IMG/VR virus record: IMGVR_UViG_3300041411_000178
Location: 124,001-188,000 of that record
Strand: one strand, 5' to 3'
Length of the DNA: 64,000 nucleotides
Below are positions 1-64,000 of this stretch, piece by piece; within the stretch, counting starts at the first letter, position 1, and each line of letters starts with the position of its first letter. The notes beneath the pieces were generated by a model. It saw nothing but the letters and a program-made list of their open reading frames with translations. It had not been told where the DNA came from and ran no database searches. The position numbers were made by a program, and so were the translations under genes.

Positions 1-1598
1 GAAACAGCTTCGCCCGGTACGTACAAGCAACGCACACCTTGTTTACGGAAGATACGGGATAGGAAGATCTTGTTGACCTCTTCATCCAGCGTGATACTGA
101 CGCTGTTACCCTTGTCGCTATAAACAGAAGAGATGAACTGACGAACAATGCTCTTCTCAGCCATGTCCGCGAACTCAGACATATCGAAGTCACAAGGGTT
201 ACCCGACTGCACAGCCCGCAAGGAAGAGATCAGCGAGTTCTCGCTACCCATCTTGTTCTTGTTGGCGATGCTGTCCTTGTTCTTCTTCAGGGACTGGTAG
301 AACTCTGGGTCATCAGTGTTCTTGAGGAACGCACCGGTCTCTGGGTCCAGCAGAATGATGTAGTCATCGATCTTGCCGTTACTGCCGTTGAAGTGAATCG
401 GGAAGATCGCTTCGGAAGGGATGTGCCAGCTCAGACCACGACCGTAAGGCGCCACGCTCAGCGAGTCATTCGACTTGATGAACTGCAACGACTGAGAACG
501 AATGTTGCGCGACTTGAATACCGAAGCATTCAGGTTGTTCAACTGTTCCTCATTCAGGTTCATGGTGGTGGCTTGTTCAGGCTTGTCCTTGCCAGCCTTA
601 GCTGCCTTCTTAGGTTTTCCGTCCTTACCCGCGTTCTTCTCATCTTCTTCCTGCTGCTTAGCCAGGTCGGCGTCCCGTTCCTTCTGGGACTTCATAGCCG
701 AGGAGATGATGTTGTCAAAGCTTTCTGCACCCATCACCGACTTGATGTCACGATCGCGCTTAGCCTCCTGGAACTTCTGGAGGTACAGTACGGCCGGGTT
801 GTCGGTGATGGTGATCCCCCATTCGTTCTCGGTGTCTACTGCTGGGTCAAAGATAGGGAACTCTTCTTCGACGAAATCAGACCCGGTGGTGAACAATGCT
901 TCCAAACCACTGACCGCACCGGCATTAGGTGTTTTCGGAGCATGAGGGTTACGAACAAAGCGACCCTTGTTCTTGACCTTGGTCTTACCATCAGCGAAAA
1001 CGAACTCGGCATCCAGCTCGCTTTTGGCCTTGTTGAACTCTTCGTTACCAGTCCGTTTGGATGGGTCAACTTCGGAGCCGTTGATCAAGTAATCCAGGCC
1101 AGGACGACTCAGGTTAAAGATCGCGTAGGAGCCCGTATTCCACATGATATCGTCGAGCATCTTCTTCAGAAGCGACTCGATCTTATAGTCATTGGTGTAA
1201 TAATCGTCCCAGATGGCCAGCAGGCTGGTGTGCAGAGCCGCGTTTTTAATTTTTGTGCTCTGGGTATCGTAGGTCAACATTTTGTCCTGTTTCCCGTTAG
1301 GGTACAGGATGATCGTGTTCCAGATCAAGTTGGCCTTATCAATCATCGGTGTAATGGCCCGCAGGTCATATGCCGAGTTGATGTTATTACTGATAATGTT
1401 GCTCAAGCGATTAAGCTTATATTCGTTGATGGTTTTTGTACCACCAACCTCCTCACGATCAGGAGCGACCCCATTTTTAGGCGTTGCATTACGCAAGGTA
1501 GCTGCAATCGCTGGCGACACATTCTTGATGTTTTCACGAATCTTGGTGTAGTCGACTGACCGGTTACCACGAGTCGCGGTGCGCGTTTCGAACCCCAT
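1..1598 (-). CDS. Large virion protein, probable portal protein (phiKZ-type); 3' end runs off the window start
   Basis: Missing from the ORF track because it has no stop in the window. Read manually on the minus strand: ATG at 1598-1596 with GAGG upstream, MGFETRTATRGNRSVDYTKIRENIKNVSPAI...RKQGVRCLYVPGEAV. It sits head-to-head with a 758-aa virion gene, as recalled for phiKZ gp128/gp129. Confidence 0.6.
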   Translation of the reverse strand, partial: MGFETRTATRGNRSVDYTKIRENIKNVSPAIAATLRNATPKNGVAPDREEVGGTKTINEYKLNRLSNIISNNINSAYDLRAITPMIDKANLIWNTIILYPNGKQDKMLTYDTQSTKIKNAALHTSLLAIWDDYYTNDYKIESLLKKMLDDIMWNTGSYAIFNLSRPGLDYLINGSEVDPSKRTGNEEFNKAKSELDAEFVFADGKTKVKNKGRFVRNPHAPKTPNAGAVSGLEALFTTGSDFVEEEFPIFDPAVDTENEWGITITDNPAVLYLQKFQEAKRDRDIKSVMGAESFDNIISSAMKSQKERDADLAKQQEEDEKNAGKDGKPKKAAKAGKDKPEQATTMNLNEEQLNNLNASVFKSRNIRSQSLQFIKSNDSLSVAPYGRGLSWHIPSEAIFPIHFNGSNGKIDDYIILLDPETGAFLKNTDDPEFYQSLKKNKDSIANKNKMGSENSLISSLRAVQSGNPCDFDMSEFADMAEKSIVRQFISSVYSDKGNSVSITLDEEVNKIFLSRIFRKQGVRCLYVPGEAV

Positions 1599-1619
1599 AT
1601 GAACCTCACGAGTTAAACT

Positions 1620-3896
1620 ATGAATAGTGTCGATCTGGATAAGTATCACTCGGACACTTTCAGCCTAGTTCGCACCATGGTTATCAAAATCGAGGCCTTG
1701 GCCGAACGAGATAACCTAGTGTTGACACAAGCTGGGGAATCCGTCTCTTCGGACAAAACGACATGGCGTTATTACATGAACCTCAATGGGGATTACCACC
1801 CTACTGATGAAGTAATGTGGATCAACTCCATTGATACTGGTGAACGGATTATCTTTAACAAGGATAATCTGAAGTTGCACCTCGCGACAAATCGAGAGTA
1901 CAGCAAAGGCGGGTATTGGTTTAACCGTCTTGCCGACGTATACCCAGGGCAGACTGCCTTGATTAACGGCATACTTGCACCGATCCCGTACTCTGAAACC
2001 ATCGCGGCCAAAGACTATAAGATTCTCCGCTATAACAAGAGTCTGGTGCTTTGGAACGAGGAGCAGCTGATCCCGAAATTGCAGGCGTACGTTAACACCG
2101 ATCTAAGGCAATCGATCAAGAATGATTATGTCACGACTGACGACCTGTTCCTGCCTTGGATGATCGAAAAGCTTTATGCTTTCCTCATCGGTGCTATCGA
2201 AGTCATTCGCCTGGATGACTGCTACACGCGTTACACGCATGACTTCTTTATTTGGAGCCACATCGATTCCTTCGGTAACTTCTCGCAGTACAAGAGAAGC
2301 CTGAGTAAAGAACAAACCATGTGGTTGTTTCGTAACATTGCGTGGATCCGCAATAACCCAGGCCAGCAGTACACGTTTGACAAGTTGATGAAGAACCTGT
2401 TGTCGAAGGCCGGTATTCCGTTGGCCCGCTATGACATGGTGAACTCGACTGAAACGCAGTTGGAAGATCTGACGCCAACTCCGTTGTACCGTCGTATGCA
2501 AATGAACCTGGTGGATGTCTACGGACGCACCGCTTCGTTCATTGACACCCCAGCGATGATCAACAAGCAACAGGTCATGGCGAAGGATAACTACGACCAG
2601 ACGGATTTCTATCTGGACGATGCCCTGGTTAAGGGTAAGTACAGTTTGCACTCGGAGCTGCCCACCAAGGCGCTTGAATCGTCCATGATGGACTACACCA
2701 ACCGACACATCGATACATTGATGAAAGTGGTGTACAACGAGTGGATTTATCTGGCGGGTAACACGATCTTCAACGGCAAGGTGATCACGGTAGACCCCAA
2801 GAGCGGCAAGCAGTACCGCTTCCCTGTGGGAGACGCCTATTACATCTGGAAGTACCTGGTAGAATACGCTAAGGGTCAAAACCCCCTGGTGATCGAACCG
2901 GCGTATTACCAGAACGTTCTGAAGCTCAAGCCGCCAACCATCGAAGAGATCATTGAGATCGGTGGTCCCGATTTCATTCGTCCTTATGTTGCTGCCGACA
3001 TCCAAAAACTGTGGTTCCCTGTAGCGCCTTTCCTGGCCCCGGATTATTTGATCCAGTACGCCACAGACGTCTACAGCACCATGTGGAAACACAAGAAGCT
3101 CTACAGTCAGTTCTACGATCTGAACAAAAGAGCCCGGGTGAAGAACAGTTGCAAACTAATGTACGATTCAGGTATCGTGAATCTGAGCAGTTATGGTGAC
3201 TACGATTCGTTGCTGAAAGCCTACGAGTTGGACTTCAGCGGTTACACTGCTGAAGAGGCACGGAACTTCTCCTGGGATATCTTTAAACGGGTAACCGGGT
3301 GGGATACCAACCAGACACCGTCGACACGGGTTAAACAGAGCGATCTGATTGACATCATGTCCGAGTTGTCGTCCTACACGATCCATATCGTTAAGGACAT
3401 CAATGACGGTACGGACCAGACGGAACTGATCAACGAAACCTTTATCGGTGATTCTCGTTGGGTCGGTGTGGGCAACGGTAGTTATGGCGACTTCACCAAC
3501 GTCATGATCACCCAGCATTCCAACATGGACACCATCCATGCGCTGGAAGCCAACATCCCGATCATCAGTAATCCGGATCCGGTGCTGGTAGCGGATAGCG
3601 AGATGAAGATTGATATCATCACGCACGATATCTTCAAGCCAGTTAACCTGACGAACAGTCTGACGGCGAATGCGTTGAAGCTGTATGACAACAGCTATTT
3701 CCGTATCCTCCCAGAAGGCGCTCTGAACCCGCTGGTGATTCCGCCTACCTACTACGGTGAACTGGAGCCGGAAGACGGCTACACGATCCCTGGGACTTAC
3801 TACGGCCTGCTACAGCCCGAAGAAGATCCGGTGATTCCGCCGAAGGTTATCCCTCGCACCTATTACGGTGAGCTTAAGCCTAACGGCGATCTCTGA
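1620..3896 (+). CDS. phiKZ-like virion structural protein (758 aa)
   Basis: Long ORF with phage-like codon use. N-terminal WRYYMNLNGDYHPTDEVMWINSIDT and WLFRNIAWIRNNPGQQYTF resemble the conserved protein next to the portal. C-terminal TYYG repeats. Confidence 0.7.
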   Translation: MNSVDLDKYHSDTFSLVRTMVIKIEALAERDNLVLTQAGESVSSDKTTWRYYMNLNGDYHPTDEVMWINSIDTGERIIFNKDNLKLHLATNREYSKGGYWFNRLADVYPGQTALINGILAPIPYSETIAAKDYKILRYNKSLVLWNEEQLIPKLQAYVNTDLRQSIKNDYVTTDDLFLPWMIEKLYAFLIGAIEVIRLDDCYTRYTHDFFIWSHIDSFGNFSQYKRSLSKEQTMWLFRNIAWIRNNPGQQYTFDKLMKNLLSKAGIPLARYDMVNSTETQLEDLTPTPLYRRMQMNLVDVYGRTASFIDTPAMINKQQVMAKDNYDQTDFYLDDALVKGKYSLHSELPTKALESSMMDYTNRHIDTLMKVVYNEWIYLAGNTIFNGKVITVDPKSGKQYRFPVGDAYYIWKYLVEYAKGQNPLVIEPAYYQNVLKLKPPTIEEIIEIGGPDFIRPYVAADIQKLWFPVAPFLAPDYLIQYATDVYSTMWKHKKLYSQFYDLNKRARVKNSCKLMYDSGIVNLSSYGDYDSLLKAYELDFSGYTAEEARNFSWDIFKRVTGWDTNQTPSTRVKQSDLIDIMSELSSYTIHIVKDINDGTDQTELINETFIGDSRWVGVGNGSYGDFTNVMITQHSNMDTIHALEANIPIISNPDPVLVADSEMKIDIITHDIFKPVNLTNSLTANALKLYDNSYFRILPEGALNPLVIPPTYYGELEPEDGYTIPGTYYGLLQPEEDPVIPPKVIPRTYYGELKPNGDL

Positions 3897-4308
3897 GGAC
3901 AGCACCTTGAACAGAAAAGTCTTGGCGTTGGTTAAACAGCGCTACTGTGAGGACAACAGGATCAAGGACCGCGATTCGGTTAGCCTGAGCTTTGCCCAGG
4001 TACAGCCCAATGGCGACCCCGTGTTCTATGTTGAAGACGGCAAGGCTGGTCAGGTGTATGTCTATCCACGCACGGACATGAGTGGGCTCACTGCTCACCG
4101 TGCGTTGGACATCCCCAAAGAGTACCGGCTACAGCTCGAAAGTAACCCCAGCAAAGATTTCATTGCCAGCTGGGTGTATCGTTTTACCGGCCATCGTCTC
4201 CTGGCTCTCGACATTCGTTATTTAACTCTGGAAAGAAGTGCAGTGGTGGTGACGTTAGCCCCAGATTCTATGCGCTTTAAGAACAGTTTCCGCATAACCC
4301 GACTATAG
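3868..4308 (+). CDS. Hypothetical protein in structural operon
   Basis: 146-aa ORF tiling between structural genes; start uncertain. Confidence 0.55.
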   Translation: MSLSLTAISEDSTLNRKVLALVKQRYCEDNRIKDRDSVSLSFAQVQPNGDPVFYVEDGKAGQVYVYPRTDMSGLTAHRALDIPKEYRLQLESNPSKDFIASWVYRFTGHRLLALDIRYLTLERSAVVVTLAPDSMRFKNSFRITRL

Positions 4309-4320
4309 GGATTTTTGATT

Positions 4321-5250
4321 ATGGCTCTTTCTGCAACCGAACTTCAAGACCAGAACCGTTCTGAGGTTCCTACTCAGTCGGTGACCAACACAGCCTGGGG
4401 TGGGCTGATTGCAAAGTGTTCCAACACCAAACAGAACTTCACCTTGCCGCAGTGGACCACCCTCAACGAGTTCCACGGCATCCTGGCAGAAGAGTCGATC
4501 GGCCTGAAGAACGGTAACGACTTCACGCTGAAGTATTTCGGTATCGGTATCCGTGGCTCTGATGCCATCGGTAAGACCCCGCTGGGTACGACCCTGTTGA
4601 AGGTCAACCAGCACCAACCGAAAGACGGTAACCTGTTCGTACCGATCCCATTCATCTGCCGTCCAGTTGAATCGGACCTCAACAACATCAACCGTGCGAA
4701 GTACCGCATGCGGACTGTTGAAGACATCAACGGTGTTGCGTACGCCTTCTACTGGTTGAAAGTGATTAACTTCGCCAGCTACAACCCACAAGTGGTTGTG
4801 ATCACCCGTGACGAAGACAACAACGAAACGCCTGTGCCGTACATCCCAGTGAAGGACGACCTGTTCAATCCACAACCTGTGGACTTCACCAGTACCGGTT
4901 CGGTGCCAATTAGCAACCAGTACATGAACAACTCGGCTATCCTGGACTGCTCGTTGGATCAAACCGACCTGCGCGAAATGGAAAACGCCTGCCGCGTCAA
5001 GTACGGTGATGCCAGTCTGGCTGCTCCAAACGAAGTCGGCGTTGCTTACGGTATCGACACCAAGACCGATGGTTCTATTGGTCAGGGTGCCACCATTCGT
5101 TACGATGAAGTACTGAGCGCTGTTTACGCTCACTACATCACCGAGCGCGATGCCCGTGCCGCACTGAACAACGTGCGCATCCAGTACGCCTTCGACCACG
5201 GTGCCAGCGAACCAATGCTGCTGCACACTAACGCCACCGCCGGCGTTTAA
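4321..5250 (+). CDS. Virion structural protein (phiKZ-like)
   Basis: ATG at 4321 after AGGGA; strong C-ending codon bias. YFGIGIRG, PIPF and YRMR..YYLK-like motifs resemble conserved phiKZ-group virion proteins. Confidence 0.65.
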   Translation: MALSATELQDQNRSEVPTQSVTNTAWGGLIAKCSNTKQNFTLPQWTTLNEFHGILAEESIGLKNGNDFTLKYFGIGIRGSDAIGKTPLGTTLLKVNQHQPKDGNLFVPIPFICRPVESDLNNINRAKYRMRTVEDINGVAYAFYWLKVINFASYNPQVVVITRDEDNNETPVPYIPVKDDLFNPQPVDFTSTGSVPISNQYMNNSAILDCSLDQTDLREMENACRVKYGDASLAAPNEVGVAYGIDTKTDGSIGQGATIRYDEVLSAVYAHYITERDARAALNNVRIQYAFDHGASEPMLLHTNATAGV

Positions 5251-5259
5251 GGAGGCTTC

Positions 5260-5877
5260 ATGGAGTTTCCTGATTTCCTGAAAGGTGCCCACGTTCCATT
5301 GACACCTGACATGACCAGTGACGGGGCAATTACACTGGCGAACGGATTCTATCAGACCACTCTGGACCCTGCTCTCTTCAAGAAGACACAAGCCTTCTGG
5401 AATGCTGAGTCGATGCTCCAGATCGATTTGATCGAACGTACTTCGCGAGACGTGGTCGCCTCATTCGTCAACAAGACCTCCCAGGTTGTCTCTACTCCGG
5501 TAGAACCCCTGCTCGAACTGAGCAACCCTTTGCTGGGTGAGGTTGAAGTTGCAGAGTTGCTGGGTCCTGTCATTGTACTGGGCTCCGCGGTAGAACTGGA
5601 ATTCCTGGATGCGGTAGGTGTGGGTGCAACCTACCCTACCACGGGAACCGACAACAATGCGGCCTTTGATCTGAAGACCCTGCTCAATGCGTATCAATTC
5701 CTGGGTGGCTGGGTTTCCGGCACACTGGGTGCGAACTGCACGGGTGGGTTCCGACTGGTGTACAAAGGTCCAAGCGAAGACGCGCCAGCAGAGTTCCCGA
5801 TGGATCCGTCACCGATGGTGGCTGTTATCGAGATTCTGCACGGCGAACAAAAAGGATTCATATGCCTGAGGACGTAA
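5260..5877 (+). CDS. Hypothetical (probably virion) protein
   Basis: 205-aa ORF with AGGAGG RBS, co-oriented in the structural operon. Confidence 0.6.
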   Translation: MEFPDFLKGAHVPLTPDMTSDGAITLANGFYQTTLDPALFKKTQAFWNAESMLQIDLIERTSRDVVASFVNKTSQVVSTPVEPLLELSNPLLGEVEVAELLGPVIVLGSAVELEFLDAVGVGATYPTTGTDNNAAFDLKTLLNAYQFLGGWVSGTLGANCTGGFRLVYKGPSEDAPAEFPMDPSPMVAVIEILHGEQKGFICLRT

Positions 5878-6449
5878 AGTCCCCCGATGTGATACGGGTC
5901 CAAGGAAACGACCCGTCCACTACGAACATGGGGGCGTTTATCGTAGATGTCAATATCGCCAAACCTGCCCCTTTTAAGTTGCAGTATGCGAACACGATCT
6001 ATGGTGACAAAGTCATCTACGATATTCCCGTGCAATACGACGACACTGCTGGTACGAGTGTCTTGGCGCGCAGCTATGGATTGGCGCGCGCTAACAATAC
6101 CCTGATCGACATCTTCCAACCAGACACGGCTATCTGCGAAGATAACTTCCTGGGTATGTCGGCGTTAACCTTCAAACAGTTGATTCAGTTTGTGGGCTTG
6201 TTAACCGGTGGCTATATTGAGCGAGGCATCCATGTCAGCATGGTACTGCCTAACTTGGCCAAAGGTGTTGTGGGTGCCAACTTCAAGGGTACCCAAAAGG
6301 AAGACGTCCGCAAAGGGTTGCTGGAATTCCCTCTGCTGGACTGGAACGGCATTGATCTTACCTTAGCGGATGAGCACACCGTCGATGCTGGTGCAGTTAC
6401 CCTCTACCGTGCGATCCAGATTGCCAAGAACTTTGGAGTGTGGAAATGA
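5862..6449 (+). CDS. Hypothetical (probably virion) protein
   Basis: 195-aa ORF overlapping the upstream gene, AAGGA RBS. Confidence 0.6.
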   Translation: MPEDVKSPDVIRVQGNDPSTTNMGAFIVDVNIAKPAPFKLQYANTIYGDKVIYDIPVQYDDTAGTSVLARSYGLARANNTLIDIFQPDTAICEDNFLGMSALTFKQLIQFVGLLTGGYIERGIHVSMVLPNLAKGVVGANFKGTQKEDVRKGLLEFPLLDWNGIDLTLADEHTVDAGAVTLYRAIQIAKNFGVWK

Positions 6450-7147
6450 GCACTGAAAATCCTGTAATACCAGAGGAGGGTGTACAGGCACAACCGGCGC
6501 CCTCCTTTGAGGAACGAGTAGAACAACGCCTGACGAATGTTACTGACCTGGTGAACGAGTTAATCGATCGCCTTGACGTGGCTACTGGTCAGGCGCGTTC
6601 ATCTGTTACCAAGACTGTGACTGAAGAAACCTCCGCTGCTGTGGAAGCTTCTGATGACAAAGGTGCCCTGGGAGCAGTCTTCGATGAACAAACGGCTGGG
6701 ACAGGTGTTGTAGAGGCTCAGGCGGCTACTACCAAGACAGTTACGCGTACAGTCACTCCAGTAGGGATTGAACGAGAAGTCTTTGGTATGTGGTCGGTGA
6801 TGCTGCGCAACGCTGGTGGTATCGCAGCCGCTATGACAACCTGCATCATCGCTCTTGTAAACGCGTACACCACTTACATGTCGGTAACGGCTGGGACTGG
6901 TTGGCCTTCCGAGACCACTCTGTTCATCACCAACATCGGCCCTATCGTGGTGGCGTGGACATTCATGAACTCCAGTAAGACAATCTCTACTATCATGCAA
7001 GTGCGTGGTGTGCAAGATCGTCTGAAGAACGCCATGTCCGGGTTTGTTGCTAATCCAGAAGAAAGTAGAAATCGTCGTGCTACCGATCAAAGACCGGAGA
7101 CTCCACCCGTTGCACCTCCTGCCGGTCCAGTACCACCGCAATACTGA
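6446..7147 (+). CDS. Membrane protein, holin candidate
   Basis: ATGA overlap with the upstream stop and GGAG RBS. Two hydrophobic segments (MLRNAGGIAAAMTTCIIALVNAY; LFITNIGPIVVAWTFM), acidic N-terminus, charged Pro-rich C-tail. Converges on the spanin pair. Confidence 0.5.
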   Translation: MSTENPVIPEEGVQAQPAPSFEERVEQRLTNVTDLVNELIDRLDVATGQARSSVTKTVTEETSAAVEASDDKGALGAVFDEQTAGTGVVEAQAATTKTVTRTVTPVGIEREVFGMWSVMLRNAGGIAAAMTTCIIALVNAYTTYMSVTAGTGWPSETTLFITNIGPIVVAWTFMNSSKTISTIMQVRGVQDRLKNAMSGFVANPEESRNRRATDQRPETPPVAPPAGPVPPQY

Positions 7148-7162
7148 TAAAGCAACCATATA

Positions 7163-7196
7163 CCTAACCAGGAGCCCCTAAAGGCTCCTGGTTAGG
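7163..7196. terminator. Probable bidirectional terminator hairpin
   Basis: Perfect 14-bp stem CCTAACCAGGAGCC / GGCTCCTGGTTAGG between convergent genes. Confidence 0.7.
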
Positions 7197-7246
7197 CTAT
7201 TACGCATTACATCCCATTACTACCCATTACTTCCATTGTTGCTGCG

Positions 7247-7777
7247 TTACTGCGGTGGCGTATCCGGAGAGGGTCCCTGGATAGGAGGTGGCGTTGACGG
7301 CGTGATCGCTTTCTGAATAGCAGCCTTTACCCCAGCGGGCGTCAGGGAGTCACTCTTTTTCTCCAACCCGGAGATAATAAAGTTGATATTCGAAACCAAT
7401 TGCGCAATCGTTTGTTTGGCAGCCCAGTTATCAAGGTTCTGTTGATCCAGCTTCTGTGTGGTCACAATGAGTTGGGTCACCGTCATCTGGTAACAATACT
7501 TCTTGTCAGTTGCCTTCAGACAATCATTGTCTTCCAGAAACGCTGCCAGAGGAGCCGCAAGGCTAATGGGCGGGTTCGGATCCACTTGCTGGAACTGAGG
7601 GAGCACTGCCGTTAGCTCCGCCTTGGTTCTTTGTAGCTGGCTCCTGTAGCTGTCGATTTCCACTTGTACGGCCTGAGCCTGTAGATACGTCGACGCTTCG
7701 TTTACCGTCGTCTGGTGAGAGCACCCCGACGTTAATAATAGTGGAAGCAGGAGCCCGATCAGGATAACCAGCCGCAT
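7247..7777 (-). CDS. o-spanin-like outer-membrane lipoprotein (Rz1-like), 176 aa
   Basis: True start is ATG 7777, inside the track ORF: MRLVILIGLLLPLLLTSG-C lipobox. Overlaps the 3' end of the upstream TM gene in another frame; coiled-coil body and Pro-rich tail. Confidence 0.8.
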   Translation of the reverse strand: MRLVILIGLLLPLLLTSGCSHQTTVNEASTYLQAQAVQVEIDSYRSQLQRTKAELTAVLPQFQQVDPNPPISLAAPLAAFLEDNDCLKATDKKYCYQMTVTQLIVTTQKLDQQNLDNWAAKQTIAQLVSNINFIISGLEKKSDSLTPAGVKAAIQKAITPSTPPPIQGPSPDTPPQ

Positions 7778-8111
7778 TGGGATCCATTTTGGTGGGGTCC
7801 AACCCGTAGCGCTGGAGCATTTTGACGTAAACATCATCACGTTCACCTTTTTGCATATCGAGTGTTTGCGACAGGGTTTCCCTGAGCTTCGACGACTCGA
7901 TTGCCTGTTTTTCGAAATTGTCGGCCGCACTTTTAAGCTGCGTGACGACTTCCTGAAGAGTGGTAAGCGACTTATCATCCAGCTTGCTGGAGGTCTGGCG
8001 AGGGAATGCCCAGCTACCTGCAATCAGGATGAGTATGATCAGCATAAACAACGTGGTGACTATGCCGCGTAACTTATCCGTGAAGAACATATCTTTGATC
8101 TCCGCACCCAT
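7563..8111 (-). CDS. i-spanin-like inner-membrane protein (Rz-like)
   Basis: AGAGGA RBS; single N-terminal TM (GIVTTLFMLIILILIAGSWAF), then a coiled coil. Overlaps the lipoprotein gene by 215 bp. Confidence 0.8.
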   Translation of the reverse strand: MGAEIKDMFFTDKLRGIVTTLFMLIILILIAGSWAFPRQTSSKLDDKSLTTLQEVVTQLKSAADNFEKQAIESSKLRETLSQTLDMQKGERDDVYVKMLQRYGLDPTKMDPNAAGYPDRAPASTIINVGVLSPDDGKRSVDVSTGSGRTSGNRQLQEPATKNQGGANGSAPSVPASGSEPAH

Positions 8112-8116
8112 GTGGT

Positions 8117-9355
8117 TTAGTCCTCTTGAATCAGACCACGTATATGAAGGAAATACCCTGTGTGGAGAGTACTTGGCTTGTAGCGATTGGTGTACCCGTG
8201 GAAGACATGGCCTTCGTTATAGGTACCGGTGGTTTCGTTGAGGTATTTCCGTTGAGGCCCGATGTTTATGTCGAGTAGTCTCCTGTTGATGATCTTGCGC
8301 GTGAAGTACTTAGGAAGGAGACCACCACCGGTAATGAAAGGAAGCGGACGGGTTTCTTCTGTGTGGTACGTGAAGGGATACTGGTAAACAACCAGCGGTT
8401 TAATCTCTGTGTAGAGATGAGGGTTGTCCAACACAATCAAGAAACTTGAAGGGTCAGTCAGAAGCAGGGTGAAGAACTCCTCAGTACTGAAGAAGTCCTC
8501 GGGCACAACCTGACGATCTGGCTTGATGATACCGTCCAGATTAATCCAGTCCTTGGAGTCGAAGATACGGGAGAACCAATCGACCATTTCGGTATTCACC
8601 GCCATGGAGTTCTCACCACGTACCTGCAAGACATCATTGAGGTAGAGACGTCCACCAATCGAAGCCCACACTGTCTTTCCTTTAAGGGAGACAGGTGAGG
8701 TGATGTGCAGGAAGTTATACGTGTCATGCCCTTCGAACTGAATCATCTCTGGCGTGATCGGATACGTTGCCAGTTCAGAGACCGTGTTGAAATTCAGGTT
8801 GGTGACGTGGGTGTTGTCGTTGATGTTGAAGTGCTTGCCTGCATTTAGCAGATAGACGCAGTCAGTTCCTTCGACCGCACGCACCAGGTGGTTGTTAACC
8901 GTCCACAGTGTGCGCTTCACGAGCTTGTCGTACTCAACCTCAGTGCCATCGGTTTTGGTAACCCGAATGTCCGGCGCGTTGCTGGTCGTCAACAGATCTT
9001 GGTGTCCGTCACCGCGGCTGGCATCGCCCGGCAGCAAAGAGAACCACTTGTACTGGATGTCATGGCAGGTAACGAAACGGTACTCGGAACCTGGCAGGGT
9101 ATTCGAGGTGATCAGTGGGACACTGGCGTTAGCGGTCAACCAATCCTGAATCACCCCGGTAAAGGAAGTGAGTTGATTCTGATAGTACGAGCTATCCAGA
9201 GCTACGTCCTGAAAGGCCAGTTCATCAGTAATCACAATGATCAGATTTTCAAACTTGGTGAAAAGGTCCTTGGTTTGAATAGCGCTGATGTCTAAAAGTT
9301 CTTCTCCTTTGGGATTCTGTCGGTTGATCCCGACCGCCCGTTTATACGTATACAT
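8117..9355 (-). CDS. phiKZ-like virion structural protein (412 aa)
   Basis: Long ORF, AGGAG RBS, in the structural module; function not resolved. Confidence 0.6.
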   Translation of the reverse strand: MYTYKRAVGINRQNPKGEELLDISAIQTKDLFTKFENLIIVITDELAFQDVALDSSYYQNQLTSFTGVIQDWLTANASVPLITSNTLPGSEYRFVTCHDIQYKWFSLLPGDASRGDGHQDLLTTSNAPDIRVTKTDGTEVEYDKLVKRTLWTVNNHLVRAVEGTDCVYLLNAGKHFNINDNTHVTNLNFNTVSELATYPITPEMIQFEGHDTYNFLHITSPVSLKGKTVWASIGGRLYLNDVLQVRGENSMAVNTEMVDWFSRIFDSKDWINLDGIIKPDRQVVPEDFFSTEEFFTLLLTDPSSFLIVLDNPHLYTEIKPLVVYQYPFTYHTEETRPLPFITGGGLLPKYFTRKIINRRLLDINIGPQRKYLNETTGTYNEGHVFHGYTNRYKPSTLHTGYFLHIRGLIQED

Positions 9356-9475
9356 GGGGGTAGACTCCTTACGATTCTATGAAAAAACTAGCCCCTACAG
9401 GCTACTGTAGAGGCCGGTATCACTATGTGGGGCAGGTCATAAGATGCCCTTTTTATTGCACCTTGGAGCTTTGAA

Positions 9476-10258
9476 ATGGCCAACATTGTTTACCAATGGA
9501 ACCCCTTCCAACAAAACCTCAATAACCGCATCACCACAGAGACCATCAAGACCGCTGATTTCGAAACCGGTCGGGTGGAATTTGTTCCCCGTGCTGCGCC
9601 ATTCTTCAGCCGTAAGTTCGAACTCTACCGTCAGGGTAGCGTTGAACCATTGATCCTGGGTTACGACTACTGCTTCGGCCACGCCTTCGATCGTTTCATT
9701 GGTGGCTACATTCAGGAAAACGGTGCCGCAGTCCCAGGTTACAACCGTAACGTGTTCGGCTCCATCATCATGCTGCGCCCTATGGCCGGTGATGTGCTGA
9801 TGCCGAAGTACGACACCATCGGTGGTCCGTTCACGCTGGACGAAGTGGCCTTTGCCGAACTGGTAGCCAACATCGTCAATTCGCCTCGTGTGGCTGACTG
9901 GGCGGACCTCGATCCGGTAACCATCCCGGTGTCCTTCCCGCCTGATCCGCATGACCACCCTGCTGACCAGACCTACGACTACTACGAGATGATGACTCAG
10001 CTGAAGAGTCTGATCCTGGCAGTCACTGACAACAGCCAAAGCGTGACACTGAAGTCGCTGCTGGAAGAACACATCGCTCTGCCGCTGATCGAAGCTCACT
10101 TGGCACAGAAGTCCGACATCGGCCTACCACTGACGCCAAACATGGCCCCTGCTGAGAAAGCAGACCTTTCCGGCAACAGTGCCAACCTCATCGTTACAGT
10201 GGATGTCTTGAAGGAAGCGTTCCGTCAGCTGGCTCAAGGCACCCTGAACCTCAACTAA
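9476..10258 (+). CDS. Baseplate/tail-fibre-associated protein
   Basis: YQWNP..NNRITTE..VPRAAPFF N-terminus, shared with the adjacent fibre proteins. Confidence 0.65.
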   Translation: MANIVYQWNPFQQNLNNRITTETIKTADFETGRVEFVPRAAPFFSRKFELYRQGSVEPLILGYDYCFGHAFDRFIGGYIQENGAAVPGYNRNVFGSIIMLRPMAGDVLMPKYDTIGGPFTLDEVAFAELVANIVNSPRVADWADLDPVTIPVSFPPDPHDHPADQTYDYYEMMTQLKSLILAVTDNSQSVTLKSLLEEHIALPLIEAHLAQKSDIGLPLTPNMAPAEKADLSGNSANLIVTVDVLKEAFRQLAQGTLNLN

Positions 10259-10268
10259 GGAACTGGAT

Positions 10269-13200
10269 ATGCATTTCCCTATTCTCCGTGAATATCAAGA
10301 GGACCTTGAAGGGCGTAATCCGGAAAACAAAATTACGGACGAGCCTAAGTCCACTCCAGCTGGTATCTGGACGCGGATCATTGTTCCTGACCATGCACCA
10401 TTCTTCACCAAGTCGTTGACGGTCAAAGCACCCAACGGCCAGCCTCTTGACCTGGGTGTGCATTACCAGATCTTCAGCATCATGCCACGTCTCACTGACC
10501 TGGCGGCTCAACCAGTGGCGTGTTTCATTGAGTTGCTGGATGAGAACATCACCGATGTACTGCTCGACTACCACGTTGTGGGTGAGTACTCGTTGATTGA
10601 CAACCGCATGCTGCAAATGATCTTTTCGGCTGTCAATGACGATCGTCCAGTGTTCTGGGAAAACCTCAAGAACAAACCGGTTGTCTTCCCACCGGACCTG
10701 CACAGCCATAGTCTGATCCGTACCACGATCTGCTGGCAGGACACGCTGGAAGTCATGGACCTCTACCTGGCCATGAAAGAGGCTAACGGTCGCGAGCCTA
10801 CCCAGATTCGTATCGACCACTTCTTCGACCTCCTGACGCACTACATCAACGTCTACAGCGATATGTTGACTGAGTTCTTGACCCGCCACATGCGGACCAA
10901 TAACGAACACGGTTTGACGGCAGCTCAGGTGCAGTTGGAAAAGGTGGACAACTTCGAAACCGCTAACAGTGGTAACGTGTTGCAGGCGCGTAGCGATATG
11001 CACCTGACCCCTCAAGGGTTGGAAACCATTATCGAGACCTTTGGTTTCGACAGCTCGCAATACCTGAAGACCGGTCTGTTGCCGATCTCGCGGTTTGGTA
11101 ACACCAACTTCATCCCTGCCAACATCGACGGTTCGTTTGAAGGCTTCGGTGGGTTCAGTGAGACAGCGGCTATCACGCTGGAGTCTGATGGTTCGATGGC
11201 GTACTTGTGGAACCGTTTCGATGGCCGTACCACGGGACTGTACTACTCAGTGCTGACGGATTCTGAAGACCAGGCCAACGGCAAGCTGTTGTACACGGGC
11301 TACAAGTACGTCCACCCTCGTATCGCTATCGATGGCGCTAACGTTAACCTGATTGCTCAAGGCAGCGGTGAAGATGTTATCCTGGTCGGTGACAACCAGA
11401 AAGAACTGTACTACATCGGGGTAACCAACGGGTCTCTGGACCCAGCGAAACACGTGTACTCGCCGATCAACTTGCGAGCTCTTGTTAGTGCCATCTACAA
11501 CAACCCCGGGCCAAGAGCGGTGAGCTTACTGTTCCCGTTCATCAACATTGCGTTGATTGGCCCGTGGATCTACATCTTCCACACGGCCTCTACGGGTACC
11601 CCTGTTGACTTCCCGCAACTTGGGATGGACATGCGGTTTAAGTTCTTCTACCGTGTAGCGTTGGCGGATGTAAAAGCACAGATCCCCGTTACGGCAACTC
11701 GTCAAAACATTACATTCCAGGATGCTGAAGGAGTGCAGTGGAATAACTCCCCGTACTTCCGCTGGTGTGATCGTGTAGTTAACGGTAGTGGTGATGTGGT
11801 TAAGTGCTTGTTCCCGTTTGTTCAGCCTCCTAACGGCCTGGTCAGTTTCTATCGGTCGGCAGTTACGTTGGTAGCAGAAAACCCATCGGTTCCGGGTCAG
11901 TATGCCATGAAGTTCTTGGGAGCGTTCTACGCTGCCTTGACAGGGGCTACGCTTAACCAGCAGTTCGACTACGTTCCGGAGTTGAATTACAACTTCAACC
12001 CGAACACGGGTGTCCTGTCGCTGACTTCCAAGACGAACATCTTCGCGGTTGACTTTTCCAAAAGCAACCCAAAGGCTGGCTACGAGCAGAACGGGATGAT
12101 GTACGCCTCGGTCTTCTCGTATGCTGGACAGGGTGGCAACGTCTTGGCGGATGGTCGCTACGCAGCATCTGGTTCGCCAGGTTACGCCGGTTTCCCACGA
12201 TTGGGCGTCGTGTCTGTTCCTCCGGGTTCTCACGACCGGCATACGACAATCTCCAGGTTGTGGGGTGTGGCCAAGGACTTCACCTCGAAAACTTGGTACG
12301 AGACCCTCACAAGTCCATTGGCGTCGTCGGTTAACCCACGCGCAGTTGCATACGTTCCTGCGGGTGAGTTCTTCGTAGCAGGCGGTCGTGACCAGCAGCT
12401 CTACTCGAAGCTGTTCTACAAGAACATCGCAGGTCGATTTGCGGTAAGGCCTGAGGTAACCAACCTCAACGTTGGGCAGGTGGTATCGCGTCCGTTGACC
12501 GGTGATATCCGCCCGGTGAATGCCTTGACGGGCATGGGATTGGCTACGGTGGTGTTCGCTACACCATATCTGAACCAGTTTGGAGTCGATGTAGGCGATG
12601 GGGCGTTCTGTATGAGCTCCCAAACCAAAAACTTCGACCGCACCAAAGTGGGAACGGCATGGCCAGCTAACACCAACAACCCGAACGATGTGATCCTGAT
12701 CGCCACCCACAACAATCGCATTGAACCGGATGGCACTGTGACCATTGTCCCCACTCTGGAGTTGTTGTATCCAGAGGCAATAGTCAATGCATTGTTCGCT
12801 CAGATCCAGTTCCCTGGAATGGCGACGCGATTCAAGATCATTTCGATCTGCGACCCAACCTACTCAGCCATGTCTGCTCGAGCGGGTTGGCTGCCAGTGT
12901 GTGTGTCGATTCAGTACGCACCTAACGGCGGCAGTGACATCAACACGCTTTACTCGACGTTCATGACTATCCAGCCGACTTATGCTGCCGTTAACGGTCG
13001 CTATCAGGTCACTGGGTTTACCGTGCTCGACATTGTTCACGGTGTGGGTCCGGGTACGGCTGTCTACGACCAGCAACGGATCTACGGCAGCACGGTGAAC
13101 TACGAGACGGCCTCGTCGATGCACTGTCCTATGCGGGTGAACTACCATCTAAATGGTAATAACCTTCAGGTCTACATGGGTTCGGGGATCATGGGCAACA

Positions 13201-13817
13201 CAGCGGGTGATGCCTTCTGTCTGGATTGGTTGTTCAGCTACAACGATCGTAACACTCGTCGTTGGAGTGGGAACACGATGCAACAAACCAGTACGTCGAC
13301 ACCTACCATCTGCAACACCCCTGATAACGGCATTAGTCGTTCCTTCGGGTGGGCTGACTCTACAGGGGGTGCGGCGCTGATTCAGCAAGGGCCGGTTAAC
13401 AATGCCGTCATCGGGTCGGTTTATCCGCAGACGGGTTGGGTGATCTTCTTCAAAACCGATATCAACGTGATCTTCAATGGTCGACCGTTTGTATTGCCGG
13501 CGGGTTCCATTGACTTGCGTGATATCGATCCGGCTCCACAGTTCAAAACGTTCTACATTTATGCGTTCTTGCGAGACGGTGTGGCGCAGTATGAGGTCAC
13601 CACTCTCAAGCGGCTGGAAAGTCAGTACCAGTTGTGGGTCGGTCGGGTTACCACGAATGCCAGTCAGATTCTTACTATTGACCGGTACAACGTGATCGCC
13701 ATGAACGGCCACCGCATCAGTGAGCTTAAACGCGGTAACTCCATTCCAGCTTCGTCTGGTCTGGTCAATGAGGAAGGACAAATCCCTTGGTTCTACCAGA
13801 GTGAAATCCTTCCTTAA
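10269..13817 (+). CDS. Tail fibre/baseplate protein (phiKZ gp131/gp145/gp146-like family), 1182 aa
   Basis: N-terminal IVPDHAPFF, HGLTAAQVQLEKVDNF fibre motif, GSFEG..DGR..GLY segment, C-terminal LPAGSIDLRDIDP..FYIY..GNSIPASSG domain. Confidence 0.8.
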   Translation: MHFPILREYQEDLEGRNPENKITDEPKSTPAGIWTRIIVPDHAPFFTKSLTVKAPNGQPLDLGVHYQIFSIMPRLTDLAAQPVACFIELLDENITDVLLDYHVVGEYSLIDNRMLQMIFSAVNDDRPVFWENLKNKPVVFPPDLHSHSLIRTTICWQDTLEVMDLYLAMKEANGREPTQIRIDHFFDLLTHYINVYSDMLTEFLTRHMRTNNEHGLTAAQVQLEKVDNFETANSGNVLQARSDMHLTPQGLETIIETFGFDSSQYLKTGLLPISRFGNTNFIPANIDGSFEGFGGFSETAAITLESDGSMAYLWNRFDGRTTGLYYSVLTDSEDQANGKLLYTGYKYVHPRIAIDGANVNLIAQGSGEDVILVGDNQKELYYIGVTNGSLDPAKHVYSPINLRALVSAIYNNPGPRAVSLLFPFINIALIGPWIYIFHTASTGTPVDFPQLGMDMRFKFFYRVALADVKAQIPVTATRQNITFQDAEGVQWNNSPYFRWCDRVVNGSGDVVKCLFPFVQPPNGLVSFYRSAVTLVAENPSVPGQYAMKFLGAFYAALTGATLNQQFDYVPELNYNFNPNTGVLSLTSKTNIFAVDFSKSNPKAGYEQNGMMYASVFSYAGQGGNVLADGRYAASGSPGYAGFPRLGVVSVPPGSHDRHTTISRLWGVAKDFTSKTWYETLTSPLASSVNPRAVAYVPAGEFFVAGGRDQQLYSKLFYKNIAGRFAVRPEVTNLNVGQVVSRPLTGDIRPVNALTGMGLATVVFATPYLNQFGVDVGDGAFCMSSQTKNFDRTKVGTAWPANTNNPNDVILIATHNNRIEPDGTVTIVPTLELLYPEAIVNALFAQIQFPGMATRFKIISICDPTYSAMSARAGWLPVCVSIQYAPNGGSDINTLYSTFMTIQPTYAAVNGRYQVTGFTVLDIVHGVGPGTAVYDQQRIYGSTVNYETASSMHCPMRVNYHLNGNNLQVYMGSGIMGNTAGDAFCLDWLFSYNDRNTRRWSGNTMQQTSTSTPTICNTPDNGISRSFGWADSTGGAALIQQGPVNNAVIGSVYPQTGWVIFFKTDINVIFNGRPFVLPAGSIDLRDIDPAPQFKTFYIYAFLRDGVAQYEVTTLKRLESQYQLWVGRVTTNASQILTIDRYNVIAMNGHRISELKRGNSIPASSGLVNEEGQIPWFYQSEILP

Positions 13818-13833
13818 CACTTAGGTCCGGATA

Positions 13834-13868
13834 GCCGGGGAGTATTCCTCCCTGGCGTCCTTTCTTTT
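13834..13868 (+). terminator. Intrinsic terminator
   Basis: GCCGGGGAG-tattc-CTCCCTGGC followed by a T-rich tract. Confidence 0.6.
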
Positions 13869-13884
13869 GAATAAGGTTAAAGTG

Positions 13885-16800
13885 ATGGATTCCATTCCGC
13901 TCTTAGTGTTTGACATCCGTGGTCTCAATCCTGTCAACACCATCCCCGGCGAAAAGATCCCACTCAAGGATAAGACCTTGAACTGGCTGATCCCTAACGG
14001 GGCCCCTTTCTTTAACGAACCCGGTCTGCTGGTGGTTCGTAACCAAGCGGGTGGTATTCTCACCCGTGACCGTGACTACTACGTTGAAGGTGAGTTCGTT
14101 CCTTTCTGCGAGATCACTGGTCGTTCCATTTGTACTTTTATCCGTGTCTCCGACGCCATCCTGGCTGCCAACGAATTTGTTACCGTTGACTACCAGAGTA
14201 TCGGTGCCTGGTTTGTACCCCGCAACAACCTCCAAGACTGGTTGGACCAGATGCACCGCGGCAAGACTCCGATTCCGTGGAGCAAGGTGTTCTTTGTTCC
14301 ACCAACCCTGCCGCCAGAGTACCACACTCACAACATCAAAACCGAAATCATGGACTGGTATGATTTCACCTACTTCTTCGCTCAGCTGGAAGGTATCCGC
14401 AGTACTCGGGATCCTGACTTCGATGACAAGTTGACTGCGGCAGTAGAAGACGCCTACAACAAGTTGTATGCAGCACGGGATACTCAACTCGGTATTCTGC
14501 AAGCACACGACAAGAACTACAACAACCCTCATGGTGCCGACAAGTTCGACATTGTGATGGGTAACCACGATAACTACCCTACCGCTACCCTTGCACAGGA
14601 CCTGGCAGGCGATAGGAGCGATCTTCTCAGTACACCCCATGGCGTCGTAGCCCTGGCGAAGAGTTACGTCCCAGACACCGATAAGGCGATGCTGGCGGGT
14701 ATCTTCCCCATCAGTTCGTACAGCGGTGAATCCTTTCTGCCACCGAACATTAGTGGTTCGTTTGAAGGGATGGGTCAACAGACCGAGTGTTCAGGCATCT
14801 GCCTGGAACCAAGCGGCTTGATGATGGTGCTGTCTAACCACAACGACGGCCGTACACGTGGTTTGTACTTCTCTGTTATTGAGAACTACAACCGAGACAA
14901 CATCCGGGTTACCTACAGCAACTACAAATATCGACCACCGGCTTTGACAGCGATCGGTATCGACGTAGACCGCATTATTGCGGGCAGCGGTAACAAGGTC
15001 ATCATGACGGGCGTGAACGGGACCAACGATTGGTTCATCTGTTTGACCAACGGTTCGTTTGATCCAGGTGGTCATGCTTACGTTCGCTGCAACATGAGTG
15101 CTATCACGGCGTTCTTTGGTTCGCCTTACGGCAACGCTCCAGTGTTTGGTCGCAATGACCAGGCCACTATTCACCACATGGGCACGTACCTCGTACTGGT
15201 GCAGGCTTATGTGGACAACGGTATTCCGAAGAGCCGGTTCTACCGCGTTCGTACCGCTGATGTCGTTAACGGCTTGGGCGTTACGTGGGAAGCTGTTCCG
15301 CTTACCTACCAGGACTGGGACGGCACTCAGTACAGCGGTGTGCTGGATTTTCAAGCACAAGCTGTCTTCAAGGATGGCAACAACAAGATCACTCGGTTTG
15401 GCCGGTTTACCTGCCAGCAGCCAATTGATTGGGTATCTATCCTGCGCCGCGATTTGAACTTGTCCTGGCCAGTGACAGGAGGAGGTGGCAACTACTACTT
15501 CCACACGCTTCAGTACTTCCACATGGTCTATTACGACCGCCCTGTGGATCCGCTGTTTGTTCACATCTTGCCAGGGATTACAGAGATGTACTATCTCTTC
15601 AATCCGGCTAACGGTGCAATGGCAAGGCAGGGCAAGTCACCGGCGATTACGCTCGATTTCTTGAACATGACCCCGGCCAATGAAGAATTGGGTATTCGTC
15701 AATATCGCCACGTCTATAACCAATTGGTCGCGTATCAACAACCGTCGACGGTGTTGCTCTCAACCGGTGAACTAGTGTCGACGTGTGTGTTTGAAGGTGT
15801 AGCGGAGTTCCCTTGCCGTATCAATACGCTCAAGATGCAAGGAATCACCAACGCTGAGCAGTGGATGTCCAGGATGATGGACAGCGACACCACAGCAGTG
15901 GCGCGTAATGTGCTTCACGTTCCGTCGGTGCAACCAGCGACAAGGAACGGTGTGTACACGTCCAGCATGTCGTTCGAAGCTGACGGTGAAGTGTTTGCTG
16001 CTGCTGACATGTCAACACCTGATCTGTTGCGTAAGGTGTTCTTCCGCAAGGTAAGCGGCGGGTATGCAATCCGAGATGGCGTTAACAACCTGACCCTGGG
16101 CCCGAACATGTACTCTCGCCCACTGACTACCGAGATCTATTCAACCAACTTAACCCGTGTCGACGGTATGTTGGGGATCACTGGTACGGGTGCAGAACTG
16201 GCAGCGGCTGGGGTGGATCAGGGTAGTGGTTCGGCTAGCTTCTGTGGTTACTCCAGTCTTTACCCAGCAAGCCAGCATTTACCACAGTGCCCAGAGCTGC
16301 GTGCACCGGCCGGCGGTAACGTTTTGGTCTCTTTCCCACGGACGTACACCAAGTCGCTGGATACGATCAACAAGGTGGCAACCTACTCGGCAACCAGCTT
16401 CTATGGTTTCCGTCAGAACGTCATCGACCAGATCAGAGCGTTAACCGGTAATGCCAGCAAGTGGTCATTCACGGTTAACCATCTGGGTGCGGAGAACGGT
16501 GGGATGTTCCGTGGTTTAAATCACTCGGTGGTCATGGTCAACTGGATTGTTGAGGGTACTGGGCGTTTCCGTTCTCGGGTGTTGATCGGCACTCCTGCTG
16601 TTGAGGCGCCGAATGCAAACCATCCGGGTGTGTACCTCATCACGGCCTTTAACTGGGTGTCTGCGCCTGCTGATGTCTCCACTTGCCCTTGGGCAGTGCT
16701 GCAAGGCTACGAGCAGTGGCAGAAATTGGACACCATCTACGTGGCTAAGCCGTTGTTGACAGCGTATCGCGATGGTAACTACATCAAGATCCTGATCACG

Positions 16801-17487
16801 TCCGGCTATGAGCATGTGGTGGCAACGTCTCGTCAAGTACCAGTCTGTCTCTTTGACCTGAACCTGGGTAACAGCCAGATTGAAAACCTGGCAGTAGGTT
16901 CGGTTGCTCGAGATCGAGGGGACCCAGCTGTTATGTGGCCGGGTGTGGGTATGACGGATCTCAGTGTCACAAACCAGGATGGTTTCGACGGCAAGTTGAT
17001 CACGCAGACGTTGTTCCCATACACCTACACGGGTGGTGGCGCGGCGATTCACCTGAAGACAGGGGTCGGTTACATTATCCCTACGTCGGTGTATCCGGAA
17101 ATTGGCTGGCTGCTGTTTATCCAGGACAACATCCGGATGATGATCAACGGGACGGCTTACTCTATCCAGGGTGGCACCATCGACCTGCGGGACATCGATC
17201 CAGCGCCTCAGAACAAAACGTTTTACATGTACGCAACAATCGAGGATGAAACTCCTAAGTATCTGTTGTCGTCAGTACAGCTGCGTAAGAGCGGTTCTCT
17301 GCTGCGGGTAGCGACCATCGTTACCAACGATAAACAGATCTTGACCATCACTCGTGAACAACCGTTTATGGTGGGCGATCTGCTGCTGAGCTATACCCGT
17401 GAAGGTGGGACGATTCCTATGTCCGCGGGCTACCCTCAGGATGAAGGCTTGTTTGTATTCCTTCATCAAGGTGAGTTGTTACCTTAA
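13885..17487 (+). CDS. Tail fibre/baseplate protein, paralogue of the upstream gene (about 1200 aa)
   Basis: Same architecture: LIPNGAPFF, GSFEGMG..DGRTRGLY, C-terminal GGTIDLRDIDPAPQNKTFYMY..GGTIPMSAG. ATG 13885 preferred over TTG 13867. Confidence 0.8.
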   Translation: MDSIPLLVFDIRGLNPVNTIPGEKIPLKDKTLNWLIPNGAPFFNEPGLLVVRNQAGGILTRDRDYYVEGEFVPFCEITGRSICTFIRVSDAILAANEFVTVDYQSIGAWFVPRNNLQDWLDQMHRGKTPIPWSKVFFVPPTLPPEYHTHNIKTEIMDWYDFTYFFAQLEGIRSTRDPDFDDKLTAAVEDAYNKLYAARDTQLGILQAHDKNYNNPHGADKFDIVMGNHDNYPTATLAQDLAGDRSDLLSTPHGVVALAKSYVPDTDKAMLAGIFPISSYSGESFLPPNISGSFEGMGQQTECSGICLEPSGLMMVLSNHNDGRTRGLYFSVIENYNRDNIRVTYSNYKYRPPALTAIGIDVDRIIAGSGNKVIMTGVNGTNDWFICLTNGSFDPGGHAYVRCNMSAITAFFGSPYGNAPVFGRNDQATIHHMGTYLVLVQAYVDNGIPKSRFYRVRTADVVNGLGVTWEAVPLTYQDWDGTQYSGVLDFQAQAVFKDGNNKITRFGRFTCQQPIDWVSILRRDLNLSWPVTGGGGNYYFHTLQYFHMVYYDRPVDPLFVHILPGITEMYYLFNPANGAMARQGKSPAITLDFLNMTPANEELGIRQYRHVYNQLVAYQQPSTVLLSTGELVSTCVFEGVAEFPCRINTLKMQGITNAEQWMSRMMDSDTTAVARNVLHVPSVQPATRNGVYTSSMSFEADGEVFAAADMSTPDLLRKVFFRKVSGGYAIRDGVNNLTLGPNMYSRPLTTEIYSTNLTRVDGMLGITGTGAELAAAGVDQGSGSASFCGYSSLYPASQHLPQCPELRAPAGGNVLVSFPRTYTKSLDTINKVATYSATSFYGFRQNVIDQIRALTGNASKWSFTVNHLGAENGGMFRGLNHSVVMVNWIVEGTGRFRSRVLIGTPAVEAPNANHPGVYLITAFNWVSAPADVSTCPWAVLQGYEQWQKLDTIYVAKPLLTAYRDGNYIKILITSGYEHVVATSRQVPVCLFDLNLGNSQIENLAVGSVARDRGDPAVMWPGVGMTDLSVTNQDGFDGKLITQTLFPYTYTGGGAAIHLKTGVGYIIPTSVYPEIGWLLFIQDNIRMMINGTAYSIQGGTIDLRDIDPAPQNKTFYMYATIEDETPKYLLSSVQLRKSGSLLRVATIVTNDKQILTITREQPFMVGDLLLSYTREGGTIPMSAGYPQDEGLFVFLHQGELLP

Positions 17488-17494
17488 CACATCC

Positions 17495-17514
17495 GGGGGG
17501 ACTTCGGTCCCCCT
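17495..17514 (+). terminator. UUCG-loop hairpin
   Basis: GGGGGAC-TTCG-GTCCCCC directly after the stop codon. Confidence 0.55.
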
Positions 17515-17531
17515 ACTTACGGAGAGTGGCT

Positions 17532-20414
17532 ATGATTATTTTGGGTGGGGAACCGCCATTCATCGAAAACCCGGCACCTCGGTTTGGTGAGGTGATCAAG
17601 AAGTTCAACAAACTCACCTACGCCATTCAACTGGCCACCGAAGAATTCAACCGCAACAACGCCGAAAAGCTGGAATCCATCGGTCAGGGTGTGGAAGTGT
17701 TTGTTAACACTGTCTCCATCCCGATTGATGCCCACTTGAACTCCCGTGGTGCGCAACACGGTGAAACCCGGGCGTCGATTGGCCTGAGCAAGAAGGATAA
17801 CTTCCGAACGGCTACCAAGGCCGAACAGATTGCTCTGGCACCGGTGCAAGCCTTCGTGACTCCCGAAGGCGCCAAGGCCTCTCTGGTGGCTAACAACGCG
17901 TCGTTTGTGTTGGCTGACTACCAGTTGAACGACCTGTATCAGTTTGCGTCGTTCTTCTACCCTGACCAGTACCCTATTCCTACGCCTACTCGGGTAGAGC
18001 CGGTGCGCTACTTCGGCGCTAGCAAGAAAACAGGGATGCTGATCAACACGGACCGACTGATCTTCTCGCCGTACTCTGATCCAGCCCAGTATCAGAACCA
18101 GTCGATCTTCAACAGTATGCCGCTGGGTGGTTCCAAGGGGGCAAGGCTGGGAGAGATCACAGGTCTCAGTTCCAACTACCTGACTTCTGCTTGGAACACG
18201 GTAGGTTGCAATGCGTCGGATGGTTCTGCGGTGTTCTTTAAGCCATTGGCTGACAAGAAGATCTACCAGTACAAGAACTCGTTGGGTATGCCGGGTAGCA
18301 ACTTCAACTACCTGATGTATAACCTGTTTGCGGCGACCACTTACAAAGGCTTGGCAGTTTCCAGTTCGTTTGCTGGCACTGTGTTGACGCTGAACCACAA
18401 GTTCTTCTACGTGGCTAACTCGACAACAGACCCAACGTTGGTGGATATCGTAAACAGCTCGTACTTGGCGTTGTTCGATCGCATGGACACGGCGGCGTAT
18501 ACCGCCCCAGCAAACGGCAGTCATTCGATTGACTTGGCTAAGTACGTGAACCTGCCTGCGGGCACTGTCATGACCCTGGCCGGTGGCAGTCACGGTGTTG
18601 TGACCACGCTGTTCTGGAACGTGAAAGACGCTGAGATGTACTTGCACACGGCGGTATCGGTGCAAGTAACGAACGGCTCTGTTTCCCGTAACCTCGTGTT
18701 CAGTTTCATGCAGTCGGTTATTCCAGGCAGTCTGGGTGCTGGCGGTACGGCAACCTTCCGTCAACTCGGTACTCGTACCAAGGACACGTTGGGTGCTGAT
18801 CTGTTGCCAGTGGGCCAATCCAACTGGTTCAAAGACGGTAACCGTTATGACCTGTTGAACCTGGTGCAATATCCAGGCGCTATGTTGTCCTCGGGTGAAA
18901 TGGTGAAAGCCTGCTCTACCAAGAACGGCATGCGGGTTAAGCGTTTCGCCACCACGTACAAAGGCATCAAGGACTTCCTGCTGGCTAACCGCCCTACGGT
19001 AGACCCTAAGCTGGCCGTGCCTGAGATCTATGCACCAAGTCGTCATGCCTGCTTTGGTCTGTTGCCTGAGCGTATTCTGCCGTTTACCAACGGTGGTGGG
19101 CAATCGTCATTCCTGGTGTACGGGGCTAACGCTCGGACCGGTCGTTTCGGCTGGCAAGAATTCGGCTGGGTAGCGGATAGCATTGTCAGCACGCAGAGTG
19201 GGGATGGTACCTTCGGGATCCGTTTGCCTGACTCGATCGACGATAACGAGAACATGGCGGATATGCCTTCTGGTATGTCGGCTTACGTTAACCAGAACAA
19301 CACTGGTGTAGCTACCTCGGCGTTGGTGTTCAACGAAAACAACCACTTTGTCGGTAAGAGCTCTTTCCAGTTCTCTAACCACATCTTGACTGTGGGTGCT
19401 AACGTTGCGCTGGCAATTGGCAGTGTCATGGCAATCAAGGCGGCGAGTGGTAGTGTGATGGCACGTGCTGCTATTGCTAATCCCTTGCAGGATCCTTCGT
19501 ACCGAGCACCGCAGATCCAGGTCTTCGGTTTGACACCGGGTCGTGCGCTGCTGGTGATCAGTGATGGTCTCTGCTATGCCGAAGCGGCTGTGGTGGGTCT
19601 GACAGTTAACGGCTCCACGGCTACCCTGAGCTTTACTCAGACGGGTGGTCTTAAGCTGTATCAGGTGACTGACGGTAATCAACCAGCCATGACGGGCAAC
19701 CGTACTTCGGCATCGGGTGATGACGTCTGGCTGACCTACTCGGACCTGTTGGCAGTGCAAGTAAACGCCAATATCTTCCAGGTAGTGGTAACCCGGGCTT
19801 TTGGTAACGTGTACGGCGACCTCAGCTTTACGGTCAACGACTTTACCACGGCAACGCCTTCGTTTGTTAAAGGCACTGTCAACAAAGCACGGCTGTACCA
19901 ACGAACGGATGCCTTCGACTGTGTTGAGGAAATCTATCCGCCTCTGCTTATTGCAGGTAAAGGTGTTTACCAACATCTCCCAGGCAACGGTCGTTTCGCA
20001 ACATTGATGACTGAAGTAGGTGGGGGTTCTGGTAAGGTCGATCCTTTCAATATCAACGAAGCCGGTTGGGTGCGTTTGCCAGCGGGTGTGCGTGTGGTGT
20101 TGAACGGTCGTACCACGATCCTGGATCGCGACTACGCAGTTAAGGTAGGGACCACCGGTACTTACTACTGCTACCTGCAACGTCTCGGTACTACGCTGAT
20201 TGCGGTGGCTTCCACAGTCGTCCGTCAACCAGCCAACAACGAGGTCCTGTTTGGCATCGTCACAAACGGTATCCTGGTGCTGCAAAAGAACTACATCGTG
20301 ATGGACAGTAAATCCATCAGCGCAACACGACATGGTTCTGCGATTCCTTACTTCGCCGATAACGGTGGACAAGGTGTCAACCAGTTCTTTACCCGTCGAG
20401 ATGTAAAAGCGTAA
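17532..20414 (+). CDS. Tail fibre-like protein, third family member (about 960 aa)
   Basis: GGAG RBS; HLNSRGAQHGETRASIGLSKKDNFRTAT fibre motif; C-terminal LPAG..YYCYL..HGSAIP domain. Confidence 0.75.
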   Translation: MIILGGEPPFIENPAPRFGEVIKKFNKLTYAIQLATEEFNRNNAEKLESIGQGVEVFVNTVSIPIDAHLNSRGAQHGETRASIGLSKKDNFRTATKAEQIALAPVQAFVTPEGAKASLVANNASFVLADYQLNDLYQFASFFYPDQYPIPTPTRVEPVRYFGASKKTGMLINTDRLIFSPYSDPAQYQNQSIFNSMPLGGSKGARLGEITGLSSNYLTSAWNTVGCNASDGSAVFFKPLADKKIYQYKNSLGMPGSNFNYLMYNLFAATTYKGLAVSSSFAGTVLTLNHKFFYVANSTTDPTLVDIVNSSYLALFDRMDTAAYTAPANGSHSIDLAKYVNLPAGTVMTLAGGSHGVVTTLFWNVKDAEMYLHTAVSVQVTNGSVSRNLVFSFMQSVIPGSLGAGGTATFRQLGTRTKDTLGADLLPVGQSNWFKDGNRYDLLNLVQYPGAMLSSGEMVKACSTKNGMRVKRFATTYKGIKDFLLANRPTVDPKLAVPEIYAPSRHACFGLLPERILPFTNGGGQSSFLVYGANARTGRFGWQEFGWVADSIVSTQSGDGTFGIRLPDSIDDNENMADMPSGMSAYVNQNNTGVATSALVFNENNHFVGKSSFQFSNHILTVGANVALAIGSVMAIKAASGSVMARAAIANPLQDPSYRAPQIQVFGLTPGRALLVISDGLCYAEAAVVGLTVNGSTATLSFTQTGGLKLYQVTDGNQPAMTGNRTSASGDDVWLTYSDLLAVQVNANIFQVVVTRAFGNVYGDLSFTVNDFTTATPSFVKGTVNKARLYQRTDAFDCVEEIYPPLLIAGKGVYQHLPGNGRFATLMTEVGGGSGKVDPFNINEAGWVRLPAGVRVVLNGRTTILDRDYAVKVGTTGTYYCYLQRLGTTLIAVASTVVRQPANNEVLFGIVTNGILVLQKNYIVMDSKSISATRHGSAIPYFADNGGQGVNQFFTRRDVKA

Positions 20415-20421
20415 ATAACCC

Positions 20422-20454
20422 CTACCCCTAGAGCCTTGCGGGGCTCTAGGGGTA
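20422..20454. terminator. Probable bidirectional terminator hairpin
   Basis: CTACCCCTAGAGCC-loop-GGCTCTAGGGGTAG between convergent genes. Confidence 0.7.
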
Positions 20455-20463
20455 GTAAGGTTG

Positions 20464-21465
20464 CTAACCGCCGCCAACTGGTGGTCCTGTAACGCCGTCG
20501 CCGTTCTCAACGCCAATGTGGCCGTGGATATTAAGACTAACGGTTGCAGTCTGTACATCGGTCAAGCCACGCACAATACCGGAAGAGGTAGAGTTACCCG
20601 TCCGCATGGTGTCGCCCGTCTGGATGTAATCGCCCACTTGAACGAACTCACCTGTCTGGTCGTAGTCGCCAACTTGTGTGGTGTTGCCCGTGTGTTCCCA
20701 GTCGCCTTTCCAGCGAGTCAGTTTAACGTCAGCGTCAAACCGTTCAGCCTGCAACTGAAGCAACTCCGTCTTGATGTTAATCCCTTTAGTCGCAAAGAGA
20801 TTAATCAATTCCGGCATAACCGCAGTGAGGGTCTTCTTGTCAATCTTGAAGATCGCCCCATCTGCGTTGCTGTAGGTAAAAGAGTGGTTGAGTTCATCCC
20901 AAACGATGAAGCCGTTCTCACTACCCCCGAAATGCATCACCCCATCCATCGCATTGATCTGGATGTCAAACGCTACCTTCTCCCCGTTAGCTTGTGACGT
21001 ACGCAACGCCATCAAACCATCACGGGTGGAGATCTTCATCTGATAGCTGTTGTTGATGTCACCTGGTGTGTTCTCGGTAACCTCAGGCGAAGCACTCCAA
21101 TTGTAGAACACCGTCTCCAGACGCATGGTTTCGATGTTAACGCCGTCCAACGTCCAGTACAGCTTGTTCTGACCGGGTACCTGATAGATAGCAACCTTGG
21201 AACCTTCACGCACGTCAGGCGAGCTGGTACGGTTGCTGTCGGTCATGTTCTTCCAGTAAGCCGGCAACACGTTACTGTGCAGCAAGTTACTCTTGACCTG
21301 CTCTCCCTGGGCGTTCACGCTGGTGCGTTCAACCTGTTTTGGGTTAGCACTGATACGACCATCGGCGTTCGGGAACAGACTGGGAATATAAACCAGGATC
21401 TGATCGGTATTGGTATCTTTGGTCGCAGCGACCACACCGATACCAATGCAGTGCATTATGTTCAT
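20464..21465 (-). CDS. Baseplate central spike (gp5/VgrG-like; phiKZ gp164-like)
   Basis: N-terminal OB-like region with PDVREGSKVAIY, beta-helix repeats (GDYDQTGEFVQVGDYIQTGD), C-terminal SLNIHGH..GVTGPP iron-binding HxH tip. Confidence 0.85.
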   Translation of the reverse strand: MNIMHCIGIGVVAATKDTNTDQILVYIPSLFPNADGRISANPKQVERTSVNAQGEQVKSNLLHSNVLPAYWKNMTDSNRTSSPDVREGSKVAIYQVPGQNKLYWTLDGVNIETMRLETVFYNWSASPEVTENTPGDINNSYQMKISTRDGLMALRTSQANGEKVAFDIQINAMDGVMHFGGSENGFIVWDELNHSFTYSNADGAIFKIDKKTLTAVMPELINLFATKGINIKTELLQLQAERFDADVKLTRWKGDWEHTGNTTQVGDYDQTGEFVQVGDYIQTGDTMRTGNSTSSGIVRGLTDVQTATVSLNIHGHIGVENGDGVTGPPVGGG

Positions 21466-21518
21466 ACTTGATGTCCTATTCTGTAGACCCTTTCAATTTT
21501 CTTAAAAAGAATTCTGTT

Positions 21519-23984
21519 ATGCTACTTAAATTAATTCTAGAGAACTATGTTCCGCTCTTGAGTAGCAATATTCATAAAGTGGAACTTGATACCGAACATA
21601 TGATCAACCTCTTCATCTCCCTGAACGGTGTAGGTAAGAGTTCGATCCTCAAGGAAATGAATCCACTTCCTCCAGAAAACGGCAACTACAAAAACGGCCG
21701 TAAGTATGTGCAGTGGCGAGTGGGTAGCAAAGTGTACACCATGGACTCGTATACCGGTATTGGTAACGGCCACAGTTTCAAGATCAACGACGGGGACGAA
21801 CTCAACACCAACGGTACGTTCAGCGTACAGAAAGAGTTGTGTGACACTCACTTCGGTTTGGACAACGGGTTGGTTAAAGTCATCAGCGGTATTCGTATTG
21901 CAGATCGACTGTCGGCTATGTCTGCTACACGTCGTAAAGATGTGTTGATGCAGATCTACCCGAACAACACCGATTACGCGTTGGGTGTGTACGGTCGTTT
22001 GAAAACTGCTCGCAATGAATTGAAGGCAGCGATCAAGAACCAGATCGGTCGTTACACCGAAGAGAACCGTAAACTCTCTTACATCAACGAGTGTGGTGTA
22101 GAAGAGTTGGAGCGTCGGGTTAAAGGCGTTGAGGAGGAACTGAAACAGTCGCTCCTACTGCGGGGTAGTCTGGAGTCGGTTAAACTCGATCCGCGCGTGC
22201 AGGCGAAGAAGCTGGAACTTGATCAGCTTTTGGATCAGCTGCTTGCGAATAAGCTCAGTGGCGTGTGGCAGAGCAAACGGGAATACATCGACACCATTGA
22301 ACAGTCTCGTCGTATTCTCGAAGGTTATCGTGATCAGGCCAATGTGTTGCAAGGTGTGATCAGCGAGCACGCGGGTATGTTGGAAGGCTTGGAAGAATTC
22401 CTCAAAGACCCCGATGCCTTCAAGATGCAAACCAAGCACGTTAAGGGAGACATTGCCGAGACATTGATCAAGCTGGAAGTAATCGAACAGGGCTTAAAGC
22501 AATACCCTATCTTTGACGACCCAGAGAGCCCGCTAGAGGGCTTGCCGCAGATCATCCCGGCACTGATGCAGTTTCTTAACCGCGTCACTCCTGCGAGCAC
22601 CAAGGAGCTTACAGGCAACCAGTACAAAGCTTACCAAGTCCGTATGGAGAAGGTGGGTGTTGAACTGAAGAGCTTTACCAATGACCTGTCCAACATGCAG
22701 CATCAATTGTCGCATTATGAGCAGGCTGAAACGGTTGAGTGTCCTGACTGTGCGCATGAGTTCAAGTTGGGGATGACCCCTCAGAAACTGGCGAACCTTA
22801 AATCCAACATTGAGTACTCGATCAAGAAGATTGAGACGTTGGAAAAGGAACGAGATGAACTCCAGGATAAATTGGACAACGACTCGGAATGGTTTGTTTC
22901 GATGAATCAGTTGTTCACCTTTGTCCGTGAGAACAGTCACGTCAGAATCCTGCCTGAGCTGATCAAGCAGTTCGAAGTGGGTCGTTGGGCTACTCACCGT
23001 CTCCAGAACGCTTTGGAGCTCGTAGCACGCAAGTGGGAACTCCAGGGCTACCGTGACACCCTGGCAGAAGAAGAAAAGCTCCTGGATGCACGTATCGCGC
23101 TCCTGGACCGTAATAAGGTGTTGGACGTGGCTATCTACGTTAGCACCACTGAAAAAGAGCTCGTGGAGGTTAACAACAAGATCCTCTTTTACCGAGCCAA
23201 AATTGACGCCCTCAGTAATACCTTGCGGGGCATTCAAACCTATGGGGAAGACTTAAAGCGATTGGAGCAATTGCGGTTCGAGATCTTGCAAGGATTGGAG
23301 TGCGAGGGGAAGGTAAGTTTGCGGGGTGCGGTGGACCATCGCATCAGTGAATTGACCTCGGACAAAGAACACTACATGACCTCGATCATCAAGAGCAAAT
23401 CCCTGACAGCTGTCGTGCAATCCATCTCGGCTGACATCGATCGCTTGAAGCGTCGGTTGACTATCGTTGAAGTGCACATGGACGGTCTGTGCCCTAACAA
23501 GGGTTTGATCGGCAAGTTAATGAGTGACTTCATTACTGCTATCTGTGGCAACATGAATGCGGTGGTTAACAAAATCTGGAATACCCCACTGTACATCAAA
23601 CCGTGCAGCAAAGAGAACGGTGATCTGACGTATCGCTTTCCTGTGGTCAAGGGTGAGAAAGACCCTACGCCGGACGTGTCGGATTGCAGTGGCGGCGAAA
23701 CTGATATTTTAGATTGGGCATTTCGCTTTGTGTTACTGGGGTACCTCAAGTTTCCACTTCCTTTGATTATGGATGAAGTGGGCCCATTCCTGGATGAAAT
23801 CAAACGCGGTAGGTTCTTTAACTTTGTGGAGGAATACACACAGAGCAACGATGCCCGCCAACTGTTCTTGGTGTCCCATTACTTCAATCAACTCGGGGTC
23901 TTCAGAGATCCTAACATTATCGCCTTGCGTTACGAAGGCCTTACCCTGCCGGGCGAGGTTAACCAGCACTCAATAGTAATTTAA
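21519..23984 (+). CDS. sbcC: SbcC/Rad50-like SMC ATPase
   Basis: Walker A NGVGKSS, long coiled coil with central CPDC zinc hook, signature CSGGE, Walker B LIMDE, H-loop VSH. Start moved to ATG 21519 (MLLKLILENY). Confidence 0.9.
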   Translation: MLLKLILENYVPLLSSNIHKVELDTEHMINLFISLNGVGKSSILKEMNPLPPENGNYKNGRKYVQWRVGSKVYTMDSYTGIGNGHSFKINDGDELNTNGTFSVQKELCDTHFGLDNGLVKVISGIRIADRLSAMSATRRKDVLMQIYPNNTDYALGVYGRLKTARNELKAAIKNQIGRYTEENRKLSYINECGVEELERRVKGVEEELKQSLLLRGSLESVKLDPRVQAKKLELDQLLDQLLANKLSGVWQSKREYIDTIEQSRRILEGYRDQANVLQGVISEHAGMLEGLEEFLKDPDAFKMQTKHVKGDIAETLIKLEVIEQGLKQYPIFDDPESPLEGLPQIIPALMQFLNRVTPASTKELTGNQYKAYQVRMEKVGVELKSFTNDLSNMQHQLSHYEQAETVECPDCAHEFKLGMTPQKLANLKSNIEYSIKKIETLEKERDELQDKLDNDSEWFVSMNQLFTFVRENSHVRILPELIKQFEVGRWATHRLQNALELVARKWELQGYRDTLAEEEKLLDARIALLDRNKVLDVAIYVSTTEKELVEVNNKILFYRAKIDALSNTLRGIQTYGEDLKRLEQLRFEILQGLECEGKVSLRGAVDHRISELTSDKEHYMTSIIKSKSLTAVVQSISADIDRLKRRLTIVEVHMDGLCPNKGLIGKLMSDFITAICGNMNAVVNKIWNTPLYIKPCSKENGDLTYRFPVVKGEKDPTPDVSDCSGGETDILDWAFRFVLLGYLKFPLPLIMDEVGPFLDEIKRGRFFNFVEEYTQSNDARQLFLVSHYFNQLGVFRDPNIIALRYEGLTLPGEVNQHSIVI

Positions 23985-23995
23985 ACCTATATTAC
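23981..23995 (+). promoter_or_regulatory. Phage early-type promoter motif (copy 1)
   Basis: TTAAACCTATATTAC; contains TATATTAC, the reported phiKZ early promoter core. Confidence 0.7.
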
Positions 23996-24093
23996 TAAGT
24001 GGTAGAGATAACGACTTGTTATCTCTTTTAGTTGTATTCGTACTGCAAGGTCCTGTTTATGACAGCCTATTACTTCTGGAAGAGATAACGATC

Positions 24094-24375
24094 ATGCAAA
24101 GCGCACAGATCCCAATTGTACAAAACCTCGACGGTTCCTACACACCCAGCGATCAAGGCATGGGTTTTGCGGTAGTGACCTACAACTACGACATCAGCGG
24201 CAAGACTGCTATCATCAACTTCGCCGGTGTCAACCAGGCGGTCGTCACGTTCGATGAAACCGGCACCATGGTGGTGTCCTACCACATGCTGAACATGATG
24301 GCGTCGGCACAAGACATGGCATCGGTGGAAAACATCTCCCGGTACCTGGCAACCGCTTCTGCTACTCTGCACTGA
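24094..24375 (+). CDS. Hypothetical protein (93 aa)
   Basis: ATG 24094 after AGAGA; strongly biased codons. Confidence 0.65.
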   Translation: MQSAQIPIVQNLDGSYTPSDQGMGFAVVTYNYDISGKTAIINFAGVNQAVVTFDETGTMVVSYHMLNMMASAQDMASVENISRYLATASATLH

Positions 24376-24382
24376 GTTCCTT

Positions 24383-24853
24383 ATGAATGTATTGAGGTTC
24401 TTCAGTGCGAACCCTGATCAGTTCACGGAACCTTTTGAACCAGTAGTGGCGCGCTTTGCGTTGGCTGGGCAAAAGGTTCTGGTAGAATTGGGGCTCGTTA
24501 AGGATAACGACAGGCTGTACTTCTCGATCGGGAAACGATTGACCAGCGATGGACCGCTAATAATTCTGGACCGGGTGCCTGTGTCATCCGTGTCACAACA
24601 GACGTTTACGGCTCGCCCTGAACGCTGGAATGAAAGTAAGTTGTACGGGCGTGAGTTCTTGCGACATGCCTTTGAACACTTTATTTTGAATTCGCCATTC
24701 TCTGGCTTTATAAGAAAAAATGTGAATCCACTGGATATCACGCTGTTGTTTGCCAACCTAAGGAACATCAGTTCCGACTTAATCAACTTTCAATTGGGTA
24801 TAGGTCATGAAAAAGGACGACGTGATTGTACAGTACAAAGCGTTGGTTCGTGA
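24383..24853 (+). CDS. Hypothetical protein
   Basis: 156-aa ORF filling the gap in a co-oriented operon. Confidence 0.5.
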   Translation: MNVLRFFSANPDQFTEPFEPVVARFALAGQKVLVELGLVKDNDRLYFSIGKRLTSDGPLIILDRVPVSSVSQQTFTARPERWNESKLYGREFLRHAFEHFILNSPFSGFIRKNVNPLDITLLFANLRNISSDLINFQLGIGHEKGRRDCTVQSVGS

Positions 24854-25244
24854 GCTTGGAGAGAACGCCCACAACGTAGTACTGAGCGCAGGGGCTGCCG
24901 CTGTCATGATGGGCATCCGTGAAGAAACAAATGATTTAGATGTAGACGTGCTGTCCGGTGTATTCAAGTGGGCGGCTACGACCAAAACAGTTTTGAAAGA
25001 AGAAGGGGTCAGCGATCGGGTGCTTTACGCCGAAAGTATTGATCTGCACGTACTGGACGAAGATCGGGGAAGGGTCTGCGTCGAGGGTGTGTGGATCTAT
25101 AGTCCTCGTGAATTGATCCTGCAAAAACGTGCAATGTCCAAGTTCCCTGGTCGTCCTATCGGCAAGTTGGTCCAAGACCAGGTCGAGATCGCCCAGCTGG
25201 AAGCCATGGGAAACTCAACGAAATTCACTGCTAAAGTTGTCTAG
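24807..25244 (+). CDS. Small Pol-beta-superfamily nucleotidyltransferase-fold protein A
   Basis: VVLSAGAAAVMMGIREETNDLDVDV (G-x..hDhD) and C-terminal LILQKR. Confidence 0.65.
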   Translation: MKKDDVIVQYKALVRELGENAHNVVLSAGAAAVMMGIREETNDLDVDVLSGVFKWAATTKTVLKEEGVSDRVLYAESIDLHVLDEDRGRVCVEGVWIYSPRELILQKRAMSKFPGRPIGKLVQDQVEIAQLEAMGNSTKFTAKVV

Positions 25245-25253
25245 GGAAACACC

Positions 25254-25718
25254 ATGTTTAAACTTGAAGTAGAAGTCTGGCAGGAATCGGAAAATCGCAT
25301 CCTGAAACAACTGGCCGCTCTGAACAGTCTAGGAGTTCCCGCAGATCAAATGTGCGTGGGCGGTAGTTCTGCAATGGTACTGATGCAACTGCGTAACGAC
25401 GCCGGTGATCTGAATGTCTGGGTAGACTCGCCGTATTTCGAGCGTCTGGCCGAAGATTACCAGGTTCTGGTACACCCACTGCGCGATTCAGTGGTTCGTA
25501 TCCCTGACACCAACCTGTGTGTCCGTCGTCGTAACCGTTATTTCAAGAGTCATGCCTTGGAGAACGGCGTGGAAGTGTTCGATGAACTGACGCTCCTGTT
25601 GCAGAAGCGCACCAGCTACATCGATCCAGAAAGACCCATGGCTCAGCGTAAGGATGACTTCCTCGACATCCGCATCCTGAACAACCGGTTGGCCGAACGT
25701 AACAAAGTTGCATCCTGA
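25254..25718 (+). CDS. Small nucleotidyltransferase-fold protein B, paralogue of A
   Basis: MCVGGSSAMVLMQLRNDAGDLNVWV (DxN) and LLLQKR..RKDDFLDIRIL. Confidence 0.6.
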   Translation: MFKLEVEVWQESENRILKQLAALNSLGVPADQMCVGGSSAMVLMQLRNDAGDLNVWVDSPYFERLAEDYQVLVHPLRDSVVRIPDTNLCVRRRNRYFKSHALENGVEVFDELTLLLQKRTSYIDPERPMAQRKDDFLDIRILNNRLAERNKVAS

Positions 25719-25720
25719 CT

Positions 25721-25757
25721 GATTAGGCATTGGTGGGTAACTCCCCAGTGCCTAGTC
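25721..25757 (+). terminator. Terminator-like hairpin
   Basis: GATTAGGCATTGG..CCAGTGCCTAGTC after the stop codon. Confidence 0.55.
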
Positions 25758-25791
25758 TTATAGCGCATTTTGATTTTTAAGGATTACAAAT

Positions 25792-26046
25792 ATGTGGGTT
25801 ATTTGGACTGTCTTGGGCTGCATTGCCATCGTCATTGTGAATAACTGGACGTTCATCAACGTTATGATTCATCGTTACCGGTTCCCTGACTTGGGTCCTC
25901 AGGCAACGGTAGACAAGTTGTTAAAAGAAGTCAACGGCTATTTAGCCAGTGACGACGACCTTGTTTATTGCCGTGACTGCGACGGTAAAGTGCCAGGAAC
26001 GAAGGCTGCCATGATCACAGCGATTGTCAAACAAGAAGGATTATAA
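25792..26046 (+). CDS. Small membrane protein
   Basis: N-terminal hydrophobic helix; CRDC motif; AAGGA RBS. Confidence 0.6.
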   Translation: MWVIWTVLGCIAIVIVNNWTFINVMIHRYRFPDLGPQATVDKLLKEVNGYLASDDDLVYCRDCDGKVPGTKAAMITAIVKQEGL

Positions 26047-26048
26047 AC

Positions 26049-26342
26049 ATGCCAGAAATTGTGGCCATGCTTCTGGGCTTAGGTTGCTTTTTCTTTTTCC
26101 TTGAGATGACAACAGGTCCGTGGAAGTGGCTGGATCGTTTAACCGGTTGGGATGATCATCCTGACGAGAAAGAAATCAACGCGATCTGCTTGCGCCTATT
26201 ACTGGAGCAAGAGGATCTTAGTATCAACATTCAGAACCGTGTCGTCTGTAACGAATGTAAACGCGAGAGCTGTGGGTTTTGTACCAACGGCCGTGTTATT
26301 CGTCAGGCACAGGAACTGCTCGATAAGAGGAGCGAGTTATGA
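26049..26342 (+). CDS. Small membrane-anchored Cys-rich protein
   Basis: N-terminal TM, C-terminal CNEC..CGFC putative Zn site. Confidence 0.6.
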   Translation: MPEIVAMLLGLGCFFFFLEMTTGPWKWLDRLTGWDDHPDEKEINAICLRLLLEQEDLSINIQNRVVCNECKRESCGFCTNGRVIRQAQELLDKRSEL

Positions 26343-28282
26343 AAGTCCCCAGTATCTTTGAGGAGATGAGAACTCTCCAAGAGGAGATCACTCGCCTCAA
26401 CACCGAGTTCCACCAGAACGACAAGGAATTGATCCCCAACGCTGAGTTCGATCAAAAGCAGTTGCGGTTTGATGAACTGTGCGAACTCTACCCTGACATT
26501 GCCAGGAGCCTGGTTACCGACAACGCCCCTGTCCCCATGGCTGCTCCTACTGCCGGGCTGGACCTGGTGGAATTCAAGGAACCCATGCTCAGCCTCAAAA
26601 AGGCCACGAGTATTGAGGCCCTGGACAAATGGCTGGCCAAACTCCCAGCGGACGTCACAGTTATCTGGGAGTTAAAGCTGGATGGCTTGGCGTTGGACTT
26701 GTTGTATGAGTTCCGTCAATTGGTACGGATGTGTACACGTCGGGATGGGTTGTTTGGTGAAGATGTAACTCACTCGATTAACCTGTTCAACAACATACCC
26801 CTGACGCTGCCTCCAGGCTACCCTGACGAGTTTTCTATTCGGGGTGAGGGGATATTGCCGTTTGTTGCATTCGAGGCCTACAACGAGGCTGTAGAGAAGC
26901 CTATGGTGACTCCTCGTAATGCGGCGAGTGGTTGGGTGCGTACCAGTCGGGGTAATCAGAACCCAGAAGCTGTGGGTAAGCTGCGCTTTATTGCATACGG
27001 CTCCAGTGAACGGTTTGATGCCAAGACCTACATGGACCAGCGGAAGATGTTTCGGGAAGCTGGGTTTGAAGTATCACCCGTGCTTTCGTTAGAACAGCTC
27101 AAGAGCGGTGAACGCGACGACGTCTTACCAACTGACGGTGTAGTGGGTAAGGTCAACAACTTCGAAACCCAGGAAGAGTTGGGTGCAACCAACAAGTTTC
27201 CTAACTGGGGGATTGCCTACAAGTATCCGGACGAAGAAGTCGAAGCGGTCTACGACAGAACCATCTGGAAAACGGGCAAGACCGGTCGGGTTAACCCAAC
27301 GATCCTCTACCATCCGGTTAAAGTAGGTGGTGTGACCTGTAGTCGAGCCAGCATCGACAACTATCACCAATTCATGGAGCTGGGGCTGCGTGAGGACTGC
27401 ACCCTGGCGGTTCGTCGTAACAACGATGTTATCCCACGGGTTCACCGCGTTATTGAGCCTGGCACGGGTGAGCGGGTTAAGGCCCCAGAAGAATGCCCAA
27501 GCTGTGGAAGCGTGCTTCGACTCAAGACCAGTGATGCAAGCGCCTTTCTATATTGCGACAACGTTACTGGTTGCAAGAGTCAGTTGTTGAATCGCTGCTT
27601 GGCTTTTGTTAGTCGTGGGGCGCTGGACATCGACGGGTTGGGCCCGGTGGTATTGGCCGAGCTTATTGATGACGGCACCATCGAATACCCGGCCGATATC
27701 CTCTACTTGAATCCTGCGGAAATCTCACCTAGGACCTGGGCGAACATCATGGAGGTTACCTCGGTTCCGTTGCATAAAGCAATCATGGCCATGGGGTTAC
27801 CTGGTGTTGACGTTATCCGCGCTAAGAAGTTGGCCGTGGCTGTTAATGAAGCGGGCGTCAAGATCTGGCCGCCAGAACTGACACATTGGTTGGGTAACAA
27901 AGACAACCTGAAAAAGATCAGGGGTATCGGCGACAAGCTAGCGACGCCTATCGCTAAAGCGCTGGAAACCTCGGCTATCCAGCTTAACGCTAACCGACTG
28001 TTTAAACAGGTTCAACCGTTCTACAGGGAGGATAAAACTGAACGGAAGATCTGTATCACCGGTGACGTGGGACTTCCACGCGAAAGCTTAAAGGAACTCC
28101 TGGAATTGGCGGGTATTGAATTGGCGGATAGTTTCACCAAAGACTGCCAGTTACTTCTCGTGGGGGAGAAACCAGGTGAAAAGAAACTGTTAAAAGCAAC
28201 CGAGCTGGACATACCTATGGTAACTATCGCCAGGGTTTCCAGTATTGAAGAGTTGATCGATCAGATCAACAACCATAACTAA
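26339..28282 (+). CDS. ligA: NAD-dependent DNA ligase
   Basis: PMLSL, ELKLDG adenylation motif, PRNAASG, DGVVGKV, AYKY, CPSCG..C..C zinc finger, HhH GLG/GIG repeats, C-terminal BRCT (ICITG). Confidence 0.97.
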   Translation: MKVPSIFEEMRTLQEEITRLNTEFHQNDKELIPNAEFDQKQLRFDELCELYPDIARSLVTDNAPVPMAAPTAGLDLVEFKEPMLSLKKATSIEALDKWLAKLPADVTVIWELKLDGLALDLLYEFRQLVRMCTRRDGLFGEDVTHSINLFNNIPLTLPPGYPDEFSIRGEGILPFVAFEAYNEAVEKPMVTPRNAASGWVRTSRGNQNPEAVGKLRFIAYGSSERFDAKTYMDQRKMFREAGFEVSPVLSLEQLKSGERDDVLPTDGVVGKVNNFETQEELGATNKFPNWGIAYKYPDEEVEAVYDRTIWKTGKTGRVNPTILYHPVKVGGVTCSRASIDNYHQFMELGLREDCTLAVRRNNDVIPRVHRVIEPGTGERVKAPEECPSCGSVLRLKTSDASAFLYCDNVTGCKSQLLNRCLAFVSRGALDIDGLGPVVLAELIDDGTIEYPADILYLNPAEISPRTWANIMEVTSVPLHKAIMAMGLPGVDVIRAKKLAVAVNEAGVKIWPPELTHWLGNKDNLKKIRGIGDKLATPIAKALETSAIQLNANRLFKQVQPFYREDKTERKICITGDVGLPRESLKELLELAGIELADSFTKDCQLLLVGEKPGEKKLLKATELDIPMVTIARVSSIEELIDQINNHN

Positions 28283-28295
28283 GGGACGCAACCTC

Positions 28296-29762
28296 ATGAC
28301 CACCGCTACTGAAAAGAAAGCAAATGCAACCGAACAACAAGCTGCTCTGTCCAAACTTCCCATCCCGCACGTCAATCCAAAGCAAGTGGAAAAAGCGGCT
28401 AAAACGCTTGAGAAAGTTGCCAACAAAGGTCAAGCGGTTTCTACTGATCAGCCTAAATCGGTAAAGGTTGTTAATAGCAGTGTGTCGGGTACCAACGGCA
28501 CTCGTGCAAAGCCGAAGGTCGAAACCGTCGCGCAGGCCGTCGACCGCATGAAAGGTGCGGAGGGTGCTGATAGCTTCAACGATACCTGGGTACCGGGTGG
28601 TGGTATTGCTATCAAGTACTACACCAAGGAAGAGCTGGCCCAGATCAAAACGCCTTGGGTCATGGTCAAGGGCGTCCTGCTGGAGCCAAAACAAGTCGGC
28701 ATCAAGGGCGCTGGTCGCATTACCACCGAATCCGGCCACACCTTCTGGCTGAACTCGTTCATGTCCCCTCGCCGCAAAGATGTCGAGACCGTCTTCTCGC
28801 ATTACATCGTTGAATGCGACGGCGTCACCGTGCACATGCTGTTGGATGAGAAGTCCTCGGCTCAGGTTAACAGCTTCGACGCGCATCGCGGTGGCATGGG
28901 TGGCCAGGAAGTCAGCCGTCACATGGTAAACCAGGCTATCCTCATCAACACCGATAGCACGCATGACACCTACTTGGGTGAAGTGCACCTGGAAAACCAA
29001 TCGACCCACAGCTGCGTTTTCAACCAGGCGACTGTCAACTCCAACCCTCGTTACGAAGATCGTTACAAAGCGCCGTGGTTGGTTCAACAGTCCCGCGATA
29101 ACCCACGCCGTGAACTGCGTTACTCGACGCTCACCCGTTCGTCGGTGTTCAACTCCACGATCACCGATACGATCCAGCTGCTGGACACCACCCTCGACGA
29201 AGCCAACATCAAAACCAACGAAGGTTTTGTAGCGGTCAGCTCGTCGGTGAAGGAATGCACCATCAAGGGTATCCGTGCGAAGCTGAAGTTTGCTCGCCTG
29301 GAAAAGACCTACATTCCGTCGAACGGTCACGTGCTGATCGTCAACACCAACATGAAGGACGAGTCTCTGGGTGACAAGCCTGTCTACATCCCGAACAAGT
29401 TCTGCACGCTGAAAGTTGACCTGCCGCATGATCATCTGTCCATGCGCCGCGAGAACGCGACCAAGGTCGGTATTACCATCGGCTACCGCACTGCTGTTGA
29501 CCTCGACATCGATGCCCCGATGGACGTGATCGACGCCAAGGTGCGCGAAGTGCTGCGTGACTCCAGTTACCACAACCCGCTCGATCCGGACATGAAGGAC
29601 CCGGTCGTGGCAAACCTGATCCATTATGTAGTGCAGAACATTCGTTCGCGTCTGCGCGTTATCAAGATGCTGGACAGTGTTGTGCGCACCTCTCGCGTTG
29701 TGACCGGTGAAGTTTACCGCGAAGACGAAGAGATGCACGGCTTCTACCCGCAGCGTTTCTAA
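28296..29762 (+). CDS. Hypothetical protein (488 aa)
   Basis: Strong codon bias; low-complexity Lys/Ala N-terminus; no family recognised. Confidence 0.75.
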   Translation: MTTATEKKANATEQQAALSKLPIPHVNPKQVEKAAKTLEKVANKGQAVSTDQPKSVKVVNSSVSGTNGTRAKPKVETVAQAVDRMKGAEGADSFNDTWVPGGGIAIKYYTKEELAQIKTPWVMVKGVLLEPKQVGIKGAGRITTESGHTFWLNSFMSPRRKDVETVFSHYIVECDGVTVHMLLDEKSSAQVNSFDAHRGGMGGQEVSRHMVNQAILINTDSTHDTYLGEVHLENQSTHSCVFNQATVNSNPRYEDRYKAPWLVQQSRDNPRRELRYSTLTRSSVFNSTITDTIQLLDTTLDEANIKTNEGFVAVSSSVKECTIKGIRAKLKFARLEKTYIPSNGHVLIVNTNMKDESLGDKPVYIPNKFCTLKVDLPHDHLSMRRENATKVGITIGYRTAVDLDIDAPMDVIDAKVREVLRDSSYHNPLDPDMKDPVVANLIHYVVQNIRSRLRVIKMLDSVVRTSRVVTGEVYREDEEMHGFYPQRF

Positions 29763-29774
29763 TCCTTAGCTAAC

Positions 29775-29803
29775 AATCCGCCCTACTCACACTAGGGCGG
29801 ATT
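29775..29803 (+). terminator. Terminator-like hairpin
   Basis: AATCCGCCCTA / TAGGGCGGATT perfect 11-bp stem. Confidence 0.55.
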
Positions 29804-29816
29804 TAAAGAGAATGCC

Positions 29817-30299
29817 ATGAGCAAAAAAGAACCCCCTATTACCTACAAGGTGCACACGGACGGCAGTGCTCTGGGTAACCCAGGCCCTGGAGGTTACGGG
29901 ATTGTAGCGAGATGCGGAGACGAGGTTGTCACACTCTCGAAAGGCTTTTTCCGGACCACCAACAACCGTATGGAGTTGCTTGCGGTAATCGTTGCGCTGG
30001 AGGAGTTTGCTAAACCGGGTACTGTCTTTGAAATCACGACAGACTCCATGTACGTGATCAACTCGGCCACCAAGTGGTTGAACGGTTGGGCGCGTAGCAA
30101 TTGGATTGCCTGGAAGACGCAGGAGCCTATTAAGAACCAAGACCTGTGGAAACGTCTTCAGCCGCTGCTGAAAGCCAACAAGGTTAAGTTCTTTTGGGTT
30201 CGTGGCCATACGGGTGTTGTGGATAACGAAATGGCGGATAAGCTGGCAGTAGCGGCGGCTAACAATCCGACTGACACTGATGAAGGTTTCCTGGGGTAA
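29817..30299 (+). CDS. rnhA: Ribonuclease HI
   Basis: HTDGSALGNPGPGGYG, TTNNRMEL, TDSMYV, KNQDLW, WVRGHTG..NEMADKLA. Confidence 0.97.
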   Translation: MSKKEPPITYKVHTDGSALGNPGPGGYGIVARCGDEVVTLSKGFFRTTNNRMELLAVIVALEEFAKPGTVFEITTDSMYVINSATKWLNGWARSNWIAWKTQEPIKNQDLWKRLQPLLKANKVKFFWVRGHTGVVDNEMADKLAVAAANNPTDTDEGFLG

Positions 30300-30304
30300 A
30301 ACTC

Positions 30305-30523
30305 ATGCAGTCACTAACGTCTATTTACAAGATTGAGCCCGGGACTGTACTGCCGGTGTTTCTGCTAAAGATTCTTCGATCTTCCAGGGTTGAGCCAGCA
30401 TTTATGGCAGCAAAGGTAATTGGACTGGGTACTGAGCGCGATGCGATCGAAAGGATCCATCACCGCATGCAGCGAAACCATATCCAGAGTGTTCAGGTCT
30501 ATCGATTCATGGTGGTCAAATGA
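30305..30523 (+). CDS. Hypothetical protein
   Basis: 72-aa ORF tiling in the operon. Confidence 0.5.
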   Translation: MQSLTSIYKIEPGTVLPVFLLKILRSSRVEPAFMAAKVIGLGTERDAIERIHHRMQRNHIQSVQVYRFMVVK

Positions 30524-30747
30524 GCAACGAATGTTACATCTGCAAGAAAATGCTGGACGATGATGAGGGTGAGGAGTTCTTCCCTTATGAACTTCCCCAC
30601 CTACCGAACGAGAACCTGATGGTGTGTTCGGTCTGTGAAGATTCTGACGAGCACAAAAGTAACTTGGATTCTGATCGTTGCAATCGAGCGGCAGAAGAAA
30701 GCTACCAGGAATGGTGTGCTGACAACAACAACGATGACGATGACTAA
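30520..30747 (+). CDS. Small Cys-rich acidic protein
   Basis: CYIC..CSVC putative Zn finger, acidic tail, ATGA overlap. Confidence 0.6.
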   Translation: MSNECYICKKMLDDDEGEEFFPYELPHLPNENLMVCSVCEDSDEHKSNLDSDRCNRAAEESYQEWCADNNNDDDD

Positions 30748-30773
30748 CACAACTTATTAGGGGAATCGGGGCA

Positions 30774-31697
30774 ATGGAATCTAAGGGCATGGAGAACAAA
30801 CCAGTCTTGTGTATTTACCACAAAGACTGTCTGGACGGTATTGGCGCTGCATGGGTGGTGTGGCGCCACTTCAATAACCTCGGTATTGACATCGAGTTGG
30901 TGGCCGCCGCCTACAACGACAAGATGCCAGACGTTACCGGGAAGATGGTTTACGTGGTGGATTTCAGTTATTCACGTGAGCTCATGGTGTCGATGCTGGA
31001 GCGTGCGCATGATGTGGTGGTACTGGATCACCACACCTCTGCGAAGAAAAACCTCGAAGGTCTCTTTGTTGTAGACGAGAGTCACTCGGGGGCAATGCTG
31101 GCGTGGAAGTATTTCAACAGTGATATTCCACCACCAGAAGGTTTGCTGTATGTTGAAGACCGCGATCTGTGGCAGTTCAAATACCCGAACACCAATTACT
31201 GGGTAACCGCGGCTTTCTCCTATCCGTTCAACGTGCAGCAGTTCGATGCACTGATGAACTCCGATCCACTGGACCTCATCGCTGAAGGTCGTATCCTGTT
31301 GCGTAAGCATGAACAGGACACCACTCGCGTCTCGATGAATGCCCGCATGATGAAGTGCCTGGGCTACGACGTTCCTGTGGTCAACGCCAACATCTTCTTT
31401 GCGTCTGACCTGGGTGACATGCTCTCCAAGGACTATCCGTTCGCACTGGTGTACATGGACCTACCTAAAGGCCGCAAGTATTCCATTCGCTGCCAGAAAG
31501 GCCGTATGGACGTTTCCAAGATCGCTGAGTACTTCGGTGGTGGCGGTCATGCCGATGCGTCGGGTTTCACGATCCGTTACGACGACAAGCGTTTCAAGCG
31601 TTGCCATGAAGTACTCGACTATTCACTACGTGACAAGGTCATGGCTTTCGCAATGCATCCGGTCATGGCTCTGAAGATGCTGCTAGGGAAGAAGTAA
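30774..31697 (+). CDS. DHH/DHHA1-family phosphoesterase
   Basis: YHKDCLDG, VVDFS, LDHH, DRDLWQF, SIR and FGGGGHADASGF motifs. Confidence 0.9.
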   Translation: MESKGMENKPVLCIYHKDCLDGIGAAWVVWRHFNNLGIDIELVAAAYNDKMPDVTGKMVYVVDFSYSRELMVSMLERAHDVVVLDHHTSAKKNLEGLFVVDESHSGAMLAWKYFNSDIPPPEGLLYVEDRDLWQFKYPNTNYWVTAAFSYPFNVQQFDALMNSDPLDLIAEGRILLRKHEQDTTRVSMNARMMKCLGYDVPVVNANIFFASDLGDMLSKDYPFALVYMDLPKGRKYSIRCQKGRMDVSKIAEYFGGGGHADASGFTIRYDDKRFKRCHEVLDYSLRDKVMAFAMHPVMALKMLLGKK

Positions 31698-31991
31698 ATG
31701 AAAAACAAGGCCGTTAAGTTCTTTCGCCATGCAAACGTGTGGCGTTATAAAGAGATCGGCAAAGACGTTGCGGATAAGGTAGATACACATGCCCTGGAAA
31801 ACATCCTGGGGGTCATGGGTGGTCCGCTGGTATATGTCTGCCGAGAAACCGGTAAGCCAGAACTTACCAAACTGCGCATTGAGTTGCGTAACGGGTTTAT
31901 CATCCGGGCTTCCGAAGCCGAGAGTGATGACGTTCCTTTTGCAGAAGGCACTGAGGTGGAAGAGTTCTTTATCCGCCCTTTGATGAATTAA
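31698..31991 (+). CDS. Hypothetical protein
   Basis: 97-aa ORF abutting the upstream stop. Confidence 0.6.
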   Translation: MKNKAVKFFRHANVWRYKEIGKDVADKVDTHALENILGVMGGPLVYVCRETGKPELTKLRIELRNGFIIRASEAESDDVPFAEGTEVEEFFIRPLMN

Positions 31992-31994
31992 GAG

Positions 31995-32171
31995 ATGACA
32001 CTCATGGAAAGCGAATTCCTGTTCCACGTATACGCTGACGGTTATGGCTTCGGTACACCGTTTCATCCTGAACAGTATCTCATTCAGGAGCAAGCCTGCC
32101 ATCGTTTGAGGGCGCGCATTAAATCGGGTAATACCCTGGTGCGTGTGGAAGTCAAACGCAAGCAGGACTAA
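31995..32171 (+). CDS. Hypothetical protein (58 aa, not in ORF track)
   Basis: MTLMESEFLFHVYADGYGFGTPFHPEQYL..; fills the operon gap exactly. Confidence 0.5.
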   Translation: MTLMESEFLFHVYADGYGFGTPFHPEQYLIQEQACHRLRARIKSGNTLVRVEVKRKQD

Positions 32172-32176
32172 CCGCG

Positions 32177-32626
32177 ATGGAATTGGACTACAGTTATGTC
32201 AGCGTGCAGCTCAAACAAGAGTTTCAGGCTGAGATCATTTCGAAGTTGATTCTGGCAGGTATTGCACCAGAGTCGAAACACGAACTGCATTGCACCATGG
32301 TTTATGATGAGCGGGATATCGCCGCTCCGTTGTGTAACTTGGTCCCAGCGTCTCAGGAATTCAGGGCGAACATTATTTCTCTGGATACCTTGGGCGATGG
32401 TCTGGTGTTCCACTTTACCAGTACCGACATGCTGGAAGAGTTCCGGCGTTTGAAGGAAGGCGGTTACGTCCACTCCTTTGGAACGCCGTTGTTCCACATG
32501 TCGTTGAAGTATGACTTCGACAAGTATGAAGTCCTGGCTCTGAACAATCTGTTCGGTGATTGGGGTGGACGTACGTTGGTCTTCCATAACGAGCAGTTCG
32601 GCGTTAAGAAACCCAAGAAGAAATGA
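32177..32626 (+). CDS. acb1: 2H phosphoesterase, Acb1-like (anti-CBASS nuclease homologue)
   Basis: Two 2H motifs, LHCTMVY and FHMSLKY. Size (149 aa) and layout (YVSV..H-x-T..LV..S..H.F..H-x-S/T-L-x-Y) match T4 Acb1/gp57B. Confidence 0.8.
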   Translation: MELDYSYVSVQLKQEFQAEIISKLILAGIAPESKHELHCTMVYDERDIAAPLCNLVPASQEFRANIISLDTLGDGLVFHFTSTDMLEEFRRLKEGGYVHSFGTPLFHMSLKYDFDKYEVLALNNLFGDWGGRTLVFHNEQFGVKKPKKK

Positions 32627-32633
32627 TCGGGTA

Positions 32634-32685
32634 CTACTCCTACTCCCTTTGCGGGGAGTAGGAGTAGGTTACCTTTATTTTTTTG
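32634..32685 (+). terminator. Intrinsic terminator
   Basis: CTACTCCTACTCCC-tttgcg-GGGAGTAGGAGTAG plus T tract. Confidence 0.8.
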
Positions 32686-32704
32686 CATTTTGAGTTACAG
32701 TCGA

Positions 32705-32721
32705 TTTCAGGCCTACATCAT
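32705..32721 (+). promoter_or_regulatory. Phage early-type promoter motif (copy 2)
   Basis: TTTCAGGCCTACATCAT, one mismatch in the core. Confidence 0.5.
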
Positions 32722-32761
32722 TCGTGTGTATAAACAACATACTTCTTTTAGGAGATTCCTT

Positions 32762-32902
32762 ATGAAAGCTACAATCGTGCTGGTGGGCCTCTTCAGTGTT
32801 ATTGCGTCCTGCTGTATGGTTGTTGCGCATATGGAACCTTCTGATGGAGGTAACAGTGCCCAATACATTAGCCGGGGCATTTTGAACGCCACGAAACACT
32901 AA
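32762..32902 (+). CDS. Small secreted/membrane peptide (46 aa)
   Basis: AGGAG RBS; MKATIVLVGLFSVIASCCMVVA hydrophobic leader. Confidence 0.55.
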   Translation: MKATIVLVGLFSVIASCCMVVAHMEPSDGGNSAQYISRGILNATKH

Positions 32903-32926
32903 CACAAGAATTTAAGATACAGATGT

Positions 32927-32943
32927 TTTTGCGTCTATATTAC
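32927..32943 (+). promoter_or_regulatory. Phage early-type promoter motif (copy 3)
   Basis: TTTTGCGTCTATATTAC. Confidence 0.7.
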
Positions 32944-33016
32944 TTGTGTGATTAATTCAATAAAGATTATTCGCTATGACGATTAATCTAACCTCACTTG
33001 ATAGGAGAGTACCGCT

Positions 33017-34153
33017 ATGAACACCAAGAACGAACAAGTTGCTAACACCGCTTCGATGATGGTGAGCGTTGTTACCAAACTTCGTACTGAAGGTGCGCCG
33101 GAACCCGTACAACTGGCCTATGCCAAAACGGTGATGCTGGATCAGGATCAAGTCGCTACTCGCGATCGGCAACCTGTACTGAACCTGGTGAACAACCAGC
33201 TCGGCACCAAATGGTCCTTCAACCAAATCAAGAAGGCCGGCGACTTCAACCCTGAGCCAGCCCCAGTCCGGGTAACCGAACTGAACGGCACCGCCCAGGT
33301 CAATGTTGCAGGCCAGCCGAATGAAGCAACCTTCGTAGAGAAGAATGCGAACTCGGCTGGCGACCACGCTCACGCTGAACCGGTCAGCCAGTCGACCACC
33401 ACTGCTCCTGACCACAACGGTCAAACCTCCTCCAACGCAAACGAAAAGGACACCAACAACATGAACACTCAAGCCAACAACGCTGCTGACATGAACAAAT
33501 CCGTACAGGGTTTCGAAGTCGCCATGATCGCCGTCGGCCGCACCACTCCAGAACAGCGCGCTGCTGCCTGGATCGCTTTCCTGGCTACCGCTCCGGAGCT
33601 GTCGGCCAAGTGGGATGCATTCCTCCTGGCTGCTGAACAGGGCAAGACCTTCGACGAGAACTTCGTGGTCTTCAGCGAAGGCCTGGGTGAAGAAGAAGGC
33701 GGTACTGCTATCCACGGCTTCATGCGCTGGTGTGCTGCCAACCAACCGAAAGACGACGGCCACTACGCTGACAAGTCCCGTTTCAGCCTGATGGGTGAAC
33801 GTGACGAAGGCATCCGCACCAGCTGGATTGCAGCCGGTAGCGCAGTGATCGGCGGCGGTATGGAAATGGTTGCTCGTGGCGGCCTGACCACTGGTTCGGC
33901 AATCGGCACTGTAGTCGGCGGCATCGGCGCGTTCTTCGCCGGTGAGCAAGTTGACGATCACGTCGAAAGCCAATTCGGTCGTTACGTGGTCGGTGGCATG
34001 ATCGGTCTGGCTCTGGGCGCCGGTGGTTCTGCTCTGGGTCGCAACCTGATGCCTGGCAGCAACCTGGTATCCCTGGGTGGCGGCGAGCAAACGCCTGTGG
34101 AAGTTCTGCCAGCTCCAGTGCATCACGTACCGGCCGGTATGTTCGGCATGTAA
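33017..34153 (+). CDS. Early protein with C-terminal glycine-zipper membrane domain
   Basis: AGGAG RBS, own promoter and terminator; GxxxG-rich hydrophobic C-terminal third. Confidence 0.8.
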   Translation: MNTKNEQVANTASMMVSVVTKLRTEGAPEPVQLAYAKTVMLDQDQVATRDRQPVLNLVNNQLGTKWSFNQIKKAGDFNPEPAPVRVTELNGTAQVNVAGQPNEATFVEKNANSAGDHAHAEPVSQSTTTAPDHNGQTSSNANEKDTNNMNTQANNAADMNKSVQGFEVAMIAVGRTTPEQRAAAWIAFLATAPELSAKWDAFLLAAEQGKTFDENFVVFSEGLGEEEGGTAIHGFMRWCAANQPKDDGHYADKSRFSLMGERDEGIRTSWIAAGSAVIGGGMEMVARGGLTTGSAIGTVVGGIGAFFAGEQVDDHVESQFGRYVVGGMIGLALGAGGSALGRNLMPGSNLVSLGGGEQTPVEVLPAPVHHVPAGMFGM

Positions 34154-34167
34154 TTCGGCCGTAGCTG

Positions 34168-34200
34168 TAAGGGGGATCTTCGGGTCCCCTTATTTCTTAT
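34168..34200 (+). terminator. Intrinsic terminator (UUCG loop)
   Basis: TAAGGGGGATC-TTCG-GGTCCCCTTA plus T tract. Confidence 0.7.
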
Positions 34201-34253
34201 CTGTATAAACCTTTTTGTATTACAACCTAACTAACCTATTTTGAGGGAACAAA

Positions 34254-34571
34254 ATGAAGAACAAGTTTCAAGTCCACGATAAAGTAATTGTGGCAAGCGA
34301 AGACAGTCCTAACGCCAACCGTCTGGTTGAGCTGGTAGCGTTTGTACAAGCTGGTAACACCGTGTTCCACTATGACAGCTACTTCACTGCCCGTGATGAA
34401 GCTGGTTGGATCGTGACTGCTCAAGACCTGATCCACAAGACTAACTTCCGTGGTGAAATCATCAGCGACTTCGCATTCGTGAAGGCGTCTGATATCCGCG
34501 AACTGGCTGATGAGGAGATGGTCTTTCTCCCAAAGCCTAAAGTGAACAACCGCTACATGGCCGCAGCTTAA
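34254..34571 (+). CDS. Hypothetical protein, paralogue of 35105-35431
   Basis: GAGGG RBS; shared V.L..FV.AG..GWIV...DL motif. Confidence 0.7.
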   Translation: MKNKFQVHDKVIVASEDSPNANRLVELVAFVQAGNTVFHYDSYFTARDEAGWIVTAQDLIHKTNFRGEIISDFAFVKASDIRELADEEMVFLPKPKVNNRYMAAA

Positions 34572-34628
34572 CATTGTTTTACTGCTGAGCCAATATTATC
34601 CCTTACCCGCAATAAAAGGATTTTACCC

Positions 34629-34772
34629 GTGGTCGGAAAACGTCGTCATGCCAATCCCCTCCCTGCTAGCATGTATTCCTCTAACGGGAGTGCAGACTAT
34701 CAACGCTACATCAAAGGGATTGCGCCGAAAGAAAGTCTATTGAAAGGGATCCTGAAATGGATCTGGGGATAG
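34629..34772 (+). CDS. Micro-protein (47 aa) with amphipathic C-terminal helix
   Basis: AAAGGA RBS, GTG start, ends SLLKGILKWIWG; not in the ORF track. Confidence 0.5.
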   Translation: MVGKRRHANPLPASMYSSNGSADYQRYIKGIAPKESLLKGILKWIWG

Positions 34773-34777
34773 CGGTA

Positions 34778-34807
34778 ACTACTTCCTAGGCATGCCTAGG
34801 AAGTAGT
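34778..34807. repeat. Perfect 30-bp palindrome (probable terminator/cruciform)
   Basis: ACTACTTCCTAGGCATGCCTAGGAAGTAGT, no spacer. Confidence 0.85.
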
Positions 34808-34830
34808 ACCGTTCACATTACTTTAATTTT

Positions 34831-34847
34831 TTACAAACCTACATTAT
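34831..34847 (+). promoter_or_regulatory. Phage early-type promoter motif (copy 4)
   Basis: TTACAAACCTACATTAT. Confidence 0.65.
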
Positions 34848-34858
34848 CAGGGTGATGT

Positions 34859-35095
34859 ATGACAAACGTATTGCCCTTTATCACCAAGAAAGAAAAAGAA
34901 AGAATTACCCGCGATTTGTTTCTCCTTGGCTATTTGCAGCGGTACGTCAAGGATCATGAAATTGTGAGCATGGCACGTATGCTGAAAGGCAACTATACGT
35001 TCAACTATACTCGCACAGCTGTAATGGTAACGTTCAGTGAAGAAAACCTACCGCTCGTCTACGACGAACTAAAACGTCGTAACCTGACTATCTAG
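34859..35095 (+). CDS. Hypothetical protein
   Basis: 78-aa ORF after the promoter motif. Confidence 0.6.
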   Translation: MTNVLPFITKKEKERITRDLFLLGYLQRYVKDHEIVSMARMLKGNYTFNYTRTAVMVTFSEENLPLVYDELKRRNLTI

Positions 35096-35104
35096 GAGAT
35101 ACAC

Positions 35105-35431
35105 ATGGATAAACAGAACCTGAAAGAAGGGGATCTTTGTCTGATTGTAAGTTGCGACCCCAATATTGAAATCAACAACATGGGGCGAGCTGTAACGCTT
35201 GAGAAGTTTGTTACTGCTGGATCACCGCATCCGTCGTACAACGGCAGACTGTACAGTACTATCGCTGAAGATGGGTGGATCGTAAGCGGTGACGATCTTT
35301 GGTGCTGGACGCTACAGAAAGGTTACTTCAAAAGCACAGAAACTGGTGTATATGCTCATCGCCTGAGAAAGATCGGCGATCAAGATGGCTTTAACGTTAA
35401 ATCAACTGAAAAGGAAAAAGAACATGCGTGA
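35105..35431 (+). CDS. Hypothetical protein, paralogue of 34254-34571
   Basis: AGGAG RBS; shared motifs. Confidence 0.7.
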   Translation: MDKQNLKEGDLCLIVSCDPNIEINNMGRAVTLEKFVTAGSPHPSYNGRLYSTIAEDGWIVSGDDLWCWTLQKGYFKSTETGVYAHRLRKIGDQDGFNVKSTEKEKEHA

Positions 35432-36113
35432 CTACAACGGCCGTAAAGATTTCGCGATGCTCTCTGACTATGACCTGTCTCAGCAATTGAACCAGTTGAT
35501 CGACTGGGCCAATCTGTCGGAGAATGCCAGACAGATGTTGGGAACGGTAAGCCGCCGTATGGAGTTCGCTGACCATATTGCTCCTTTGACCCCCTACACC
35601 GAAGGCAAGATCTGGTCCCACACTTTTGAAGTGGATCAGGACCGGCCTTTCATGCATTCGTTGGAAGGAGCGGTGGATGATCTGTTTCGCGACCGTGTTC
35701 GCAGAGACGCCACTGTTAGTAATTTCGTTAACCAGATCTGTCGTCTGGTGAATGGTAATAAGAACCTCGACTTCAGCCACAAAGGACCTTACTGCGTAAA
35801 CTATGGTATCCTTGTAGATTATGCGTTGGTTCAACACACCGAAGACTTCAGTGACTTCCGCGTGGTGTGCTTTAGCAAGGTAGACCACGGTCGAGCATCC
35901 GCGATCATGATCAACCGGGGTGATACTTATCCGTTCAGCATCCTCTTCGACGGTGAGCCTCGTAAGCTGACCCAGGACGACCTCCTCTTCTGGAAGTATA
36001 ACGACGTCTATCGTCAGGTCATTATCGATACCGTCCATAACACCATCACCAGCGAAGTGCACATGTACAGCGCTGGCAAAACTGTACAATACCTTCACGA
36101 AATCAAGGCGTAA
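35424..36113 (+). CDS. Hypothetical protein
   Basis: ATG 35424 after AAGGA. Confidence 0.65.
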   Translation: MRDYNGRKDFAMLSDYDLSQQLNQLIDWANLSENARQMLGTVSRRMEFADHIAPLTPYTEGKIWSHTFEVDQDRPFMHSLEGAVDDLFRDRVRRDATVSNFVNQICRLVNGNKNLDFSHKGPYCVNYGILVDYALVQHTEDFSDFRVVCFSKVDHGRASAIMINRGDTYPFSILFDGEPRKLTQDDLLFWKYNDVYRQVIIDTVHNTITSEVHMYSAGKTVQYLHEIKA

Positions 36114-36118
36114 CCAAC

Positions 36119-37264
36119 ATGATCAAATTGAACCTGCGTGAATTCCTCAATAACGACGGCAACAACATCAACCTCCACAGCATCCGGAATAGCCTTGTAG
36201 CAAAAGGCTATTCGCTTCTCGATCTGGTCGACGACATGGAGATCCTCGAGGCCACCCTCGGCGATGCGACCAATCCTGAATGCGGTATGCAGGCAATCGT
36301 GACCCGTCTGCGTGAAGGCTACGAGATCGATCTGATCTTCGGCCATCAGAAGGGTGTAGATCCATCGATCGAAGACACCGAGGCCTACACCAGCTGCTGG
36401 GCCAATAGTCGGTTCTACATTGCGTTTGCAGCGCCTCGGCAGAAACGACCCGACCAACAAGGGCTTACCGCGATCGATACCCTGCGTGCGGTTGTCGATG
36501 CCGAATTGGGTGAAGGCACACTGTTCAACATGCTGCCGTGGCTCAATCCAGAAAACGACCGGTTGGCAATCAGCAAGTGGGTCGATAACAAGGTTAAGTC
36601 CGAACTGGCCGAATGCAAGGTTCCTCGTAAAGACCTCAAAGATGTTGATCGTCTGGATGGTCATTATGCTGCCTGGCTGGATACCTTTGTTTCGCATCAC
36701 CTCGCCAACGTTCTTCCGCACCTTAAAGCGGATGCAATCACCGCGCGTATGTTGGAAGCAATCACGGGCGTTAGTCACCGCGTCCGTTGGTTGAGTGAGC
36801 GACTGACTGCCTACGAGCGAGTGTTTGGTTGTGAAGACCTCTCCTTGGAAGAACTCCAGGGTCGTAAACGTCATCCTGTTTCTGATGATGGCGTGGGTAA
36901 CCGCAGTAAGGCTCAGTTCGATGAGCCCGATGAACCATCGTTGTTTAAAGAAGGAGAAACCGAAGAACTCAACCCACTGTGGGTGCTGTACACCACCAAC
37001 TATCACCGTGGCCTCCTGACTCAGGAACAAGTGGTGAACGTCGGCAACAACCTGCTCAAGCAAATCCAGCAGTGCTCTCCTGAGCGTCTGCAAGAGATTG
37101 GCCCTCGCGGTATTCCCAATGTGCTCACCAAGTTCGGTCATGTGTCTATGGCCTGGGTAATGCACTTCAAGAATGCTCATCAACCAGATCTCAACTTCGG
37201 TCAAATTACCCGTCTGGGTCACACCGTAGCTGAACAAGTAAAGGCGTACAAACCTCGTGGATAA
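36119..37264 (+). CDS. Hypothetical protein (381 aa)
   Basis: Long co-oriented ORF with phage codon bias. Confidence 0.7.
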   Translation: MIKLNLREFLNNDGNNINLHSIRNSLVAKGYSLLDLVDDMEILEATLGDATNPECGMQAIVTRLREGYEIDLIFGHQKGVDPSIEDTEAYTSCWANSRFYIAFAAPRQKRPDQQGLTAIDTLRAVVDAELGEGTLFNMLPWLNPENDRLAISKWVDNKVKSELAECKVPRKDLKDVDRLDGHYAAWLDTFVSHHLANVLPHLKADAITARMLEAITGVSHRVRWLSERLTAYERVFGCEDLSLEELQGRKRHPVSDDGVGNRSKAQFDEPDEPSLFKEGETEELNPLWVLYTTNYHRGLLTQEQVVNVGNNLLKQIQQCSPERLQEIGPRGIPNVLTKFGHVSMAWVMHFKNAHQPDLNFGQITRLGHTVAEQVKAYKPRG

Positions 37265-38444
37265 AGTCAAGATCATCGATCTCAAAACATACTTCACCCA
37301 ACCGTCCCTGTATCCGTCGCAGAGCCGTAAGTTCTGGCAGGAAAACCAAGCGTCGATTCTCGAGTTCATTGGCAGTCTTGAGGACAAGGGCTCGTTCTTA
37401 AACATGCATGCCTTCATGGCCAGGGTTGACACCGCCATGTCCAACCCGCGTATACCTGGGTCGCGCGAGACTTACTTGATCCTGGGTAAGCCACTTGATA
37501 TCTCGGCTCATGATTACGGCGATGCCGAGCTTCAAAAACTGGTAACCGACGAAGTGCTCGCTTCTGTTGACCGGGAATTGTTGTTTGTGGTTGTAAGCGT
37601 TCCGAAGGCGGATGATAAGGCCCAAGGGAGCTACTACAGCGAGCATAGACGCGAATACTCTGATCCGTGGGGGCACGTTACTAACGACATGCTCGCGCAT
37701 CTCCTGAGTCATTTCTCGTTGACGCAGATCCATCCGTTCCAACCCCATGGGCAGCGTGTCCAGGTACCGTCTGGTCTTGAGCTGGTGGAACTGATCCAGT
37801 CGCGTCTTATGCCGCCGGACTATCGTGGCGGTCAGCCGTTTGCTGCATTCAACCAGTTCTTCGATCCACGCTTCAGTGGCGGGTTCCGTCCGTTCCCGCG
37901 GTGGTGTAATGGCGGTAATGCAGCCATGAACGGCATGAACATGATGTTCAATGAGATGAATGGGCCACAGGCCAGTAATGGTGCTTATGCACGGCATGCA
38001 TTCACTGGTGCTTGGACCTGGTATCCACACACTGGTGTTTATGCAAACATCATTCTGGATCACAAGGGGGACGACCAAAAACTCACGCTGCAAACTCTGC
38101 TCAATGAAATCTACAAATTTGTAGCCCGTTACGGCGTAGAGTATGAACCGCACATCACCCGCTTGGTTAAGGAGGTCTGTGTTACGTTCGAACATGACCC
38201 TAAAGCAATGGAACTCCTCAAAGGTTCCAGTGTTACGCTGTTTATCGGCGAGCGCGGTCATATTCAGCCGGTTGTGCGTGAGCGCACTGACAATGCATTC
38301 ACCAACTGGGCGTTGGCGGATGGAGCGTGGGTTCCAGGCAAGGAATACAAGCCGACCAAGGTAATCAACGTTATCGATGGTGTGGCCAAATACATTCCTG
38401 GCTACGGTAATGAAGGTTTCGGCGGTCGTCCAGGCTGCTGGTAA
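37257..38444 (+). CDS. Hypothetical protein (395 aa) with central low-complexity segment
   Basis: GTG start overlapping the upstream stop; G/N/M/F-rich middle. Confidence 0.7.
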   Translation: MDKVKIIDLKTYFTQPSLYPSQSRKFWQENQASILEFIGSLEDKGSFLNMHAFMARVDTAMSNPRIPGSRETYLILGKPLDISAHDYGDAELQKLVTDEVLASVDRELLFVVVSVPKADDKAQGSYYSEHRREYSDPWGHVTNDMLAHLLSHFSLTQIHPFQPHGQRVQVPSGLELVELIQSRLMPPDYRGGQPFAAFNQFFDPRFSGGFRPFPRWCNGGNAAMNGMNMMFNEMNGPQASNGAYARHAFTGAWTWYPHTGVYANIILDHKGDDQKLTLQTLLNEIYKFVARYGVEYEPHITRLVKEVCVTFEHDPKAMELLKGSSVTLFIGERGHIQPVVRERTDNAFTNWALADGAWVPGKEYKPTKVINVIDGVAKYIPGYGNEGFGGRPGCW

Positions 38445-38452
38445 CTAGTACA

Positions 38453-38490
38453 CGGGTTGTGGGGTAATTCCTGCAACCCGCTTTTTATTT
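38453..38490 (+). terminator. Intrinsic terminator
   Basis: CGGGTTGTGGG..CCTGCAACCCG plus TTTTTATTT. Confidence 0.75.
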
Positions 38491-38506
38491 ATTTAAGGAA
38501 GTAATC

Positions 38507-39001
38507 ATGGACCCTATTGAAATCGAAGCAGCTTTGTCTCCAATCGAGCAAGAAAACCAGGTGTTGGCCTATTTCAAAAATAACTTCACCACCAATCCTA
38601 AGAAGCTGTGCAAAATGGCTACTCGGATCTGGAACGACCAACCTGCTTTCATCCAGAAAGGTTTGTTGCAGAACATCCTGGATGCTAAAGACCCGGTCAA
38701 CATGCTGCGTGACTTTTTCCAGATGATGGATGAGTGGAAGCAGGTTGTACCTGCTCTGATAGCTGACGGCGCTCACGGTATGATCGTGGACAAGAAGAAT
38801 ACCATCTTCGGCGTTGAGATCAAAGCCAACGAGAAGTGGTTGCGTGCAAACGATTTGTGGAACCCCGACCAGGAAGCCGATATCCAGGACGAGGTCATGA
38901 AACAATGGATGGCTGATCAAGGGTTGAAACATTTCCATGGCAAGATTGTCCTTTTTGACAACTTTGGCTTTAGCGGCATGTGCCGCGAAATATTCCTCTG
39001 A
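38507..39001 (+). CDS. Unknown family member 1 (NFTTNPKKL / IADGxHG / FGFSG)
   Basis: AAGGA RBS; aligns by eye with 39012-39623 and 42601-43104. Confidence 0.75.
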   Translation: MDPIEIEAALSPIEQENQVLAYFKNNFTTNPKKLCKMATRIWNDQPAFIQKGLLQNILDAKDPVNMLRDFFQMMDEWKQVVPALIADGAHGMIVDKKNTIFGVEIKANEKWLRANDLWNPDQEADIQDEVMKQWMADQGLKHFHGKIVLFDNFGFSGMCREIFL

Positions 39002-39011
39002 GGCAGACAGC

Positions 39012-39623
39012 ATGGAATACGAATTTGATGAAAGCCTGTCGCCGTTCCGACAGGAGTTGCATGTACTGGATTGGTTCCAACGCAATTTTACAACCAATCC
39101 CAAGAAACTGAAGAAGATGAACGAACGGGTTCGTCCGAAGCTGCCAGACTGGATCCAGAAGAGCCTGTGTGACACCCTGGCGCGTTCTAGCGACCCGGTT
39201 GGGTTCATGCGTCACGCTTTCCGCGATCTCGCCGCCTACCCGGCTATCATGGAGCGTCTGATTGCCGAGGGTAACCACGGCATGATCATGATGGGTCCTC
39301 AAGTGTTCGGTTTCAGTCTCGATACTAACGAGAAGTGGCTGAATGCTGACAAGACCGGCAAGTGGCACAAAGATGATGAAAGCGACATCATCGACAAGGC
39401 TCTCCAACACTGGATGATCAAAGAACGTCGCCGTAAGGTCACGTGTCGCATTACTTTGTTCGCTGAGTTCGGTTTCTCTGGTATCCCGTTCCAAACTACG
39501 CACAGTCTCAGTGACCGTCTGTGGAATGAACTGCTTCCGCACTGGAAGAAAGAAGACGAGGCTCTGGCTAACCTGGAACTTCAGTACCTGCTAAACCCCG
39601 AGTTAAAGGAACAAGAGCAATGA
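39012..39623 (+). CDS. Unknown family member 2
   Basis: ATG 39012; NFTTNPKKLKKM, LIAEGNHG, LFAEFGFSG. Confidence 0.75.
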   Translation: MEYEFDESLSPFRQELHVLDWFQRNFTTNPKKLKKMNERVRPKLPDWIQKSLCDTLARSSDPVGFMRHAFRDLAAYPAIMERLIAEGNHGMIMMGPQVFGFSLDTNEKWLNADKTGKWHKDDESDIIDKALQHWMIKERRRKVTCRITLFAEFGFSGIPFQTTHSLSDRLWNELLPHWKKEDEALANLELQYLLNPELKEQEQ

Positions 39624-39976
39624 CTGATAAGCCACGTTTTGATTATGCAACTGCCGACATCGTAGGCGAGCGTTTGGGTGCTATCTTTAACGGACTCGAC
39701 AAAGAGCACGCCATGGCTGCTGTTGAAGAGTTCATTGATGACTACACCAACAGCATCTTTGGGCTGAGCGTGATCGATGCCTTGCGTAAGGTTAAGATGC
39801 CTGAGCAGGGTCGTTCGCAATGCATTCAGACATTGGCTAAAGGTCGTGCTGTATTGGTGTCTGCATACGGCTTTAATGTCAAGACAGACACCAAGTGCAA
39901 GTGTGGGCGGGCTTTCATTGTTCTGGATGAAATGACTCGTGAAGACCGCGATAAAGAAATGGAAAGTCTGGGGTAA
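39620..39976 (+). CDS. Hypothetical protein
   Basis: ATGA overlap; 118 aa. Confidence 0.65.
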   Translation: MTDKPRFDYATADIVGERLGAIFNGLDKEHAMAAVEEFIDDYTNSIFGLSVIDALRKVKMPEQGRSQCIQTLAKGRAVLVSAYGFNVKTDTKCKCGRAFIVLDEMTREDRDKEMESLG

Positions 39977-39981
39977 TAACC

Positions 39982-40209
39982 ATGTCCGGTGCAAAGGTTC
40001 TTAATCGGGTATGTCTTCCGATCGACTACACCAAGATTGATCCTGACGCGTTAAGCGATAACTTCCAGGACATAGAGAAACGCATGATCCGGGAGTTTAT
40101 CAAAGCACACCCTGAAATGGGGCCTATGGAACTCCAGAAGGCTCTTCTTGAAGCTAAGGGCTACGAGGTATCACACCAGGTCATCCGCGTACAACGCGAG
40201 AAGGACTGA
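39982..40209 (+). CDS. Hypothetical protein
   Basis: 75-aa ORF tiling in the operon. Confidence 0.55.
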   Translation: MSGAKVLNRVCLPIDYTKIDPDALSDNFQDIEKRMIREFIKAHPEMGPMELQKALLEAKGYEVSHQVIRVQREKD

Positions 40210-40229
40210 ACAAACAACCGAGGTGTCCA

Positions 40230-40583
40230 ATGAAAAAATCTCTTGAAGAATGCTTTAACGAAGAAATCACCCTTCAGCTTGATTCGGGCAAAACGTATTC
40301 TGTAACGCCCGTGCCGGTAGCGTCTCCTGATGGGGCTGTGTTTCTGAGCGTCAAGGATCCTGAGGACAAACACCACAGCACGCTGACGACTGTGGTTGTA
40401 CGGATGGAAGAAGGCGGGCTCGAGATGGTCATGGGTAACTTTGAACCGTCCGATGTTAAATATGACATTCCAAAGAACCGTTTTGTTCATTGGACCAATC
40501 CATTTGCTACCCGGGAAGTCCGTAAAGAACTCCTGGGCAAGCTGGCAGACAGCATTAATAAGGAAGACACTGATGAAGCCTGA
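40230..40583 (+). CDS. Hypothetical protein
   Basis: GAGG RBS; 117 aa. Confidence 0.65.
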   Translation: MKKSLEECFNEEITLQLDSGKTYSVTPVPVASPDGAVFLSVKDPEDKHHSTLTTVVVRMEEGGLEMVMGNFEPSDVKYDIPKNRFVHWTNPFATREVRKELLGKLADSINKEDTDEA

Positions 40584-41343
40584 AGAACAACCGTTTTACA
40601 TTCCTGACGAAGATGAACCCAGTGTCTTTGGTTCTTGTGTAAACGTCAGCACCATGGCTAATGGGCATCTGGCTAGCGGAAGCTTCGACCAGGAGCATTG
40701 GTATTGGCCGACCTGGCTTAAGGCAAAGAAACGTCGTCAACACCTCGAACGCTGGCGTTCCGCTAATCCTGATGCGCCGGCCCTTCACTACCCGCCGTTC
40801 TTTGATGCGGACAGTTACGAATCCATCGGTCTTAATTTGATCGTGCGGTTACGTACTGAGCTGAAGGAACCCGATTACCCAGTGTTCGCACCCACTCCTA
40901 CCATGTTCATTGGTGATACTCGCAAGATCAGTCTGCGTTGGGTGCTGCAATATGCGCGGGATAACCAGATGGATCCCAACGAAGCTGTGCTTGTTGCTGA
41001 GCATGAGCGTGATCTGGGTGGGCTAACGCTTAATAGTCAGCCTGCATGGAAGGGCCAGTGGTGGAAAGAAATCATGGAGCTGCCGGGTATCGGCTACCCT
41101 ATCTGGCGCTACAAGGATGGTCACGAAAACGTAGCCATTCCTTACCTACTCATGCCAGGTCCTTTGAGTGAATCGATCGTTATTGTTCGCGTTCACGAGA
41201 AGAACCCCAACATCTCCTACAAGCTGGTCACCATCAGACAGAAGGGTGGTGAAGTGGTCGGTGAGTTCACCGGTTACGAGGGTTTCGATCGGGTAGAGCT
41301 GGATGGTCTCCTTAAATCTTTCAGGGCGGGATTCTGGTCATGA
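40573..41343 (+). CDS. Hypothetical protein (256 aa)
   Basis: ATG 40573 after AAGGA; the longer track start overlaps the upstream gene. Confidence 0.65.
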   Translation: MKPEEQPFYIPDEDEPSVFGSCVNVSTMANGHLASGSFDQEHWYWPTWLKAKKRRQHLERWRSANPDAPALHYPPFFDADSYESIGLNLIVRLRTELKEPDYPVFAPTPTMFIGDTRKISLRWVLQYARDNQMDPNEAVLVAEHERDLGGLTLNSQPAWKGQWWKEIMELPGIGYPIWRYKDGHENVAIPYLLMPGPLSESIVIVRVHEKNPNISYKLVTIRQKGGEVVGEFTGYEGFDRVELDGLLKSFRAGFWS

Positions 41344-41495
41344 AAGGTGATGAGGAAAAACTTTCGGACCAACAGACTCAATTGGCTGGCGCGGTCAAGA
41401 AGATCCGATCCAGTTTGCCGGTAGATCTAATTGAATTCTTGAATAAAGGAAAACGTTTCCATGAAAAAGAAAAGAACGTTCGGGGTAAGTCCTAA
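41340..41495 (+). CDS. Hypothetical micro-protein (51 aa)
   Basis: ATGA overlap with the upstream stop; MKGDEEKLSDQQTQLAGAVKKIRS.. Confidence 0.4.
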   Translation: MKGDEEKLSDQQTQLAGAVKKIRSSLPVDLIEFLNKGKRFHEKEKNVRGKS

Positions 41496-42594
41496 GGGTG
41501 CACTCGTTCTTCGTGCCCGTGAAGAAGAGCGTCGTCGCAATCTTCCTCGGGTTCAAGCGACTCCAGAAGGTGGTTTGAAGCGCGTACAGCAAAATCCACT
41601 GCTGGAACTGATGGCGGAGTTTCCAATGCTCCCTCCGATCGACATCGATGTTGTTATCGATCCGAGCGTACACGCTGCGCTCGATCTCGCACTGCTGACC
41701 GTACGTGGTGGTGCGGTTGCTCGTAATAAGCTGCCGTGGAACCAGCCGTTCACTGGTAAGCATTACATTACCCATCCTGAAAACACAGATCTCCTGAAGC
41801 AAGTGACAGACCATTTGGTCAGTCCATTAAAGGTCTTTGACCCGCAGTGGGAAGGTAAGGTAATCAACGCTCCTGGAGGTGCTCCGGATAAAACGTTCCT
41901 CCTGGATCCGGGTATTACGCTTAACAGCAAGTTCAGTTGTGAACTTATTGAAAGCGATAACCAGCCGGTCAGTAATTGGTTGAACACCTGGTATCCCGGC
42001 GGCGTTTTGGCTGAACCGTTCGAGCAGCCACCGATATCACCTGCGGCGGCTCACCGTTGGAAATTGAGAATGGCCAATGCGCACGCTGAAGTAGGTCCCG
42101 ATGATAACAACTATCGGGACTACCTCGACACGATCCGTTCGTGGTATGCCGGGGATGCACCGCCCCATGAACACCGGATCTACACATCTGAAGCAAAGAT
42201 GTGCGAGAATCTGGAGAAGCTTCGGGTGTACTTCCACGACTTCAAAGAGCGTGTCGGTGTTCGCTTGCGTGGCCTTGATATCAAAATCGGTTTCGAAGTT
42301 GACGACCGGTTTAAGTTGATGGTCACGGAAGTGTTTTACCATGACCAGGCGATGCTGCTGTTGGAGGTTGTTACTACGCTCCCCAATATGCGTCCAATGG
42401 GGTTCGTGCGGTACTTCAAAGATCCTGGCACACTGAAAGCACGTAACGACTCCGAGCATGATATCTCGTGGACGTTTAATACGTTCTTCAGTGACTTCAA
42501 CGTGTTCGGTCGTGATCAGTTGGATCAGTTCCTGGACATCGTTGTGTATTGCCTTGATAAAGGCGTTCGTGAAGACATTGCGTATTTCGGGTAG
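41461..42594 (+). CDS. Hypothetical protein (377 aa)
   Basis: AAAGGA RBS; long co-oriented ORF. Confidence 0.7.
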   Translation: MKKKRTFGVSPKGALVLRAREEERRRNLPRVQATPEGGLKRVQQNPLLELMAEFPMLPPIDIDVVIDPSVHAALDLALLTVRGGAVARNKLPWNQPFTGKHYITHPENTDLLKQVTDHLVSPLKVFDPQWEGKVINAPGGAPDKTFLLDPGITLNSKFSCELIESDNQPVSNWLNTWYPGGVLAEPFEQPPISPAAAHRWKLRMANAHAEVGPDDNNYRDYLDTIRSWYAGDAPPHEHRIYTSEAKMCENLEKLRVYFHDFKERVGVRLRGLDIKIGFEVDDRFKLMVTEVFYHDQAMLLLEVVTTLPNMRPMGFVRYFKDPGTLKARNDSEHDISWTFNTFFSDFNVFGRDQLDQFLDIVVYCLDKGVREDIAYFG

Positions 42595-42600
42595 GTAACC

Positions 42601-43104
42601 ATGCAACAAGTTCCTGAAGGGGCGTATGAAGACCCCTTTGCTGATGAAGCGGTTATTCTTCAGTACTACAAGGACAACTGGCCAAAGAACCTCAAGAAAC
42701 TGAAGTCGATGGCAGTGCAGTTGTCCAAGGTGCCGGGTCAGAAGCGTTATCTGATTGAGGGTATCCTCAATTCCATCCAGCGCTCCTCTCGGCCCGATGA
42801 GTACTTGAAGGAATGCTTTAAGCAGCACGACGATTATTCTGTTTTGATCCCTGAGTTTATCGCAGAAGGTCATCACGGTATTTTGTTTGTTAATCGTGTG
42901 CTGTATCCCGTTACGGTCGTGGCCAGTAAGAGCTGGTTGCGTAAAAGCGATAAGTGGGACTTCCAACAGGAACTCGAGATCATGGAGTCCCTGGCTACGG
43001 AGTGGATGAAAGAGAACGGTAAAGTTCGTCTGGACGGGAAGATGTTGTTGTTCCCTGTATTTGGGTTCAGCGGTCTTTATCGCAAACTAACGATGGAATT
43101 GTAG
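42601..43104 (+). CDS. Unknown family member 3
   Basis: NWPKNLKKLKSM, FIAEGHHG, LFPVFGFSG. Confidence 0.7.
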   Translation: MQQVPEGAYEDPFADEAVILQYYKDNWPKNLKKLKSMAVQLSKVPGQKRYLIEGILNSIQRSSRPDEYLKECFKQHDDYSVLIPEFIAEGHHGILFVNRVLYPVTVVASKSWLRKSDKWDFQQELEIMESLATEWMKENGKVRLDGKMLLFPVFGFSGLYRKLTMEL

Positions 43105-43114
43105 GAGCAAGACA

Positions 43115-43276
43115 ATGTCCGCAATCAAGAAGGATTACAGTATCCCGTTACCAACCGATCCGATGTGGTGTCTGGCGCGTAAACCACCGGGCATCCGTAC
43201 CAAACCTCGTCCGCGTTACGAAGTACCTCTGGCTGATCCTACCAAGGCTCAGGAAGAGAAGGGGTTGTACCTGTGA
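43115..43276 (+). CDS. Pro-rich micro-protein (53 aa)
   Basis: AGGAG RBS; GTGA overlap with the next gene; not in the ORF track. Confidence 0.5.
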   Translation: MSAIKKDYSIPLPTDPMWCLARKPPGIRTKPRPRYEVPLADPTKAQEEKGLYL

Positions 43277-43491
43277 ACGAGGAACAGAAAGCCCAGTTTG
43301 AAGCGGTGGTCGAGGAAAAAGCCAAAGAAGTACTTATCGTCGGTGTCGGTATTGCGGTGGGTGCTATCAGGAACATGGTTAAAGACATTAAGTTCCGGAT
43401 GATGGACATCGAGGCTAAGGCTCAGGCTATTCCACCTCGCCATAACTCTTACACACGACGTCGTAAGAAAGGACGTAGCCAGCCTTTCTAG
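43273..43491 (+). CDS. Small basic-tailed protein, paralogue of 43502-43729
   Basis: Ends SYTRRRKKGRSQPF. Confidence 0.6.
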   Translation: MNEEQKAQFEAVVEEKAKEVLIVGVGIAVGAIRNMVKDIKFRMMDIEAKAQAIPPRHNSYTRRRKKGRSQPF

Positions 43492-43501
43492 GAGGTGCAA
43501 C

Positions 43502-43729
43502 ATGAACGAGAAACTAGAGGACCTAGAGGAAATCGTCGAGTCGGTTGAATCTGCTGAGAAAATACCCCAGAAAATTCTGTTGGTAGGGACTCATCAAGGC
43601 GCCAGTTTGGTAATGGCTAACTTGGCGAAAGATATAAGGGCCTCGATCAAAGAGGTGGTTGGTAAGTTCTCCGAGCGCCCACAGCGTTCCTATCCAAAGA
43701 AGGCCAAGAAGGGGCGCAGCCGTTCATGA
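43502..43729 (+). CDS. Small basic-tailed protein, paralogue of 43273-43491
   Basis: AGGAGG RBS; ends SYPKKAKKGRSRS. Confidence 0.65.
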   Translation: MNEKLEDLEEIVESVESAEKIPQKILLVGTHQGASLVMANLAKDIRASIKEVVGKFSERPQRSYPKKAKKGRSRS

Positions 43730-43860
43730 ACACGGTATCTGATTCGTTCCCGCCACCCGATCCAAAGGGTGCCAAAAATCCCTATCCTGGGCATTGCTAC
43801 CGGTTGCCTCCGCTTCCGGCACCACGTCCGTATCCACCACAAACACGCAAAGATAAGTAA
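43726..43860 (+). CDS. Pro-rich micro-protein (44 aa)
   Basis: ATGA overlap; MNTVSDSFPPPDPKGAKNPYPGHCYRLPPLPAPRPYPPQTRKDK. Confidence 0.45.
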   Translation: MNTVSDSFPPPDPKGAKNPYPGHCYRLPPLPAPRPYPPQTRKDK

Positions 43861-43869
43861 GGAGTAAGC

Positions 43870-44190
43870 GTGGAAACTAAACTACCTCCTTATGACAATG
43901 GCTTCTACGAGATCATGCGGAGTCATACAGACCACCCGTTTAAGCTTGTGAAGTGGCTACTTCAGGAAAGGGGTGTTGATGTTTACCCCAAGTTCGAAGT
44001 TGAGCATGCCTGCGGTGTGTACTACCTCCTGGGTCACTGGATTGCCGATCCTGTTAACTGGCACGCCAATGCCCACAAGGAACTCGAAGCATTTGAAGCA
44101 GCCCGTTGCGAAGAACTCAGGAAAACGGGAACACTAACCGAAAAAGACTTCGAGCATTACGTGGTCTACGACAGCAACAAACACCTTTAG
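43870..44190 (+). CDS. Hypothetical protein
   Basis: AAGGAG RBS, GTG start. Confidence 0.65.
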   Translation: METKLPPYDNGFYEIMRSHTDHPFKLVKWLLQERGVDVYPKFEVEHACGVYYLLGHWIADPVNWHANAHKELEAFEAARCEELRKTGTLTEKDFEHYVVYDSNKHL

Positions 44191-44200
44191 GGGGAACATC

Positions 44201-44497
44201 ATGTCTGAAGCCGAAAGCAAGCGCCGCGCCGAAGTTACTGCGTGGCTGGAAGGTCGTACAGCACAAGAGTTGTTGGGTCATGCTCAAGCACTCTTCTACA
44301 CCGCTGTTGAAACCCAAGGCGGTATCCAGGAAGTGATTGCGACCTATACGACCCCTGAGGGTGAGCGGTCGTCGTTTACGCTCCACGTCAAGGATCACGA
44401 TCTGGTAACGATGGAACTGTTCAGTCGGGTAGATACGTTAGTGCAAGAAGTAGAAGCACTGGCTAACCATATCGAGCAAATGACCGATAGCGATTAA
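44201..44497 (+). CDS. Hypothetical protein
   Basis: GGGG RBS; 98 aa. Confidence 0.65.
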   Translation: MSEAESKRRAEVTAWLEGRTAQELLGHAQALFYTAVETQGGIQEVIATYTTPEGERSSFTLHVKDHDLVTMELFSRVDTLVQEVEALANHIEQMTDSD

Positions 44498-44508
44498 CTT
44501 GTAGTCCG

Positions 44509-44525
44509 TTTCACGTCTACATTAT
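44509..44525 (+). promoter_or_regulatory. Phage early-type promoter motif (copy 5)
   Basis: TTTCACGTCTACATTAT. Confidence 0.7.
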
Positions 44526-44576
44526 TAACGCGTTAATAACACAACCGCTACATTTTGTTTTAATAAGGATACTTTC

Positions 44577-45344
44577 ATGTCCCAGCAACTTTTCGTCACC
44601 TTACAAGAAGCTCGTCGCGTCAATGCTGTTAAGCACAACCGTCCTCGTGAACTCACCCAGGCGGAACAAATCCTCCTGGCCGGTATCGAGCTGTCGAAGA
44701 AACCGAAGTACGACATCGAGGAACTCAAGGACCTCTGCAAGCTGATGCTCGACACCACCGGCGGTGAACGTCTGGCAGACAAGCTCAAAGAGGCTGTGAA
44801 CGACCCTGTGGCGATGAAGTCGCTGGTTGAGGTCTATCCTCACGTTGAGTTCTACGACGTCATCAAGGAAGGCCCAGACGCCTTCAATCCCTTCGAACGC
44901 CTGCACTACGCGAACCAGCCTTTCGAAGTGCTCCAGAACAAGGCCGCAACACTCGTCGGGTTCTTCGGATTGCTGGAACAGTTGCCAAAGGGTATCGATA
45001 CCTACATCTACACCCCTTGGACCAACATCCATGCACTGCGGGCCCACTGGGATGGCGACAAGAAACAAACCCGTTGCCTGGGTTATGCGTTGCCGGCAGC
45101 ATTGCAGAAAGCAATCACCAGCACTCTCCAAGGGCGCTGGCAGGAAAGCGTGGTGGGCTCCATCATTGCTGACGGCCTGTTCAACAACAAGAACCTGTGG
45201 GTTCGTGCACGCGTCAGCGAACCGAAGTCCGACTTCGTACTGTCGTACCACGAAGATCCGAAGTTCTCTACCTACGGCGATCGCGGTCGTATTGTGAAAG
45301 CCACCAACAAGAAAACAAACAGCACGTATTACTTCTGCGTGTAA
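44577..45344 (+). CDS. Hypothetical protein (255 aa)
   Basis: AAGGA RBS, strong codon bias. Confidence 0.75.
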   Translation: MSQQLFVTLQEARRVNAVKHNRPRELTQAEQILLAGIELSKKPKYDIEELKDLCKLMLDTTGGERLADKLKEAVNDPVAMKSLVEVYPHVEFYDVIKEGPDAFNPFERLHYANQPFEVLQNKAATLVGFFGLLEQLPKGIDTYIYTPWTNIHALRAHWDGDKKQTRCLGYALPAALQKAITSTLQGRWQESVVGSIIADGLFNNKNLWVRARVSEPKSDFVLSYHEDPKFSTYGDRGRIVKATNKKTNSTYYFCV

Positions 45345-45360
45345 CCTAAAGGGTTCGCTC

Positions 45361-45639
45361 ATGTTCAGTCCAGGTAGGCTAGAACACATGGAGTGGCGCC
45401 GCAAGGTGCTGCTCCGTGGCGAACCTGTTCTTACGGTCAAAGGTAAACTCAATCCTGACTGGGTGGACTGGTATCGCGCTACAAACAGAGTATCAGGCAA
45501 CATCGCAATAAATGCTGGTAAGAAGTTGATCCGGGAGGCAAAGGCACTTAAACAAGAGCCAGTGGTAACAGAGCCTCCAAAAACATTTCGAAAGATTAAC
45601 CCTCACCACCAACTAATGCTTTATTTCCAAACGGAGTAA
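45361..45639 (+). CDS. Hypothetical basic protein
   Basis: 92-aa ORF tiling in the operon. Confidence 0.5.
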   Translation: MFSPGRLEHMEWRRKVLLRGEPVLTVKGKLNPDWVDWYRATNRVSGNIAINAGKKLIREAKALKQEPVVTEPPKTFRKINPHHQLMLYFQTE

Positions 45640-45643
45640 AACC

Positions 45644-46027
45644 ATGTCAACAATACAACAACTCCAGGCAAGACGTATGGAAGTCCTGGACAAGATGTTT
45701 GATCCCGACACCAAGATCGTTGCTACCCCCAATCCTGATATGGTTGTGGGTATGTCTGGTCTGGCGCTCTACCTGGGTAAGGTAGACGGGATCCTGCGCA
45801 CAGGGTACGAGCAAGTCAAGCGCAACGTAATGTTCTTGCAGCACGACCTGCCCACGCCGAACGATCACTTCGAGAGTGCACTCGATGCATTCGACAAGGA
45901 TGCAAAGTCGCTGCGCATTCGAACCATCCCTGAAAAGATGGCCTTGAAACAACTGGCTGAGCAACACGAATACCGCCATAACAGCATTATGGACCTTCAG
46001 CCGCTGACCAAGCATTACATGGGCTAA
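45644..46027 (+). CDS. Hypothetical protein
   Basis: GGAG RBS; 127 aa. Confidence 0.65.
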   Translation: MSTIQQLQARRMEVLDKMFDPDTKIVATPNPDMVVGMSGLALYLGKVDGILRTGYEQVKRNVMFLQHDLPTPNDHFESALDAFDKDAKSLRIRTIPEKMALKQLAEQHEYRHNSIMDLQPLTKHYMG

Positions 46028-46065
46028 CGGATTTTATACATCGGTTACTCAATAATAATCAGGAG

Positions 46066-46560
46066 ATGTACCGCATGAAAGCAATAAAGCGTATTGGCTT
46101 CGTTTTGGTTTCCGTGATTGCACTGGCGTTTGTTGTAGCGCCTTTGTTCGCGTTGGCTAACAGCAACAACTCCAGCCCCACGTACAACGTCAACGACAAG
46201 GAGCAGAAGTTCGTCTGCGAAGCGTTCACTCGCAACACCATCGACGCTGATGGGAAGTTGACGGACAATGATCCGAAGTATGTCAAGACCACGGTACTGG
46301 AAAACAAAGAGGGTTTCACCATTAAAGCGGGTGAGGCCTTCAAGGAAAAGGTGGTGCTGGGTAACGGGATGATCGGTCCTGGTAGCAACATGGGTAGTAA
46401 TAGCCGGGCTATCTTGCAGAAGCGTAACGAGATCCCGGGTGCCCTCTACTTCATGATCTACACCTTCGACAACGAAAAAGATCCGAAAGACCGCGTTGAT
46501 CCTGCTGATTCGCCAATCAAAGATATGGTGGTTCTGGGGCAATGCAAACGCAAGCAGTAA
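46066..46560 (+). CDS. Predicted secreted/periplasmic protein
   Basis: Signal-peptide-like MKAIKRIGFVLVSVIALAFVVAPLFALA; two Cys flanking the mature domain. Confidence 0.7.
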   Translation: MYRMKAIKRIGFVLVSVIALAFVVAPLFALANSNNSSPTYNVNDKEQKFVCEAFTRNTIDADGKLTDNDPKYVKTTVLENKEGFTIKAGEAFKEKVVLGNGMIGPGSNMGSNSRAILQKRNEIPGALYFMIYTFDNEKDPKDRVDPADSPIKDMVVLGQCKRKQ

Positions 46561-46570
46561 CCTGCTGAAT

Positions 46571-46604
46571 AACCCTACAGATGCCTTAGGGTGTCTGTAG
46601 GGTT
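46571..46604 (+). terminator. Terminator-like hairpin
   Basis: AACCCTACAGATGCC-ttag-GGTGTCTGTAGGGTT. Confidence 0.65.
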
Positions 46605-46670
46605 ATGGCTATTAGCCACTTTTTATTAACACTGTGGTACTAATCTAATATACCGTTTGGGAGAATAACG

Positions 46671-47138
46671 ATGTCTAAAGTTGCAGAGCTGGTTATCCGC
46701 GAATATCCGATGGAAGTTATTGCCGCTGATACCATGGAAGATCTGTTGGGTCTGTTCGAACAATTGATCCGTTTCGAAGATGCACTCGTTAACCTGGACG
46801 TACACAAAGATCCTCTCGCTATGGCCACGACCATGGATGAGATCTTGCTTATGGTTGATCGTTGCGCCATGGCTTACATCGGTGATGACCCTGTAGCCTT
46901 CCTGATGATCGACAAGGGCGAACCTTACGCTATCGGTTCTCTGTTCGTGGCCGAAGAACACCGTGGCCAGGGTATCGGGGAACTGTTGGTCAACATGCTG
47001 CGCGATTACCACCCCAACAACGACCTCACCGTGAGCTGCCATAAAGGTAACACCCGTGCACTGGCCTTTTACGAGCGCCTGGGTTTCGTGTTCACCGAGA
47101 CCGACCTGATCATGAAAGGTGTGCTCAAAGCAGTTTGA
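46671..47138 (+). CDS. GNAT-family acetyltransferase
   Basis: Motif A LFVAEEHRGQGIGELLV and motif B NTRALAFYERLGF. Confidence 0.92.
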   Translation: MSKVAELVIREYPMEVIAADTMEDLLGLFEQLIRFEDALVNLDVHKDPLAMATTMDEILLMVDRCAMAYIGDDPVAFLMIDKGEPYAIGSLFVAEEHRGQGIGELLVNMLRDYHPNNDLTVSCHKGNTRALAFYERLGFVFTETDLIMKGVLKAV

Positions 47139-47149
47139 TTTACAGGGTT

Positions 47150-47166
47150 TTTCACATCTACATTAT
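47150..47166 (+). promoter_or_regulatory. Phage early-type promoter motif (copy 6)
   Basis: TTTCACATCTACATTAT. Confidence 0.7.
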
Positions 47167-47207
47167 TAGTGTGAATTACAATCACTGTTCTTAATGGGAG
47201 AACGACA

Positions 47208-48863
47208 ATGACTTTGAAATCGACTGGGTACGTACCTCCAATGCCTACACTGGCGATGCTCGCTGATAACGGCGGCATTGTAACTGTCAACCCGGACTGG
47301 TGTGACTGGTACGAACAAGTGTTTAACGAACCTGCTGGCGCCGGCTATGTCAAAGGGCGCGAGATCATGAACCAGGTTGATCAGTCGTACTCCGAACTGC
47401 TCAGCATCCGTAGCGAGGCCATGAAGAGTGCGATCCACTCGATGATCTCCAATGATCCAAACCGTCCTACCGTGCGCTTCAAAAGCATTGCAGAGGCCGA
47501 GAAGTCGTTCAAACTCTCCGGCAAGCACGCAATGGACTTCGACAAAGAAGAACAAGTGTTCACGTTTGACGGCTACTTCAGCGTCAGTGACATGGAAGCC
47601 ATCCTGTTCATCCGTCGTGCGGAAGAACTGATTGACAAAGCCAAGGAACGCTTTCCGGGTTTCTCCGACTGCGCTACTGGGAGCTACAAAGAGCTGGACA
47701 TCAATCAGTTGATGCAGGTCATGCAGCCATCTTTGTCGAGAACGGACATTGATTCCGAGATTTTCGCTACTCCTGTAGCCGAATCGCCAAATCGCGCGTA
47801 CATGTTCCCTGACGCCAAAGCCAAAGCTTCTCCGATGGCCGAGCAGTTCAACTCTGTTGTTGAAGCACACGCAACGCTGGCGGAATCCGGTATCCTGCGT
47901 CAGAACGTGATCCGCACGCCCGGCGTAAACAATCTGGTACTAGACGGGTACTTCACCCCGAAAGATCTGGAAGCGCTGCTGTACCTGTACCGCAACAACG
48001 ATCCGATGGTGTTCCCTGAAAAGGATGCCAACGGTCTGCCAAAGGACAGTCCCGCGGGTGATAAGCTGAACCGCAAGACCTTCATGGAACTGCTGGGTGT
48101 TACGCCTGAAACCAGCAGCGACGAAGTTGCGGAGAAACTCCGTGCAGCACGCCTTGTTCTGGAAGCAAATCTTACCGGACCTGTTGCAGGCCAATATTTA
48201 GACGGCCTGGGTAAGTTGTACGACGATGCTCTGGAACACCCAAGTTCGGCTAAAGCTCTTCTTCGTCCTACCGGCGATGATTTTGAGAAGAAGCTGCATG
48301 CGGAGATTGTTGGCGGTAGTCTGCGAGAGATCCCCGACGAACTGCCTACCGGTAACGCTGTCCTCAACCGGTTGATAACGGAAGGCGGCGGTCTGCGTCG
48401 TGGTGAATGGGCGGGTGAAGCTGCTGCCCGTACTGATATCAACCGCACGTCTATCGTGGGCGGTACTCGTATTCACTGCTTCGAAGAGGGTGACGATGAC
48501 TTCCCAATGATGACCGCTCTGATCAAGAAGATTGAAACCTTCGAAGAGCAGTTCGGTGGGTTGTCTTTGGCTGACTTCCGCGCGCAAGTAGACGCACCAT
48601 GGGCTGAAGGCGGTGTTGCCTACTTCAAGAAGGAAGACGGTCACTTCAGCCTGGTGTTCGAAAAGAACGAGGTGGTCGTCTCGCTGTTCTCGTTCAAAGT
48701 GGCTGAACACTCCAACCCTCCGGGTCAGATTGTCTTGTGCGAACACGCGCCAAGCCTGGTCAACTACACCACTATCTCCAGCTTCTTTGATCTGTTCATC
48801 AGCATCACGCCTGAGCAGGTAAAGGAAGCTAAAGACCGAGCTATCGAGAAACACGGTCAGTAA
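47208..48863 (+). CDS. Mosaic hypothetical protein (551 aa) with an internal duplicated domain
   Basis: GGGAG RBS; repeats FDGYFSVSDMEAILFIRR / LDGYFTPKDLEALLYLYR. Confidence 0.75.
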   Translation: MTLKSTGYVPPMPTLAMLADNGGIVTVNPDWCDWYEQVFNEPAGAGYVKGREIMNQVDQSYSELLSIRSEAMKSAIHSMISNDPNRPTVRFKSIAEAEKSFKLSGKHAMDFDKEEQVFTFDGYFSVSDMEAILFIRRAEELIDKAKERFPGFSDCATGSYKELDINQLMQVMQPSLSRTDIDSEIFATPVAESPNRAYMFPDAKAKASPMAEQFNSVVEAHATLAESGILRQNVIRTPGVNNLVLDGYFTPKDLEALLYLYRNNDPMVFPEKDANGLPKDSPAGDKLNRKTFMELLGVTPETSSDEVAEKLRAARLVLEANLTGPVAGQYLDGLGKLYDDALEHPSSAKALLRPTGDDFEKKLHAEIVGGSLREIPDELPTGNAVLNRLITEGGGLRRGEWAGEAAARTDINRTSIVGGTRIHCFEEGDDDFPMMTALIKKIETFEEQFGGLSLADFRAQVDAPWAEGGVAYFKKEDGHFSLVFEKNEVVVSLFSFKVAEHSNPPGQIVLCEHAPSLVNYTTISSFFDLFISITPEQVKEAKDRAIEKHGQ

Positions 48864-48879
48864 TACCAGCAACACAACT

Positions 48880-48905
48880 GGGTGGAGAATTCTCCACCCT
48901 TTCTT
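48880..48905 (+). terminator. 20-bp perfect palindrome plus T tract
   Basis: GGGTGGAGAATTCTCCACCC-TTTCTT. Confidence 0.65.
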
Positions 48906-48964
48906 AACGCAATACCCACTTAACAGAATCCACTCTGGTTTCTGAAACTATTGGAGCAATAAGC

Positions 48965-49534
48965 ATGGCTAGTCTTTTCCGTAACCGTACTTTGCTGGAC
49001 TCTTTCCCTAACCGCAACGTGGTAGGTGAAAGCACTGGTATTCATACCAATGACGGCAACCTTGTTTTCCGCGTGGGTATCGACTTCGGTATCCAAGGCA
49101 AGCTTACTCGCTACATGACTGTTAAAGCCCTGGGCAATGAGCTGGTAGAAGTCAGCCGGGCGATCAGTGAGTACGAAAGTTCCATCCTGGAGATCATTGA
49201 CATCCTGGAGGAAATGCAGCGCTGGGTCCTGGACATTGATTTTGTTCCGGGTGCAATCAGTCCTGTTCGTCACCGTGGTGATCTGGTATTCAACCGCGTG
49301 TTGTGCGAAGAGAACCCACTGATGGTTCACGCAGCGTGGTTCAACAAGAGCATTACCTGCTCGTTGTTCGGCAAAGGTCTGTACGACCTGGAGATCCGCA
49401 TTCCAGCGGGTGGTGAACACAATCACCGCATCTTCCAGCTGAAGATCATGTCGATGATCAACGTGTTCCGTGAACATCTGCGTGATGTTGAGAAGCTGCC
49501 GGTTCAACAACTGCTGAAGAAGGGTGCCAACTAA
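48965..49534 (+). CDS. Hypothetical protein
   Basis: GGAG RBS; 189 aa. Confidence 0.7.
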   Translation: MASLFRNRTLLDSFPNRNVVGESTGIHTNDGNLVFRVGIDFGIQGKLTRYMTVKALGNELVEVSRAISEYESSILEIIDILEEMQRWVLDIDFVPGAISPVRHRGDLVFNRVLCEENPLMVHAAWFNKSITCSLFGKGLYDLEIRIPAGGEHNHRIFQLKIMSMINVFREHLRDVEKLPVQQLLKKGAN

Positions 49535-49989
49535 TGCGCTCTGTACTCTTCGCTCTGCTGCTGTTGGTAGGTTCTGCTCAGGCAGATGAAACTCTGATGT
49601 GTGGTCAATATGGCTACACAGACAAGAGTGAAGACTTCCACCAAATGAACCTCCTCCCGTTGATCAGCATTTTTGAGATCGATAAGGAGGAGGCTCGGTT
49701 TGGTAACGAGGTCTTCAAGAAGTTCGATGCTAGCCGCGTCGAGATGGACGGATTGGCTAAGACGTACTTCCAGCCAGAAACTAACAAGTTGCTCTATGTC
49801 TACACGAATGAGCAGGGTACTCAGGAAGTTGGTATCAGCCTATTGAAGGAGGATACTGACGACCTGTTTGCTGATAAGTCTGTTTTTACTGGCTGCAAGG
49901 CAAAGACGGTTGGGCACGAAGAGGTAGTGGCATCTAAAACCTCTCTTCGTCGCCCACTCGATCCCAACCAACCGCTTTATACCTTCTGA
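49534..49989 (+). CDS. Predicted secreted/periplasmic protein
   Basis: MRSVLFALLLLVGSAQA-D signal peptidase I-like site; Cys near both ends of the mature domain. Confidence 0.75.
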   Translation: MRSVLFALLLLVGSAQADETLMCGQYGYTDKSEDFHQMNLLPLISIFEIDKEEARFGNEVFKKFDASRVEMDGLAKTYFQPETNKLLYVYTNEQGTQEVGISLLKEDTDDLFADKSVFTGCKAKTVGHEEVVASKTSLRRPLDPNQPLYTF

Positions 49990-49999
49990 GGGGAAAGCA

Positions 50000-50386
50000 A
50001 TGGCTAACGGTATTTTCCTGGCTACGGCTATGTTTAATGGCGAACCCACGTTCTTCCAGTACACGATGCGAGAAAATGATCCGGTTGTTATCGTGGAGCT
50101 CTACAAGCCGCCCAAAGACGATCTGATCCCTAACGCGGTGATGACTACCGAGATCAAGAAAATCAACCCACTGGACTATCCAGAGCCTCTGCGTCAGCAT
50201 CTCCTGAGCACCCCTCATCTTGAGCGATCTCTGGCGGATTCCATATCGAAAGAGGTTTCTAGAATCGGTCAAGAACAATGGGGCAAGATGCTTGCTGACC
50301 ATGAAGTGAACAAAATTCCTACTCAGGAGGAATGGAACACCAGTGTTAAACGCATCATTAATAACGTGAGGGGGTCGGATGCTTAG
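50000..50386 (+). CDS. Hypothetical protein
   Basis: GAGGGG RBS. Confidence 0.65.
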   Translation: MANGIFLATAMFNGEPTFFQYTMRENDPVVIVELYKPPKDDLIPNAVMTTEIKKINPLDYPEPLRQHLLSTPHLERSLADSISKEVSRIGQEQWGKMLADHEVNKIPTQEEWNTSVKRIINNVRGSDA

Positions 50387-51032
50387 TCGTAATAAAGATT
50401 GGTTCGTCCAGTCTAGCTACTGGCGTAACGTCAGTCGCGTGTTGCAACGCATGGGAGGGCCATTCGAAGAACAACTCGAGGTGTCGGTCTCCCCCATCAA
50501 CTCGGATGACCATTCATGGCTGACCCTGGGTGAAGTCCGCATTCGCCGTCACGTTACTTACAGTGCGGCAGATGTATTCACCCATCACTTTCCAGAGTAC
50601 CTGGAAAATGAGCTGAAAGGGCGGCTGGGTAAAAGTATCGCCGATGCCCTGCTGCACGTTAATCTCCTGAGTGAGATTGACCCGGTTAAAGTCCGGGAAG
50701 TAGGCCGCCATTGGGTATGGGGAGGTGGTATCCCGTTTGTATTGATTGCACGAGACCCTCACAAGTTTCCTGCGTTGATTCAATTCTGGATCGATCACCC
50801 TGCCACTACCAATCAACAGCTGCTGTTTCTTCCGCTTATTCGTGAGCATGAAGAACTGTTGAAGCGTCCCGTGCTGGATAGAGTCCCTCGTTCTTGGATG
50901 GACCACTACCTACAACTGATGACCAATATGCAACCTGGCGATCCCAGAACTGCTGAGGTCAAACAATTTCTGGAAGACAATCCGGTTGAGACCATTTGTT
51001 TTCCACAGGTGCCGCATTCTAACAAGGAATAA
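50379..51032 (+). CDS. Hypothetical protein
   Basis: GAGGGG RBS; overlaps the upstream stop. Confidence 0.65.
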   Translation: MLSRNKDWFVQSSYWRNVSRVLQRMGGPFEEQLEVSVSPINSDDHSWLTLGEVRIRRHVTYSAADVFTHHFPEYLENELKGRLGKSIADALLHVNLLSEIDPVKVREVGRHWVWGGGIPFVLIARDPHKFPALIQFWIDHPATTNQQLLFLPLIREHEELLKRPVLDRVPRSWMDHYLQLMTNMQPGDPRTAEVKQFLEDNPVETICFPQVPHSNKE

Positions 51033-51034
51033 AC

Positions 51035-51622
51035 ATGAACTGGTATGTGCACGGGAAGACTTCCCGCTGTGTTGGATTTATCCAGGATGGGGGTGTCTGT
51101 GAAGGCGGTAACTGTGAGCACCTGGAAGATGGGGACCAGGCACACGGTTATTGCGGCGAGGCTGATAGCTTCGGCGAAGAACATCACCTGATGTGCCAAC
51201 CGTGCTACGAGGTGTTTCTCGAAGAACGGAAGACAGAGCCCGTGGACTGCGAAGACTGCGGGATGGATCACCCCAGAAACGAGGGAATCAGTTACATCCC
51301 TTATTTCTGCGACGAGTTGCCACGAGAGCGTAACCGCATTTTCGTGTGTAATACCTGTAAGGAACTTCCTGCACACAAGTACCGTCTTGAGCGGGATGAA
51401 CGTGACATGGAAGCCGCTAAACTGGAGGCTGAAATGAACGACGATAAAGCGCACGTCTCGCATGAAGACGGAGTACCGGAACCCCTCGACGATGATGACA
51501 TCGACGTCTATCCGGACCCAATCTTCGAACCGCGGGAGCCTGAGGAAGGCGAAGAGCCCGAGGAGCTGGAACTCGAGGAAGAAGACCACGACATTCCGTT
51601 CCCGGACGAGGAGCGTCATTAA
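51035..51622 (+). CDS. Multi-Cys Zn-binding protein with long acidic tail
   Basis: CQPC, CEDC, CNTC and further Cys/His; D/E-rich C-terminal 60 aa. Confidence 0.7.
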   Translation: MNWYVHGKTSRCVGFIQDGGVCEGGNCEHLEDGDQAHGYCGEADSFGEEHHLMCQPCYEVFLEERKTEPVDCEDCGMDHPRNEGISYIPYFCDELPRERNRIFVCNTCKELPAHKYRLERDERDMEAAKLEAEMNDDKAHVSHEDGVPEPLDDDDIDVYPDPIFEPREPEEGEEPEELELEEEDHDIPFPDEERH

Positions 51623-51822
51623 TGTGGCTTACCCTCCTGCTGATCGTAGCCGTTGGTATTGCCTTGGCAGGAACCTATATTCCCTGGAGTAGCATCCAGG
51701 GAATGTCGGATATTCCTCGTAGGGCGGCCTGTGCCATTTATATTGCTAGCTGGATTGTACTGGCTGGTTTTGGCTTCGCGGGTATCGATTTGTTTTATTC
51801 TTACAAGGAAGCACTGCGATGA
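51622..51822 (+). CDS. Small two-TM membrane protein
   Basis: Two hydrophobic helices; TAATG overlap. Confidence 0.65.
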   Translation: MWLTLLLIVAVGIALAGTYIPWSSIQGMSDIPRRAACAIYIASWIVLAGFGFAGIDLFYSYKEALR

Positions 51823-52277
51823 GCAATAAACCTTTTCTCTTTACACCTGGCAGCATGGACAAGCTCCAGCACACTGACGTTGCTCAATCCGTCGAAGTGG
51901 ATGAAGCGCGCAGTGACCGTATCAGAAACAAGTACGAAAAGCTGGTAGAAAACGGTCTGTACGAGAACAACGATCTGCGTTCGTTCTCTAACACCCTGTG
52001 GAATGCGATCGTCCACTTCGACGATAAGACACTCTACGTGTTTACGTATCCAATCATCTCCTCTTCTCCGGCCTGCTACATCAAGACCTGCTCCTGCGGC
52101 ACGGTAGTCTTCAAAGAACTGCTGGATGACGTCGACTTCAAAGGCGTTCTCGATCTCGAGGACGTTCTCGACGCCATACAACTAACACTGGACTTCGTCG
52201 GTGACGAGGTTGGTGCCGATCTACCCAAAATCCCGTTCAATCCCCCTTACCTAAAACAAACGAAGGAAGCCGATTAA
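51819..52277 (+). CDS. Hypothetical protein
   Basis: ATGA overlap, AAGGA RBS. Confidence 0.7.
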   Translation: MSNKPFLFTPGSMDKLQHTDVAQSVEVDEARSDRIRNKYEKLVENGLYENNDLRSFSNTLWNAIVHFDDKTLYVFTYPIISSSPACYIKTCSCGTVVFKELLDDVDFKGVLDLEDVLDAIQLTLDFVGDEVGADLPKIPFNPPYLKQTKEAD

Positions 52278-52556
52278 ATGGCAACGGTAAAGATTCAACA
52301 AAAGCTCGGTATGGACCTGTTCAAAAAGCTCAGCGCTCAAATGAAAGAAACCGGGCTGCATCTGGTCCGTAGCGACGGCGAAGACAAGCCTGACCGCAAG
52401 ATCACGCAAGAGAACGTGATCTGCAAAGTCAAGCAAGTGTTCAACCTGGGCAAGAAGATGGAAGCCGTAGTGGATGGCGATGTTGTGCTGTCTGGCTATG
52501 AGTTGCGCTTCCAGCAGTTCGAGAACGTTTTCTATCTGGTGCGTAAAGGCATCTGA
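52278..52556 (+). CDS. Hypothetical protein
   Basis: Abuts the upstream stop; 92 aa. Confidence 0.7.
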   Translation: MATVKIQQKLGMDLFKKLSAQMKETGLHLVRSDGEDKPDRKITQENVICKVKQVFNLGKKMEAVVDGDVVLSGYELRFQQFENVFYLVRKGI

Positions 52557-52571
52557 TTATACGTGCAACAC

Positions 52572-52620
52572 CCTCCCTAGCGAGTCGGGCCAACAGGCTT
52601 GCTGGGGAGGTTTTATTTTT
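52572..52620 (+). terminator. Intrinsic terminator
   Basis: CCTCCCTAGCGAG..CTTGCTGGGGAGG plus T tract. Confidence 0.7.
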
Positions 52621-52641
52621 TGTTTAAATTAGGAGTTTGTA

Positions 52642-53283
52642 ATGGATAACTATAAAGACGGAACGATAGCGTTTGACCGTATTACAGTTTTGGGGAAGGA
52701 CTTTGTTGCGGGGACGTACAAGGACGACTTGGCTGTCTATCAATATGCCTTTGATGTTAAGCCGTTTGTAGCAGGCGGGAAGAAAAAGAAGAAGAACGCC
52801 CCAGAGAAGTATGACTATCAATGGGAAGGCTTTTTCAACATGATGGTCAACAATACCCGCATTCGACTGCATCCGGTTCTGAATGACTACGGGTTGTTCG
52901 AGATGGAAAGAAAGCTTGAGCTGCTCAAAGAGAAGATGCAGTTCTTTGTGAAGGAACTCAAGACACGCCGTAAGACACCTGCTAAGGGCGATCGTTACGA
53001 CAAGCAGTGGCTGAACAAACCGGATACCCCTTACTCAGGGCATGTGCACCTGACCATGCACAAGGACGGCGGTGGCAACCTTTCGGTAGCCGACTGTCAT
53101 AAGTCCATCCACTGGTGGGTGGACTGTTACTTAGATCCGAGTGGCAAACCCGTCTACGACGAGTACTACGAAAAGTCGTTGAAGTCGATTGAAGAGTTTG
53201 CACGTGGGTTAGGCAAGGCTTGCAAGGCAATCCAAGAATTGCGCAAGTTCTTTGCCCGTGAACTCGAAAGCTCTCAAGGTTAA
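52642..53283 (+). CDS. Hypothetical basic protein (213 aa)
   Basis: AGGAG RBS. Confidence 0.7.
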   Translation: MDNYKDGTIAFDRITVLGKDFVAGTYKDDLAVYQYAFDVKPFVAGGKKKKKNAPEKYDYQWEGFFNMMVNNTRIRLHPVLNDYGLFEMERKLELLKEKMQFFVKELKTRRKTPAKGDRYDKQWLNKPDTPYSGHVHLTMHKDGGGNLSVADCHKSIHWWVDCYLDPSGKPVYDEYYEKSLKSIEEFARGLGKACKAIQELRKFFARELESSQG

Positions 53284-53288
53284 GAGAG

Positions 53289-53305
53289 TTTCAAACCTAC
53301 ATTAT
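53289..53305 (+). promoter_or_regulatory. Phage early-type promoter motif (copy 7)
   Basis: TTTCAAACCTACATTAT upstream of the chaperonin. Confidence 0.7.
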
Positions 53306-53353
53306 TACCCTGAGATACATTGTTTATATCAACCCAGCTACGGAGATTCTTCC

Positions 53354-55024
53354 ATGTACATGCAACTCTCTAATAACCGCAGTCATGGTGATATGCAGGT
53401 CCGCACTACTCAAGATGTTGTTGAGGATGTAATGACCAACGTCCATGACGCGGTGGTTGCCACCATGGGTCCTAACGGCAAGCTTTCAGCCATTACTATC
53501 GGTACCTCGGTGAAGGTTACCAAAGACGGTGTAACAGTCGCAAAGTCGCTGAAGTTTGTTAACCCATTCGAAGAAGCTGTAAACCGCATCATTCTGGAAC
53601 CGGCAATCAAGACCGATGACGAATGCGGTGACGGTACCACCACCACCATTCTGTTGACCGGTGAACTGTACAGCCTGTACTCGCAGTTCCCTACTTACCG
53701 TGAACGCAAGTTCATCGACAAGCTGTGCAACAAAACGATCGAAGAACTCAGCCGTATGTCGATCGCTGTGAACAACGACAGTCCAGAGTTGTACAGTCTG
53801 GCCCTGACGTCCTCTAACGGCGATGAGAAGCTGGCTGACGTCATTACCGACATCTATCACCAGGCTGCCGGTAAATACCCTGAGATCGAGCTCAAGGAAG
53901 GTCTGGGCGGGCAAGACCAGGTTGTGCGTTCCAACGGTCTGCCGGTGAACCTGATCTACAGCAACCCGTCGTTCTCCAAGAACGGCAACGGTACTGCGTC
54001 GGAATTCACGCTCTTCGTCCCAATCGTTATCGATGACAACATCCGTAACGTAGATCCGCAGGTGCTGATCGGTCTGCTGAAAAAGGTAATGGACAGCGTT
54101 GGCAGCGAAGCTACCTTCCTGCTCATTGCTCGTTCGTTCGACAACCCGATCAACAGCCTGATCCTGCAACTGAACAACCAACTGAAACGTCAGGCGTTCA
54201 TCTGCGCACAGACCAACTTCGGTGGTTCGGTTGGTACGCTGTTGATGCAGGACCTCTCGATCATGCTGGGCACCAGTATGGTTAAGGTGTTCTCGGACAT
54301 CGTGACCGTCGAACCGCGTTTTTGCGTCGACAAGCTGACCATTGGTTCCACCCGGTCGGTATTCGAAGCGACTTCCCTCGAGACCACTGACCGTATTGCC
54401 GCACAGGTGAAATCGATCGAAGAAGAACTTAACAGCTACGAGCGTGGTGAGCGTTTCAGCATGCGTGCGCGTTTCAATGAGAAACGTCTGCGTGATCTGA
54501 AGGGCGAACTGATCACCATCTTCGTGGGCGGTGAAACTCAGTCCGAGATCAAGGAACGTATCGACCGTTTCGAAGACGTGTCGAAGGCTGTCAAATCAGC
54601 ACTGGTGAACGGCATCCTGCCGGGTGTAGGTACTGCACTGATCACCGCTGGTGTGTTCGCCATGCAAAGTCTGGAAGATGAAATCGATACCGATCCTGTC
54701 TACGACAAGATCATCAAGGCTTTCATCGAAGTGATCTTTGCACAGTACACCCTCCTGATGGGTCCTCTGATGTCGTTCAAGGGTACCGCCGAAGAAAAGG
54801 CTACACTCATGGAAGGTGTCTTGGACATGGACAACCCTGCACCGTTCACTGTTATGAACATGCGGGATAACACCACCGGTACTCCTCGTGACCTGGGGAT
54901 CTACGACACGGCTTACGCCTCTATCACTGCATTGCGTGGTGGCATGCAGACAGCCAAGATCCTCGCCAGCCTCGATAGCATCTTGATCGGGGACAAACTG
55001 GCTGCGGTTCATATCCAGTCTTAA
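53354..55024 (+). CDS. groEL: Phage GroEL-like chaperonin
   Basis: TMGPNG, VTKDGVTVAKSL, DECGDGTTTT ATP-binding motif, FVGGETQSEIKE..RFED, GILPGVG, GIYD. Start moved to ATG 53354 (GGAG RBS). Confidence 0.93.
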   Translation: MYMQLSNNRSHGDMQVRTTQDVVEDVMTNVHDAVVATMGPNGKLSAITIGTSVKVTKDGVTVAKSLKFVNPFEEAVNRIILEPAIKTDDECGDGTTTTILLTGELYSLYSQFPTYRERKFIDKLCNKTIEELSRMSIAVNNDSPELYSLALTSSNGDEKLADVITDIYHQAAGKYPEIELKEGLGGQDQVVRSNGLPVNLIYSNPSFSKNGNGTASEFTLFVPIVIDDNIRNVDPQVLIGLLKKVMDSVGSEATFLLIARSFDNPINSLILQLNNQLKRQAFICAQTNFGGSVGTLLMQDLSIMLGTSMVKVFSDIVTVEPRFCVDKLTIGSTRSVFEATSLETTDRIAAQVKSIEEELNSYERGERFSMRARFNEKRLRDLKGELITIFVGGETQSEIKERIDRFEDVSKAVKSALVNGILPGVGTALITAGVFAMQSLEDEIDTDPVYDKIIKAFIEVIFAQYTLLMGPLMSFKGTAEEKATLMEGVLDMDNPAPFTVMNMRDNTTGTPRDLGIYDTAYASITALRGGMQTAKILASLDSILIGDKLAAVHIQS

Positions 55025-55040
55025 CGTAACACAAATAATC

Positions 55041-55064
55041 GGGGGCTTCGGCTCCCTTTTATTT
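55041..55064 (+). terminator. Intrinsic terminator (UUCG loop)
   Basis: GGGGGC-TTCG-GCTCCC-TTTTATTTT. Confidence 0.75.
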
Positions 55065-55081
55065 TGCCCTGAGGAATAATA

Positions 55082-55285
55082 ATGACGCCAGAAATGCAGC
55101 AGCTCTTTACCGGATCCAACCGGACCATATTGCTTATGTGGACCATCTTGGGAGTAGCAATCGGTAGCAAAACACTTTTAGGCAGTGTGTTAGTGTTGTC
55201 GTTTTTCGTCCTGATTGTAAAGACGAATTCCCATCTGGCCTTCATCGCGTCAATTCTGATTCCATTGGTTTTCATTTGGTTCTGA
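55082..55285 (+). CDS. Small multi-TM membrane protein
   Basis: GAGGA RBS; almost entirely hydrophobic. Confidence 0.6.
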   Translation: MTPEMQQLFTGSNRTILLMWTILGVAIGSKTLLGSVLVLSFFVLIVKTNSHLAFIASILIPLVFIWF

Positions 55286-55355
55286 GTAAATTTCTAGGGG
55301 ATACTATGCTGAACGTTTATACGTTTGGTTTTATTCCTTTCCCTGGAGAACCACC

Positions 55356-55952
55356 ATGGCAGCTAAGACGCACATGGCGTTGTTTGTTGAACGGTTTGTT
55401 AAGTTCAACAAGAATCGCTACGCCGGCGACGCCGATTATCTCGCGCTGTTCGAAGGCCTGAAAGAAACCGACCTCCAACTCGGCACTCCTGTCGATGCTG
55501 GTGACGGCACCTTCAACATGACCATCGCTTCGGCTGGTCGCAACTTCCGCTGTGATCCACTGCAATCGTGGACCCCGGCCGACGCTTCGAAGACTTTGGG
55601 GTTGTATACCCTGAAGAACGTTACACCGCTGGCCGACATCAACGAGCTGGAAGCGCAGACCGAAGCCGGTTTGTATTCCTACACTGATGGCGCCGACACC
55701 CTCGTTGGTGTGGTCATTGCCTCCGACATCGCCGACGGCGGTGAAGAAGCTGCAATCGAAGCGATCGTGAACGCTGGTCTGGTTTACGCCATTCCAACGA
55801 TCACCACCACCGAGGGTGACACCTTCACCCAGCTCATCGGCAGCACGTTCAAGGGTAACCTCGAATGGGTTAAAGGTGCTGTACCGGTCAAGGTGATTCC
55901 ACCTACTGACTACGGCCTCCTGACCGTTGATCAAGACGCACCCGAAGTTTAA
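55356..55952 (+). CDS. Hypothetical, highly codon-biased acidic protein
   Basis: GGAG RBS; own downstream hairpin. Confidence 0.75.
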   Translation: MAAKTHMALFVERFVKFNKNRYAGDADYLALFEGLKETDLQLGTPVDAGDGTFNMTIASAGRNFRCDPLQSWTPADASKTLGLYTLKNVTPLADINELEAQTEAGLYSYTDGADTLVGVVIASDIADGGEEAAIEAIVNAGLVYAIPTITTTEGDTFTQLIGSTFKGNLEWVKGAVPVKVIPPTDYGLLTVDQDAPEV

Positions 55953-55976
55953 CCCGCTGGGTTGAGCTGCTCTAGT

Positions 55977-56012
55977 AAAGCCTACCGTTGGGTCATTCCC
56001 GCGGTAGGCTTT
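55977..56012 (+). terminator. Terminator-like hairpin
   Basis: AAAGCCTACCG..CGGTAGGCTTT. Confidence 0.65.
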
Positions 56013-56104
56013 ATGGCTGCTTTACGCCAGTTAGAATTTAATGTTACACCCACGACTATTATCTACACCCGATAAAAGGTCATTTGTATTAAGGAGTTTT
56101 ATCC

Positions 56105-56677
56105 ATGACCGCACAATTAAAAGCTGCAATTACAGCACCGGCTGTAATGGACGAAGAAGAGTACGCACTGGTATGTCGCGCACTGGAACCGTCCTTTGTT
56201 GACCATTTCCATAGCCTGGGGGTTATGAAGAATGTACTGCGTGAGATGGTGTATGGTGTTGATCACCTCACTGACATGCTCAGGATGCCAGAGTGCCCAG
56301 TTGGCAAGACGCTGGTAACCATGGATCTCGAACACTACAAACTGGAATCGTTCTTCCTGTTTGACCAGTTGTTCCGGGCCACGAACAATGACTGCTGGAA
56401 GATTTCACTGCCGACTCCAACAGTCAAGAAAGAACTCGATGAATTCTTTAACCGGAGTTACATCGAAACGTTCCATTTCATTATGGGACGCATGGGAGTG
56501 GAAGAGCTGATGTTCAAGGTCGACCATGAGAGGTACTCGATCGAGTTCAACGAGATCATACCGGACAGCAAGTTGTATATCTTCCACTTCAATAACCTGG
56601 ACACACGTCAGGGAATTAACCTGCCGTTTGCCCGCCGTCGTACGCAACATTCCTTGAAGGTCAAGCGAAATGATTGA
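56105..56677 (+). CDS. Hypothetical protein, paralogue of 56937-57500
   Basis: AAGGAG RBS; shared FVD.F..L.E.VYG.D.LT motif. Confidence 0.7.
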   Translation: MTAQLKAAITAPAVMDEEEYALVCRALEPSFVDHFHSLGVMKNVLREMVYGVDHLTDMLRMPECPVGKTLVTMDLEHYKLESFFLFDQLFRATNNDCWKISLPTPTVKKELDEFFNRSYIETFHFIMGRMGVEELMFKVDHERYSIEFNEIIPDSKLYIFHFNNLDTRQGINLPFARRRTQHSLKVKRND

Positions 56678-56840
56678 TCCAAAAGATTTGCTCGACAAAG
56701 ACGATGATTGGGTCGCTAGTATGGTGGCAGACCCTATCCGTAAACAACAGCTTAAACGTCGCCGTAGGTTCTACACTGTGCTTGGCATTTCTTGCATTAT
56801 TGCCGTGTTTATTGGCGCAGTGATTGGCTGGAAGGTGTAG
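56670..56840 (+). CDS. Small tail-anchored membrane protein (56 aa)
   Basis: Acidic N-terminus, KRRRR, C-terminal TM; not in the ORF track. Confidence 0.55.
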   Translation: MIDPKDLLDKDDDWVASMVADPIRKQQLKRRRRFYTVLGISCIIAVFIGAVIGWKV

Positions 56841-56857
56841 ATTTAAGTTAAGGAGGA

Positions 56858-56874
56858 CTTCAGACCTACATTAC
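56858..56874 (+). promoter_or_regulatory. Phage early-type promoter motif (copy 8)
   Basis: CTTCAGACCTACATTAC. Confidence 0.65.
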
Positions 56875-56936
56875 CTACGTGTAACAAAGACGTTCATTAA
56901 TTGTGGTCTTCCACGTTAAGTTAATAGGGAAACATC

Positions 56937-57500
56937 ATGAGTGAAGCACTAAGAAAGTTGGAGGCTACCGATGGACTGATAACTAATCTCGCCCAAGTTA
57001 CTGAAAGCAAACGCTTGGGTTATTTCAAGCACATCCTGAACGTAGAGTTTGTTGACACCTTCCTCAAATACATCCCCGATGTAAGGAAGCTGCAAGAGTT
57101 CGTCTACGGGATCGATTGCTTGACGGAAATTAGCAGGAGCAGTTCATTCCCATCTGGTCGATTGTTAAACAACATTGATATCAACGAGAAAGCCGCTGGC
57201 AAGTTCAACGAGCTCCGTTGGTTGACTCGCGACCAATCTTTTCTGGGCTGCCAAGTGGGTGCTGAAACCACAGAGTTGATCACCGAGTTTTTCAGTTACG
57301 AGTATCCACGGTTGTTCGGCGAGTTGTTCGATAAGTCGCGCCTGCCATTCGCGACCTTCGCACTCGACGGTGTTTGGTATCACCTGACTTTTAACCGCAG
57401 CTTCAACAAACTGAGAACGCACTCTGCGATCAAGTTGACCAGCGCGGACAGAAGCAGGGAAGTGTATTTGCCTTTCCTCAGGACTCGAACTGGGGTTTGA
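56937..57500 (+). CDS. Hypothetical protein, paralogue of 56105-56677
   Basis: AGGGA RBS; shared motifs. Confidence 0.7.
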   Translation: MSEALRKLEATDGLITNLAQVTESKRLGYFKHILNVEFVDTFLKYIPDVRKLQEFVYGIDCLTEISRSSSFPSGRLLNNIDINEKAAGKFNELRWLTRDQSFLGCQVGAETTELITEFFSYEYPRLFGELFDKSRLPFATFALDGVWYHLTFNRSFNKLRTHSAIKLTSADRSREVYLPFLRTRTGV

Positions 57501-57510
57501 CGTAAGCTCG

Positions 57511-57559
57511 CCGTAATCTCCCGGGCGTTGGTTGCCTGGGGGATTATGGTTTCTTTTTT
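57511..57559 (+). terminator. Intrinsic terminator
   Basis: CCGTAATCTCCCGGGCG..TGCCTGGGGGATTATGG plus T tract. Confidence 0.7.
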
Positions 57560-57606
57560 ATTTGTACCGCTGTAACTTTGTAAAGACTACTAACAAGGAG
57601 TTCCAC

Positions 57607-59187
57607 ATGAATACCCCAATAAACAAAGAGGCCACTTACATGCCCGGGCCTGTTGGTAAAACCTTCACCGAAGAAGAGATGCTGAAAATAAACCCCCATG
57701 TCAGCAAGCTCGCGCCCAACCTCATGGACGGTTATGTTTTCGTTTGGAACAAAGAGCGCGACCTGTACGAGAACATCGGGACTAAGGCTTCAGTGTTGGG
57801 GAGTAACACCCCACATGAATACATTTGCCCTGTTTCTTTTACCATGAAAGGGAATTGGGAAAGTGATGACCCACTTCCTGAGGAAGACGCACAGGTCGGT
57901 GATTGCTGGATCCGGGAAAAACACTTCTGGGCAAGAACTTCCCAGAATATTTGGAAAGACTACGGGGATGTCAGTAACGTAGGTGCTATCCAGTACTGCT
58001 TCCTGGAAGACAACCCACCACCGGCACCAAAGCCTGTGATTTTCCGCAACGTTGGTAACCACGAACTTACAGCCACCATCATCGGTGATTTCGTCAACCG
58101 TGAGATCGCCGATGCACATGCTCCCAAAGTTGGCCACGCAGGGGAAGCATATATTGCCGACAACACGGTCTTTCTTTGGGATGTATTTAACGGGACAGGT
58201 TGGATAGAAAGCGGTAAAGTTGGGGAAATTTGGGAACCGCTTCCTCCGCCTACATCGGGACTTGCTGAACTTTTCAGAACCCTGCCGCGTTCCAGTATGT
58301 TAGGTCATGACCGTCACAAGGATCAACGCTCCAAAGAGCAAATCCTGCAAAGCCATTTCCATGATGATGTCAGAGCCGGGTACGGTGGGACCTTCGATCA
58401 ATGGTGCAGTCAGAACGGTGATCTTAATGCCGTTCTTCGCGAAGCGGCTGGCAAAGACCCACAAGGTCTTGAACACCTGGTAGCCGTGCACAATCTCGAA
58501 GAGCAGCGGGTGCGTATGCACCGCCGTGACCTGTTGGCAGACGCCAAGGCTCATCCATCCCTGGACGATGCTGAGAAACTGCTGGCAGGGGCTCTGGAGA
58601 CGCTTGAGGGCGAAGAAAGTGATGCTGCTTTCAAGGCTCTCGATGCGTTGAAGAAAGTCAAGAAAGATATGCGTCGTAAGCGTCGTAACTTCTGGCTTTT
58701 TGTCATCACGTTCTGGGCTATCGTGGGTACGGGTGTTTACTTCCTGGGTAAGTGGTTGTCTACCCAGGTTGTTACCGGTCGCTATACCGTTCCAAAGACG
58801 TGCTCGGCTCCATTCGGCCCCGGCGTTATTCAGGGCATGCGTTACTACGACTACAGCTACAAGTCGTTGTTCGGTGTGCACATGACACTGGAGAGTACTG
58901 TCAGGGAAAGCACGATCGTTACCACGAACGGCCAAGAGTTCTCCATCTTCGGTCTATCGCCTCGTAACGAAGAGTCTGACGTACCCGGAGAGCCGATGGC
59001 TGATCGAGTGCTGAAGGCTGCTGAGGTGGAAGTAGAAACTGCTCCTAAGCCTCCTAAGGGCAAATGGTGGCGCATGAACATCTGGACCAGCGACAAAGGC
59101 ACACAGCCAATGAAGCCAGCCGAGCTGTATTTGTTCGCGTCTGAGAAGTATACAACCATGGTCGCTTATAAGGACTTCTGTAAATGA
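57607..59187 (+). CDS. Single-pass membrane protein with fibre-like N-terminal repeats
   Basis: ATG 57607 after AAGGAG; three Trp-containing repeats; RRKRRN followed by TM FWLFVITFWAIVGTGVYFLG. Confidence 0.75.
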   Translation: MNTPINKEATYMPGPVGKTFTEEEMLKINPHVSKLAPNLMDGYVFVWNKERDLYENIGTKASVLGSNTPHEYICPVSFTMKGNWESDDPLPEEDAQVGDCWIREKHFWARTSQNIWKDYGDVSNVGAIQYCFLEDNPPPAPKPVIFRNVGNHELTATIIGDFVNREIADAHAPKVGHAGEAYIADNTVFLWDVFNGTGWIESGKVGEIWEPLPPPTSGLAELFRTLPRSSMLGHDRHKDQRSKEQILQSHFHDDVRAGYGGTFDQWCSQNGDLNAVLREAAGKDPQGLEHLVAVHNLEEQRVRMHRRDLLADAKAHPSLDDAEKLLAGALETLEGEESDAAFKALDALKKVKKDMRRKRRNFWLFVITFWAIVGTGVYFLGKWLSTQVVTGRYTVPKTCSAPFGPGVIQGMRYYDYSYKSLFGVHMTLESTVRESTIVTTNGQEFSIFGLSPRNEESDVPGEPMADRVLKAAEVEVETAPKPPKGKWWRMNIWTSDKGTQPMKPAELYLFASEKYTTMVAYKDFCK

Positions 59188-59795
59188 AAAGCATCAAGCA
59201 TGTAAACGTAGGGACTGTGGGTCATGTTGACCACGGCCGCATGTTGCAGTACACCGGCAAACGTGGGTACAAAAGCATGGTGGAGAATTATCCCTCCGGC
59301 ATACCGTACCTTACGCGTCGTGTAAATCCATTCGAACCAGAGTGGATCTACTGGTGGGAAGGGTTGATCTACGTGGGCGGTCGGGTTATTCATAACCTGC
59401 GCATCTACGAAGACAAGAAACCACCTGAAGAAGGAGTGATCTGCGATTCGATCTCTCCGACTGAGGGTCGTTCAAAGGAATACGAGCAGATAAAGAAGAT
59501 GCTCGTTTCCAGGATGAACAAAGGTACCTCGGGCAAAGCAATGCCGCCTGAGATTACCTCGGCGATCGAGGACTTCCTCCGACCGACCGGGGTAAAGGTT
59601 AACCCAATACGGATCATGCACGAGTATGAGCGTGACCGTCGTACGGTTATTCCGTCACGTAAGTCGATTCAGTGGGCCATTGAAATGACTCACTGGAAAG
59701 ACAAAGATCTTTTCAAAATCCTGGGTATGGATCAACTGTCCCCAGATCAATTAGCTGACCTAAGGTGGAAACGTACAAATGGACAATCGTCTTAA
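59184..59795 (+). CDS. Hypothetical protein beginning with an EF-Tu G1-like peptide
   Basis: ATGA overlap, AAGGA RBS; residues 6-19 are HVNVGTVGHVDHGR. Confidence 0.7.
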   Translation: MKSIKHVNVGTVGHVDHGRMLQYTGKRGYKSMVENYPSGIPYLTRRVNPFEPEWIYWWEGLIYVGGRVIHNLRIYEDKKPPEEGVICDSISPTEGRSKEYEQIKKMLVSRMNKGTSGKAMPPEITSAIEDFLRPTGVKVNPIRIMHEYERDRRTVIPSRKSIQWAIEMTHWKDKDLFKILGMDQLSPDQLADLRWKRTNGQSS

Positions 59796-59967
59796 GGAAG
59801 AGATGGAACACAACATCGCCTTGTACAAGGAGAACGGCCCTAACCCAGGCGATCGCTTTGCCAAAGTGCAAGGTATCGGGTTAGTGGTAATGAAATCCAA
59901 AACACTGCCTTCGGGCTTGATCATTGAACCTTTTGAAAACGTAAGGAACGAACATGGGCCAGAGTAA
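59779..59967 (+). CDS. Hypothetical protein
   Basis: 62-aa ORF, AGGTGG RBS, overlapping both neighbours. Confidence 0.5.
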   Translation: MDNRLKEEMEHNIALYKENGPNPGDRFAKVQGIGLVVMKSKTLPSGLIIEPFENVRNEHGPE

Positions 59968-60598
59968 TAAAACCGGCGAGCGTAACCCGAACAATCCGCC
60001 GAGCCCTAACAAAGGACGCAGCATGGTTCCGGTGAATCACAAGCTGAAGTACACCGAAGAAGATATGGTCAAGGCCATGGAATTTGCCAAGCGTAATGCG
60101 CGTGGTAACTTCATGAAAGAACTCGGTCTGACCGAATTGAACTCCGGTATCGGTAGCACGCCGTCTTCGAACTGGTTTGCTAAGGGCGAACTGGAGGAGT
60201 TCCCTGAGCTGGTTAATCGTGATCGTGCAAGCCTGTGTCTGGGTCACCTTACCGATGACGAATTGGCCAGCCTGGTCTTCATGCAGGGTGACATCGATAA
60301 AGACACCGACATGCGTTTGTCGATTGCTGCCATGCAGTCTGGACAGCAGTACTACTCGAAGATCGCGGCGGTAACGGGCGGTAAAGAACGCATCCGCTGG
60401 CTGTCACGTCACCTGGAACTGTCCCTTCAACGTCAACGTACACAACGTACCACGATTTGGAACTACATTCTGGATACGTACGGCGAGTGCGGGGGTGAAG
60501 CTTCGATTCTCGAGGCGTGTGAAAAGCTGGGGTTGTCGAAGGAGTACGCGATGGCGCGCATGCATCCAGAACAATCGGTCGTTAAGGAGGCACAATGA
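59954..60598 (+). CDS. Hypothetical protein
   Basis: AAGGA RBS; 214 aa. Confidence 0.7.
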   Translation: MGQSNKTGERNPNNPPSPNKGRSMVPVNHKLKYTEEDMVKAMEFAKRNARGNFMKELGLTELNSGIGSTPSSNWFAKGELEEFPELVNRDRASLCLGHLTDDELASLVFMQGDIDKDTDMRLSIAAMQSGQQYYSKIAAVTGGKERIRWLSRHLELSLQRQRTQRTTIWNYILDTYGECGGEASILEACEKLGLSKEYAMARMHPEQSVVKEAQ

Positions 60599-60984
60599 AA
60601 CTGGAATGTTTGATGACCGTCTGGCCATCGATCAAAAGGTCTATTGAACTGGCCTTCGCGTCCGGAATGAACTCCGGCGTTGACCCTCGTGGAGGGGAGT
60701 GCCGTGAAAAGATTATTACCGATCTCAAGGCTGAGCTGTTTGGCCATGCAGAGGAAGCCCCAGCGCCACTGGCGACCAAGACAGAAGAAACTCGAGTTCT
60801 GAGCGAAACTGACAAGCAAAAAGCCAAGATCATGTTGCTCCACGGAACACCGGAGCAACAATGGGATGCGCTTACCAGCACAGGAGTTATCCCGCCCACT
60901 ACGCCAAAAACTAAGGAGAACTTAGATATGGCCGTAGGGATGGTCCGTGACTTCAAAATGATCTACCATTGCCTAGGAGGTTAA
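60595..60984 (+). CDS. Hypothetical protein
   Basis: AAGGAGG RBS, ATGA overlap. Confidence 0.7.
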   Translation: MKLECLMTVWPSIKRSIELAFASGMNSGVDPRGGECREKIITDLKAELFGHAEEAPAPLATKTEETRVLSETDKQKAKIMLLHGTPEQQWDALTSTGVIPPTTPKTKENLDMAVGMVRDFKMIYHCLGG

Positions 60985-60986
60985 CA

Positions 60987-61277
60987 ATGGCCCGTAATAC
61001 AAACAACGAACTTTCAGCACTACCAGGTTTCTTTTACTACCCGCGCTGTAATGACGGGTTAGAAAAGCTTACCGACCGTGAGCGTTACACGCTTCTGCTT
61101 AACCAGGGTAACTACACCGTGGGTCTGAACATGGAAGATCCTGCTCAGTTCGGTGATCTGAACTGTGCCTGCGATAACGGTCGTATCCCAACCCACCGCC
61201 GTGAAGGGGCCGTGATTCCTGAATACGGCAACGTTCCTTTTGATCTGCGCGAAGTTATCGACCTCAAGGGGGAGTAA
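60987..61277 (+). CDS. Hypothetical protein
   Basis: AGGAGG RBS, ATG 60987. Confidence 0.7.
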   Translation: MARNTNNELSALPGFFYYPRCNDGLEKLTDRERYTLLLNQGNYTVGLNMEDPAQFGDLNCACDNGRIPTHRREGAVIPEYGNVPFDLREVIDLKGE

Positions 61278-61279
61278 CT

Positions 61280-61573
61280 GTGGACAAGGTCACTGAAATA
61301 ATCTTGTCGGTCGATAAAAAGATGCAGGAGTCTTTCGACGATGGGAGAGGCGGGCAAAGTGAATACAGACCGTTCCTCGATAAGAAATCAGAGTTTCTCG
61401 GCGGAGAGGAGTGTCTTGCTCTGAAACTGCATCGTCTCGATATGGGGCGTAAGGTGCTGAAAGCTGCTATTGCGCTGGGTAAACTATCTGAGGCTGATGT
61501 TCAAGAACTAACTGAACTCACCTTTCGCAAAGATGAGAGTGATAGGTTCATGTGCAGATTAAAGGAAAGCTAG
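61280..61573 (+). CDS. Hypothetical protein
   Basis: GGAG RBS, GTG start. Confidence 0.6.
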   Translation: MDKVTEIILSVDKKMQESFDDGRGGQSEYRPFLDKKSEFLGGEECLALKLHRLDMGRKVLKAAIALGKLSEADVQELTELTFRKDESDRFMCRLKES

Positions 61574-61574
61574 T

Positions 61575-62108
61575 ATGAAAGTGAATAAGGATAAACATCA
61601 GGTAGTTGTGTCTCGTGAGATGTATGACGATCTGATGCGTCTGGCCGTTATCGGTGATTACGAAAGTAGCGGTAATGGTGAGACGGCGGCTAAAGTTCGT
61701 CGGCATGTGCGGAAGTACAACAAGCACATGCATGAAGAGCGCCAGGTTGAAGTGGCCAAGGACACAGCTGAGTATCGTCGTCTGCGTTCCAAGGTCATTG
61801 CACTGATCTCCACTCATGGTGGTGAAATGGTGTGGCGTAAATCCAAGACTCCACCACCTCCTGGTCTTTCAGAAGGCTACACCTTCTATCTCGGGTGTAA
61901 GGTTGTGGGTCGCTCTGAGCTGAATAAGCTTTGTGTCAAGGTGCGCAATATGGACGGTACCGGTAACAGCGACATCCACATTGACGCACTGCTCACTGAG
62001 CTGCCAGAAGGCTATGAGTTCGATCCTTCTGGTATGACCAGATTTATTGCTTACGACTCAAGGGTGATGGAGCCCCGTAAACCGTATCAAATCAAAAGGG
62101 GGAGCTGA
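61575..62108 (+). CDS. Hypothetical protein
   Basis: AAGGA RBS; 177 aa. Confidence 0.65.
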   Translation: MKVNKDKHQVVVSREMYDDLMRLAVIGDYESSGNGETAAKVRRHVRKYNKHMHEERQVEVAKDTAEYRRLRSKVIALISTHGGEMVWRKSKTPPPPGLSEGYTFYLGCKVVGRSELNKLCVKVRNMDGTGNSDIHIDALLTELPEGYEFDPSGMTRFIAYDSRVMEPRKPYQIKRGS

Positions 62109-62695
62109 TGATTAAGAAAGGACTTTGTTTTACTGACGACTTTCCATTGCGCAATGCAGGAGAGGCTCAGTTCAGGGTGTCGCGTGAAAAGGGTGAAATC
62201 ATTACCCATTCGGTTCCTTGGCAGCGACGCCAACGCACTATCCTGGTACGTCATGGTTTTCGTGATCCGATTAAGTTCTACGCGGTAACGGAAACAGCTC
62301 ACGGTAATCTGATTGCCATGAGTGACGGTCACTACACTCGCTACTACTGGCTCAATGCCATGGGTCGTCGTGACACGTATCTGCTTCAAGGTTCCTCTGC
62401 TACCTTTGAGGAAGCGTGGGAACATCTGTTTGAAGCGCTGGTACTTGATGGACGGGCTCCGTCTATTGGGCTGTACAACCGAATCAGTTTCCTCTTCATC
62501 TGGTACTTCAATCAGATCGAGGATCAACCGGTTCGTCGTGCCACTGAAGGTTTGTGGCGTGGTGTCAAGAAAGAAGTATTGTTCGAATGGTTACCCGAGA
62601 TTGGCAAGCGCGCTGTTCGCGTAACTATTGCTGGTTCCCAACCCGTTGCAGTACCCCTGGCGGACCACCCGCTGGTAGGCTTGCTGCGCAAATAA
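62108..62695 (+). CDS. Hypothetical protein, paralogue of 62713-63168
   Basis: Shared YL.Q..S.T.EEA.E.LF..LV.D.R...I..YN..S..FI.YF segment. Confidence 0.7.
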   Translation: MIKKGLCFTDDFPLRNAGEAQFRVSREKGEIITHSVPWQRRQRTILVRHGFRDPIKFYAVTETAHGNLIAMSDGHYTRYYWLNAMGRRDTYLLQGSSATFEEAWEHLFEALVLDGRAPSIGLYNRISFLFIWYFNQIEDQPVRRATEGLWRGVKKEVLFEWLPEIGKRAVRVTIAGSQPVAVPLADHPLVGLLRK

Positions 62696-62712
62696 GTTAA
62701 GAGGCAAATGAA

Positions 62713-63168
62713 ATGACAAATGCACAACGCCAGTACCACCAACTGTTTACCCTGCGTCTCGACAATGGTCAACAACTTAAAGTGTGTTCTTACGAGCACC
62801 AGACCTCTTACATCGTGTCGGACACCCCAAACCGTGGCGGTACCATGTACCTCATCCAAAAGCCTTCTCACACGCCTGAGGAAGCTATTGAGCAGTTGTT
62901 CAAAGAACTTGTCATGGATGATCGTGAAGCAGCGATCAACTACTACAACCTGGTTAGCGGTTTCTTCATCTACTACTTCAGTGGGGATGAGGAAGGTAAA
63001 TTCAAAGCGACCCTGACCAGTCGCTGGCACAGTCTGTTCCTCCACGTGGATCTGGAACGTCGTCCTGGTCTGGATGGCTCTTTGATGTTCTTCCACATCC
63101 ATGACAAAGAAGTGATGGTGTCTCTGCAAACGCACCCGATTGTGTACATACTGGCTAAACAGCAGTAA
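62713..63168 (+). CDS. Hypothetical protein, paralogue of 62108-62695
   Basis: AGAGG RBS; shared segment. Confidence 0.7.
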   Translation: MTNAQRQYHQLFTLRLDNGQQLKVCSYEHQTSYIVSDTPNRGGTMYLIQKPSHTPEEAIEQLFKELVMDDREAAINYYNLVSGFFIYYFSGDEEGKFKATLTSRWHSLFLHVDLERRPGLDGSLMFFHIHDKEVMVSLQTHPIVYILAKQQ

Positions 63169-63222
63169 CCACAATCTTACGCTTGAAATAAAAACGCCAG
63201 CAGCTATGTAAGGGGACAAAGC

Positions 63223-63417
63223 ATGCCAGTAGTAGAGATGACTATCGAAGAACGCATTGGCGAGATCACCCGCGAATGTACCAAGCAGTTGTTGGGTTTG
63301 GTGTTGGAGTACGACCCCACAGAGGAAATCTGGACCGGTTACTTCGACGACAGTCCTGAAATAAAGGGTACTCTCGAAGAAGTTATCGAAGGACTCGAAG
63401 CTGAGTTGAATCTCTAA
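63223..63417 (+). CDS. Small acidic hypothetical protein
   Basis: AAGGGGA RBS; 64 aa. Confidence 0.65.
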   Translation: MPVVEMTIEERIGEITRECTKQLLGLVLEYDPTEEIWTGYFDDSPEIKGTLEEVIEGLEAELNL

Positions 63418-63424
63418 GCAGCTA

Positions 63425-63462
63425 TAACTACCTCCTACCCTTTGCGGGGTAGGAGGTAGTTA
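63425..63462. terminator. Probable bidirectional terminator
   Basis: Perfect 16-bp stem TAACTACCTCCTACCC-tttgcg-GGGTAGGAGGTAGTTA plus T tract, between convergent genes. Confidence 0.8.
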
Positions 63463-63497
63463 GCCTGTTTCTTTATTTTTTGTTTTAACCAATTGCA

Positions 63498-63956
63498 TTA
63501 AGCAGCCATGGCCACTGGCTTCGGTTCGGTTGGGTTATTTACAAGTCGGTGTATTGTTACACCCGCCATGATAACCTTCTTCTTCCACGGCGTAACATTG
63601 AGCACGTCCATGGATTCTTTCAGGATGGCGTCGATCTGTTTGCGTGTTACTTTCACCTGGATAGGCTTGCCGTTTACCACCTGGATAATCTTGTAAGTCG
63701 TACAGAGCTTATCGTGCAGTGTGGTGCACTGGGTGTATTCACCGATAGGGGGAAGAAGCCACCACAACCAGCGTGGAATAGTCGCCCCATCAGTTTTGAA
63801 GTTGGTCTCCACATCTACGTAACGAGTGGAGTTCTCCTCGCCGATGTAATAACGAAACCCAGGAATGGTATCCCAGATATCCTTGTTATTAAGCACACTG
63901 GCGGTTTTATCATAACGCAGTTGTTCTTCGGCGCTGAAACGCGTGAATGTGCTCAT
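63498..63956 (-). CDS. DUF1353-family protein
   Basis: FKTDGATIPRWLWWLLPP.G.Y..CTTLHDKL matches the DUF1353 pattern; AGAGGA RBS. Confidence 0.8.
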   Translation of the reverse strand: MSTFTRFSAEEQLRYDKTASVLNNKDIWDTIPGFRYYIGEENSTRYVDVETNFKTDGATIPRWLWWLLPPIGEYTQCTTLHDKLCTTYKIIQVVNGKPIQVKVTRKQIDAILKESMDVLNVTPWKKKVIMAGVTIHRLVNNPTEPKPVAMAA

Positions 63957-64000
63957 GGAGATCCTCTCTAGAACGGCACTGGAGTATAAGGGTGAATGTA

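What the first reader, a model, noticed from the sequence alone, without database searches (positions are those of the whole stretch)
24807..25718. Tandem small nucleotidyltransferase-fold paralogues with complementary intact and degenerate motifs
Seen: protein A keeps the N-terminal acidic pair (AGAAA..NDLDVDV) but its C-terminal motif is altered (KR..KLVQDQVE). Protein B has DLN instead of DLD but keeps the canonical K..RKD..D. They sit downstream of an early-type promoter and end at their own hairpin. Known: G[GS]-x-hDhD plus a late K/KD..D motif typifies the Pol-beta-superfamily AbiEii/MenT/DUF1814-like NTases, some of which add nucleotides to tRNA 3' ends. Inference: either an enzyme plus pseudo-enzyme regulator or an obligate heterodimer, possibly repairing or modifying tRNA ends or AMPylating a host protein during takeover.
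Basis: partly seen in the sequence, partly recalled or inferred. Interest (0 to 1): 0.68.

Follow-up and report, generated by a model that had tools for sequence, protein, structure and literature searches.

The report
Phage nucleotidyltransferase with inactive twin
Two adjacent small genes of an uncultured giant (EL-like) phage encode related proteins of the nucleotidyltransferase fold, one with a complete catalytic motif set and one that has lost the metal-binding residues; the family is uncharacterised and what it modifies is unknown.

Summary
The two ORFs are real: A at 24807-25244 (145 aa) and B at 25254-25718 (154 aa). They are paralogues (28% identity, E 4e-9; both hit phrog_12854). The window comes from a 224-kb uncultured relative of Pseudomonas jumbo phage EL, where the orthologues are gp120 and gp121.

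AlphaFold models of both proteins (pLDDT 88.6 and 95.9) match one subgroup of Pol-beta-superfamily nucleotidyltransferases at Z 8-10.7: TM1012, MenT1/MenT3, LnuA, ANT(2'')-Ia and JHP933. Other folds score about 5 or less. No Pfam, NCBIfam or PDB sequence match exists.

A carries every residue of the family consensus, including the C-terminal K107, R116, K120, D124 and E127. B alone is degenerate: D45 to N54, D47 to W56, H81 to C89, and the acidic 84-85 pair to R92/R93.

B-type proteins form one well-supported clade under purifying selection. In 12 distinct loci they always sit just downstream of an A-type gene. A-type genes often occur alone.

My best reading is an active minimal DUF1814-like transferase plus a pseudo-enzyme partner, expressed from an early-type operon. 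Physical interaction and the substrate are untested. Some related phages carry A-like genes without the aspartates, which leaves open a non-catalytic role.

The parts
23983..23995 (+). EL/phiKZ-type promoter-like motif (AAACCTATATTAC) at the head of the operon
   Evidence: It matches the EL annotated promoter and the published EL/phiKZ consensus. It occurs 8 times in the window against 2.7 expected. Timing is not measured.
24095..24375 (+). EL gp119-like small ORF, first gene of the operon. The likely start is the ATG at 24095; the mechanical ORF starts at 24016.
   Evidence: It hits phrog_16812. Homologues lie at the same position in all related loci, aligning from about residue 27.
24383..24853 (+). 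ORF X, 156 aa, unknown function. It overlaps the start of A by 47 nt.
   Evidence: It is conserved in L004-L008, L019, L022 and L023. dN/dS is 0.13-0.31. It has no Pfam or PHROG hit and is absent from EL.
24807..25244 (+). Protein A, 145 aa: minimal nucleotidyltransferase-fold protein with the full motif set (G29, R38, T41, D43, D45, D47, H81, K107, R116, K120, D124, E127). Orthologue of EL gp120.
25254..25718 (+). Protein B, 154 aa: paralogue with the same fold. N54 and W56 replace the aspartates and R91-R93/N94 replace the acidic strand. C-terminal K118, R127, D135 and D138 are kept. Orthologue of EL gp121.
25721..25757 (+). GC-rich hairpin right after the stop codon of B, the likely operon end
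   Evidence: z -3.5. The structure is conserved with changed sequence in related loci. It was not called as a canonical terminator.

Best explanation
A and B are an ancient tandem duplicate of a small, jumbo-phage-specific family of Pol-beta-superfamily nucleotidyltransferases, closest in shape and motif order to the MenT/AbiEii (DUF1814) and ANT(2'')/Lnu group.

A is the catalytic protein. It binds an NTP with Mg2+ through D43/D45/D47, with K107, R116, K120, D124 and E127 from the C-terminal helices, and it transfers the NMP to a hydroxyl of an acceptor that is still unknown.

B cannot do this chemistry. It has kept the fold and the C-terminal nucleotide- or substrate-facing residues, while its former metal site has become basic and aromatic (N54, W56, R91, R93, N94, Y96, F97). 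B therefore most likely acts as a non-catalytic partner of A, either regulating it or binding substrate.

Both genes are co-transcribed in an operon headed by an early-type promoter and closed by a hairpin, inside the DNA-metabolism block between the Rad50/SMC-like ATPase and the NAD-dependent ligase.

Shown: paralogy, fold, motif status, conservation, gene order. Inferred: A is active, B is inactive, and they work together. Unknown: the acceptor.
For: Paralogy. Fold: models with pLDDT 88.6 and 95.9. Top structural matches, Z 8-10.7, are all TM1012, MenT1/3, LnuA, ANT(2'')-Ia, 5uvd, JHP933 or AbiEi. In an unbiased scan of 48,161 chains only 8 reach Z >= 8, all from this group, and the next tier is about Z 5.

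Motifs: A matches the consensus of 93 representatives at every conserved position. In B the two aspartates are N and W in all 18 close homologues and in all 11 B-type representatives. In AbiEii even D-to-E changes at these positions abolish function (PMC3985639).

B is not decaying. Its dN/dS is 0.13-0.44, and it has its own conserved signature and forms one clade with SH-aLRT 99.

Dependence of B on A: in 12 distinct loci every B-type gene lies directly downstream of an A-type gene, usually 0-37 nt away. A-type genes stand alone in RP12, L015 and L016.

Operon signals.
Against: No activity or binding data exist. The complex prediction gave no verdict.

In the same syntenic slot, three related phages carry A-like proteins whose D43/D45/D47 are M-N-S, M-V-I or K-T-N. 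Two of these phages lack B. Catalysis by the slot's protein is therefore dispensable in some lineages.

The third metal ligand of A is unclear: H81 is conserved, while D84/E85 are acidic in only about half of the family.

There is no sequence-level link to any characterised family.

Both proteins are mildly acidic, pI 5.4-5.7, which is not what one expects of a tRNA-binding enzyme.
Confidence: 0.5

Rival explanations
1. Neither protein acts mainly as an enzyme. The fold is used as a binding module, for example to sequester a nucleotide-type signal, to mimic an antitoxin-like partner of host DUF1814 (AbiE/MenT-type) toxins, or to bind a nucleic-acid end. The intact aspartates of A would then be ancestral residue.
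For: A-like orthologues without the aspartate triad persist in the same slot in L021-L023, and 5 of 11 representatives of the EL-type A clade are 'odd' at the triad. B is conserved with a basic/aromatic cleft. The catalytically inert C-terminal domains of the antitoxins AbiEi (6y8q) and Rv2827c (1zel) are fold neighbours of A and B, at Z 8.2-8.7 and 6.2-6.8.
Against: D45 and D47 are invariant in all 20 close A homologues and in every A that is paired with a B, except L023. D43 and D45 are kept in 84 and 75 of 93 family representatives. This pattern argues for selection on catalysis in most lineages.
Confidence: 0.2
2. A is a small-molecule nucleotidyltransferase of the ANT(2'')/Lnu kind. It would inactivate or modify a metabolite, antibiotic-like compound or signalling molecule, with B as an accessory binding protein.
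For: ANT(2'')-Ia and LnuA are among the best fold matches and are of similar size (Z 9.2-9.7). One family member (P0137) is fused to a GNAT acetyltransferase, as in bifunctional drug-modifying enzymes. The proteins are acidic.
Against: No HMM match to the ANT(2'') family was found beyond one chance-level hit among 93 members. Fold scores do not separate ANT/Lnu from MenT. No small-molecule pathway genes lie nearby.
Confidence: 0.15
3. A is an end-processing polymerase for DNA or RNA repair. It would work with the neighbouring Rad50/SMC-like ATPase, NAD-dependent ligase, RNase H and DHH phosphoesterase, in the way RlaP NTases accompany RNA ligases.
For: The block order SMC_N-like ATPase, small ORF, A, B, LigA, unknown ORF, RNase H, DHH is conserved in all EL-like loci. 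Family members in Ralstonia phages lie near DnaB, and in RVTF4 next to DHFR and RNR. The RlaP precedent is described in PMC7824862.
Against: No single neighbour is shared across the wider family. There is no hit to the RlaP model or to Pol X domains. AsfvPolX matches only the 74-81-residue palm, at Z 6-6.8. Gene blocks in jumbo phages mix unrelated functions.
Confidence: 0.12

Closest known systems
MenT1/MenT3/AbiEii (DUF1814, PF08843) nucleotidyltransferase toxins
   Same: They share the same NTase subgroup by fold (Z 9-10, 130-145 residues aligned). The motif order is the same: G-[GSA], R, [ST]-x-D-x-D, later K...R, then an acidic D..D/E. In MenT1 the corresponding residues are T39, D41, D43, K137 and D152. 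The AbiEii motifs I-IV are given.
   Different: There is no HMM match to PF08843. The phage proteins are much smaller, 145-154 aa against 185-290. They are phage-encoded and have no AbiEi/MenA-type antitoxin gene; the partner is a paralogue instead. The spacing from G to the aspartates is 12-14 residues rather than 15. The substrate is unknown.
TM1012 (2ewr/2fcl) putative nucleotidyltransferase
   Same: It is the best structural match to both A and B (Z 10.3-10.7, 124-128 residues) and is the same size, 156 aa.
   Different: Identity is 10-13%, there is no sequence-level link, and its function is unknown, so it adds no mechanism.
ANT(2'')-Ia and LnuA antibiotic adenylyltransferases
   Same: They have the same compact two-lobed NTase architecture and size (Z 9.2-9.7).
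   Different: There is no family HMM match, the context is a phage rather than a resistance gene, and there is no evidence for a drug substrate.
Active-plus-inactive NTase pairs: giant-virus poly(A) polymerases (4p37/4wse) and the AbiEi antitoxin C-terminal domain
   Same: Both regions of the Megavirus/Mimivirus enzyme (about residues 49-211 and 223-422) and the AbiEi C-terminal domain align to A or B. They illustrate inert NTase-fold modules that accompany an active one.
   Different: Those are fusions or unrelated-sequence partners. Here the two modules are separate, tandemly encoded paralogues. That the second viral domain is inactive comes from my own knowledge and was not tested here.
phrog_12854 / EL gp120-gp121
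   Same: These are direct homologues: 50% and about 40% identity, with the same synteny.
   Different: None. They are annotated only as hypothetical proteins.

Membership tests
Pol-beta-superfamily nucleotidyltransferase fold | Alpha/beta NTase core plus helical C-terminal lobe | tested here: met
   Both models match at Z 8-10.7 to about 8 non-redundant NTase-group structures, with a clear gap to the next tier.
Pol-beta-superfamily nucleotidyltransferase fold | hG[GS]...DhD metal-binding motif | tested here: met
   Met for A: G29-A30, then D43, D45 and D47, with D45 and D47 invariant. Not met for B: the GGS is kept but N54 and W56 replace the aspartates.
Pol-beta-superfamily nucleotidyltransferase fold | Third carboxylate on a neighbouring strand | tested here: inconclusive
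   In A, H81 is conserved (70 of 93) while D84/E85 are acidic in only about 45% of the family.
DUF1814 / AbiEii / MenT (PF08843) | Match to the family HMM | tested here: not met
   There was no hit at E <= 1 for A or B, and none among 93 family representatives.
DUF1814 / AbiEii / MenT (PF08843) | Motifs I-IV: hG[GS]x15DhD with Arg, K...R, +DxxD (PMC3985639) | tested here: inconclusive
   The order and residue types are present in A (G29, R38, D43/D45, K107...R116, D124..E127). The spacing is 12-14 rather than 15, and motif IV reads Q-D-x-x-E.
DUF1814 / AbiEii / MenT (PF08843) | Cognate antitoxin gene (AbiEi/COG5340 or MenA) next to the toxin | tested here: not met
   Neighbouring ORFs have no such domains. 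The adjacent gene is a paralogue.
DUF1814 / AbiEii / MenT (PF08843) | NMP addition to tRNA 3' ends and growth inhibition | not testable with these tools
   This needs biochemistry and toxicity assays.
DUF6036 (PF19502) | Match above the gathering score | tested here: not met
   Only 7 of 93 members give sub-threshold hits (best E 0.0025; 18.4 bits against a cut-off of 23.6 for P0137). A and B give none.
ANT(2'')/Lnu drug nucleotidyltransferases | Family HMM match (PF10706) | tested here: not met
   One of 93 members hits at E 0.065. The similarity is in fold only.
RlaP RNA-repair NTase | Family HMM match and an adjacent RNA ligase | tested here: not met
   There is no Pfam hit. The neighbour is an NAD-dependent DNA ligase, not an RNA ligase.
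phrog_12854 | HMM match | tested here: met
   A scores 1.1e-27 and B 2.4e-12.

The most novel reading that the evidence does not exclude
B, and perhaps the aspartate-less A-like proteins of related phages, is a new kind of phage counter-defence protein built on a dead NTase fold. It would be either a sponge for a nucleotide-based immune signal, or a mimic of AbiEi/MenA-type antitoxins that neutralises host DUF1814 abortive-infection toxins. A would be either the ancestral enzyme or a phage-borne MenT-like effector kept in check by B, making the pair a toxin-antitoxin-like paralogue pair.
Probability: 0.12. Interest if true: 0.8.

Novelty: new variant of a known kind. Interest (0 to 1): 0.45.

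Why it matters
This work gives a fold and a testable catalytic hypothesis to an unannotated protein family. The family has about 460 clusters at 50% identity and, among isolated phages, is seen only in jumbo phages. It includes EL gp120 and gp121.

It also identifies a conserved enzyme/pseudo-enzyme paralogue pair in which one partner has turned its metal site into a basic, aromatic pocket. DUF1814-type transferases are known as bacterial toxins and abortive-infection effectors that block tRNAs. A phage-encoded miniature version expressed from an early-type promoter could reveal a host-takeover or counter-defence activity. It could also reveal a new way of regulating such enzymes.

If the pair proves to be an ordinary accessory enzyme, the gain is annotation only.

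Tried and rejected
- Complex prediction of A with B gave no verdict (score 0.00, controls not run). It is not evidence for or against binding.
- Pfam, NCBIfam and PADLOC scans of A and B gave nothing usable. The Attacin_N hit and the Type I specificity-subunit hit are chance-level.
- Profile searches of PDB sequences with 25- and 93-sequence alignments found only chance hits: Rrp5, ribosomal protein L3 and PilM.
- A megablast of the region against the phage collection found no match.
- I checked whether the longer family members (206-347 aa) are A-B fusions. Each has a single NTase domain. Of the ten scanned against Pfam, only P0137 has a recognisable extra domain, a GNAT.
- A word-indexed search with the family alignment returned only 'hypothetical protein' names and no Pfam domains.
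- A literature search for DUF6036 found no paper.
- I rejected the reading in which B supplies the C-terminal motif that A lacks, because A has that motif.
- I rejected the idea that B is a decaying pseudogene, because of its dN/dS values and clade-wide signature.
- I considered D52 and D58 of B as an alternative acidic pair and rejected it, because neither is conserved.
- Net charge is too weak to discriminate between substrates.

Full report
**What is at the coordinates**

A runs from 24807 to 25244 (145 aa) and B from 25254 to 25718 (154 aa), 9 nt apart. They are paralogues: BLASTP gives 28% identity over 125 residues with E 4e-9. Both hit the same phage protein family, phrog_12854, at 1.1e-27 and 2.4e-12. 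Neither hits Pfam, NCBIfam or PADLOC in a meaningful way.

**Origin of the window**

The region has no near-identical DNA in the phage collection. The proteins are 50% (A) and about 40% (B) identical to adjacent genes of Pseudomonas jumbo phage EL and its relatives. In EL these are gp120 and gp121. They lie between gp118/gp119 and the NAD-dependent DNA ligase gp122. The window itself is part of IMG/VR contig UViG_3300041411_000178, 224 kb.

The local gene order is as follows:
- a Rad50/SMC-like ATPase of 838 aa (weak SMC_N hit);
- a gp119-like ORF;
- an extra conserved ORF X;
- A, then B;
- two small ORFs;
- LigA, then an unknown 488-aa protein;
- RNase H;
- a DHH/DHHA1 phosphoesterase.

The same block is found in every EL-like locus I fetched.

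**Fold**

I predicted A and B with alignments of 25 and 45 sequences, giving mean pLDDT 88.6 and 95.9.
- Foldseek against the PDB put nucleotidyltransferases on top for A: TM1012, ANT(2'')-Ia, LnuA, MenT1, MenT3/TglT and viral poly(A) polymerases.
- Re-alignment gave Z 8.3-10.7 for this group, for both proteins.
- An independent scan of 48,161 representative chains with B found only eight chains at Z 8 or more. They were TM1012, MenT1, LnuA, ANT(2''), TglT, 5uvd, a Helicobacter NTase and the AbiEi antitoxin. Other folds scored about 5 or less.

The NTase fold is therefore well supported, and so is the subgroup (MenT/AbiEii, ANT(2'')/Lnu, TM1012). At sequence level there is no link to any solved structure.

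**The family**

A profile of A- and B-type sequences found 464 cluster representatives at E <= 0.001 among 1.84 billion proteins. Most are 130-165 aa. None reaches a Pfam threshold. Seven of 93 give sub-threshold hits to DUF6036, which Pfam describes as a nucleotidyltransferase of unknown function. All source names are 'hypothetical protein'.

Among isolated phages, sequence homologues occur only in jumbo phages: EL-like phages, Ralstonia RP12/RP31/FLC, and Pseudomonas RVTF4 and D6. Fold matches among predicted viral structures add 201phi2-1, Noxifer, Phabio, PhiEaH1 and RSF1.

The family consensus, in A numbering, is G29, R38, T41, D43, D45, (D47), H81, K107, R116, K120, D124, D/E127 and L131. 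This order parallels the four DUF1814 motifs described for AbiEii: hG[GS]x15DhD with an Arg, a C-terminal K...R, and +DxxD (PMC3985639). It also parallels the MenT1 active-site residues T39, D41, D43, K137 and D152 (PMC10435456).

**Which protein is degenerate**

The alignments show otherwise.

A carries the consensus residue at every conserved family position. E127 is a conservative variant. D45, D47, R116, K120 and D124 are invariant among its 20 close homologues.

B keeps GGS, R47, K118, R127, D135 and D138, but the catalytic side is replaced:
- N54 for D45;
- W56 for D47 (invariant W);
- C89 for H81 (W or Y in other B-types);
- R92/R93 for D84/E85, and N94 for D86;
- Q131 for K120.

The alternative acidic residues D52 and D58 are not conserved. 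In AbiEii, even D-to-E replacements at the two aspartates abolish activity. B should therefore be inactive as a canonical metal-dependent transferase.

**B is a maintained, derived lineage**

All proteins with the N/W pair, 11 of 93 representatives, fall in one clade with SH-aLRT 99 on a long stem. They share the signature GGG, D-x-N-x-W, [WY]-x-R-x-x-N. Pairwise dN/dS among close relatives is 0.08-0.25 for A and 0.13-0.44 for B (with dS near saturation). Both proteins are therefore under purifying selection.

**Gene arrangement**

In 12 distinct loci that contain a B-type gene, an A-type gene lies immediately upstream on the same strand. The loci are the window, L004-L009, L010, the EL group, L019, L020 and L023. 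The gaps are mostly 0-37 nt; one locus has a 97-nt gap and one has a 4-nt overlap. I saw no B-type gene alone. A-type genes do stand alone in RP12, L015 and L016. This asymmetry is the main argument that B works through or with A.

**Evidence that complicates the picture**

In the same syntenic slot, three related phages have A-like proteins with the aspartate positions changed to M-N-S (L021), M-V-I (L022) and K-T-N (L023). L021 and L022 have no B. L023 has the dead A-like gene, a fragment and a B-type gene. In the tree these odd proteins group with the EL-type A clade.

Catalysis is therefore not retained everywhere. A non-catalytic function for the whole group remains possible. The C-terminal domains of the antitoxins AbiEi and Rv2827c appear as fold neighbours (Z 8.2-8.7 and 6.2-6.8). 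This shows that inert modules of this shape already accompany DUF1814 toxins.

**Expression signals**

The motif AAACCTATATTAC at 23983-23995 overlaps the stop codon of the upstream ATPase gene. It matches the promoter annotated in EL before gp119, the published EL consensus and the phiKZ TATATTAC motif (PMC7058600). It also resembles the experimentally mapped early promoter consensus of phage AR9 (PMC5312081). The pattern is over-represented in the window: 8 matches against 2.7 expected, and none of 100 shuffles reached 8.

The motif heads a four-gene unit (gp119-like, X, A, B) rather than A and B alone. Early timing is an inference.

After B there is a strong hairpin at 25721-25757. Hairpins of different sequence sit at the same place in all related loci checked, followed by a shared T-rich motif. 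The hairpin has no canonical U-run.

**Mechanism I commit to (confidence about 0.5)**

- A is an active minimal DUF1814-like nucleotidyltransferase.
- B is a pseudo-enzyme paralogue that retains the fold and the C-terminal nucleotide- or substrate-facing residues, with a basic/aromatic pocket where the metal site was.
- B acts as a regulatory or substrate-binding partner of A.
- Both are made together early in infection.
- The acceptor is unknown. An RNA 3' end (tRNA) is the leading analogy, but it is weakened by the acidic pI of both proteins and by the absence of tRNA genes or RNA-repair genes nearby.

**Rivals**

- A purely binding role: sponge, decoy or antitoxin mimic.
- A small-molecule transferase of the ANT/Lnu kind. 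One family member is fused to a GNAT acetyltransferase.
- A DNA or RNA end-processing role with the neighbouring ligase and nuclease-type genes, in the manner of RlaP NTases (PMC7824862).

The complex prediction for A+B returned no verdict and is not used as evidence.

**Novelty**

The fold and chemistry belong to a known superfamily. The family itself is uncharacterised. The tandem enzyme/pseudo-enzyme arrangement, with a remodelled pocket, has not been described for it as far as my searches show. I rate it a new variant of a known kind, of moderate interest.

Noticed in passing
window 24383-24853 (+): ORF X (156 aa) lies between the gp119-like ORF and A and overlaps the first 47 nt of A in another frame. 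It is conserved in a subset of EL-like phages, with the overlap kept in the closest ones (L004-L008), and has dN/dS 0.13-0.31. It is absent from EL itself and has no family hit. It may be a further member of the module.
   Followed up: partly
L021 5001-5441; L022 5001-5447; L023 4926-5459: A-like proteins in the same syntenic slot have lost all three aspartates (M-N-S, M-V-I, K-T-N). L021 and L022 lack a B-type gene. L023 has an extra N-terminal fragment of the family between the A-like and B genes.
   Followed up: partly
window 25758-25780 and the same position in L001, L004-L007, L010, L020, L023: A shared T-rich motif, of the type CTTTATAGCGCATTTTGATTTTT, directly follows the post-B hairpin in most related loci, although the hairpin sequences differ. 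It could be a terminator tail or a promoter for the ligase block.
   Followed up: no
window 24004-24026 (+): A 10-bp hairpin followed by a T-rich tail lies 8 nt downstream of the promoter-like motif. It could terminate the upstream ATPase gene or form the 5' end of the operon transcript. EL has no equivalent.
   Followed up: no
protein P0137 (metagenomic family member): This is a fusion of the family's NTase domain with a GNAT acetyltransferase domain. It is reminiscent of bifunctional small-molecule-modifying enzymes.
   Followed up: no
fold-search hits 6y8q_A (residues 57-173) and 1zel: The C-terminal domains of the antitoxins AbiEi and Rv2827c score as NTase-fold neighbours of both A and B (Z 8.2-8.7 and 6.2-6.8). 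This suggests that DUF1814 antitoxins themselves contain an inert NTase-like module.
   Followed up: no
window 25792-26046 and 26049-26342 (+): Two small ORFs lie between B and the ligase. Each has a hydrophobic N-terminus and Cys-x-x-Cys motifs. The first was found only in the window's own contig among the loci fetched, and the second is conserved in L004-L007.
   Followed up: partly
L024 3899-4636 (Pseudomonas phage RVTF4): A 245-aa family member with an extra C-terminal region sits directly after dihydrofolate reductase and near ribonucleotide reductase. In Ralstonia phages the homologue lies near DnaB. The family repeatedly lands in DNA or nucleotide metabolism neighbourhoods without a fixed partner.
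   Followed up: no

What the first reader, a model, noticed from the sequence alone, without database searches (positions are those of the whole stretch)
30774..32626. Acb1-like 2H nuclease co-transcribed with a DHH/DHHA1 phosphoesterase: candidate two-step signal-nucleotide destruction module
Seen: 32177-32626 has both 2H motifs (HCT at 32288, HMS at 32495) in the Acb1 layout and ends an operon at a strong terminator; an intact DHH/DHHA1 enzyme lies 480 bp upstream. Known: T4 Acb1 cleaves CBASS cyclic di- and trinucleotides, and DHH/DHHA1 enzymes (NrnA/GdpP type) hydrolyse short linear oligonucleotides, pAp and c-di-AMP. Inference: Acb1 opens the ring and DHH finishes the linear product or removes other alarmones. 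This would matter for a probable nucleus-forming phage, since shielding DNA would not stop signal-based abortive defences such as CBASS or type III CRISPR.
Basis: partly seen in the sequence, partly recalled or inferred. Interest (0 to 1): 0.72.

Follow-up and report, generated by a model that had tools for sequence, protein, structure and literature searches.

The report
Acb1-like nuclease near NrnB-like nanoRNase
A soil jumbo phage related to Pseudomonas phage EL carries a credible relative of the anti-CBASS nuclease Acb1 at the end of a long replication-type operon, but the DHH enzyme upstream looks like an ordinary short-RNA exonuclease, and nothing shows that the two work as a pair.

Summary
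Window 32177-32626 encodes a 149-aa 2H protein (HCT at 32288, HMS at 32495). It passes Pfam's Acb1 model. Its family profile hits solved Acb1 structures at E 5e-18, and its model is closest to two phage enzymes shown to cleave 3'3'-cGAMP. A 15-bp-stem terminator follows at 32634-32667. Window 30774-31697 encodes an intact DHH/DHHA1 enzyme.

The 479-bp gap holds two small genes. The transcription unit probably runs about 8.6 kb, from about 24.0 kb through NAD-ligase and RNase H. The DHH model is closest to B. subtilis NrnB. Tested NrnB enzymes are 3'-5' nanoRNases that do not cut c-di-AMP, and B. subtilis NrnB lacks pAp phosphatase activity. The phage EL orthologue was tested in a published cGAMP/STING screen and is not among the enzymes reported active.

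DHH-2H linkage is confined to the collinear EL-like clade. Two relatives there have lost DHH but kept 2H. Five complete, more distant phage genomes have the 2H gene and no DHH. Of the 80 best viral DHH loci, 77 have no 2H nearby.

Verdict: a new member of a known family (Acb1-type phosphodiesterase) with a divergent base-stacking site and lid. The two-step module is neither supported nor excluded.

The parts
24004..26338 (+). Likely upstream boundary of the transcription unit: a terminator-like hairpin at 24004-24026 after the SbcC-like gene, followed by six small + strand ORFs
   Evidence: This is the only + strand terminator-like site before 32634.
26339..28282 (+). NAD-dependent DNA ligase (647 aa)
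   Evidence: 39% identical to phage EL gp122 'NAD-dependent DNA ligase'.
28296..29762 (+). Conserved hypothetical protein (488 aa)
   Evidence: No Pfam, PHROG or NCBIfam family. Homologue of EL gp123, conserved in position in all EL-like loci.
29817..30299 (+). RNase H (160 aa)
   Evidence: Pfam RNase_H at E 1.2e-41. Lies upstream of the 2H gene in EL, RisingSun, pTD1 and Miami.
30305..30747 (+). Two small variable ORFs: 72 aa (30305-30523) and a Cys-rich 75 aa (30520-30747)
   Evidence: The 72-aa ORF is absent from several relatives.
30774..31697 (+). Stand-alone DHH/DHHA1 phosphoesterase (307 aa), NrnB-like
   Evidence: Pfam and PHROG matches. Invariant H16, D21, D63, D85-H86-H87, D131 and G255-H259. 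Model pLDDT 93.9. Best Swiss-Prot fold match is B. subtilis NrnB at TM 0.70.
31698..32171 (+). Two small ORFs of unknown function: 97 aa (31698-31991) and 58 aa (31995-32171)
   Evidence: Conserved in close relatives. The 97-aa ORF is kept even where DHH is missing (L008), and lies upstream of DHH in L009-L011. No family or atlas lead.
32177..32626 (+). Acb1-family 2H phosphodiesterase (149 aa) with catalytic H38-x-T40 and H107-x-S109
32634..32667 (+). Intrinsic-terminator-like hairpin (15-bp stem, 4-nt loop) followed by a T-rich tract

Best explanation
The 149-aa protein is a divergent member of the Acb1 family of phage 2H phosphodiesterases. It most likely does what its two closest solved relatives do. 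It would bind a cyclic di- or trinucleotide immune signal (CBASS type, possibly cA3 of type III CRISPR) in the U-shaped cleft. It would then cut a 3'-5' bond without metal, using the H38/T40 and H107/S109 tetrad, via a 2',3'-cyclic phosphate, to give an inactive linear product. That would blunt signal-based abortive defence, which a phage nucleus cannot block.

The DHH/DHHA1 protein is most likely an NrnB-type exonuclease for short oligonucleotides. It would recycle 2-5-mers to mononucleotides, for example RNase H primer fragments or RNA-decay products.

The two genes sit in one long operon (NAD-ligase, RNase H, DHH, 2H) because the EL-like lineage inherited that gene order, not because they form a dedicated pair.

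**Shown here:** homology, fold, intact motifs, gene order and its distribution. **Inferred:** substrates, the anti-defence role, and the role of the DHH.
For: **2H protein**
- Pfam Acb1 is above its cut-off for the query and matched by all 50 family members.
- The family profile hits Acb1 chains 9q2g, 7t26 and 9q2y at E 5e-18, 7e-17 and 2e-15. Its other two hits are not 2H enzymes: a phage portal protein at E 2e-6 and a chance-level match at E 0.64.
- The same profile scores T4 57B/Acb1 at 57 bits.
- The AF2 model (pLDDT 93.2) is closest to Burkholderia phage BCSR5 PDE-9 (TM 0.79), then FBB1 Acb1. Both cleave 3'3'-cGAMP (PMC9117128; 10.1101/2025.08.21.671373).
- Y7 and F101 align with the stacking residues Y12 and F107 of Acb1.
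- In RaK2-like phages the homologue sits among NAD-salvage, Sir2 and Nudix genes.

**DHH protein**
- All catalytic motifs are invariant.
- The best fold match is NrnB, at TM 0.70 and rmsd 4.2. All other DHH classes score 0.56 or less.
- The sources name several homologues NrnB or nanoRNase.

**No coupling**
- and 78/79 show the linkage is clade-limited.
- In small phages the DHH's neighbours are dNMP kinase, DNA methylase, integrase and DUF2303.
Against: - No enzymology exists for this subfamily.
- Two of the four base-stacking residues of Acb1 are not kept. W74 is Leu or Met here, and the C-terminal tail has no Trp.
- The N-terminal lid of PDE-9 is also absent (alignment).
- Some structural groups of viral 2H enzymes cleaved none of 18 messengers tested (10.1101/2025.08.21.671373), so the substrate could differ.
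- Across distant jumbo phages the conserved neighbours of the 2H gene are DNA ligase and RNase H. That would also fit a nucleic-acid-end processing role.
- The NrnB assignment rests on a predicted-versus-predicted fold comparison at 21% identity.
- The negative result for the EL DHH comes from a human-cell assay whose expression level for that construct I could not read.
Confidence: 0.55

Rival explanations
1. The 2H enzyme opens cyclic oligonucleotide rings, and the co-transcribed DHH enzyme then degrades the linear products (or other alarmones). Together they form a dedicated two-step signal-destruction module.
For: - The genes share a tightly packed operon.
- DHH lies 0.04-1.3 kb upstream of 2H in EL, in 8 of 9 IMG/VR relatives and in L017.
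- There is one independent co-occurrence in a small phage contig: L091, DHH and canonical Acb1 3 kb apart.
- Two-step degradation (ring opening, then a nanoRNase) is the established route for c-di-GMP and c-di-AMP turnover in bacteria (PMC6256023, PMC9779919).
- A peat metatranscriptome contig of a relative runs from DHH into 2H. This is weak evidence.
Against: - The linkage is only as wide as the collinear block LigA-RNase H-...-2H.
- RisingSun and L008 keep 2H without DHH.
- Five complete genomes with 2H have no DHH anywhere (control).
- 77 of the 80 best DHH loci have no 2H within the flanks. One hit in 77 is roughly what I would expect by chance; that is my own rough estimate from the 273 phage Acb1 proteins counted in PMC9117128, not a measured background.
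- Linearisation alone already inactivates the signal (PMC9117128).
- Acb1 products carry a 3'-phosphate or 2',3'-cyclic phosphate. Tested NrnB enzymes act from the 3' end, and B. subtilis NrnB lacks pAp phosphatase activity (PMC12709177, PMC2731908).
- Complex prediction gave no answer.
Confidence: 0.12
2. The DHH enzyme is itself a cyclic-dinucleotide phosphodiesterase (GdpP/CdnP-like). It acts in parallel with the 2H enzyme and widens the range of signals destroyed.
For: - The fold matches GdpP, Rv2837c/CdnP, TM1595 and PggH at E about 1e-9 to 1e-10.
- A 2026 preprint shows that a mimivirus DHH degrades 3'3'-cGAMP in vitro, and that one phage DHH blocks 3'3'-cGAMP signalling in a cell reporter assay (10.64898/2026.07.21.739742).
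Against: - Those fold matches have TM of only about 0.45-0.55, against 0.70 for NrnB.
- Tested NrnB proteins do not cut c-di-AMP (PMC12709177).
- The EL orthologue (YP_418158 = Ph_DHH_7B) was in that screen and is not among the enzymes reported to block cGAMP signalling.
Confidence: 0.1
3. The 2H protein is not an immune-signal nuclease. It is an end-processing enzyme: an RNA 2',3'-cyclic phosphodiesterase, or a phosphodiesterase for ADP-ribose-1'',2''-cyclic phosphate (Appr>p). It would serve the neighbouring ligase/RNase H nucleic-acid machinery or NAD/ADP-ribose metabolism.
For: - The conserved upstream neighbours across EL, RisingSun, pTD1 and Miami are DNA ligase and RNase H.
- 25 of 50 family members also touch Pfam 2_5_RNA_ligase2.
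- The fold hits after Acb1 are the plant Appr>p cyclic phosphodiesterase, Usb1 and LigT.
- The RaK2-like homologues sit beside Sir2 and Nudix genes.
- The W74 and W147 stacking residues are missing.
Against: - Sequence-profile hits to solved 2H enzymes are to Acb1-type ones only.
- Fold similarity to Acb1-type enzymes is clearly higher (TM 0.79 against 0.67 or less).
- The protein has the compact size of Acb1, about 150 aa.
- Acb1 enzymes themselves pass through and hydrolyse a 2',3'-cyclic phosphate, so the two activities are not exclusive (PMC9117128).
Confidence: 0.2

Closest known systems
2H PDE-9 of Burkholderia phage BCSR5 (PDB 9Q2G/9Q2Y; Doherty et al. 2025 preprint)
   Same: Best sequence-profile hit (E 5e-18) and best fold hit (TM 0.79). 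Same compact 2H core and same H-x-T / H-x-[TS] tetrad. The window protein has a helix (residues 116-125) between the second motif and the last strand, where T4 Acb1 shows an alignment gap; the high TM suggests PDE-9 shares it, but I did not check this directly. In its authors' hands PDE-9 cleaves 3'3'-cGAMP and largely spares 2'3'-c-di-AMP.
   Different: About 18% identity. The window protein starts 5 residues before strand 1, so it lacks PDE-9's 15-residue N-terminal lid. The Trp equivalent to Acb1 W74 (kept in PDE-9) is Leu here.
Acb1 of phages T4 (gp57B) and FBB1 (PDB 7T26/7T27; Hobbs et al. 2022)
   Same: Same Pfam family (PF23474) and same PHROG (phrog_755, labelled 'RNA ligase' in RefSeq for both T4 57B and EL gp126). 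Catalytic His/Thr(Ser) tetrad kept. Y12 and F107 equivalents (Y7, F101) kept.
   Different: 18% identity to T4; pairwise profile comparison is not significant. W74 becomes L72. There is no Trp-containing C-terminal lid; instead there is a short Lys-rich tail. The E141 equivalent is uncertain. Different genomic context.
NanoRNase B (NrnB, B. subtilis YngD; COG2404)
   Same: Best fold match for the DHH protein (TM 0.70). Stand-alone DHH + DHHA1 domains joined by a long helical linker. DHH and GGGH motifs present. Short C-terminal region, like the NrnB-B/C classes that prefer short RNAs (PMC12709177).
   Different: 21% identity. Lacks the extension of more than 100 aa of B. subtilis-type NrnB-A. 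Clade-diagnostic residues were not compared, and activity is untested.
Viral DHH phosphodiesterases surveyed in 'Conserved folds enable immune antagonism' (2026 preprint)
   Same: The EL orthologue (39% identical, same genomic position) is one of the phage DHH proteins tested there (Ph_DHH_7B). The ordered inter-domain helix matches the preprint's description of groups 4/5.
   Different: Only a mimivirus DHH and one other phage DHH were reported to block 3'3'-cGAMP signalling. The EL protein was not.

Membership tests
Acb1 (PF23474, phage anti-CBASS 2H phosphodiesterase) | Score above Pfam's curated cut-off; detectable homology to solved Acb1 proteins | tested here: met
   28.5 bits against a cut-off of 27, which is marginal for the single sequence. 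All 50 family members match PF23474, best E 5.9e-22. The family profile hits 9q2g at E 5e-18 and 7t26 at 7e-17, and scores T4 57B at 57 bits.
Acb1 (PF23474, phage anti-CBASS 2H phosphodiesterase) | Compact 2H fold with a central beta-sheet cleft | tested here: met
   Model pLDDT 93.2. Foldseek top hits are 9q2g (TM 0.79), 9q2y and 7t26/7t27.
Acb1 (PF23474, phage anti-CBASS 2H phosphodiesterase) | Catalytic H-x-T / H-x-T tetrad (T4 H44, T46, H113, T115) | tested here: met
   H38 and H107 are invariant in 50 sequences and T40 nearly so. The second motif is H-M-S (Ser for Thr).
Acb1 (PF23474, phage anti-CBASS 2H phosphodiesterase) | Base-stacking aromatics Y12 and F107 | tested here: met
   Y7 is nearly invariant. 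F101 (Phe, Tyr or Trp in the relatives compared) aligns with T4 F107.
Acb1 (PF23474, phage anti-CBASS 2H phosphodiesterase) | Base-stacking W74 and lid W147 | tested here: not met
   W74 aligns with L72 (Leu or Met in the jumbo-phage relatives). The C-terminal tail has no Trp.
Acb1 (PF23474, phage anti-CBASS 2H phosphodiesterase) | Flexible terminal lid closing over the ligand (C-terminal in Acb1, N-terminal in PDE-9); E141 adenine contact | tested here: inconclusive
   There is no N-terminal extension. A conserved 7-8-residue [FY]-G-x-K-K tail follows the last strand. The alignment to T4 residues 137-152 is unreliable.
Acb1 (PF23474, phage anti-CBASS 2H phosphodiesterase) | Cleavage of 3'3'-cGAMP and related cyclic di/trinucleotides; rescue from CBASS | not testable with these tools
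   No biochemical data were found for the EL-type subfamily. Relatives pTD1 gp030 and EJP2_129 are listed but not among the numbered (purified) PDEs in 10.1101/2025.08.21.671373.
NrnB-type nanoRNase (DHH/DHHA1) | DHH and GGGH motifs with metal-binding Asp/His | tested here: met
   H16, D21, D63, D85-H86-H87, D131 and G255-G258-H259 are invariant in 41 sequences.
NrnB-type nanoRNase (DHH/DHHA1) | Global fold closer to NrnB than to NrnA, GdpP or RecJ | tested here: met
   NrnB O31824 gives TM 0.70, rmsd 4.2 and E 4e-15. NrnA, GdpP and RecJ give TM 0.44-0.56. Both structures are predictions.
NrnB-type nanoRNase (DHH/DHHA1) | 3'-5' exonuclease on short RNA; no action on c-di-AMP or pAp | not testable with these tools
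   Known only for bacterial NrnB proteins (PMC12709177, PMC2731908).
   The genes are linked only in the EL-like collinear clade. DHH is absent from RisingSun, pTD1, Miami, EJP2 and Hallingskeid (control) and from L008. 77 of 80 DHH loci lack a 2H gene.

The most novel reading that the evidence does not exclude
The EL-type subfamily lacks both the W74 stacking residue and a Trp lid. It may have a shifted specificity suited to nucleus-forming phages, for example cA3 or other type III CRISPR or CBASS trinucleotides. The NrnB-like DHH kept next to it in the EL-like clade may then clear the 3'-phosphorylated linear products, so that the pair acts as a real two-step pathway. That would be the first enzymatic anti-signalling system described in a chimallivirus-type jumbo phage.
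Probability: 0.1. Interest if true: 0.6.

Novelty: new member of a known kind. Interest (0 to 1): 0.32.

Why it matters
Nucleus-forming jumbo phages shield their DNA, but they remain exposed to defences that act through diffusible nucleotide signals. A 2026 review states that Tad1 is so far the only anti-defence protein described in jumbo phages (PMC13282480). A conserved Acb1-type enzyme in the EL, RisingSun, pTD1 and Miami lineages would be a simple, testable second example. Its altered base-stacking site could also say something about how substrate choice evolves in this family. The proposed DHH partnership would be new if true, but the present evidence does not favour it.

Tried and rejected
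- **Single-sequence search of the 2H protein against PDB** gave only spurious repeat-protein hits. A family profile was needed.
- **hhalign of the close-relative profile against T4 Acb1** was not significant.
- **megablast against the phage collection** found nothing.
- **The search for related loci with the broad 2H alignment** failed because no stretch was conserved enough.
- **Complex prediction of DHH + 2H** returned 'no answer'. It counts neither for nor against binding.
- **Atlas search for the 97-aa ORF** gave only sub-threshold leads.
- **NCBIfam** gave no family above its cut-off for any of the five proteins.
- **RNA-type sequencing runs** hold only contigs of relatives. Three of the four runs are probably DNA. 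One peat metatranscriptome contig spans DHH to the start of 2H but cannot prove a single transcript.
- **The 'putative structural protein' label on RisingSun gp120** was checked against the RisingSun paper. gp120 is not mentioned there and is not among the mass-spectrometry detections shown in the passages I read.
- **RecJ-like ssDNA exonuclease for the DHH** was considered and rejected. Only the N-terminal 90 residues give weak RecJ model hits, and the protein lacks RecJ's extra domains.
Full report
**1. What is there**

The window is bases 124001-188000 of a complete 224,004-bp viral record with direct terminal repeats. Identical DNA occurs in soil and rhizosphere metagenomes.

Around the finding, the + strand carries a gap-free string of genes:

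| Coordinates | Product |
|---|---|
| 26339-28282 | NAD-dependent DNA ligase |
| 28296-29762 | conserved hypothetical protein, 488 aa |
| 29817-30299 | RNase H (Pfam E 1.2e-41) |
| 30305-30747 | two small ORFs |
| 30774-31697 | DHH/DHHA1 protein |
| 31698-31991 | ORF, 97 aa |
| 31995-32171 | ORF, 58 aa |
| 32177-32626 | 2H protein |

Intergenic distances run from -4 to 54 nt. A hairpin with a 15-bp stem follows at 32634-32667. The previous + strand terminator-like site is at 24004-24026. So the probable transcription unit is about 8.6 kb and about 14 genes, not a two-gene operon.

**2. The 2H protein**

- *Family match.* It passes Pfam's Acb1 model narrowly (28.5 against 27 bits). It belongs to phrog_755; RefSeq gives T4 gene 57B (Acb1) the same 'RNA ligase' label as the EL homologue.
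- *Family size.* An exhaustive profile search of 1.8 billion representatives found a small family: 152 clusters at E of 1e-3 or better.
- *Homology.* All 50 selected members match PF23474. Their profile hits the solved Acb1-type structures 9q2g, 9q2y and 7t26 at E 5e-18 to 2e-15; its other two hits are not 2H enzymes.
- *Fold.* A confident model (pLDDT 93.2) is closest to Burkholderia phage BCSR5 PDE-9 (TM 0.79) and then to FBB1 Acb1. The plant Appr>p phosphodiesterase, Usb1 and LigT follow at lower scores.
- *Known activity of relatives.* Both top hits cleave 3'3'-cGAMP (PMC9117128; 10.1101/2025.08.21.671373).
- *Conserved residues.* H38, T40, H107 and S109 form the tetrad. Y7 and F101 match the stacking residues Y12 and F107 of Acb1.
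- *Differences.* The W74 position is Leu or Met in this subfamily. There is no Trp-bearing C-terminal lid, only a conserved short Lys-rich tail. The N-terminal lid of PDE-9 is missing.

The protein is therefore a family member with a divergent substrate cradle, so its exact substrates cannot be read off. Two relatives, pTD1 gp030 and EJP2_129, already appear in the 2025 structure-based catalogue of phage 2H enzymes, but not among the numbered PDEs taken forward. I found no paper on the EL-type protein.

**3. The DHH protein**

- *Motifs.* All DHH-family motifs are invariant in a 41-sequence alignment.
- *Solved structures.* By sequence it is remote from every solved DHH enzyme. Its model (pLDDT 93.9) matches the stand-alone DHH/DHHA1 enzymes in the PDB about equally well, at TM around 0.5.
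- *Best fold match.* Among reviewed UniProt models, B. subtilis NrnB stands out at TM 0.70 and rmsd 4.2. Source annotations of homologues also say NrnB or nanoRNase.
- *Properties of NrnB.* Tested NrnB proteins degrade short RNA from the 3' end and did not cut c-di-AMP (PMC12709177). B. subtilis NrnB also degrades DNA 5-mers and lacks pAp phosphatase activity (PMC2731908).
- *Published test of the orthologue.* Phage EL gp125 (YP_418158; 39% identical, same position) is construct Ph_DHH_7B in a 2026 preprint that screened viral DHH enzymes for blocking cGAMP-STING signalling. Only a mimivirus enzyme and Ph-DHH-3B are reported as active.

**4. Is there a module?**

Inside the EL-like clade the order LigA, hypothetical, RNase H..., DHH..., 2H, orf378 is conserved. 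It holds in EL, in 8 of 9 IMG/VR contigs whose 2H proteins are 51-80% identical, and in L017. This is whole-block collinearity.

Within that clade, L008 and Erwinia phage RisingSun keep the 2H gene but have no DHH.

A profile search of five complete genomes that carry the 2H gene found no DHH at all: RisingSun, Vibrio pTD1, Klebsiella Miami, Escherichia EJP2 and Erwinia Hallingskeid. The same search finds the window's own gene at E 2.5e-121.

Conversely, this DHH family is abundant in viral contigs, with more than 588 matches, mostly in contigs of about 10-60 kb. Of the best 80 loci, only the two jumbo ones and one other (L091) have any Acb1-family gene within the flanks.

In small phages the DHH sits among early accessory genes: dNMP kinase, DNA methylase, DUF2303 and integrase.

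The more widely conserved neighbour of the 2H gene is RNase H and DNA ligase, seen in EL, RisingSun, pTD1 and Miami. In RaK2-like phages the 2H gene lies among NAD-salvage, Sir2 and Nudix genes.

**5. Mechanistic fit of the two-step idea**

Acb1 leaves GpAp via GpA>p (PMC9117128). These products have a blocked 3' end and are already inactive as signals. An NrnB-type 3'-5' enzyme without 3'-phosphatase activity is not an obvious follow-up enzyme. This argument is inferred from bacterial NrnB and was not tested. A structure prediction of the pair gave no answer.

**6. Verdict**

The Acb1-like call is well supported at the level of family and fold. The DHH is real but best read as an NrnB-like nanoRNase. 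The partnership is not supported by distribution, by the available published assay, or by the chemistry, though it is not excluded.

This is a new member of a known family in a phage group where such enzymes have not been characterised. It is of modest interest and easy to test.

Noticed in passing
PDB 8hds (cyanophage Pam3 portal protein), residues 481-594: The profile of the 2H family hits the C-terminal part of a solved phage portal protein at E 2e-6. This suggests a 2H-like domain fused to a portal.
   Followed up: no
L097:2853-9750 (Escherichia phage EJP2) and L098:3469-9756 (Erwinia phage Hallingskeid): In these RaK2-like giant phages the 2H homologue (31-34% identical) lies between NAD-salvage genes (nicotinamide phosphoribosyltransferase, nucleotide adenylyltransferase) and Sir2 plus Nudix genes. 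This looks like a possible counter-defence or NAD-metabolism island.
   Followed up: partly
L091:3149-4018 and L091:7059-7535: A 9.5-kb viral contig unrelated to jumbo phages carries a DHH of this family and a canonical Acb1 (131.8 bits), 3 kb apart on one strand. It is the only such case among about 77 non-jumbo DHH loci.
   Followed up: partly
window 53252-55024: A phage-encoded GroEL-type chaperonin (phrog_5725, E 1.7e-121), a hallmark shared with Pseudomonas phage EL and Vibrio phage pTD1.
   Followed up: no
window 10269-13817 and 13867-17487: Two adjacent paralogous giant proteins (1182 and 1206 aa, both phrog_3573 with N-terminal virion or tail-protein similarity).
   Followed up: no
window 30305-30523: The 72-aa ORF after RNase H is variable. 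It is absent from several close relatives, and contigs of relatives join 30299 directly to 30528.
   Followed up: partly
window 30520-30747: A 75-aa ORF with two Cys-x-x-Cys pairs and a strongly acidic C-terminus (zinc-ribbon-like). It has only weak PHD or zinc-finger hits and phrog_8344 at E 1.5e-4.
   Followed up: no
window 31698-31991: The 97-aa ORF stays near the 2H gene even where the DHH is lost (L008), and lies upstream of the DHH in L009-L011. No family, structure or atlas lead.
   Followed up: partly
window 32763-32902: A short ORF just after the terminator has a hydrophobic N-terminus followed by Cys residues, possibly a small membrane protein or lipoprotein.
   Followed up: no

What the first reader, a model, noticed from the sequence alone, without database searches (positions are those of the whole stretch)
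59184..59240. Isolated EF-Tu G1/P-loop peptide at the N-terminus of an otherwise unrelated phage protein (possible EF-Tu mimic or decoy)
Seen: residues 6-19 are HVNVGTVGHVDHGR. Known: bacterial EF-Tu reads HVNVGTIGHVDHGK(TT), so 12 of 14 are identical and both changes are conservative. Seen: similarity stops right there, with no GKT and no G2-G5 motifs in the remaining ~185 aa, so this is not a GTPase. The DNA is synonymously diverged from the E. coli tuf codons as I recall them, which suggests retention at the protein level. Inference: the peptide could titrate a host factor or defence sensor that binds EF-Tu (EF-Tu is the known target of the Lit protease and Doc kinase) or dock the protein on the translation apparatus.
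Basis: partly seen in the sequence, partly recalled or inferred. Interest (0 to 1): 0.78.

Follow-up and report, generated by a model that had tools for sequence, protein, structure and literature searches.

The report
EF-Tu strand/P-loop peptide kept by phages
A 203-residue jumbo-phage protein carries a 14-residue copy of the first strand and phosphate loop of the host translation factor EF-Tu; selection has kept the peptide intact in every relative and in unrelated proteins of other phages, yet the protein is not a GTPase and what the peptide binds is unknown.

Summary
ORF 59184-59795 (+) starts MKSIK, then HVNVGTVGHVDHGR at residues 6-19 (59199-59240). That is 12 of 14 identical to enterobacterial EF-Tu. 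Similarity ends there, and no other G motif exists in any family member.

The peptide is translated and strongly selected. N-V-G-T-[VI]-G-H-[VI]-D is invariant in 22 homologues down to 26% identity, while each of those residues uses 2-4 synonymous codons. It supplies 7 of the family's 11 invariant columns.

The family is tiny: 10 clusters among 1.84 billion representatives. It is confined to chaperonin-encoding phages of about 215-233 kb, always overlapping an upstream membrane-protein gene by 4 nt.

The peptide is not always N-terminal. It also occurs on unrelated scaffolds: a small protein of SPN3US-like phages, and small ORFs of Vibrio, Pseudomonas, Serratia and Aggregatibacter phages. Equally conserved EF-Tu segments (residues 62-97 and 205-240) were found only in host-contaminated records.

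My best reading is a portable, tuf-derived interaction peptide on a flexible arm, with an unidentified partner. The specific Lit/Doc decoy idea does not fit, because those enzymes act at other EF-Tu sites and strand β1 is buried in folded EF-Tu. Structure and complex predictions were uninformative.

The parts
59184..59795 (+). Gene for the 203-aa protein (family 1). It has an N-terminal arm with the EF-Tu peptide, a predicted three-strand beta-meander and a helical C-terminal half.
   Evidence: ORF list; 16 homologues at 84-40% identity plus distant ones; AF2 secondary structure, at low confidence.
59199..59240 (+). EF-Tu-derived peptide HVNVGTVGHVDHGR (residues 6-19). It corresponds to EF-Tu strand beta1 plus the first part of the P-loop, with the Walker-A Lys replaced by Arg.
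59205..59231 (+). Invariant core N8-D16, N-V-G-T-[VI]-G-H-[VI]-D. Seven of its nine positions are invariant in the 22-sequence alignment.
   Evidence: Invariant columns in alignments A1, A2 and A4; 2-4 synonymous codons per invariant residue across 10 loci.
59241..59258 (+). xLQYTG element (residues 20-25). It is conserved but mobile: directly after the peptide in form A, but before the peptide (7 to about 40 residues upstream) inside an N-terminal extension in form B.
59337..59396 (+). Conserved block P52-Y71 (PEWIYWW.GLIYVGGRVIH...), predicted as a beta-meander.
   Evidence: Invariant P52, E53, G60, V64, G66, R67; strands 55-58, 61-64, 67-71 in the AF2 model.
59634..59726 (+). Conserved C-terminal block D151-G181 (DRRTVIPSRK.IQWAIEM..W...L.K..G). 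It is helical and weakly HTH-like.
   Evidence: Invariant D151, R152, P157, I162; weak HTH_37 hits in 3 members, E 0.086; weak AbiEi hit over residues 115-164, E 0.014.
59170..59174 (+). Shine-Dalgarno-like AAGGA, 9 nt before the ATG at 59184. That ATG overlaps the upstream stop codon (ATGA).
57532..59187 (+). Upstream gene for a single-pass membrane protein (open frame of 551 aa; the true start is probably the ATG near 57607). It is translationally coupled to the peptide gene in every relative examined.
   Evidence: In those loci the upstream gene ends 4 nt after the start of the family-1 gene.
53252..55024 (+). Phage GroEL/Cpn60-like chaperonin gene, in conserved synteny about 3.5-4 kb upstream of every family-1 gene whose context could be read.
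   Evidence: phrog_5725, E 1.7e-121; PF00118 in L027, L028 and L029.

Best explanation
The gene encodes a conserved accessory protein of a small clade of chaperonin-encoding jumbo phages of about 215-233 kb. Residues 6-19 are a piece of bacterial EF-Tu (strand beta1 and the start of the P-loop), captured long ago and kept since by strong purifying selection. The protein is not a GTPase. I think the peptide most likely works as an autonomous, portable interaction module on a flexible N-terminal arm. On this view it binds a partner that recognises this EF-Tu-type strand-loop, probably something in or around the translation apparatus or something that handles non-native EF-Tu. The beta-meander and the helical C-terminal half would then carry the protein-specific activity. 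Shown: the origin from EF-Tu, the loss of GTPase motifs, selection on the peptide, its portability between scaffolds, and the conserved gene context. Inferred: that it acts by binding, that the arm is flexible, and the nature of the partner.
For: 1. The peptide holds 7 of the 11 invariant columns of a 22-member family that diverges to 26% identity, and every invariant residue shows 2-4 synonymous codons. 2. Its position is not fixed. It lies after MKSIK in form A and 24-63 residues inside the protein in form B. The xLQYTG element changes sides, and the HGR tail varies or is missing (HER, HGL, HSR, WGR, WGK, absent). 3. The same peptide sits on unrelated scaffolds. Examples are the 70-110-aa protein downstream of a GNAT gene in Seoulvirus, Machinavirus and Erskinevirus, where H.NVGTIG.V is invariant; the C-terminal end of a 188-aa ORF in L011 and a small ORF in L012; Serratia phage Muldoon, Vibrio phage henriette, Pseudomonas phage Jeremy and Aaphi23 ORF27. 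4. This genome has exactly one peptide-bearing gene and no relative of the SPN3US-type scaffold. SPN3US-like phages have no family-1 relative beyond the peptide. 5. Control: EF-Tu residues 1-36 hit 56 phage-collection records, roughly 35-40 of which are bona fide phages (my count from the organism tallies). Residues 62-97 and 205-240 each hit 18 records, essentially all bacterial or unverified contigs carrying a whole tuf. 6. AF2 gives coil at pLDDT below 50 for residues 1-38 and 40-52. This is weak support, because the alignment is shallow.
Against: No partner was identified. The complex prediction with E. coli EF-Tu and EF-Ts gave score 0.00 and 'no answer'. Strand beta1 is buried in folded EF-Tu (established G-domain structure), so the peptide cannot imitate a native EF-Tu surface. 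The family has fixed V for I and R for K, so it does not copy the host sequence exactly. The low AF2 confidence may only reflect a 21-22-sequence alignment rather than disorder. The capture bias towards the 5' end of tuf could be mutational rather than functional. Some of the phage occurrences may share one capture event: families 1 and 2 share KH for PH and R for K.
Confidence: 0.4

Rival explanations
1. The peptide is an exapted building block. A captured tuf fragment became an integral core strand, or a metal- or ligand-binding loop, of this protein's own fold or active site. Its function would have nothing to do with EF-Tu or EF-Tu's partners.
For: The invariant residues include polar N, T, H and D, which could line a site. 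Other blocks of the protein are conserved as well (P52-R67, D151-I162). The I to V and K to R changes show there is no need to copy the host exactly. Nothing links the protein to translation.
Against: The same peptide persists on several unrelated scaffolds and at N-terminal, internal and C-terminal positions. Its neighbours in the sequence are rearranged within the family itself. Both facts are hard to reconcile with a fixed place in one fold.
Confidence: 0.33
2. The peptide is a decoy or pseudosubstrate that titrates a host defence enzyme or sensor acting on EF-Tu.
For: EF-Tu is a recurrent target or cofactor of defence systems: Lit, the type IV Thoeris caspase and Avs7. The Walker-A Lys is replaced by Arg in both jumbo-phage families, a change of the kind seen in non-modifiable substrate analogues. 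Small EF-Tu N-terminal ORFs lie in accessory regions of other phages, for example the nin region of Aaphi23.
Against: Every known EF-Tu-directed defence activity acts elsewhere: G59-I60, R45/R59, T382, or domains II/III. The protein has no counterpart of those regions. Beta1 is buried in native EF-Tu. No PADLOC or other link was found.
Confidence: 0.12
3. The peptide is a residual nucleotide- or phosphate-binding element. The strand-loop would still bind GTP, GDP, ppGpp or a nucleotide signal, as minimal beta-(P-loop)-alpha fragments can do.
For: Other phage versions keep GK[ST] and part of helix alpha1 (henriette, Jeremy, Aaphi23). The family-2 match extends over EF-Tu positions 3-37.
Against: In this family the second half of the P-loop is the variable part, the Lys and the Ser/Thr are missing, helix alpha1 is absent, and no other G motif exists.
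Confidence: 0.06
4. The peptide is a neutral relic of an accidental capture of host DNA and has no function.
For: 5' fragments of tuf occur sporadically in many phages.
Against: Amino acids are completely conserved while synonymous sites are saturated, across a family at 26-88% identity.
Confidence: 0.02

Closest known systems
Bacterial elongation factor Tu, G domain (Pfam PF00009; NCBIfam TIGR00485)
   Same: Residues 6-19 match EF-Tu residues 11-24 (strand beta1 and the P-loop) at 12 of 14 positions. The match is specific to EF-Tu rather than other translational GTPases.
   Different: There is no Walker-A Lys-Thr, no G2-G5 motifs, and no domain II or III. Scores are far below family thresholds: 12.4 against 26.5 bits for Pfam, 17.5 against 449 bits for NCBIfam.
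Small 'putative elongation factor Tu' proteins of SPN3US-like jumbo phages (phrog_12626; Seoulvirus, Machinavirus, Erskinevirus)
   Same: They carry the same tuf-derived peptide with the same derived features (KH instead of PH before the strand; Arg for the P-loop Lys in most members). They occur as a single copy per genome in enterobacterial jumbo phages.
   Different: They are 70-110 aa on a different scaffold and always lie next to a GNAT acetyltransferase gene. Their match extends into helix alpha1 (EF-Tu positions 3-37). In SPN3US itself the P-loop half has decayed. Only residues 1-19 of the window protein align to them.
Short EF-Tu N-terminal ORFs of other phages (phrog_27465; Vibrio phage henriette gp52, Pseudomonas phage Jeremy, Aaphi23 ORF27, Serratia phage Muldoon gp023)
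   Same: They are an isolated EF-Tu G1 segment with no remainder of the factor.
   Different: Most keep GK[ST/P] and some keep the true EF-Tu N-terminus from residue 1. They are 59-141 aa with no similarity to the window protein outside the peptide. Their functions are equally unknown.
Minimal beta-(P-loop)-alpha phosphate-binding prototypes (engineered 'simple P-loop proteins'; recalled from my own knowledge, not tested here)
   Same: A strand plus a glycine-rich loop taken out of an NTPase context.
   Different: In this family the anion-binding half of the loop and the following helix are not conserved.

Membership tests
Translational GTPase / EF-Tu (PF00009) | G1 Walker A, GxxxxGK[ST] | tested here: not met
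   The motif reads GHVDHGRM. None of the 22 family members matches GxxxxGK[ST].
Translational GTPase / EF-Tu (PF00009) | G3 DxxG and G4 [NT]KxD | tested here: not met
   This protein has no DxxG, and no member has [NT]KxD.
Translational GTPase / EF-Tu (PF00009) | Score above the curated family threshold | tested here: not met
   Pfam 12.4 bits against a cut-off of 26.5; NCBIfam EF-Tu 17.5 bits against 449.
Translational GTPase / EF-Tu (PF00009) | Beta-barrel domains II and III | tested here: not met
   hhalign and hmmsearch --max find only the 14-column match. Residues 20-203 score below the shuffle mean.
phrog_12626 (SPN3US-like small 'putative EF-Tu' protein) | Homology over the whole protein | tested here: not met
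   Only residues 1-19 align.
phrog_12626 (SPN3US-like small 'putative EF-Tu' protein) | Position immediately downstream of the GNAT acetyltransferase gene | tested here: not met
   The GNAT gene lies at window 46671-47138, 12 kb upstream. The gene that follows it is unrelated.
Family 1 (this protein's own family, unnamed) | The peptide plus the P-E-.-I-Y-W / G-L-..-V-.-G-R block plus the D-R-....-P-.-R block | tested here: met
   Alignments A1, A2 and A4.
Family 1 (this protein's own family, unnamed) | Synteny: downstream of the phage Cpn60 gene, with a 4-nt overlap on the upstream membrane-protein gene | tested here: met
   Window, L003, L027/L028 and L029.
Host-mimicking short linear motif | The motif lies in a flexible, indel-rich region | tested here: inconclusive
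   The flanks are indel-rich and rearranged. AF2 gives coil at pLDDT below 50 for residues 1-38 and 40-52, but from a shallow alignment.
Host-mimicking short linear motif | The motif binds a defined partner on its own | not testable with these tools
   The only complex prediction allowed (EF-Tu + EF-Ts) returned 'no answer'.
Decoy substrate of EF-Tu-directed defence enzymes (Lit, Doc, type IV Thoeris caspase) | Contains the EF-Tu site that the enzyme recognises or cuts | tested here: not met
   The sites are G59-I60, R45/R59 and T382 (my own knowledge). The protein has no counterpart of EF-Tu beyond residue 24.

The most novel reading that the evidence does not exclude
Phages of many lineages keep the first strand and P-loop of host EF-Tu as a portable peptide. 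They move it between scaffolds while retaining one copy per genome, because it engages a host process not yet described. That process could be a surveillance, quality-control or defence system that reads non-native or nascent EF-Tu, or the ribosomal GTPase centre through the translational-GTPase-specific His-x-Asp of the loop. The window protein would be the jumbo-phage representative of a new class of host-derived peptide modules.
Probability: 0.25. Interest if true: 0.85.

Novelty: new variant of a known kind. Interest (0 to 1): 0.6.

Why it matters
EF-Tu is the most abundant bacterial protein and a recurrent node of phage-host conflict (Lit, type IV Thoeris, Avs7, Q-beta replicase). Here a 10-residue piece of it is conserved more tightly than anything else in a phage protein. 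The same piece, and no other part of EF-Tu, recurs on unrelated scaffolds in distant phages. GenBank annotators have labelled some of these genes 'putative elongation factor Tu' or 'putative GTPase', which this analysis shows to be wrong. I found no study of their function. If the peptide has an autonomous binding function, finding its partner would reveal a new contact point between phages and the translation apparatus or its surveillance. The experiment is simple: compare the wild-type protein with a peptide mutant.

Tried and rejected
It then gave low-confidence models: P0001 at pLDDT 53 and pTM 0.31, and form B at pLDDT 43. Foldseek against PDB and BFVD returned nothing below E 0.5. The ESM Atlas model of P0006 is poor, pTM 0.21.
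2. Complex. The prediction with E. coli EF-Tu and EF-Ts gave score 0.00 and 'no answer'. It is not evidence either way.
3. Shrunken EF-Tu. By eye, NPF.PEWIYWW.GLIYVGGRV resembled the start of EF-Tu domain II (KPFLLPIEDVF..GTVVTGRV), which would have made the protein a shrunken EF-Tu. This is rejected: hhalign and hmmsearch --max find nothing there, and local alignment is no better than shuffles (p about 0.57).
4. Family-2 homologue after GNAT. The N-terminus of the 551-aa ORF after the GNAT gene (47208-48863) looked like the N-terminus of the SPN3US-type protein. This is rejected: the family-2 profile does not hit it.
5. Capture with tRNA genes. I considered that the fragment rode in with tRNA genes, since tufB follows a tRNA operon. 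There is no tRNA in the window, and the Aaphi23 and henriette copies lie among nin-region or nucleotide-metabolism genes. The idea is not supported as a general explanation, though it cannot be excluded as the original capture route.
6. Nucleic-acid-level feature. Rejected, because synonymous positions vary freely.
7. Paralogues. There are none in the genome.
8. Family libraries and literature. Pfam, PHROGs, NCBIfam, PADLOC and PDB profile searches of the rest of the protein gave nothing significant. Literature searches found no study of these proteins.
Full report
**1. What is in the sequence**

The window is bases 124001-188000 of a 224,004-bp virus record with direct terminal repeats, at about 51% G+C. 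It encodes virion proteins, an NAD-dependent ligase, an SbcC-like protein and a GroEL-like chaperonin.

ORF 59184-59795 (+) encodes 203 residues beginning MKSIKHVNVGTVGHVDHGRMLQYTG.

Several searches show that the match is not chance:
- phmmer of residues 1-25 against all PDB sequences returns EF-Tu chains only at the top, E 4e-5 to 5e-4.
- A family profile aligned to EF-Tu by hhalign gives 94% probability over exactly 14 columns.
- NCBIfam EF-Tu models give E 1.4e-3.

Beyond residue 19 there is nothing:
- Residues 20-203 score below the mean of shuffled sequences against EF-Tu.
- No member of the family has a complete Walker A motif or an [NT]KxD motif.
- Pfam and NCBIfam scores are far below threshold.

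Only 29 of 42 nucleotides match tufA, and 8 of the 12 conserved residues use another codon.

**2. Gene start**

The ATG at 59184 overlaps the stop of the upstream gene (ATGA) and has an AAGGA 9 nt upstream. The internal ATG at M20 has no such context. Thirteen relatives start with the same MK[SG]IKH. Others extend further upstream from the same 4-nt overlap. The peptide is therefore inside the coding region in all of them.

**3. Conservation**

A word-index search found 16 homologues at 84-40% identity. A profile search of 1.84 billion cluster representatives found only 10 clusters in all, so the family is very small.

In the 17-, 21- and 22-sequence alignments the peptide is the best-conserved block. 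With members down to 26% identity included, the invariant columns are N, V, G, T, G, H and D of the peptide plus only four others.

Across ten loci each invariant residue is encoded by 2 to 4 different codons:

| Residue | Codons used |
|---|---|
| Val | GTA, GTC, GTG, GTT |
| Gly | GGA, GGC, GGG, GGT |
| Thr | all four |

This is purifying selection on the amino-acid sequence. It is not conservation of a DNA or RNA element, and it is not recent gene conversion with host tuf.

**4. Anatomy of the family**

There are two forms.
- In form A (this protein) the peptide follows MKSIK and is followed by HGR-xLQYTG-RGY.
- In form B an extension of about 20-60 residues precedes the peptide. It contains the xLQYTG element, which is then missing after the peptide.

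The tail after the invariant Asp varies (HGR, HER, HGL, HSR, WGR, WGK) or is deleted.

Downstream there are two more conserved blocks: a predicted three-strand meander (P52-Y71) and a helical C-terminal block (D151-G181) with faint HTH-like hits.

The gene context is constant even for the most distant members. A Cpn60/GroEL gene comes first, then about five small genes, then a single-pass membrane protein of 312-551 aa, then the family-1 gene overlapping it by 4 nt.

**5. The peptide on other scaffolds**

PHROG profiles 12626 and 27465 hit only residues 1-19. Following that lead gave several unrelated contexts.

- **SPN3US-like jumbo phages.** A 70-110-aa protein sits directly downstream of a GNAT acetyltransferase gene in Seoulvirus, Machinavirus and Erskinevirus. 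It carries PKHVNVGTIGHVDHGRT or a decayed version, and tblastn with it hit 77 records, including motif-only hits in other phages and host contigs.
  - Within it H.NVGTIG.V is invariant, while the P-loop half is free to decay.
  - Its match to EF-Tu covers positions 3-37, E 5e-8, and so includes helix alpha1.
  - Several GenBank records call it 'putative elongation factor Tu' or 'putative GTPase'.
- **IMG/VR scan.** A DNA-pattern scan for the Arg/Ser version of the peptide found only 8 loci, seven of them on contigs of 184-233 kb and one on a 64-kb contig. One has the peptide at the extreme C-terminus of a 188-aa ORF, and another has it in a small ORF.
- **Other phages.** tblastn also found it in Serratia phage Muldoon (near the C-terminus of a 141-aa protein), Vibrio phage henriette (59 aa), Pseudomonas phage Jeremy (92 aa) and the temperate phage Aaphi23 (ORF27, 59 aa, in the nin region, starting with the true EF-Tu N-terminus). 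Hits in Aeromonas, Burkholderia and Shewanella phages were listed but not read.

The window genome has one peptide-bearing gene and no SPN3US-type scaffold. SPN3US-like phages have no family-1 relative. Families 1 and 2 share two derived states: KH instead of PH before the strand, and Arg for the Walker-A Lys. This points to one capture followed by relocation between scaffolds.

**6. Control for specificity**

I ran equal-length tblastn queries from Salmonella EF-Tu against the 50,697-record phage collection.

| EF-Tu residues | Records hit | What the hits are |
|---|---|---|
| 1-36 | 56 | about 35-40 bona fide phages by my count of the organism tallies, the rest host-contaminated records |
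| 62-97 (G3 region) | 18 | almost all bacterial or 'unverified' contigs carrying a whole tuf gene |
| 205-240 (domain II) | 18 | almost all bacterial or 'unverified' contigs carrying a whole tuf gene |

Phages therefore keep the G1 segment of EF-Tu and no other segment.

**7. Mechanism**

Shown: the protein is not a GTPase, and the peptide is selected, translated and portable.

Inferred: a peptide of 10-14 residues that survives changes of scaffold and of position most probably has an autonomous function, which for a peptide means binding.

What it binds is open. By established G-domain structure, beta1 is the central buried strand, so mimicry of a native EF-Tu surface is unlikely. The exposed part is the P-loop, whose His and Asp are the translational-GTPase-specific residues and are exactly the loop residues kept invariant here. 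The nucleotide-binding Gly-Lys-Thr is not kept.

- Lit cuts at G59-I60.
- The type IV Thoeris caspase cuts after R45 and R59.
- Avs7 binds domains II/III.
- Doc phosphorylates T382 (my own knowledge).

The complex prediction with EF-Tu and EF-Ts gave no answer. Both AF2 models were of low confidence, with the N-terminal 50 residues unstructured. Fold searches were empty.

I give 0.40 to the portable interaction-motif reading and 0.33 to an exapted structural or active-site element. The decoy gets 0.12, residual nucleotide binding 0.06 and a neutral relic 0.02.

**8. Comparison and novelty**

The protein is not a member of the EF-Tu family, because four defining features were tested and not met. 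It is not a member of the SPN3US-type small-protein family either.

Its closest relatives in kind are the small 'putative EF-Tu' ORFs scattered in phage genomes. These have been noticed only as mis-annotations; I found no paper on them.

I classify the finding as a new variant of a known kind, namely a host-derived fragment exapted by phages. There is a real chance that it marks an undescribed phage-host interface.

Noticed in passing
window 53252-55024 (+): The phage encodes a GroEL/Cpn60-like chaperonin (phrog_5725, E 1.7e-121). It lies in conserved synteny about 3.5-4 kb upstream of the peptide gene in every relative whose context could be read.
   Followed up: partly
L015:4001-4210 (Salmonella phage SPN3US, ACQ60_gp074) and the loci in alignment A3: A second, unrelated small-protein family carries the same EF-Tu peptide, always just downstream of a GNAT acetyltransferase gene. 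In SPN3US the P-loop half has decayed (GRVAFDD) while H.NVGTIG.V stays invariant. Several GenBank records name it 'putative elongation factor Tu' or 'putative GTPase', which is unwarranted.
   Followed up: partly
L011:178-744 (-), IMGVR_UViG_3300038441_000779: A 188-aa ORF ends exactly with the peptide (...YVNVGTIGHIDHGR, then stop). An overlapping downstream ORF starts MGDKLKYRT, which is reminiscent of the xLQYTG element. This may be a frameshifted or split version of the family. The 469-aa ORF upstream also contains a YVGGKKIH block.
   Followed up: partly
L036:2486-2665 (Aaphi23 ORF27); L031:1522-1701 (Vibrio phage henriette); L032:1495-1773 (Pseudomonas phage Jeremy); L030:1186-1611 (Serratia phage Muldoon): Small ORFs of unrelated phages carry the EF-Tu N-terminus and P-loop only. 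Aaphi23's starts with the authentic MSKEKFERTKP and lies in the nin accessory region.
   Followed up: partly
window 10269-13817 (+) and 13867-17487 (+): Two adjacent paralogous genes of about 1,200 aa (both phrog_3573, with virion or tail-like N-termini). This looks like a tandem duplication of a large structural protein.
   Followed up: no
window 46671-47138 (+): A GNAT acetyltransferase gene (PF00583, E 2e-15). It is followed by an unannotatable 551-aa ORF (47208-48863) rather than by the small EF-Tu-peptide gene seen after the GNAT gene in SPN3US-like phages.
   Followed up: partly
'phages' collection records AFYI01000003/6, AGRM01000003/5, CAKLQF02/CAKLQH02, OR84xxxx 'UNVERIFIED_ORG': The phage collection contains bacterial contigs and host-contaminated assemblies with complete tuf genes. 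They inflate hit counts for host proteins and had to be discounted in the control searches.
   Followed up: yes
P0022 (92 aa, from the representative search): A metagenomic protein consisting of two tandem copies of the EF-Tu N-terminal 45 residues or so, with an intact GKT. It may be an assembly artefact or a duplicated tuf 5' end.
   Followed up: no
window 59779-59967 (+) and 59954-60598 (+): The downstream 62-aa and 214-aa genes are also syntenic across the clade. The 214-aa protein (phrog_36034, unknown function) has a recognisable relative even in the 233-kb contig of L006.
   Followed up: no
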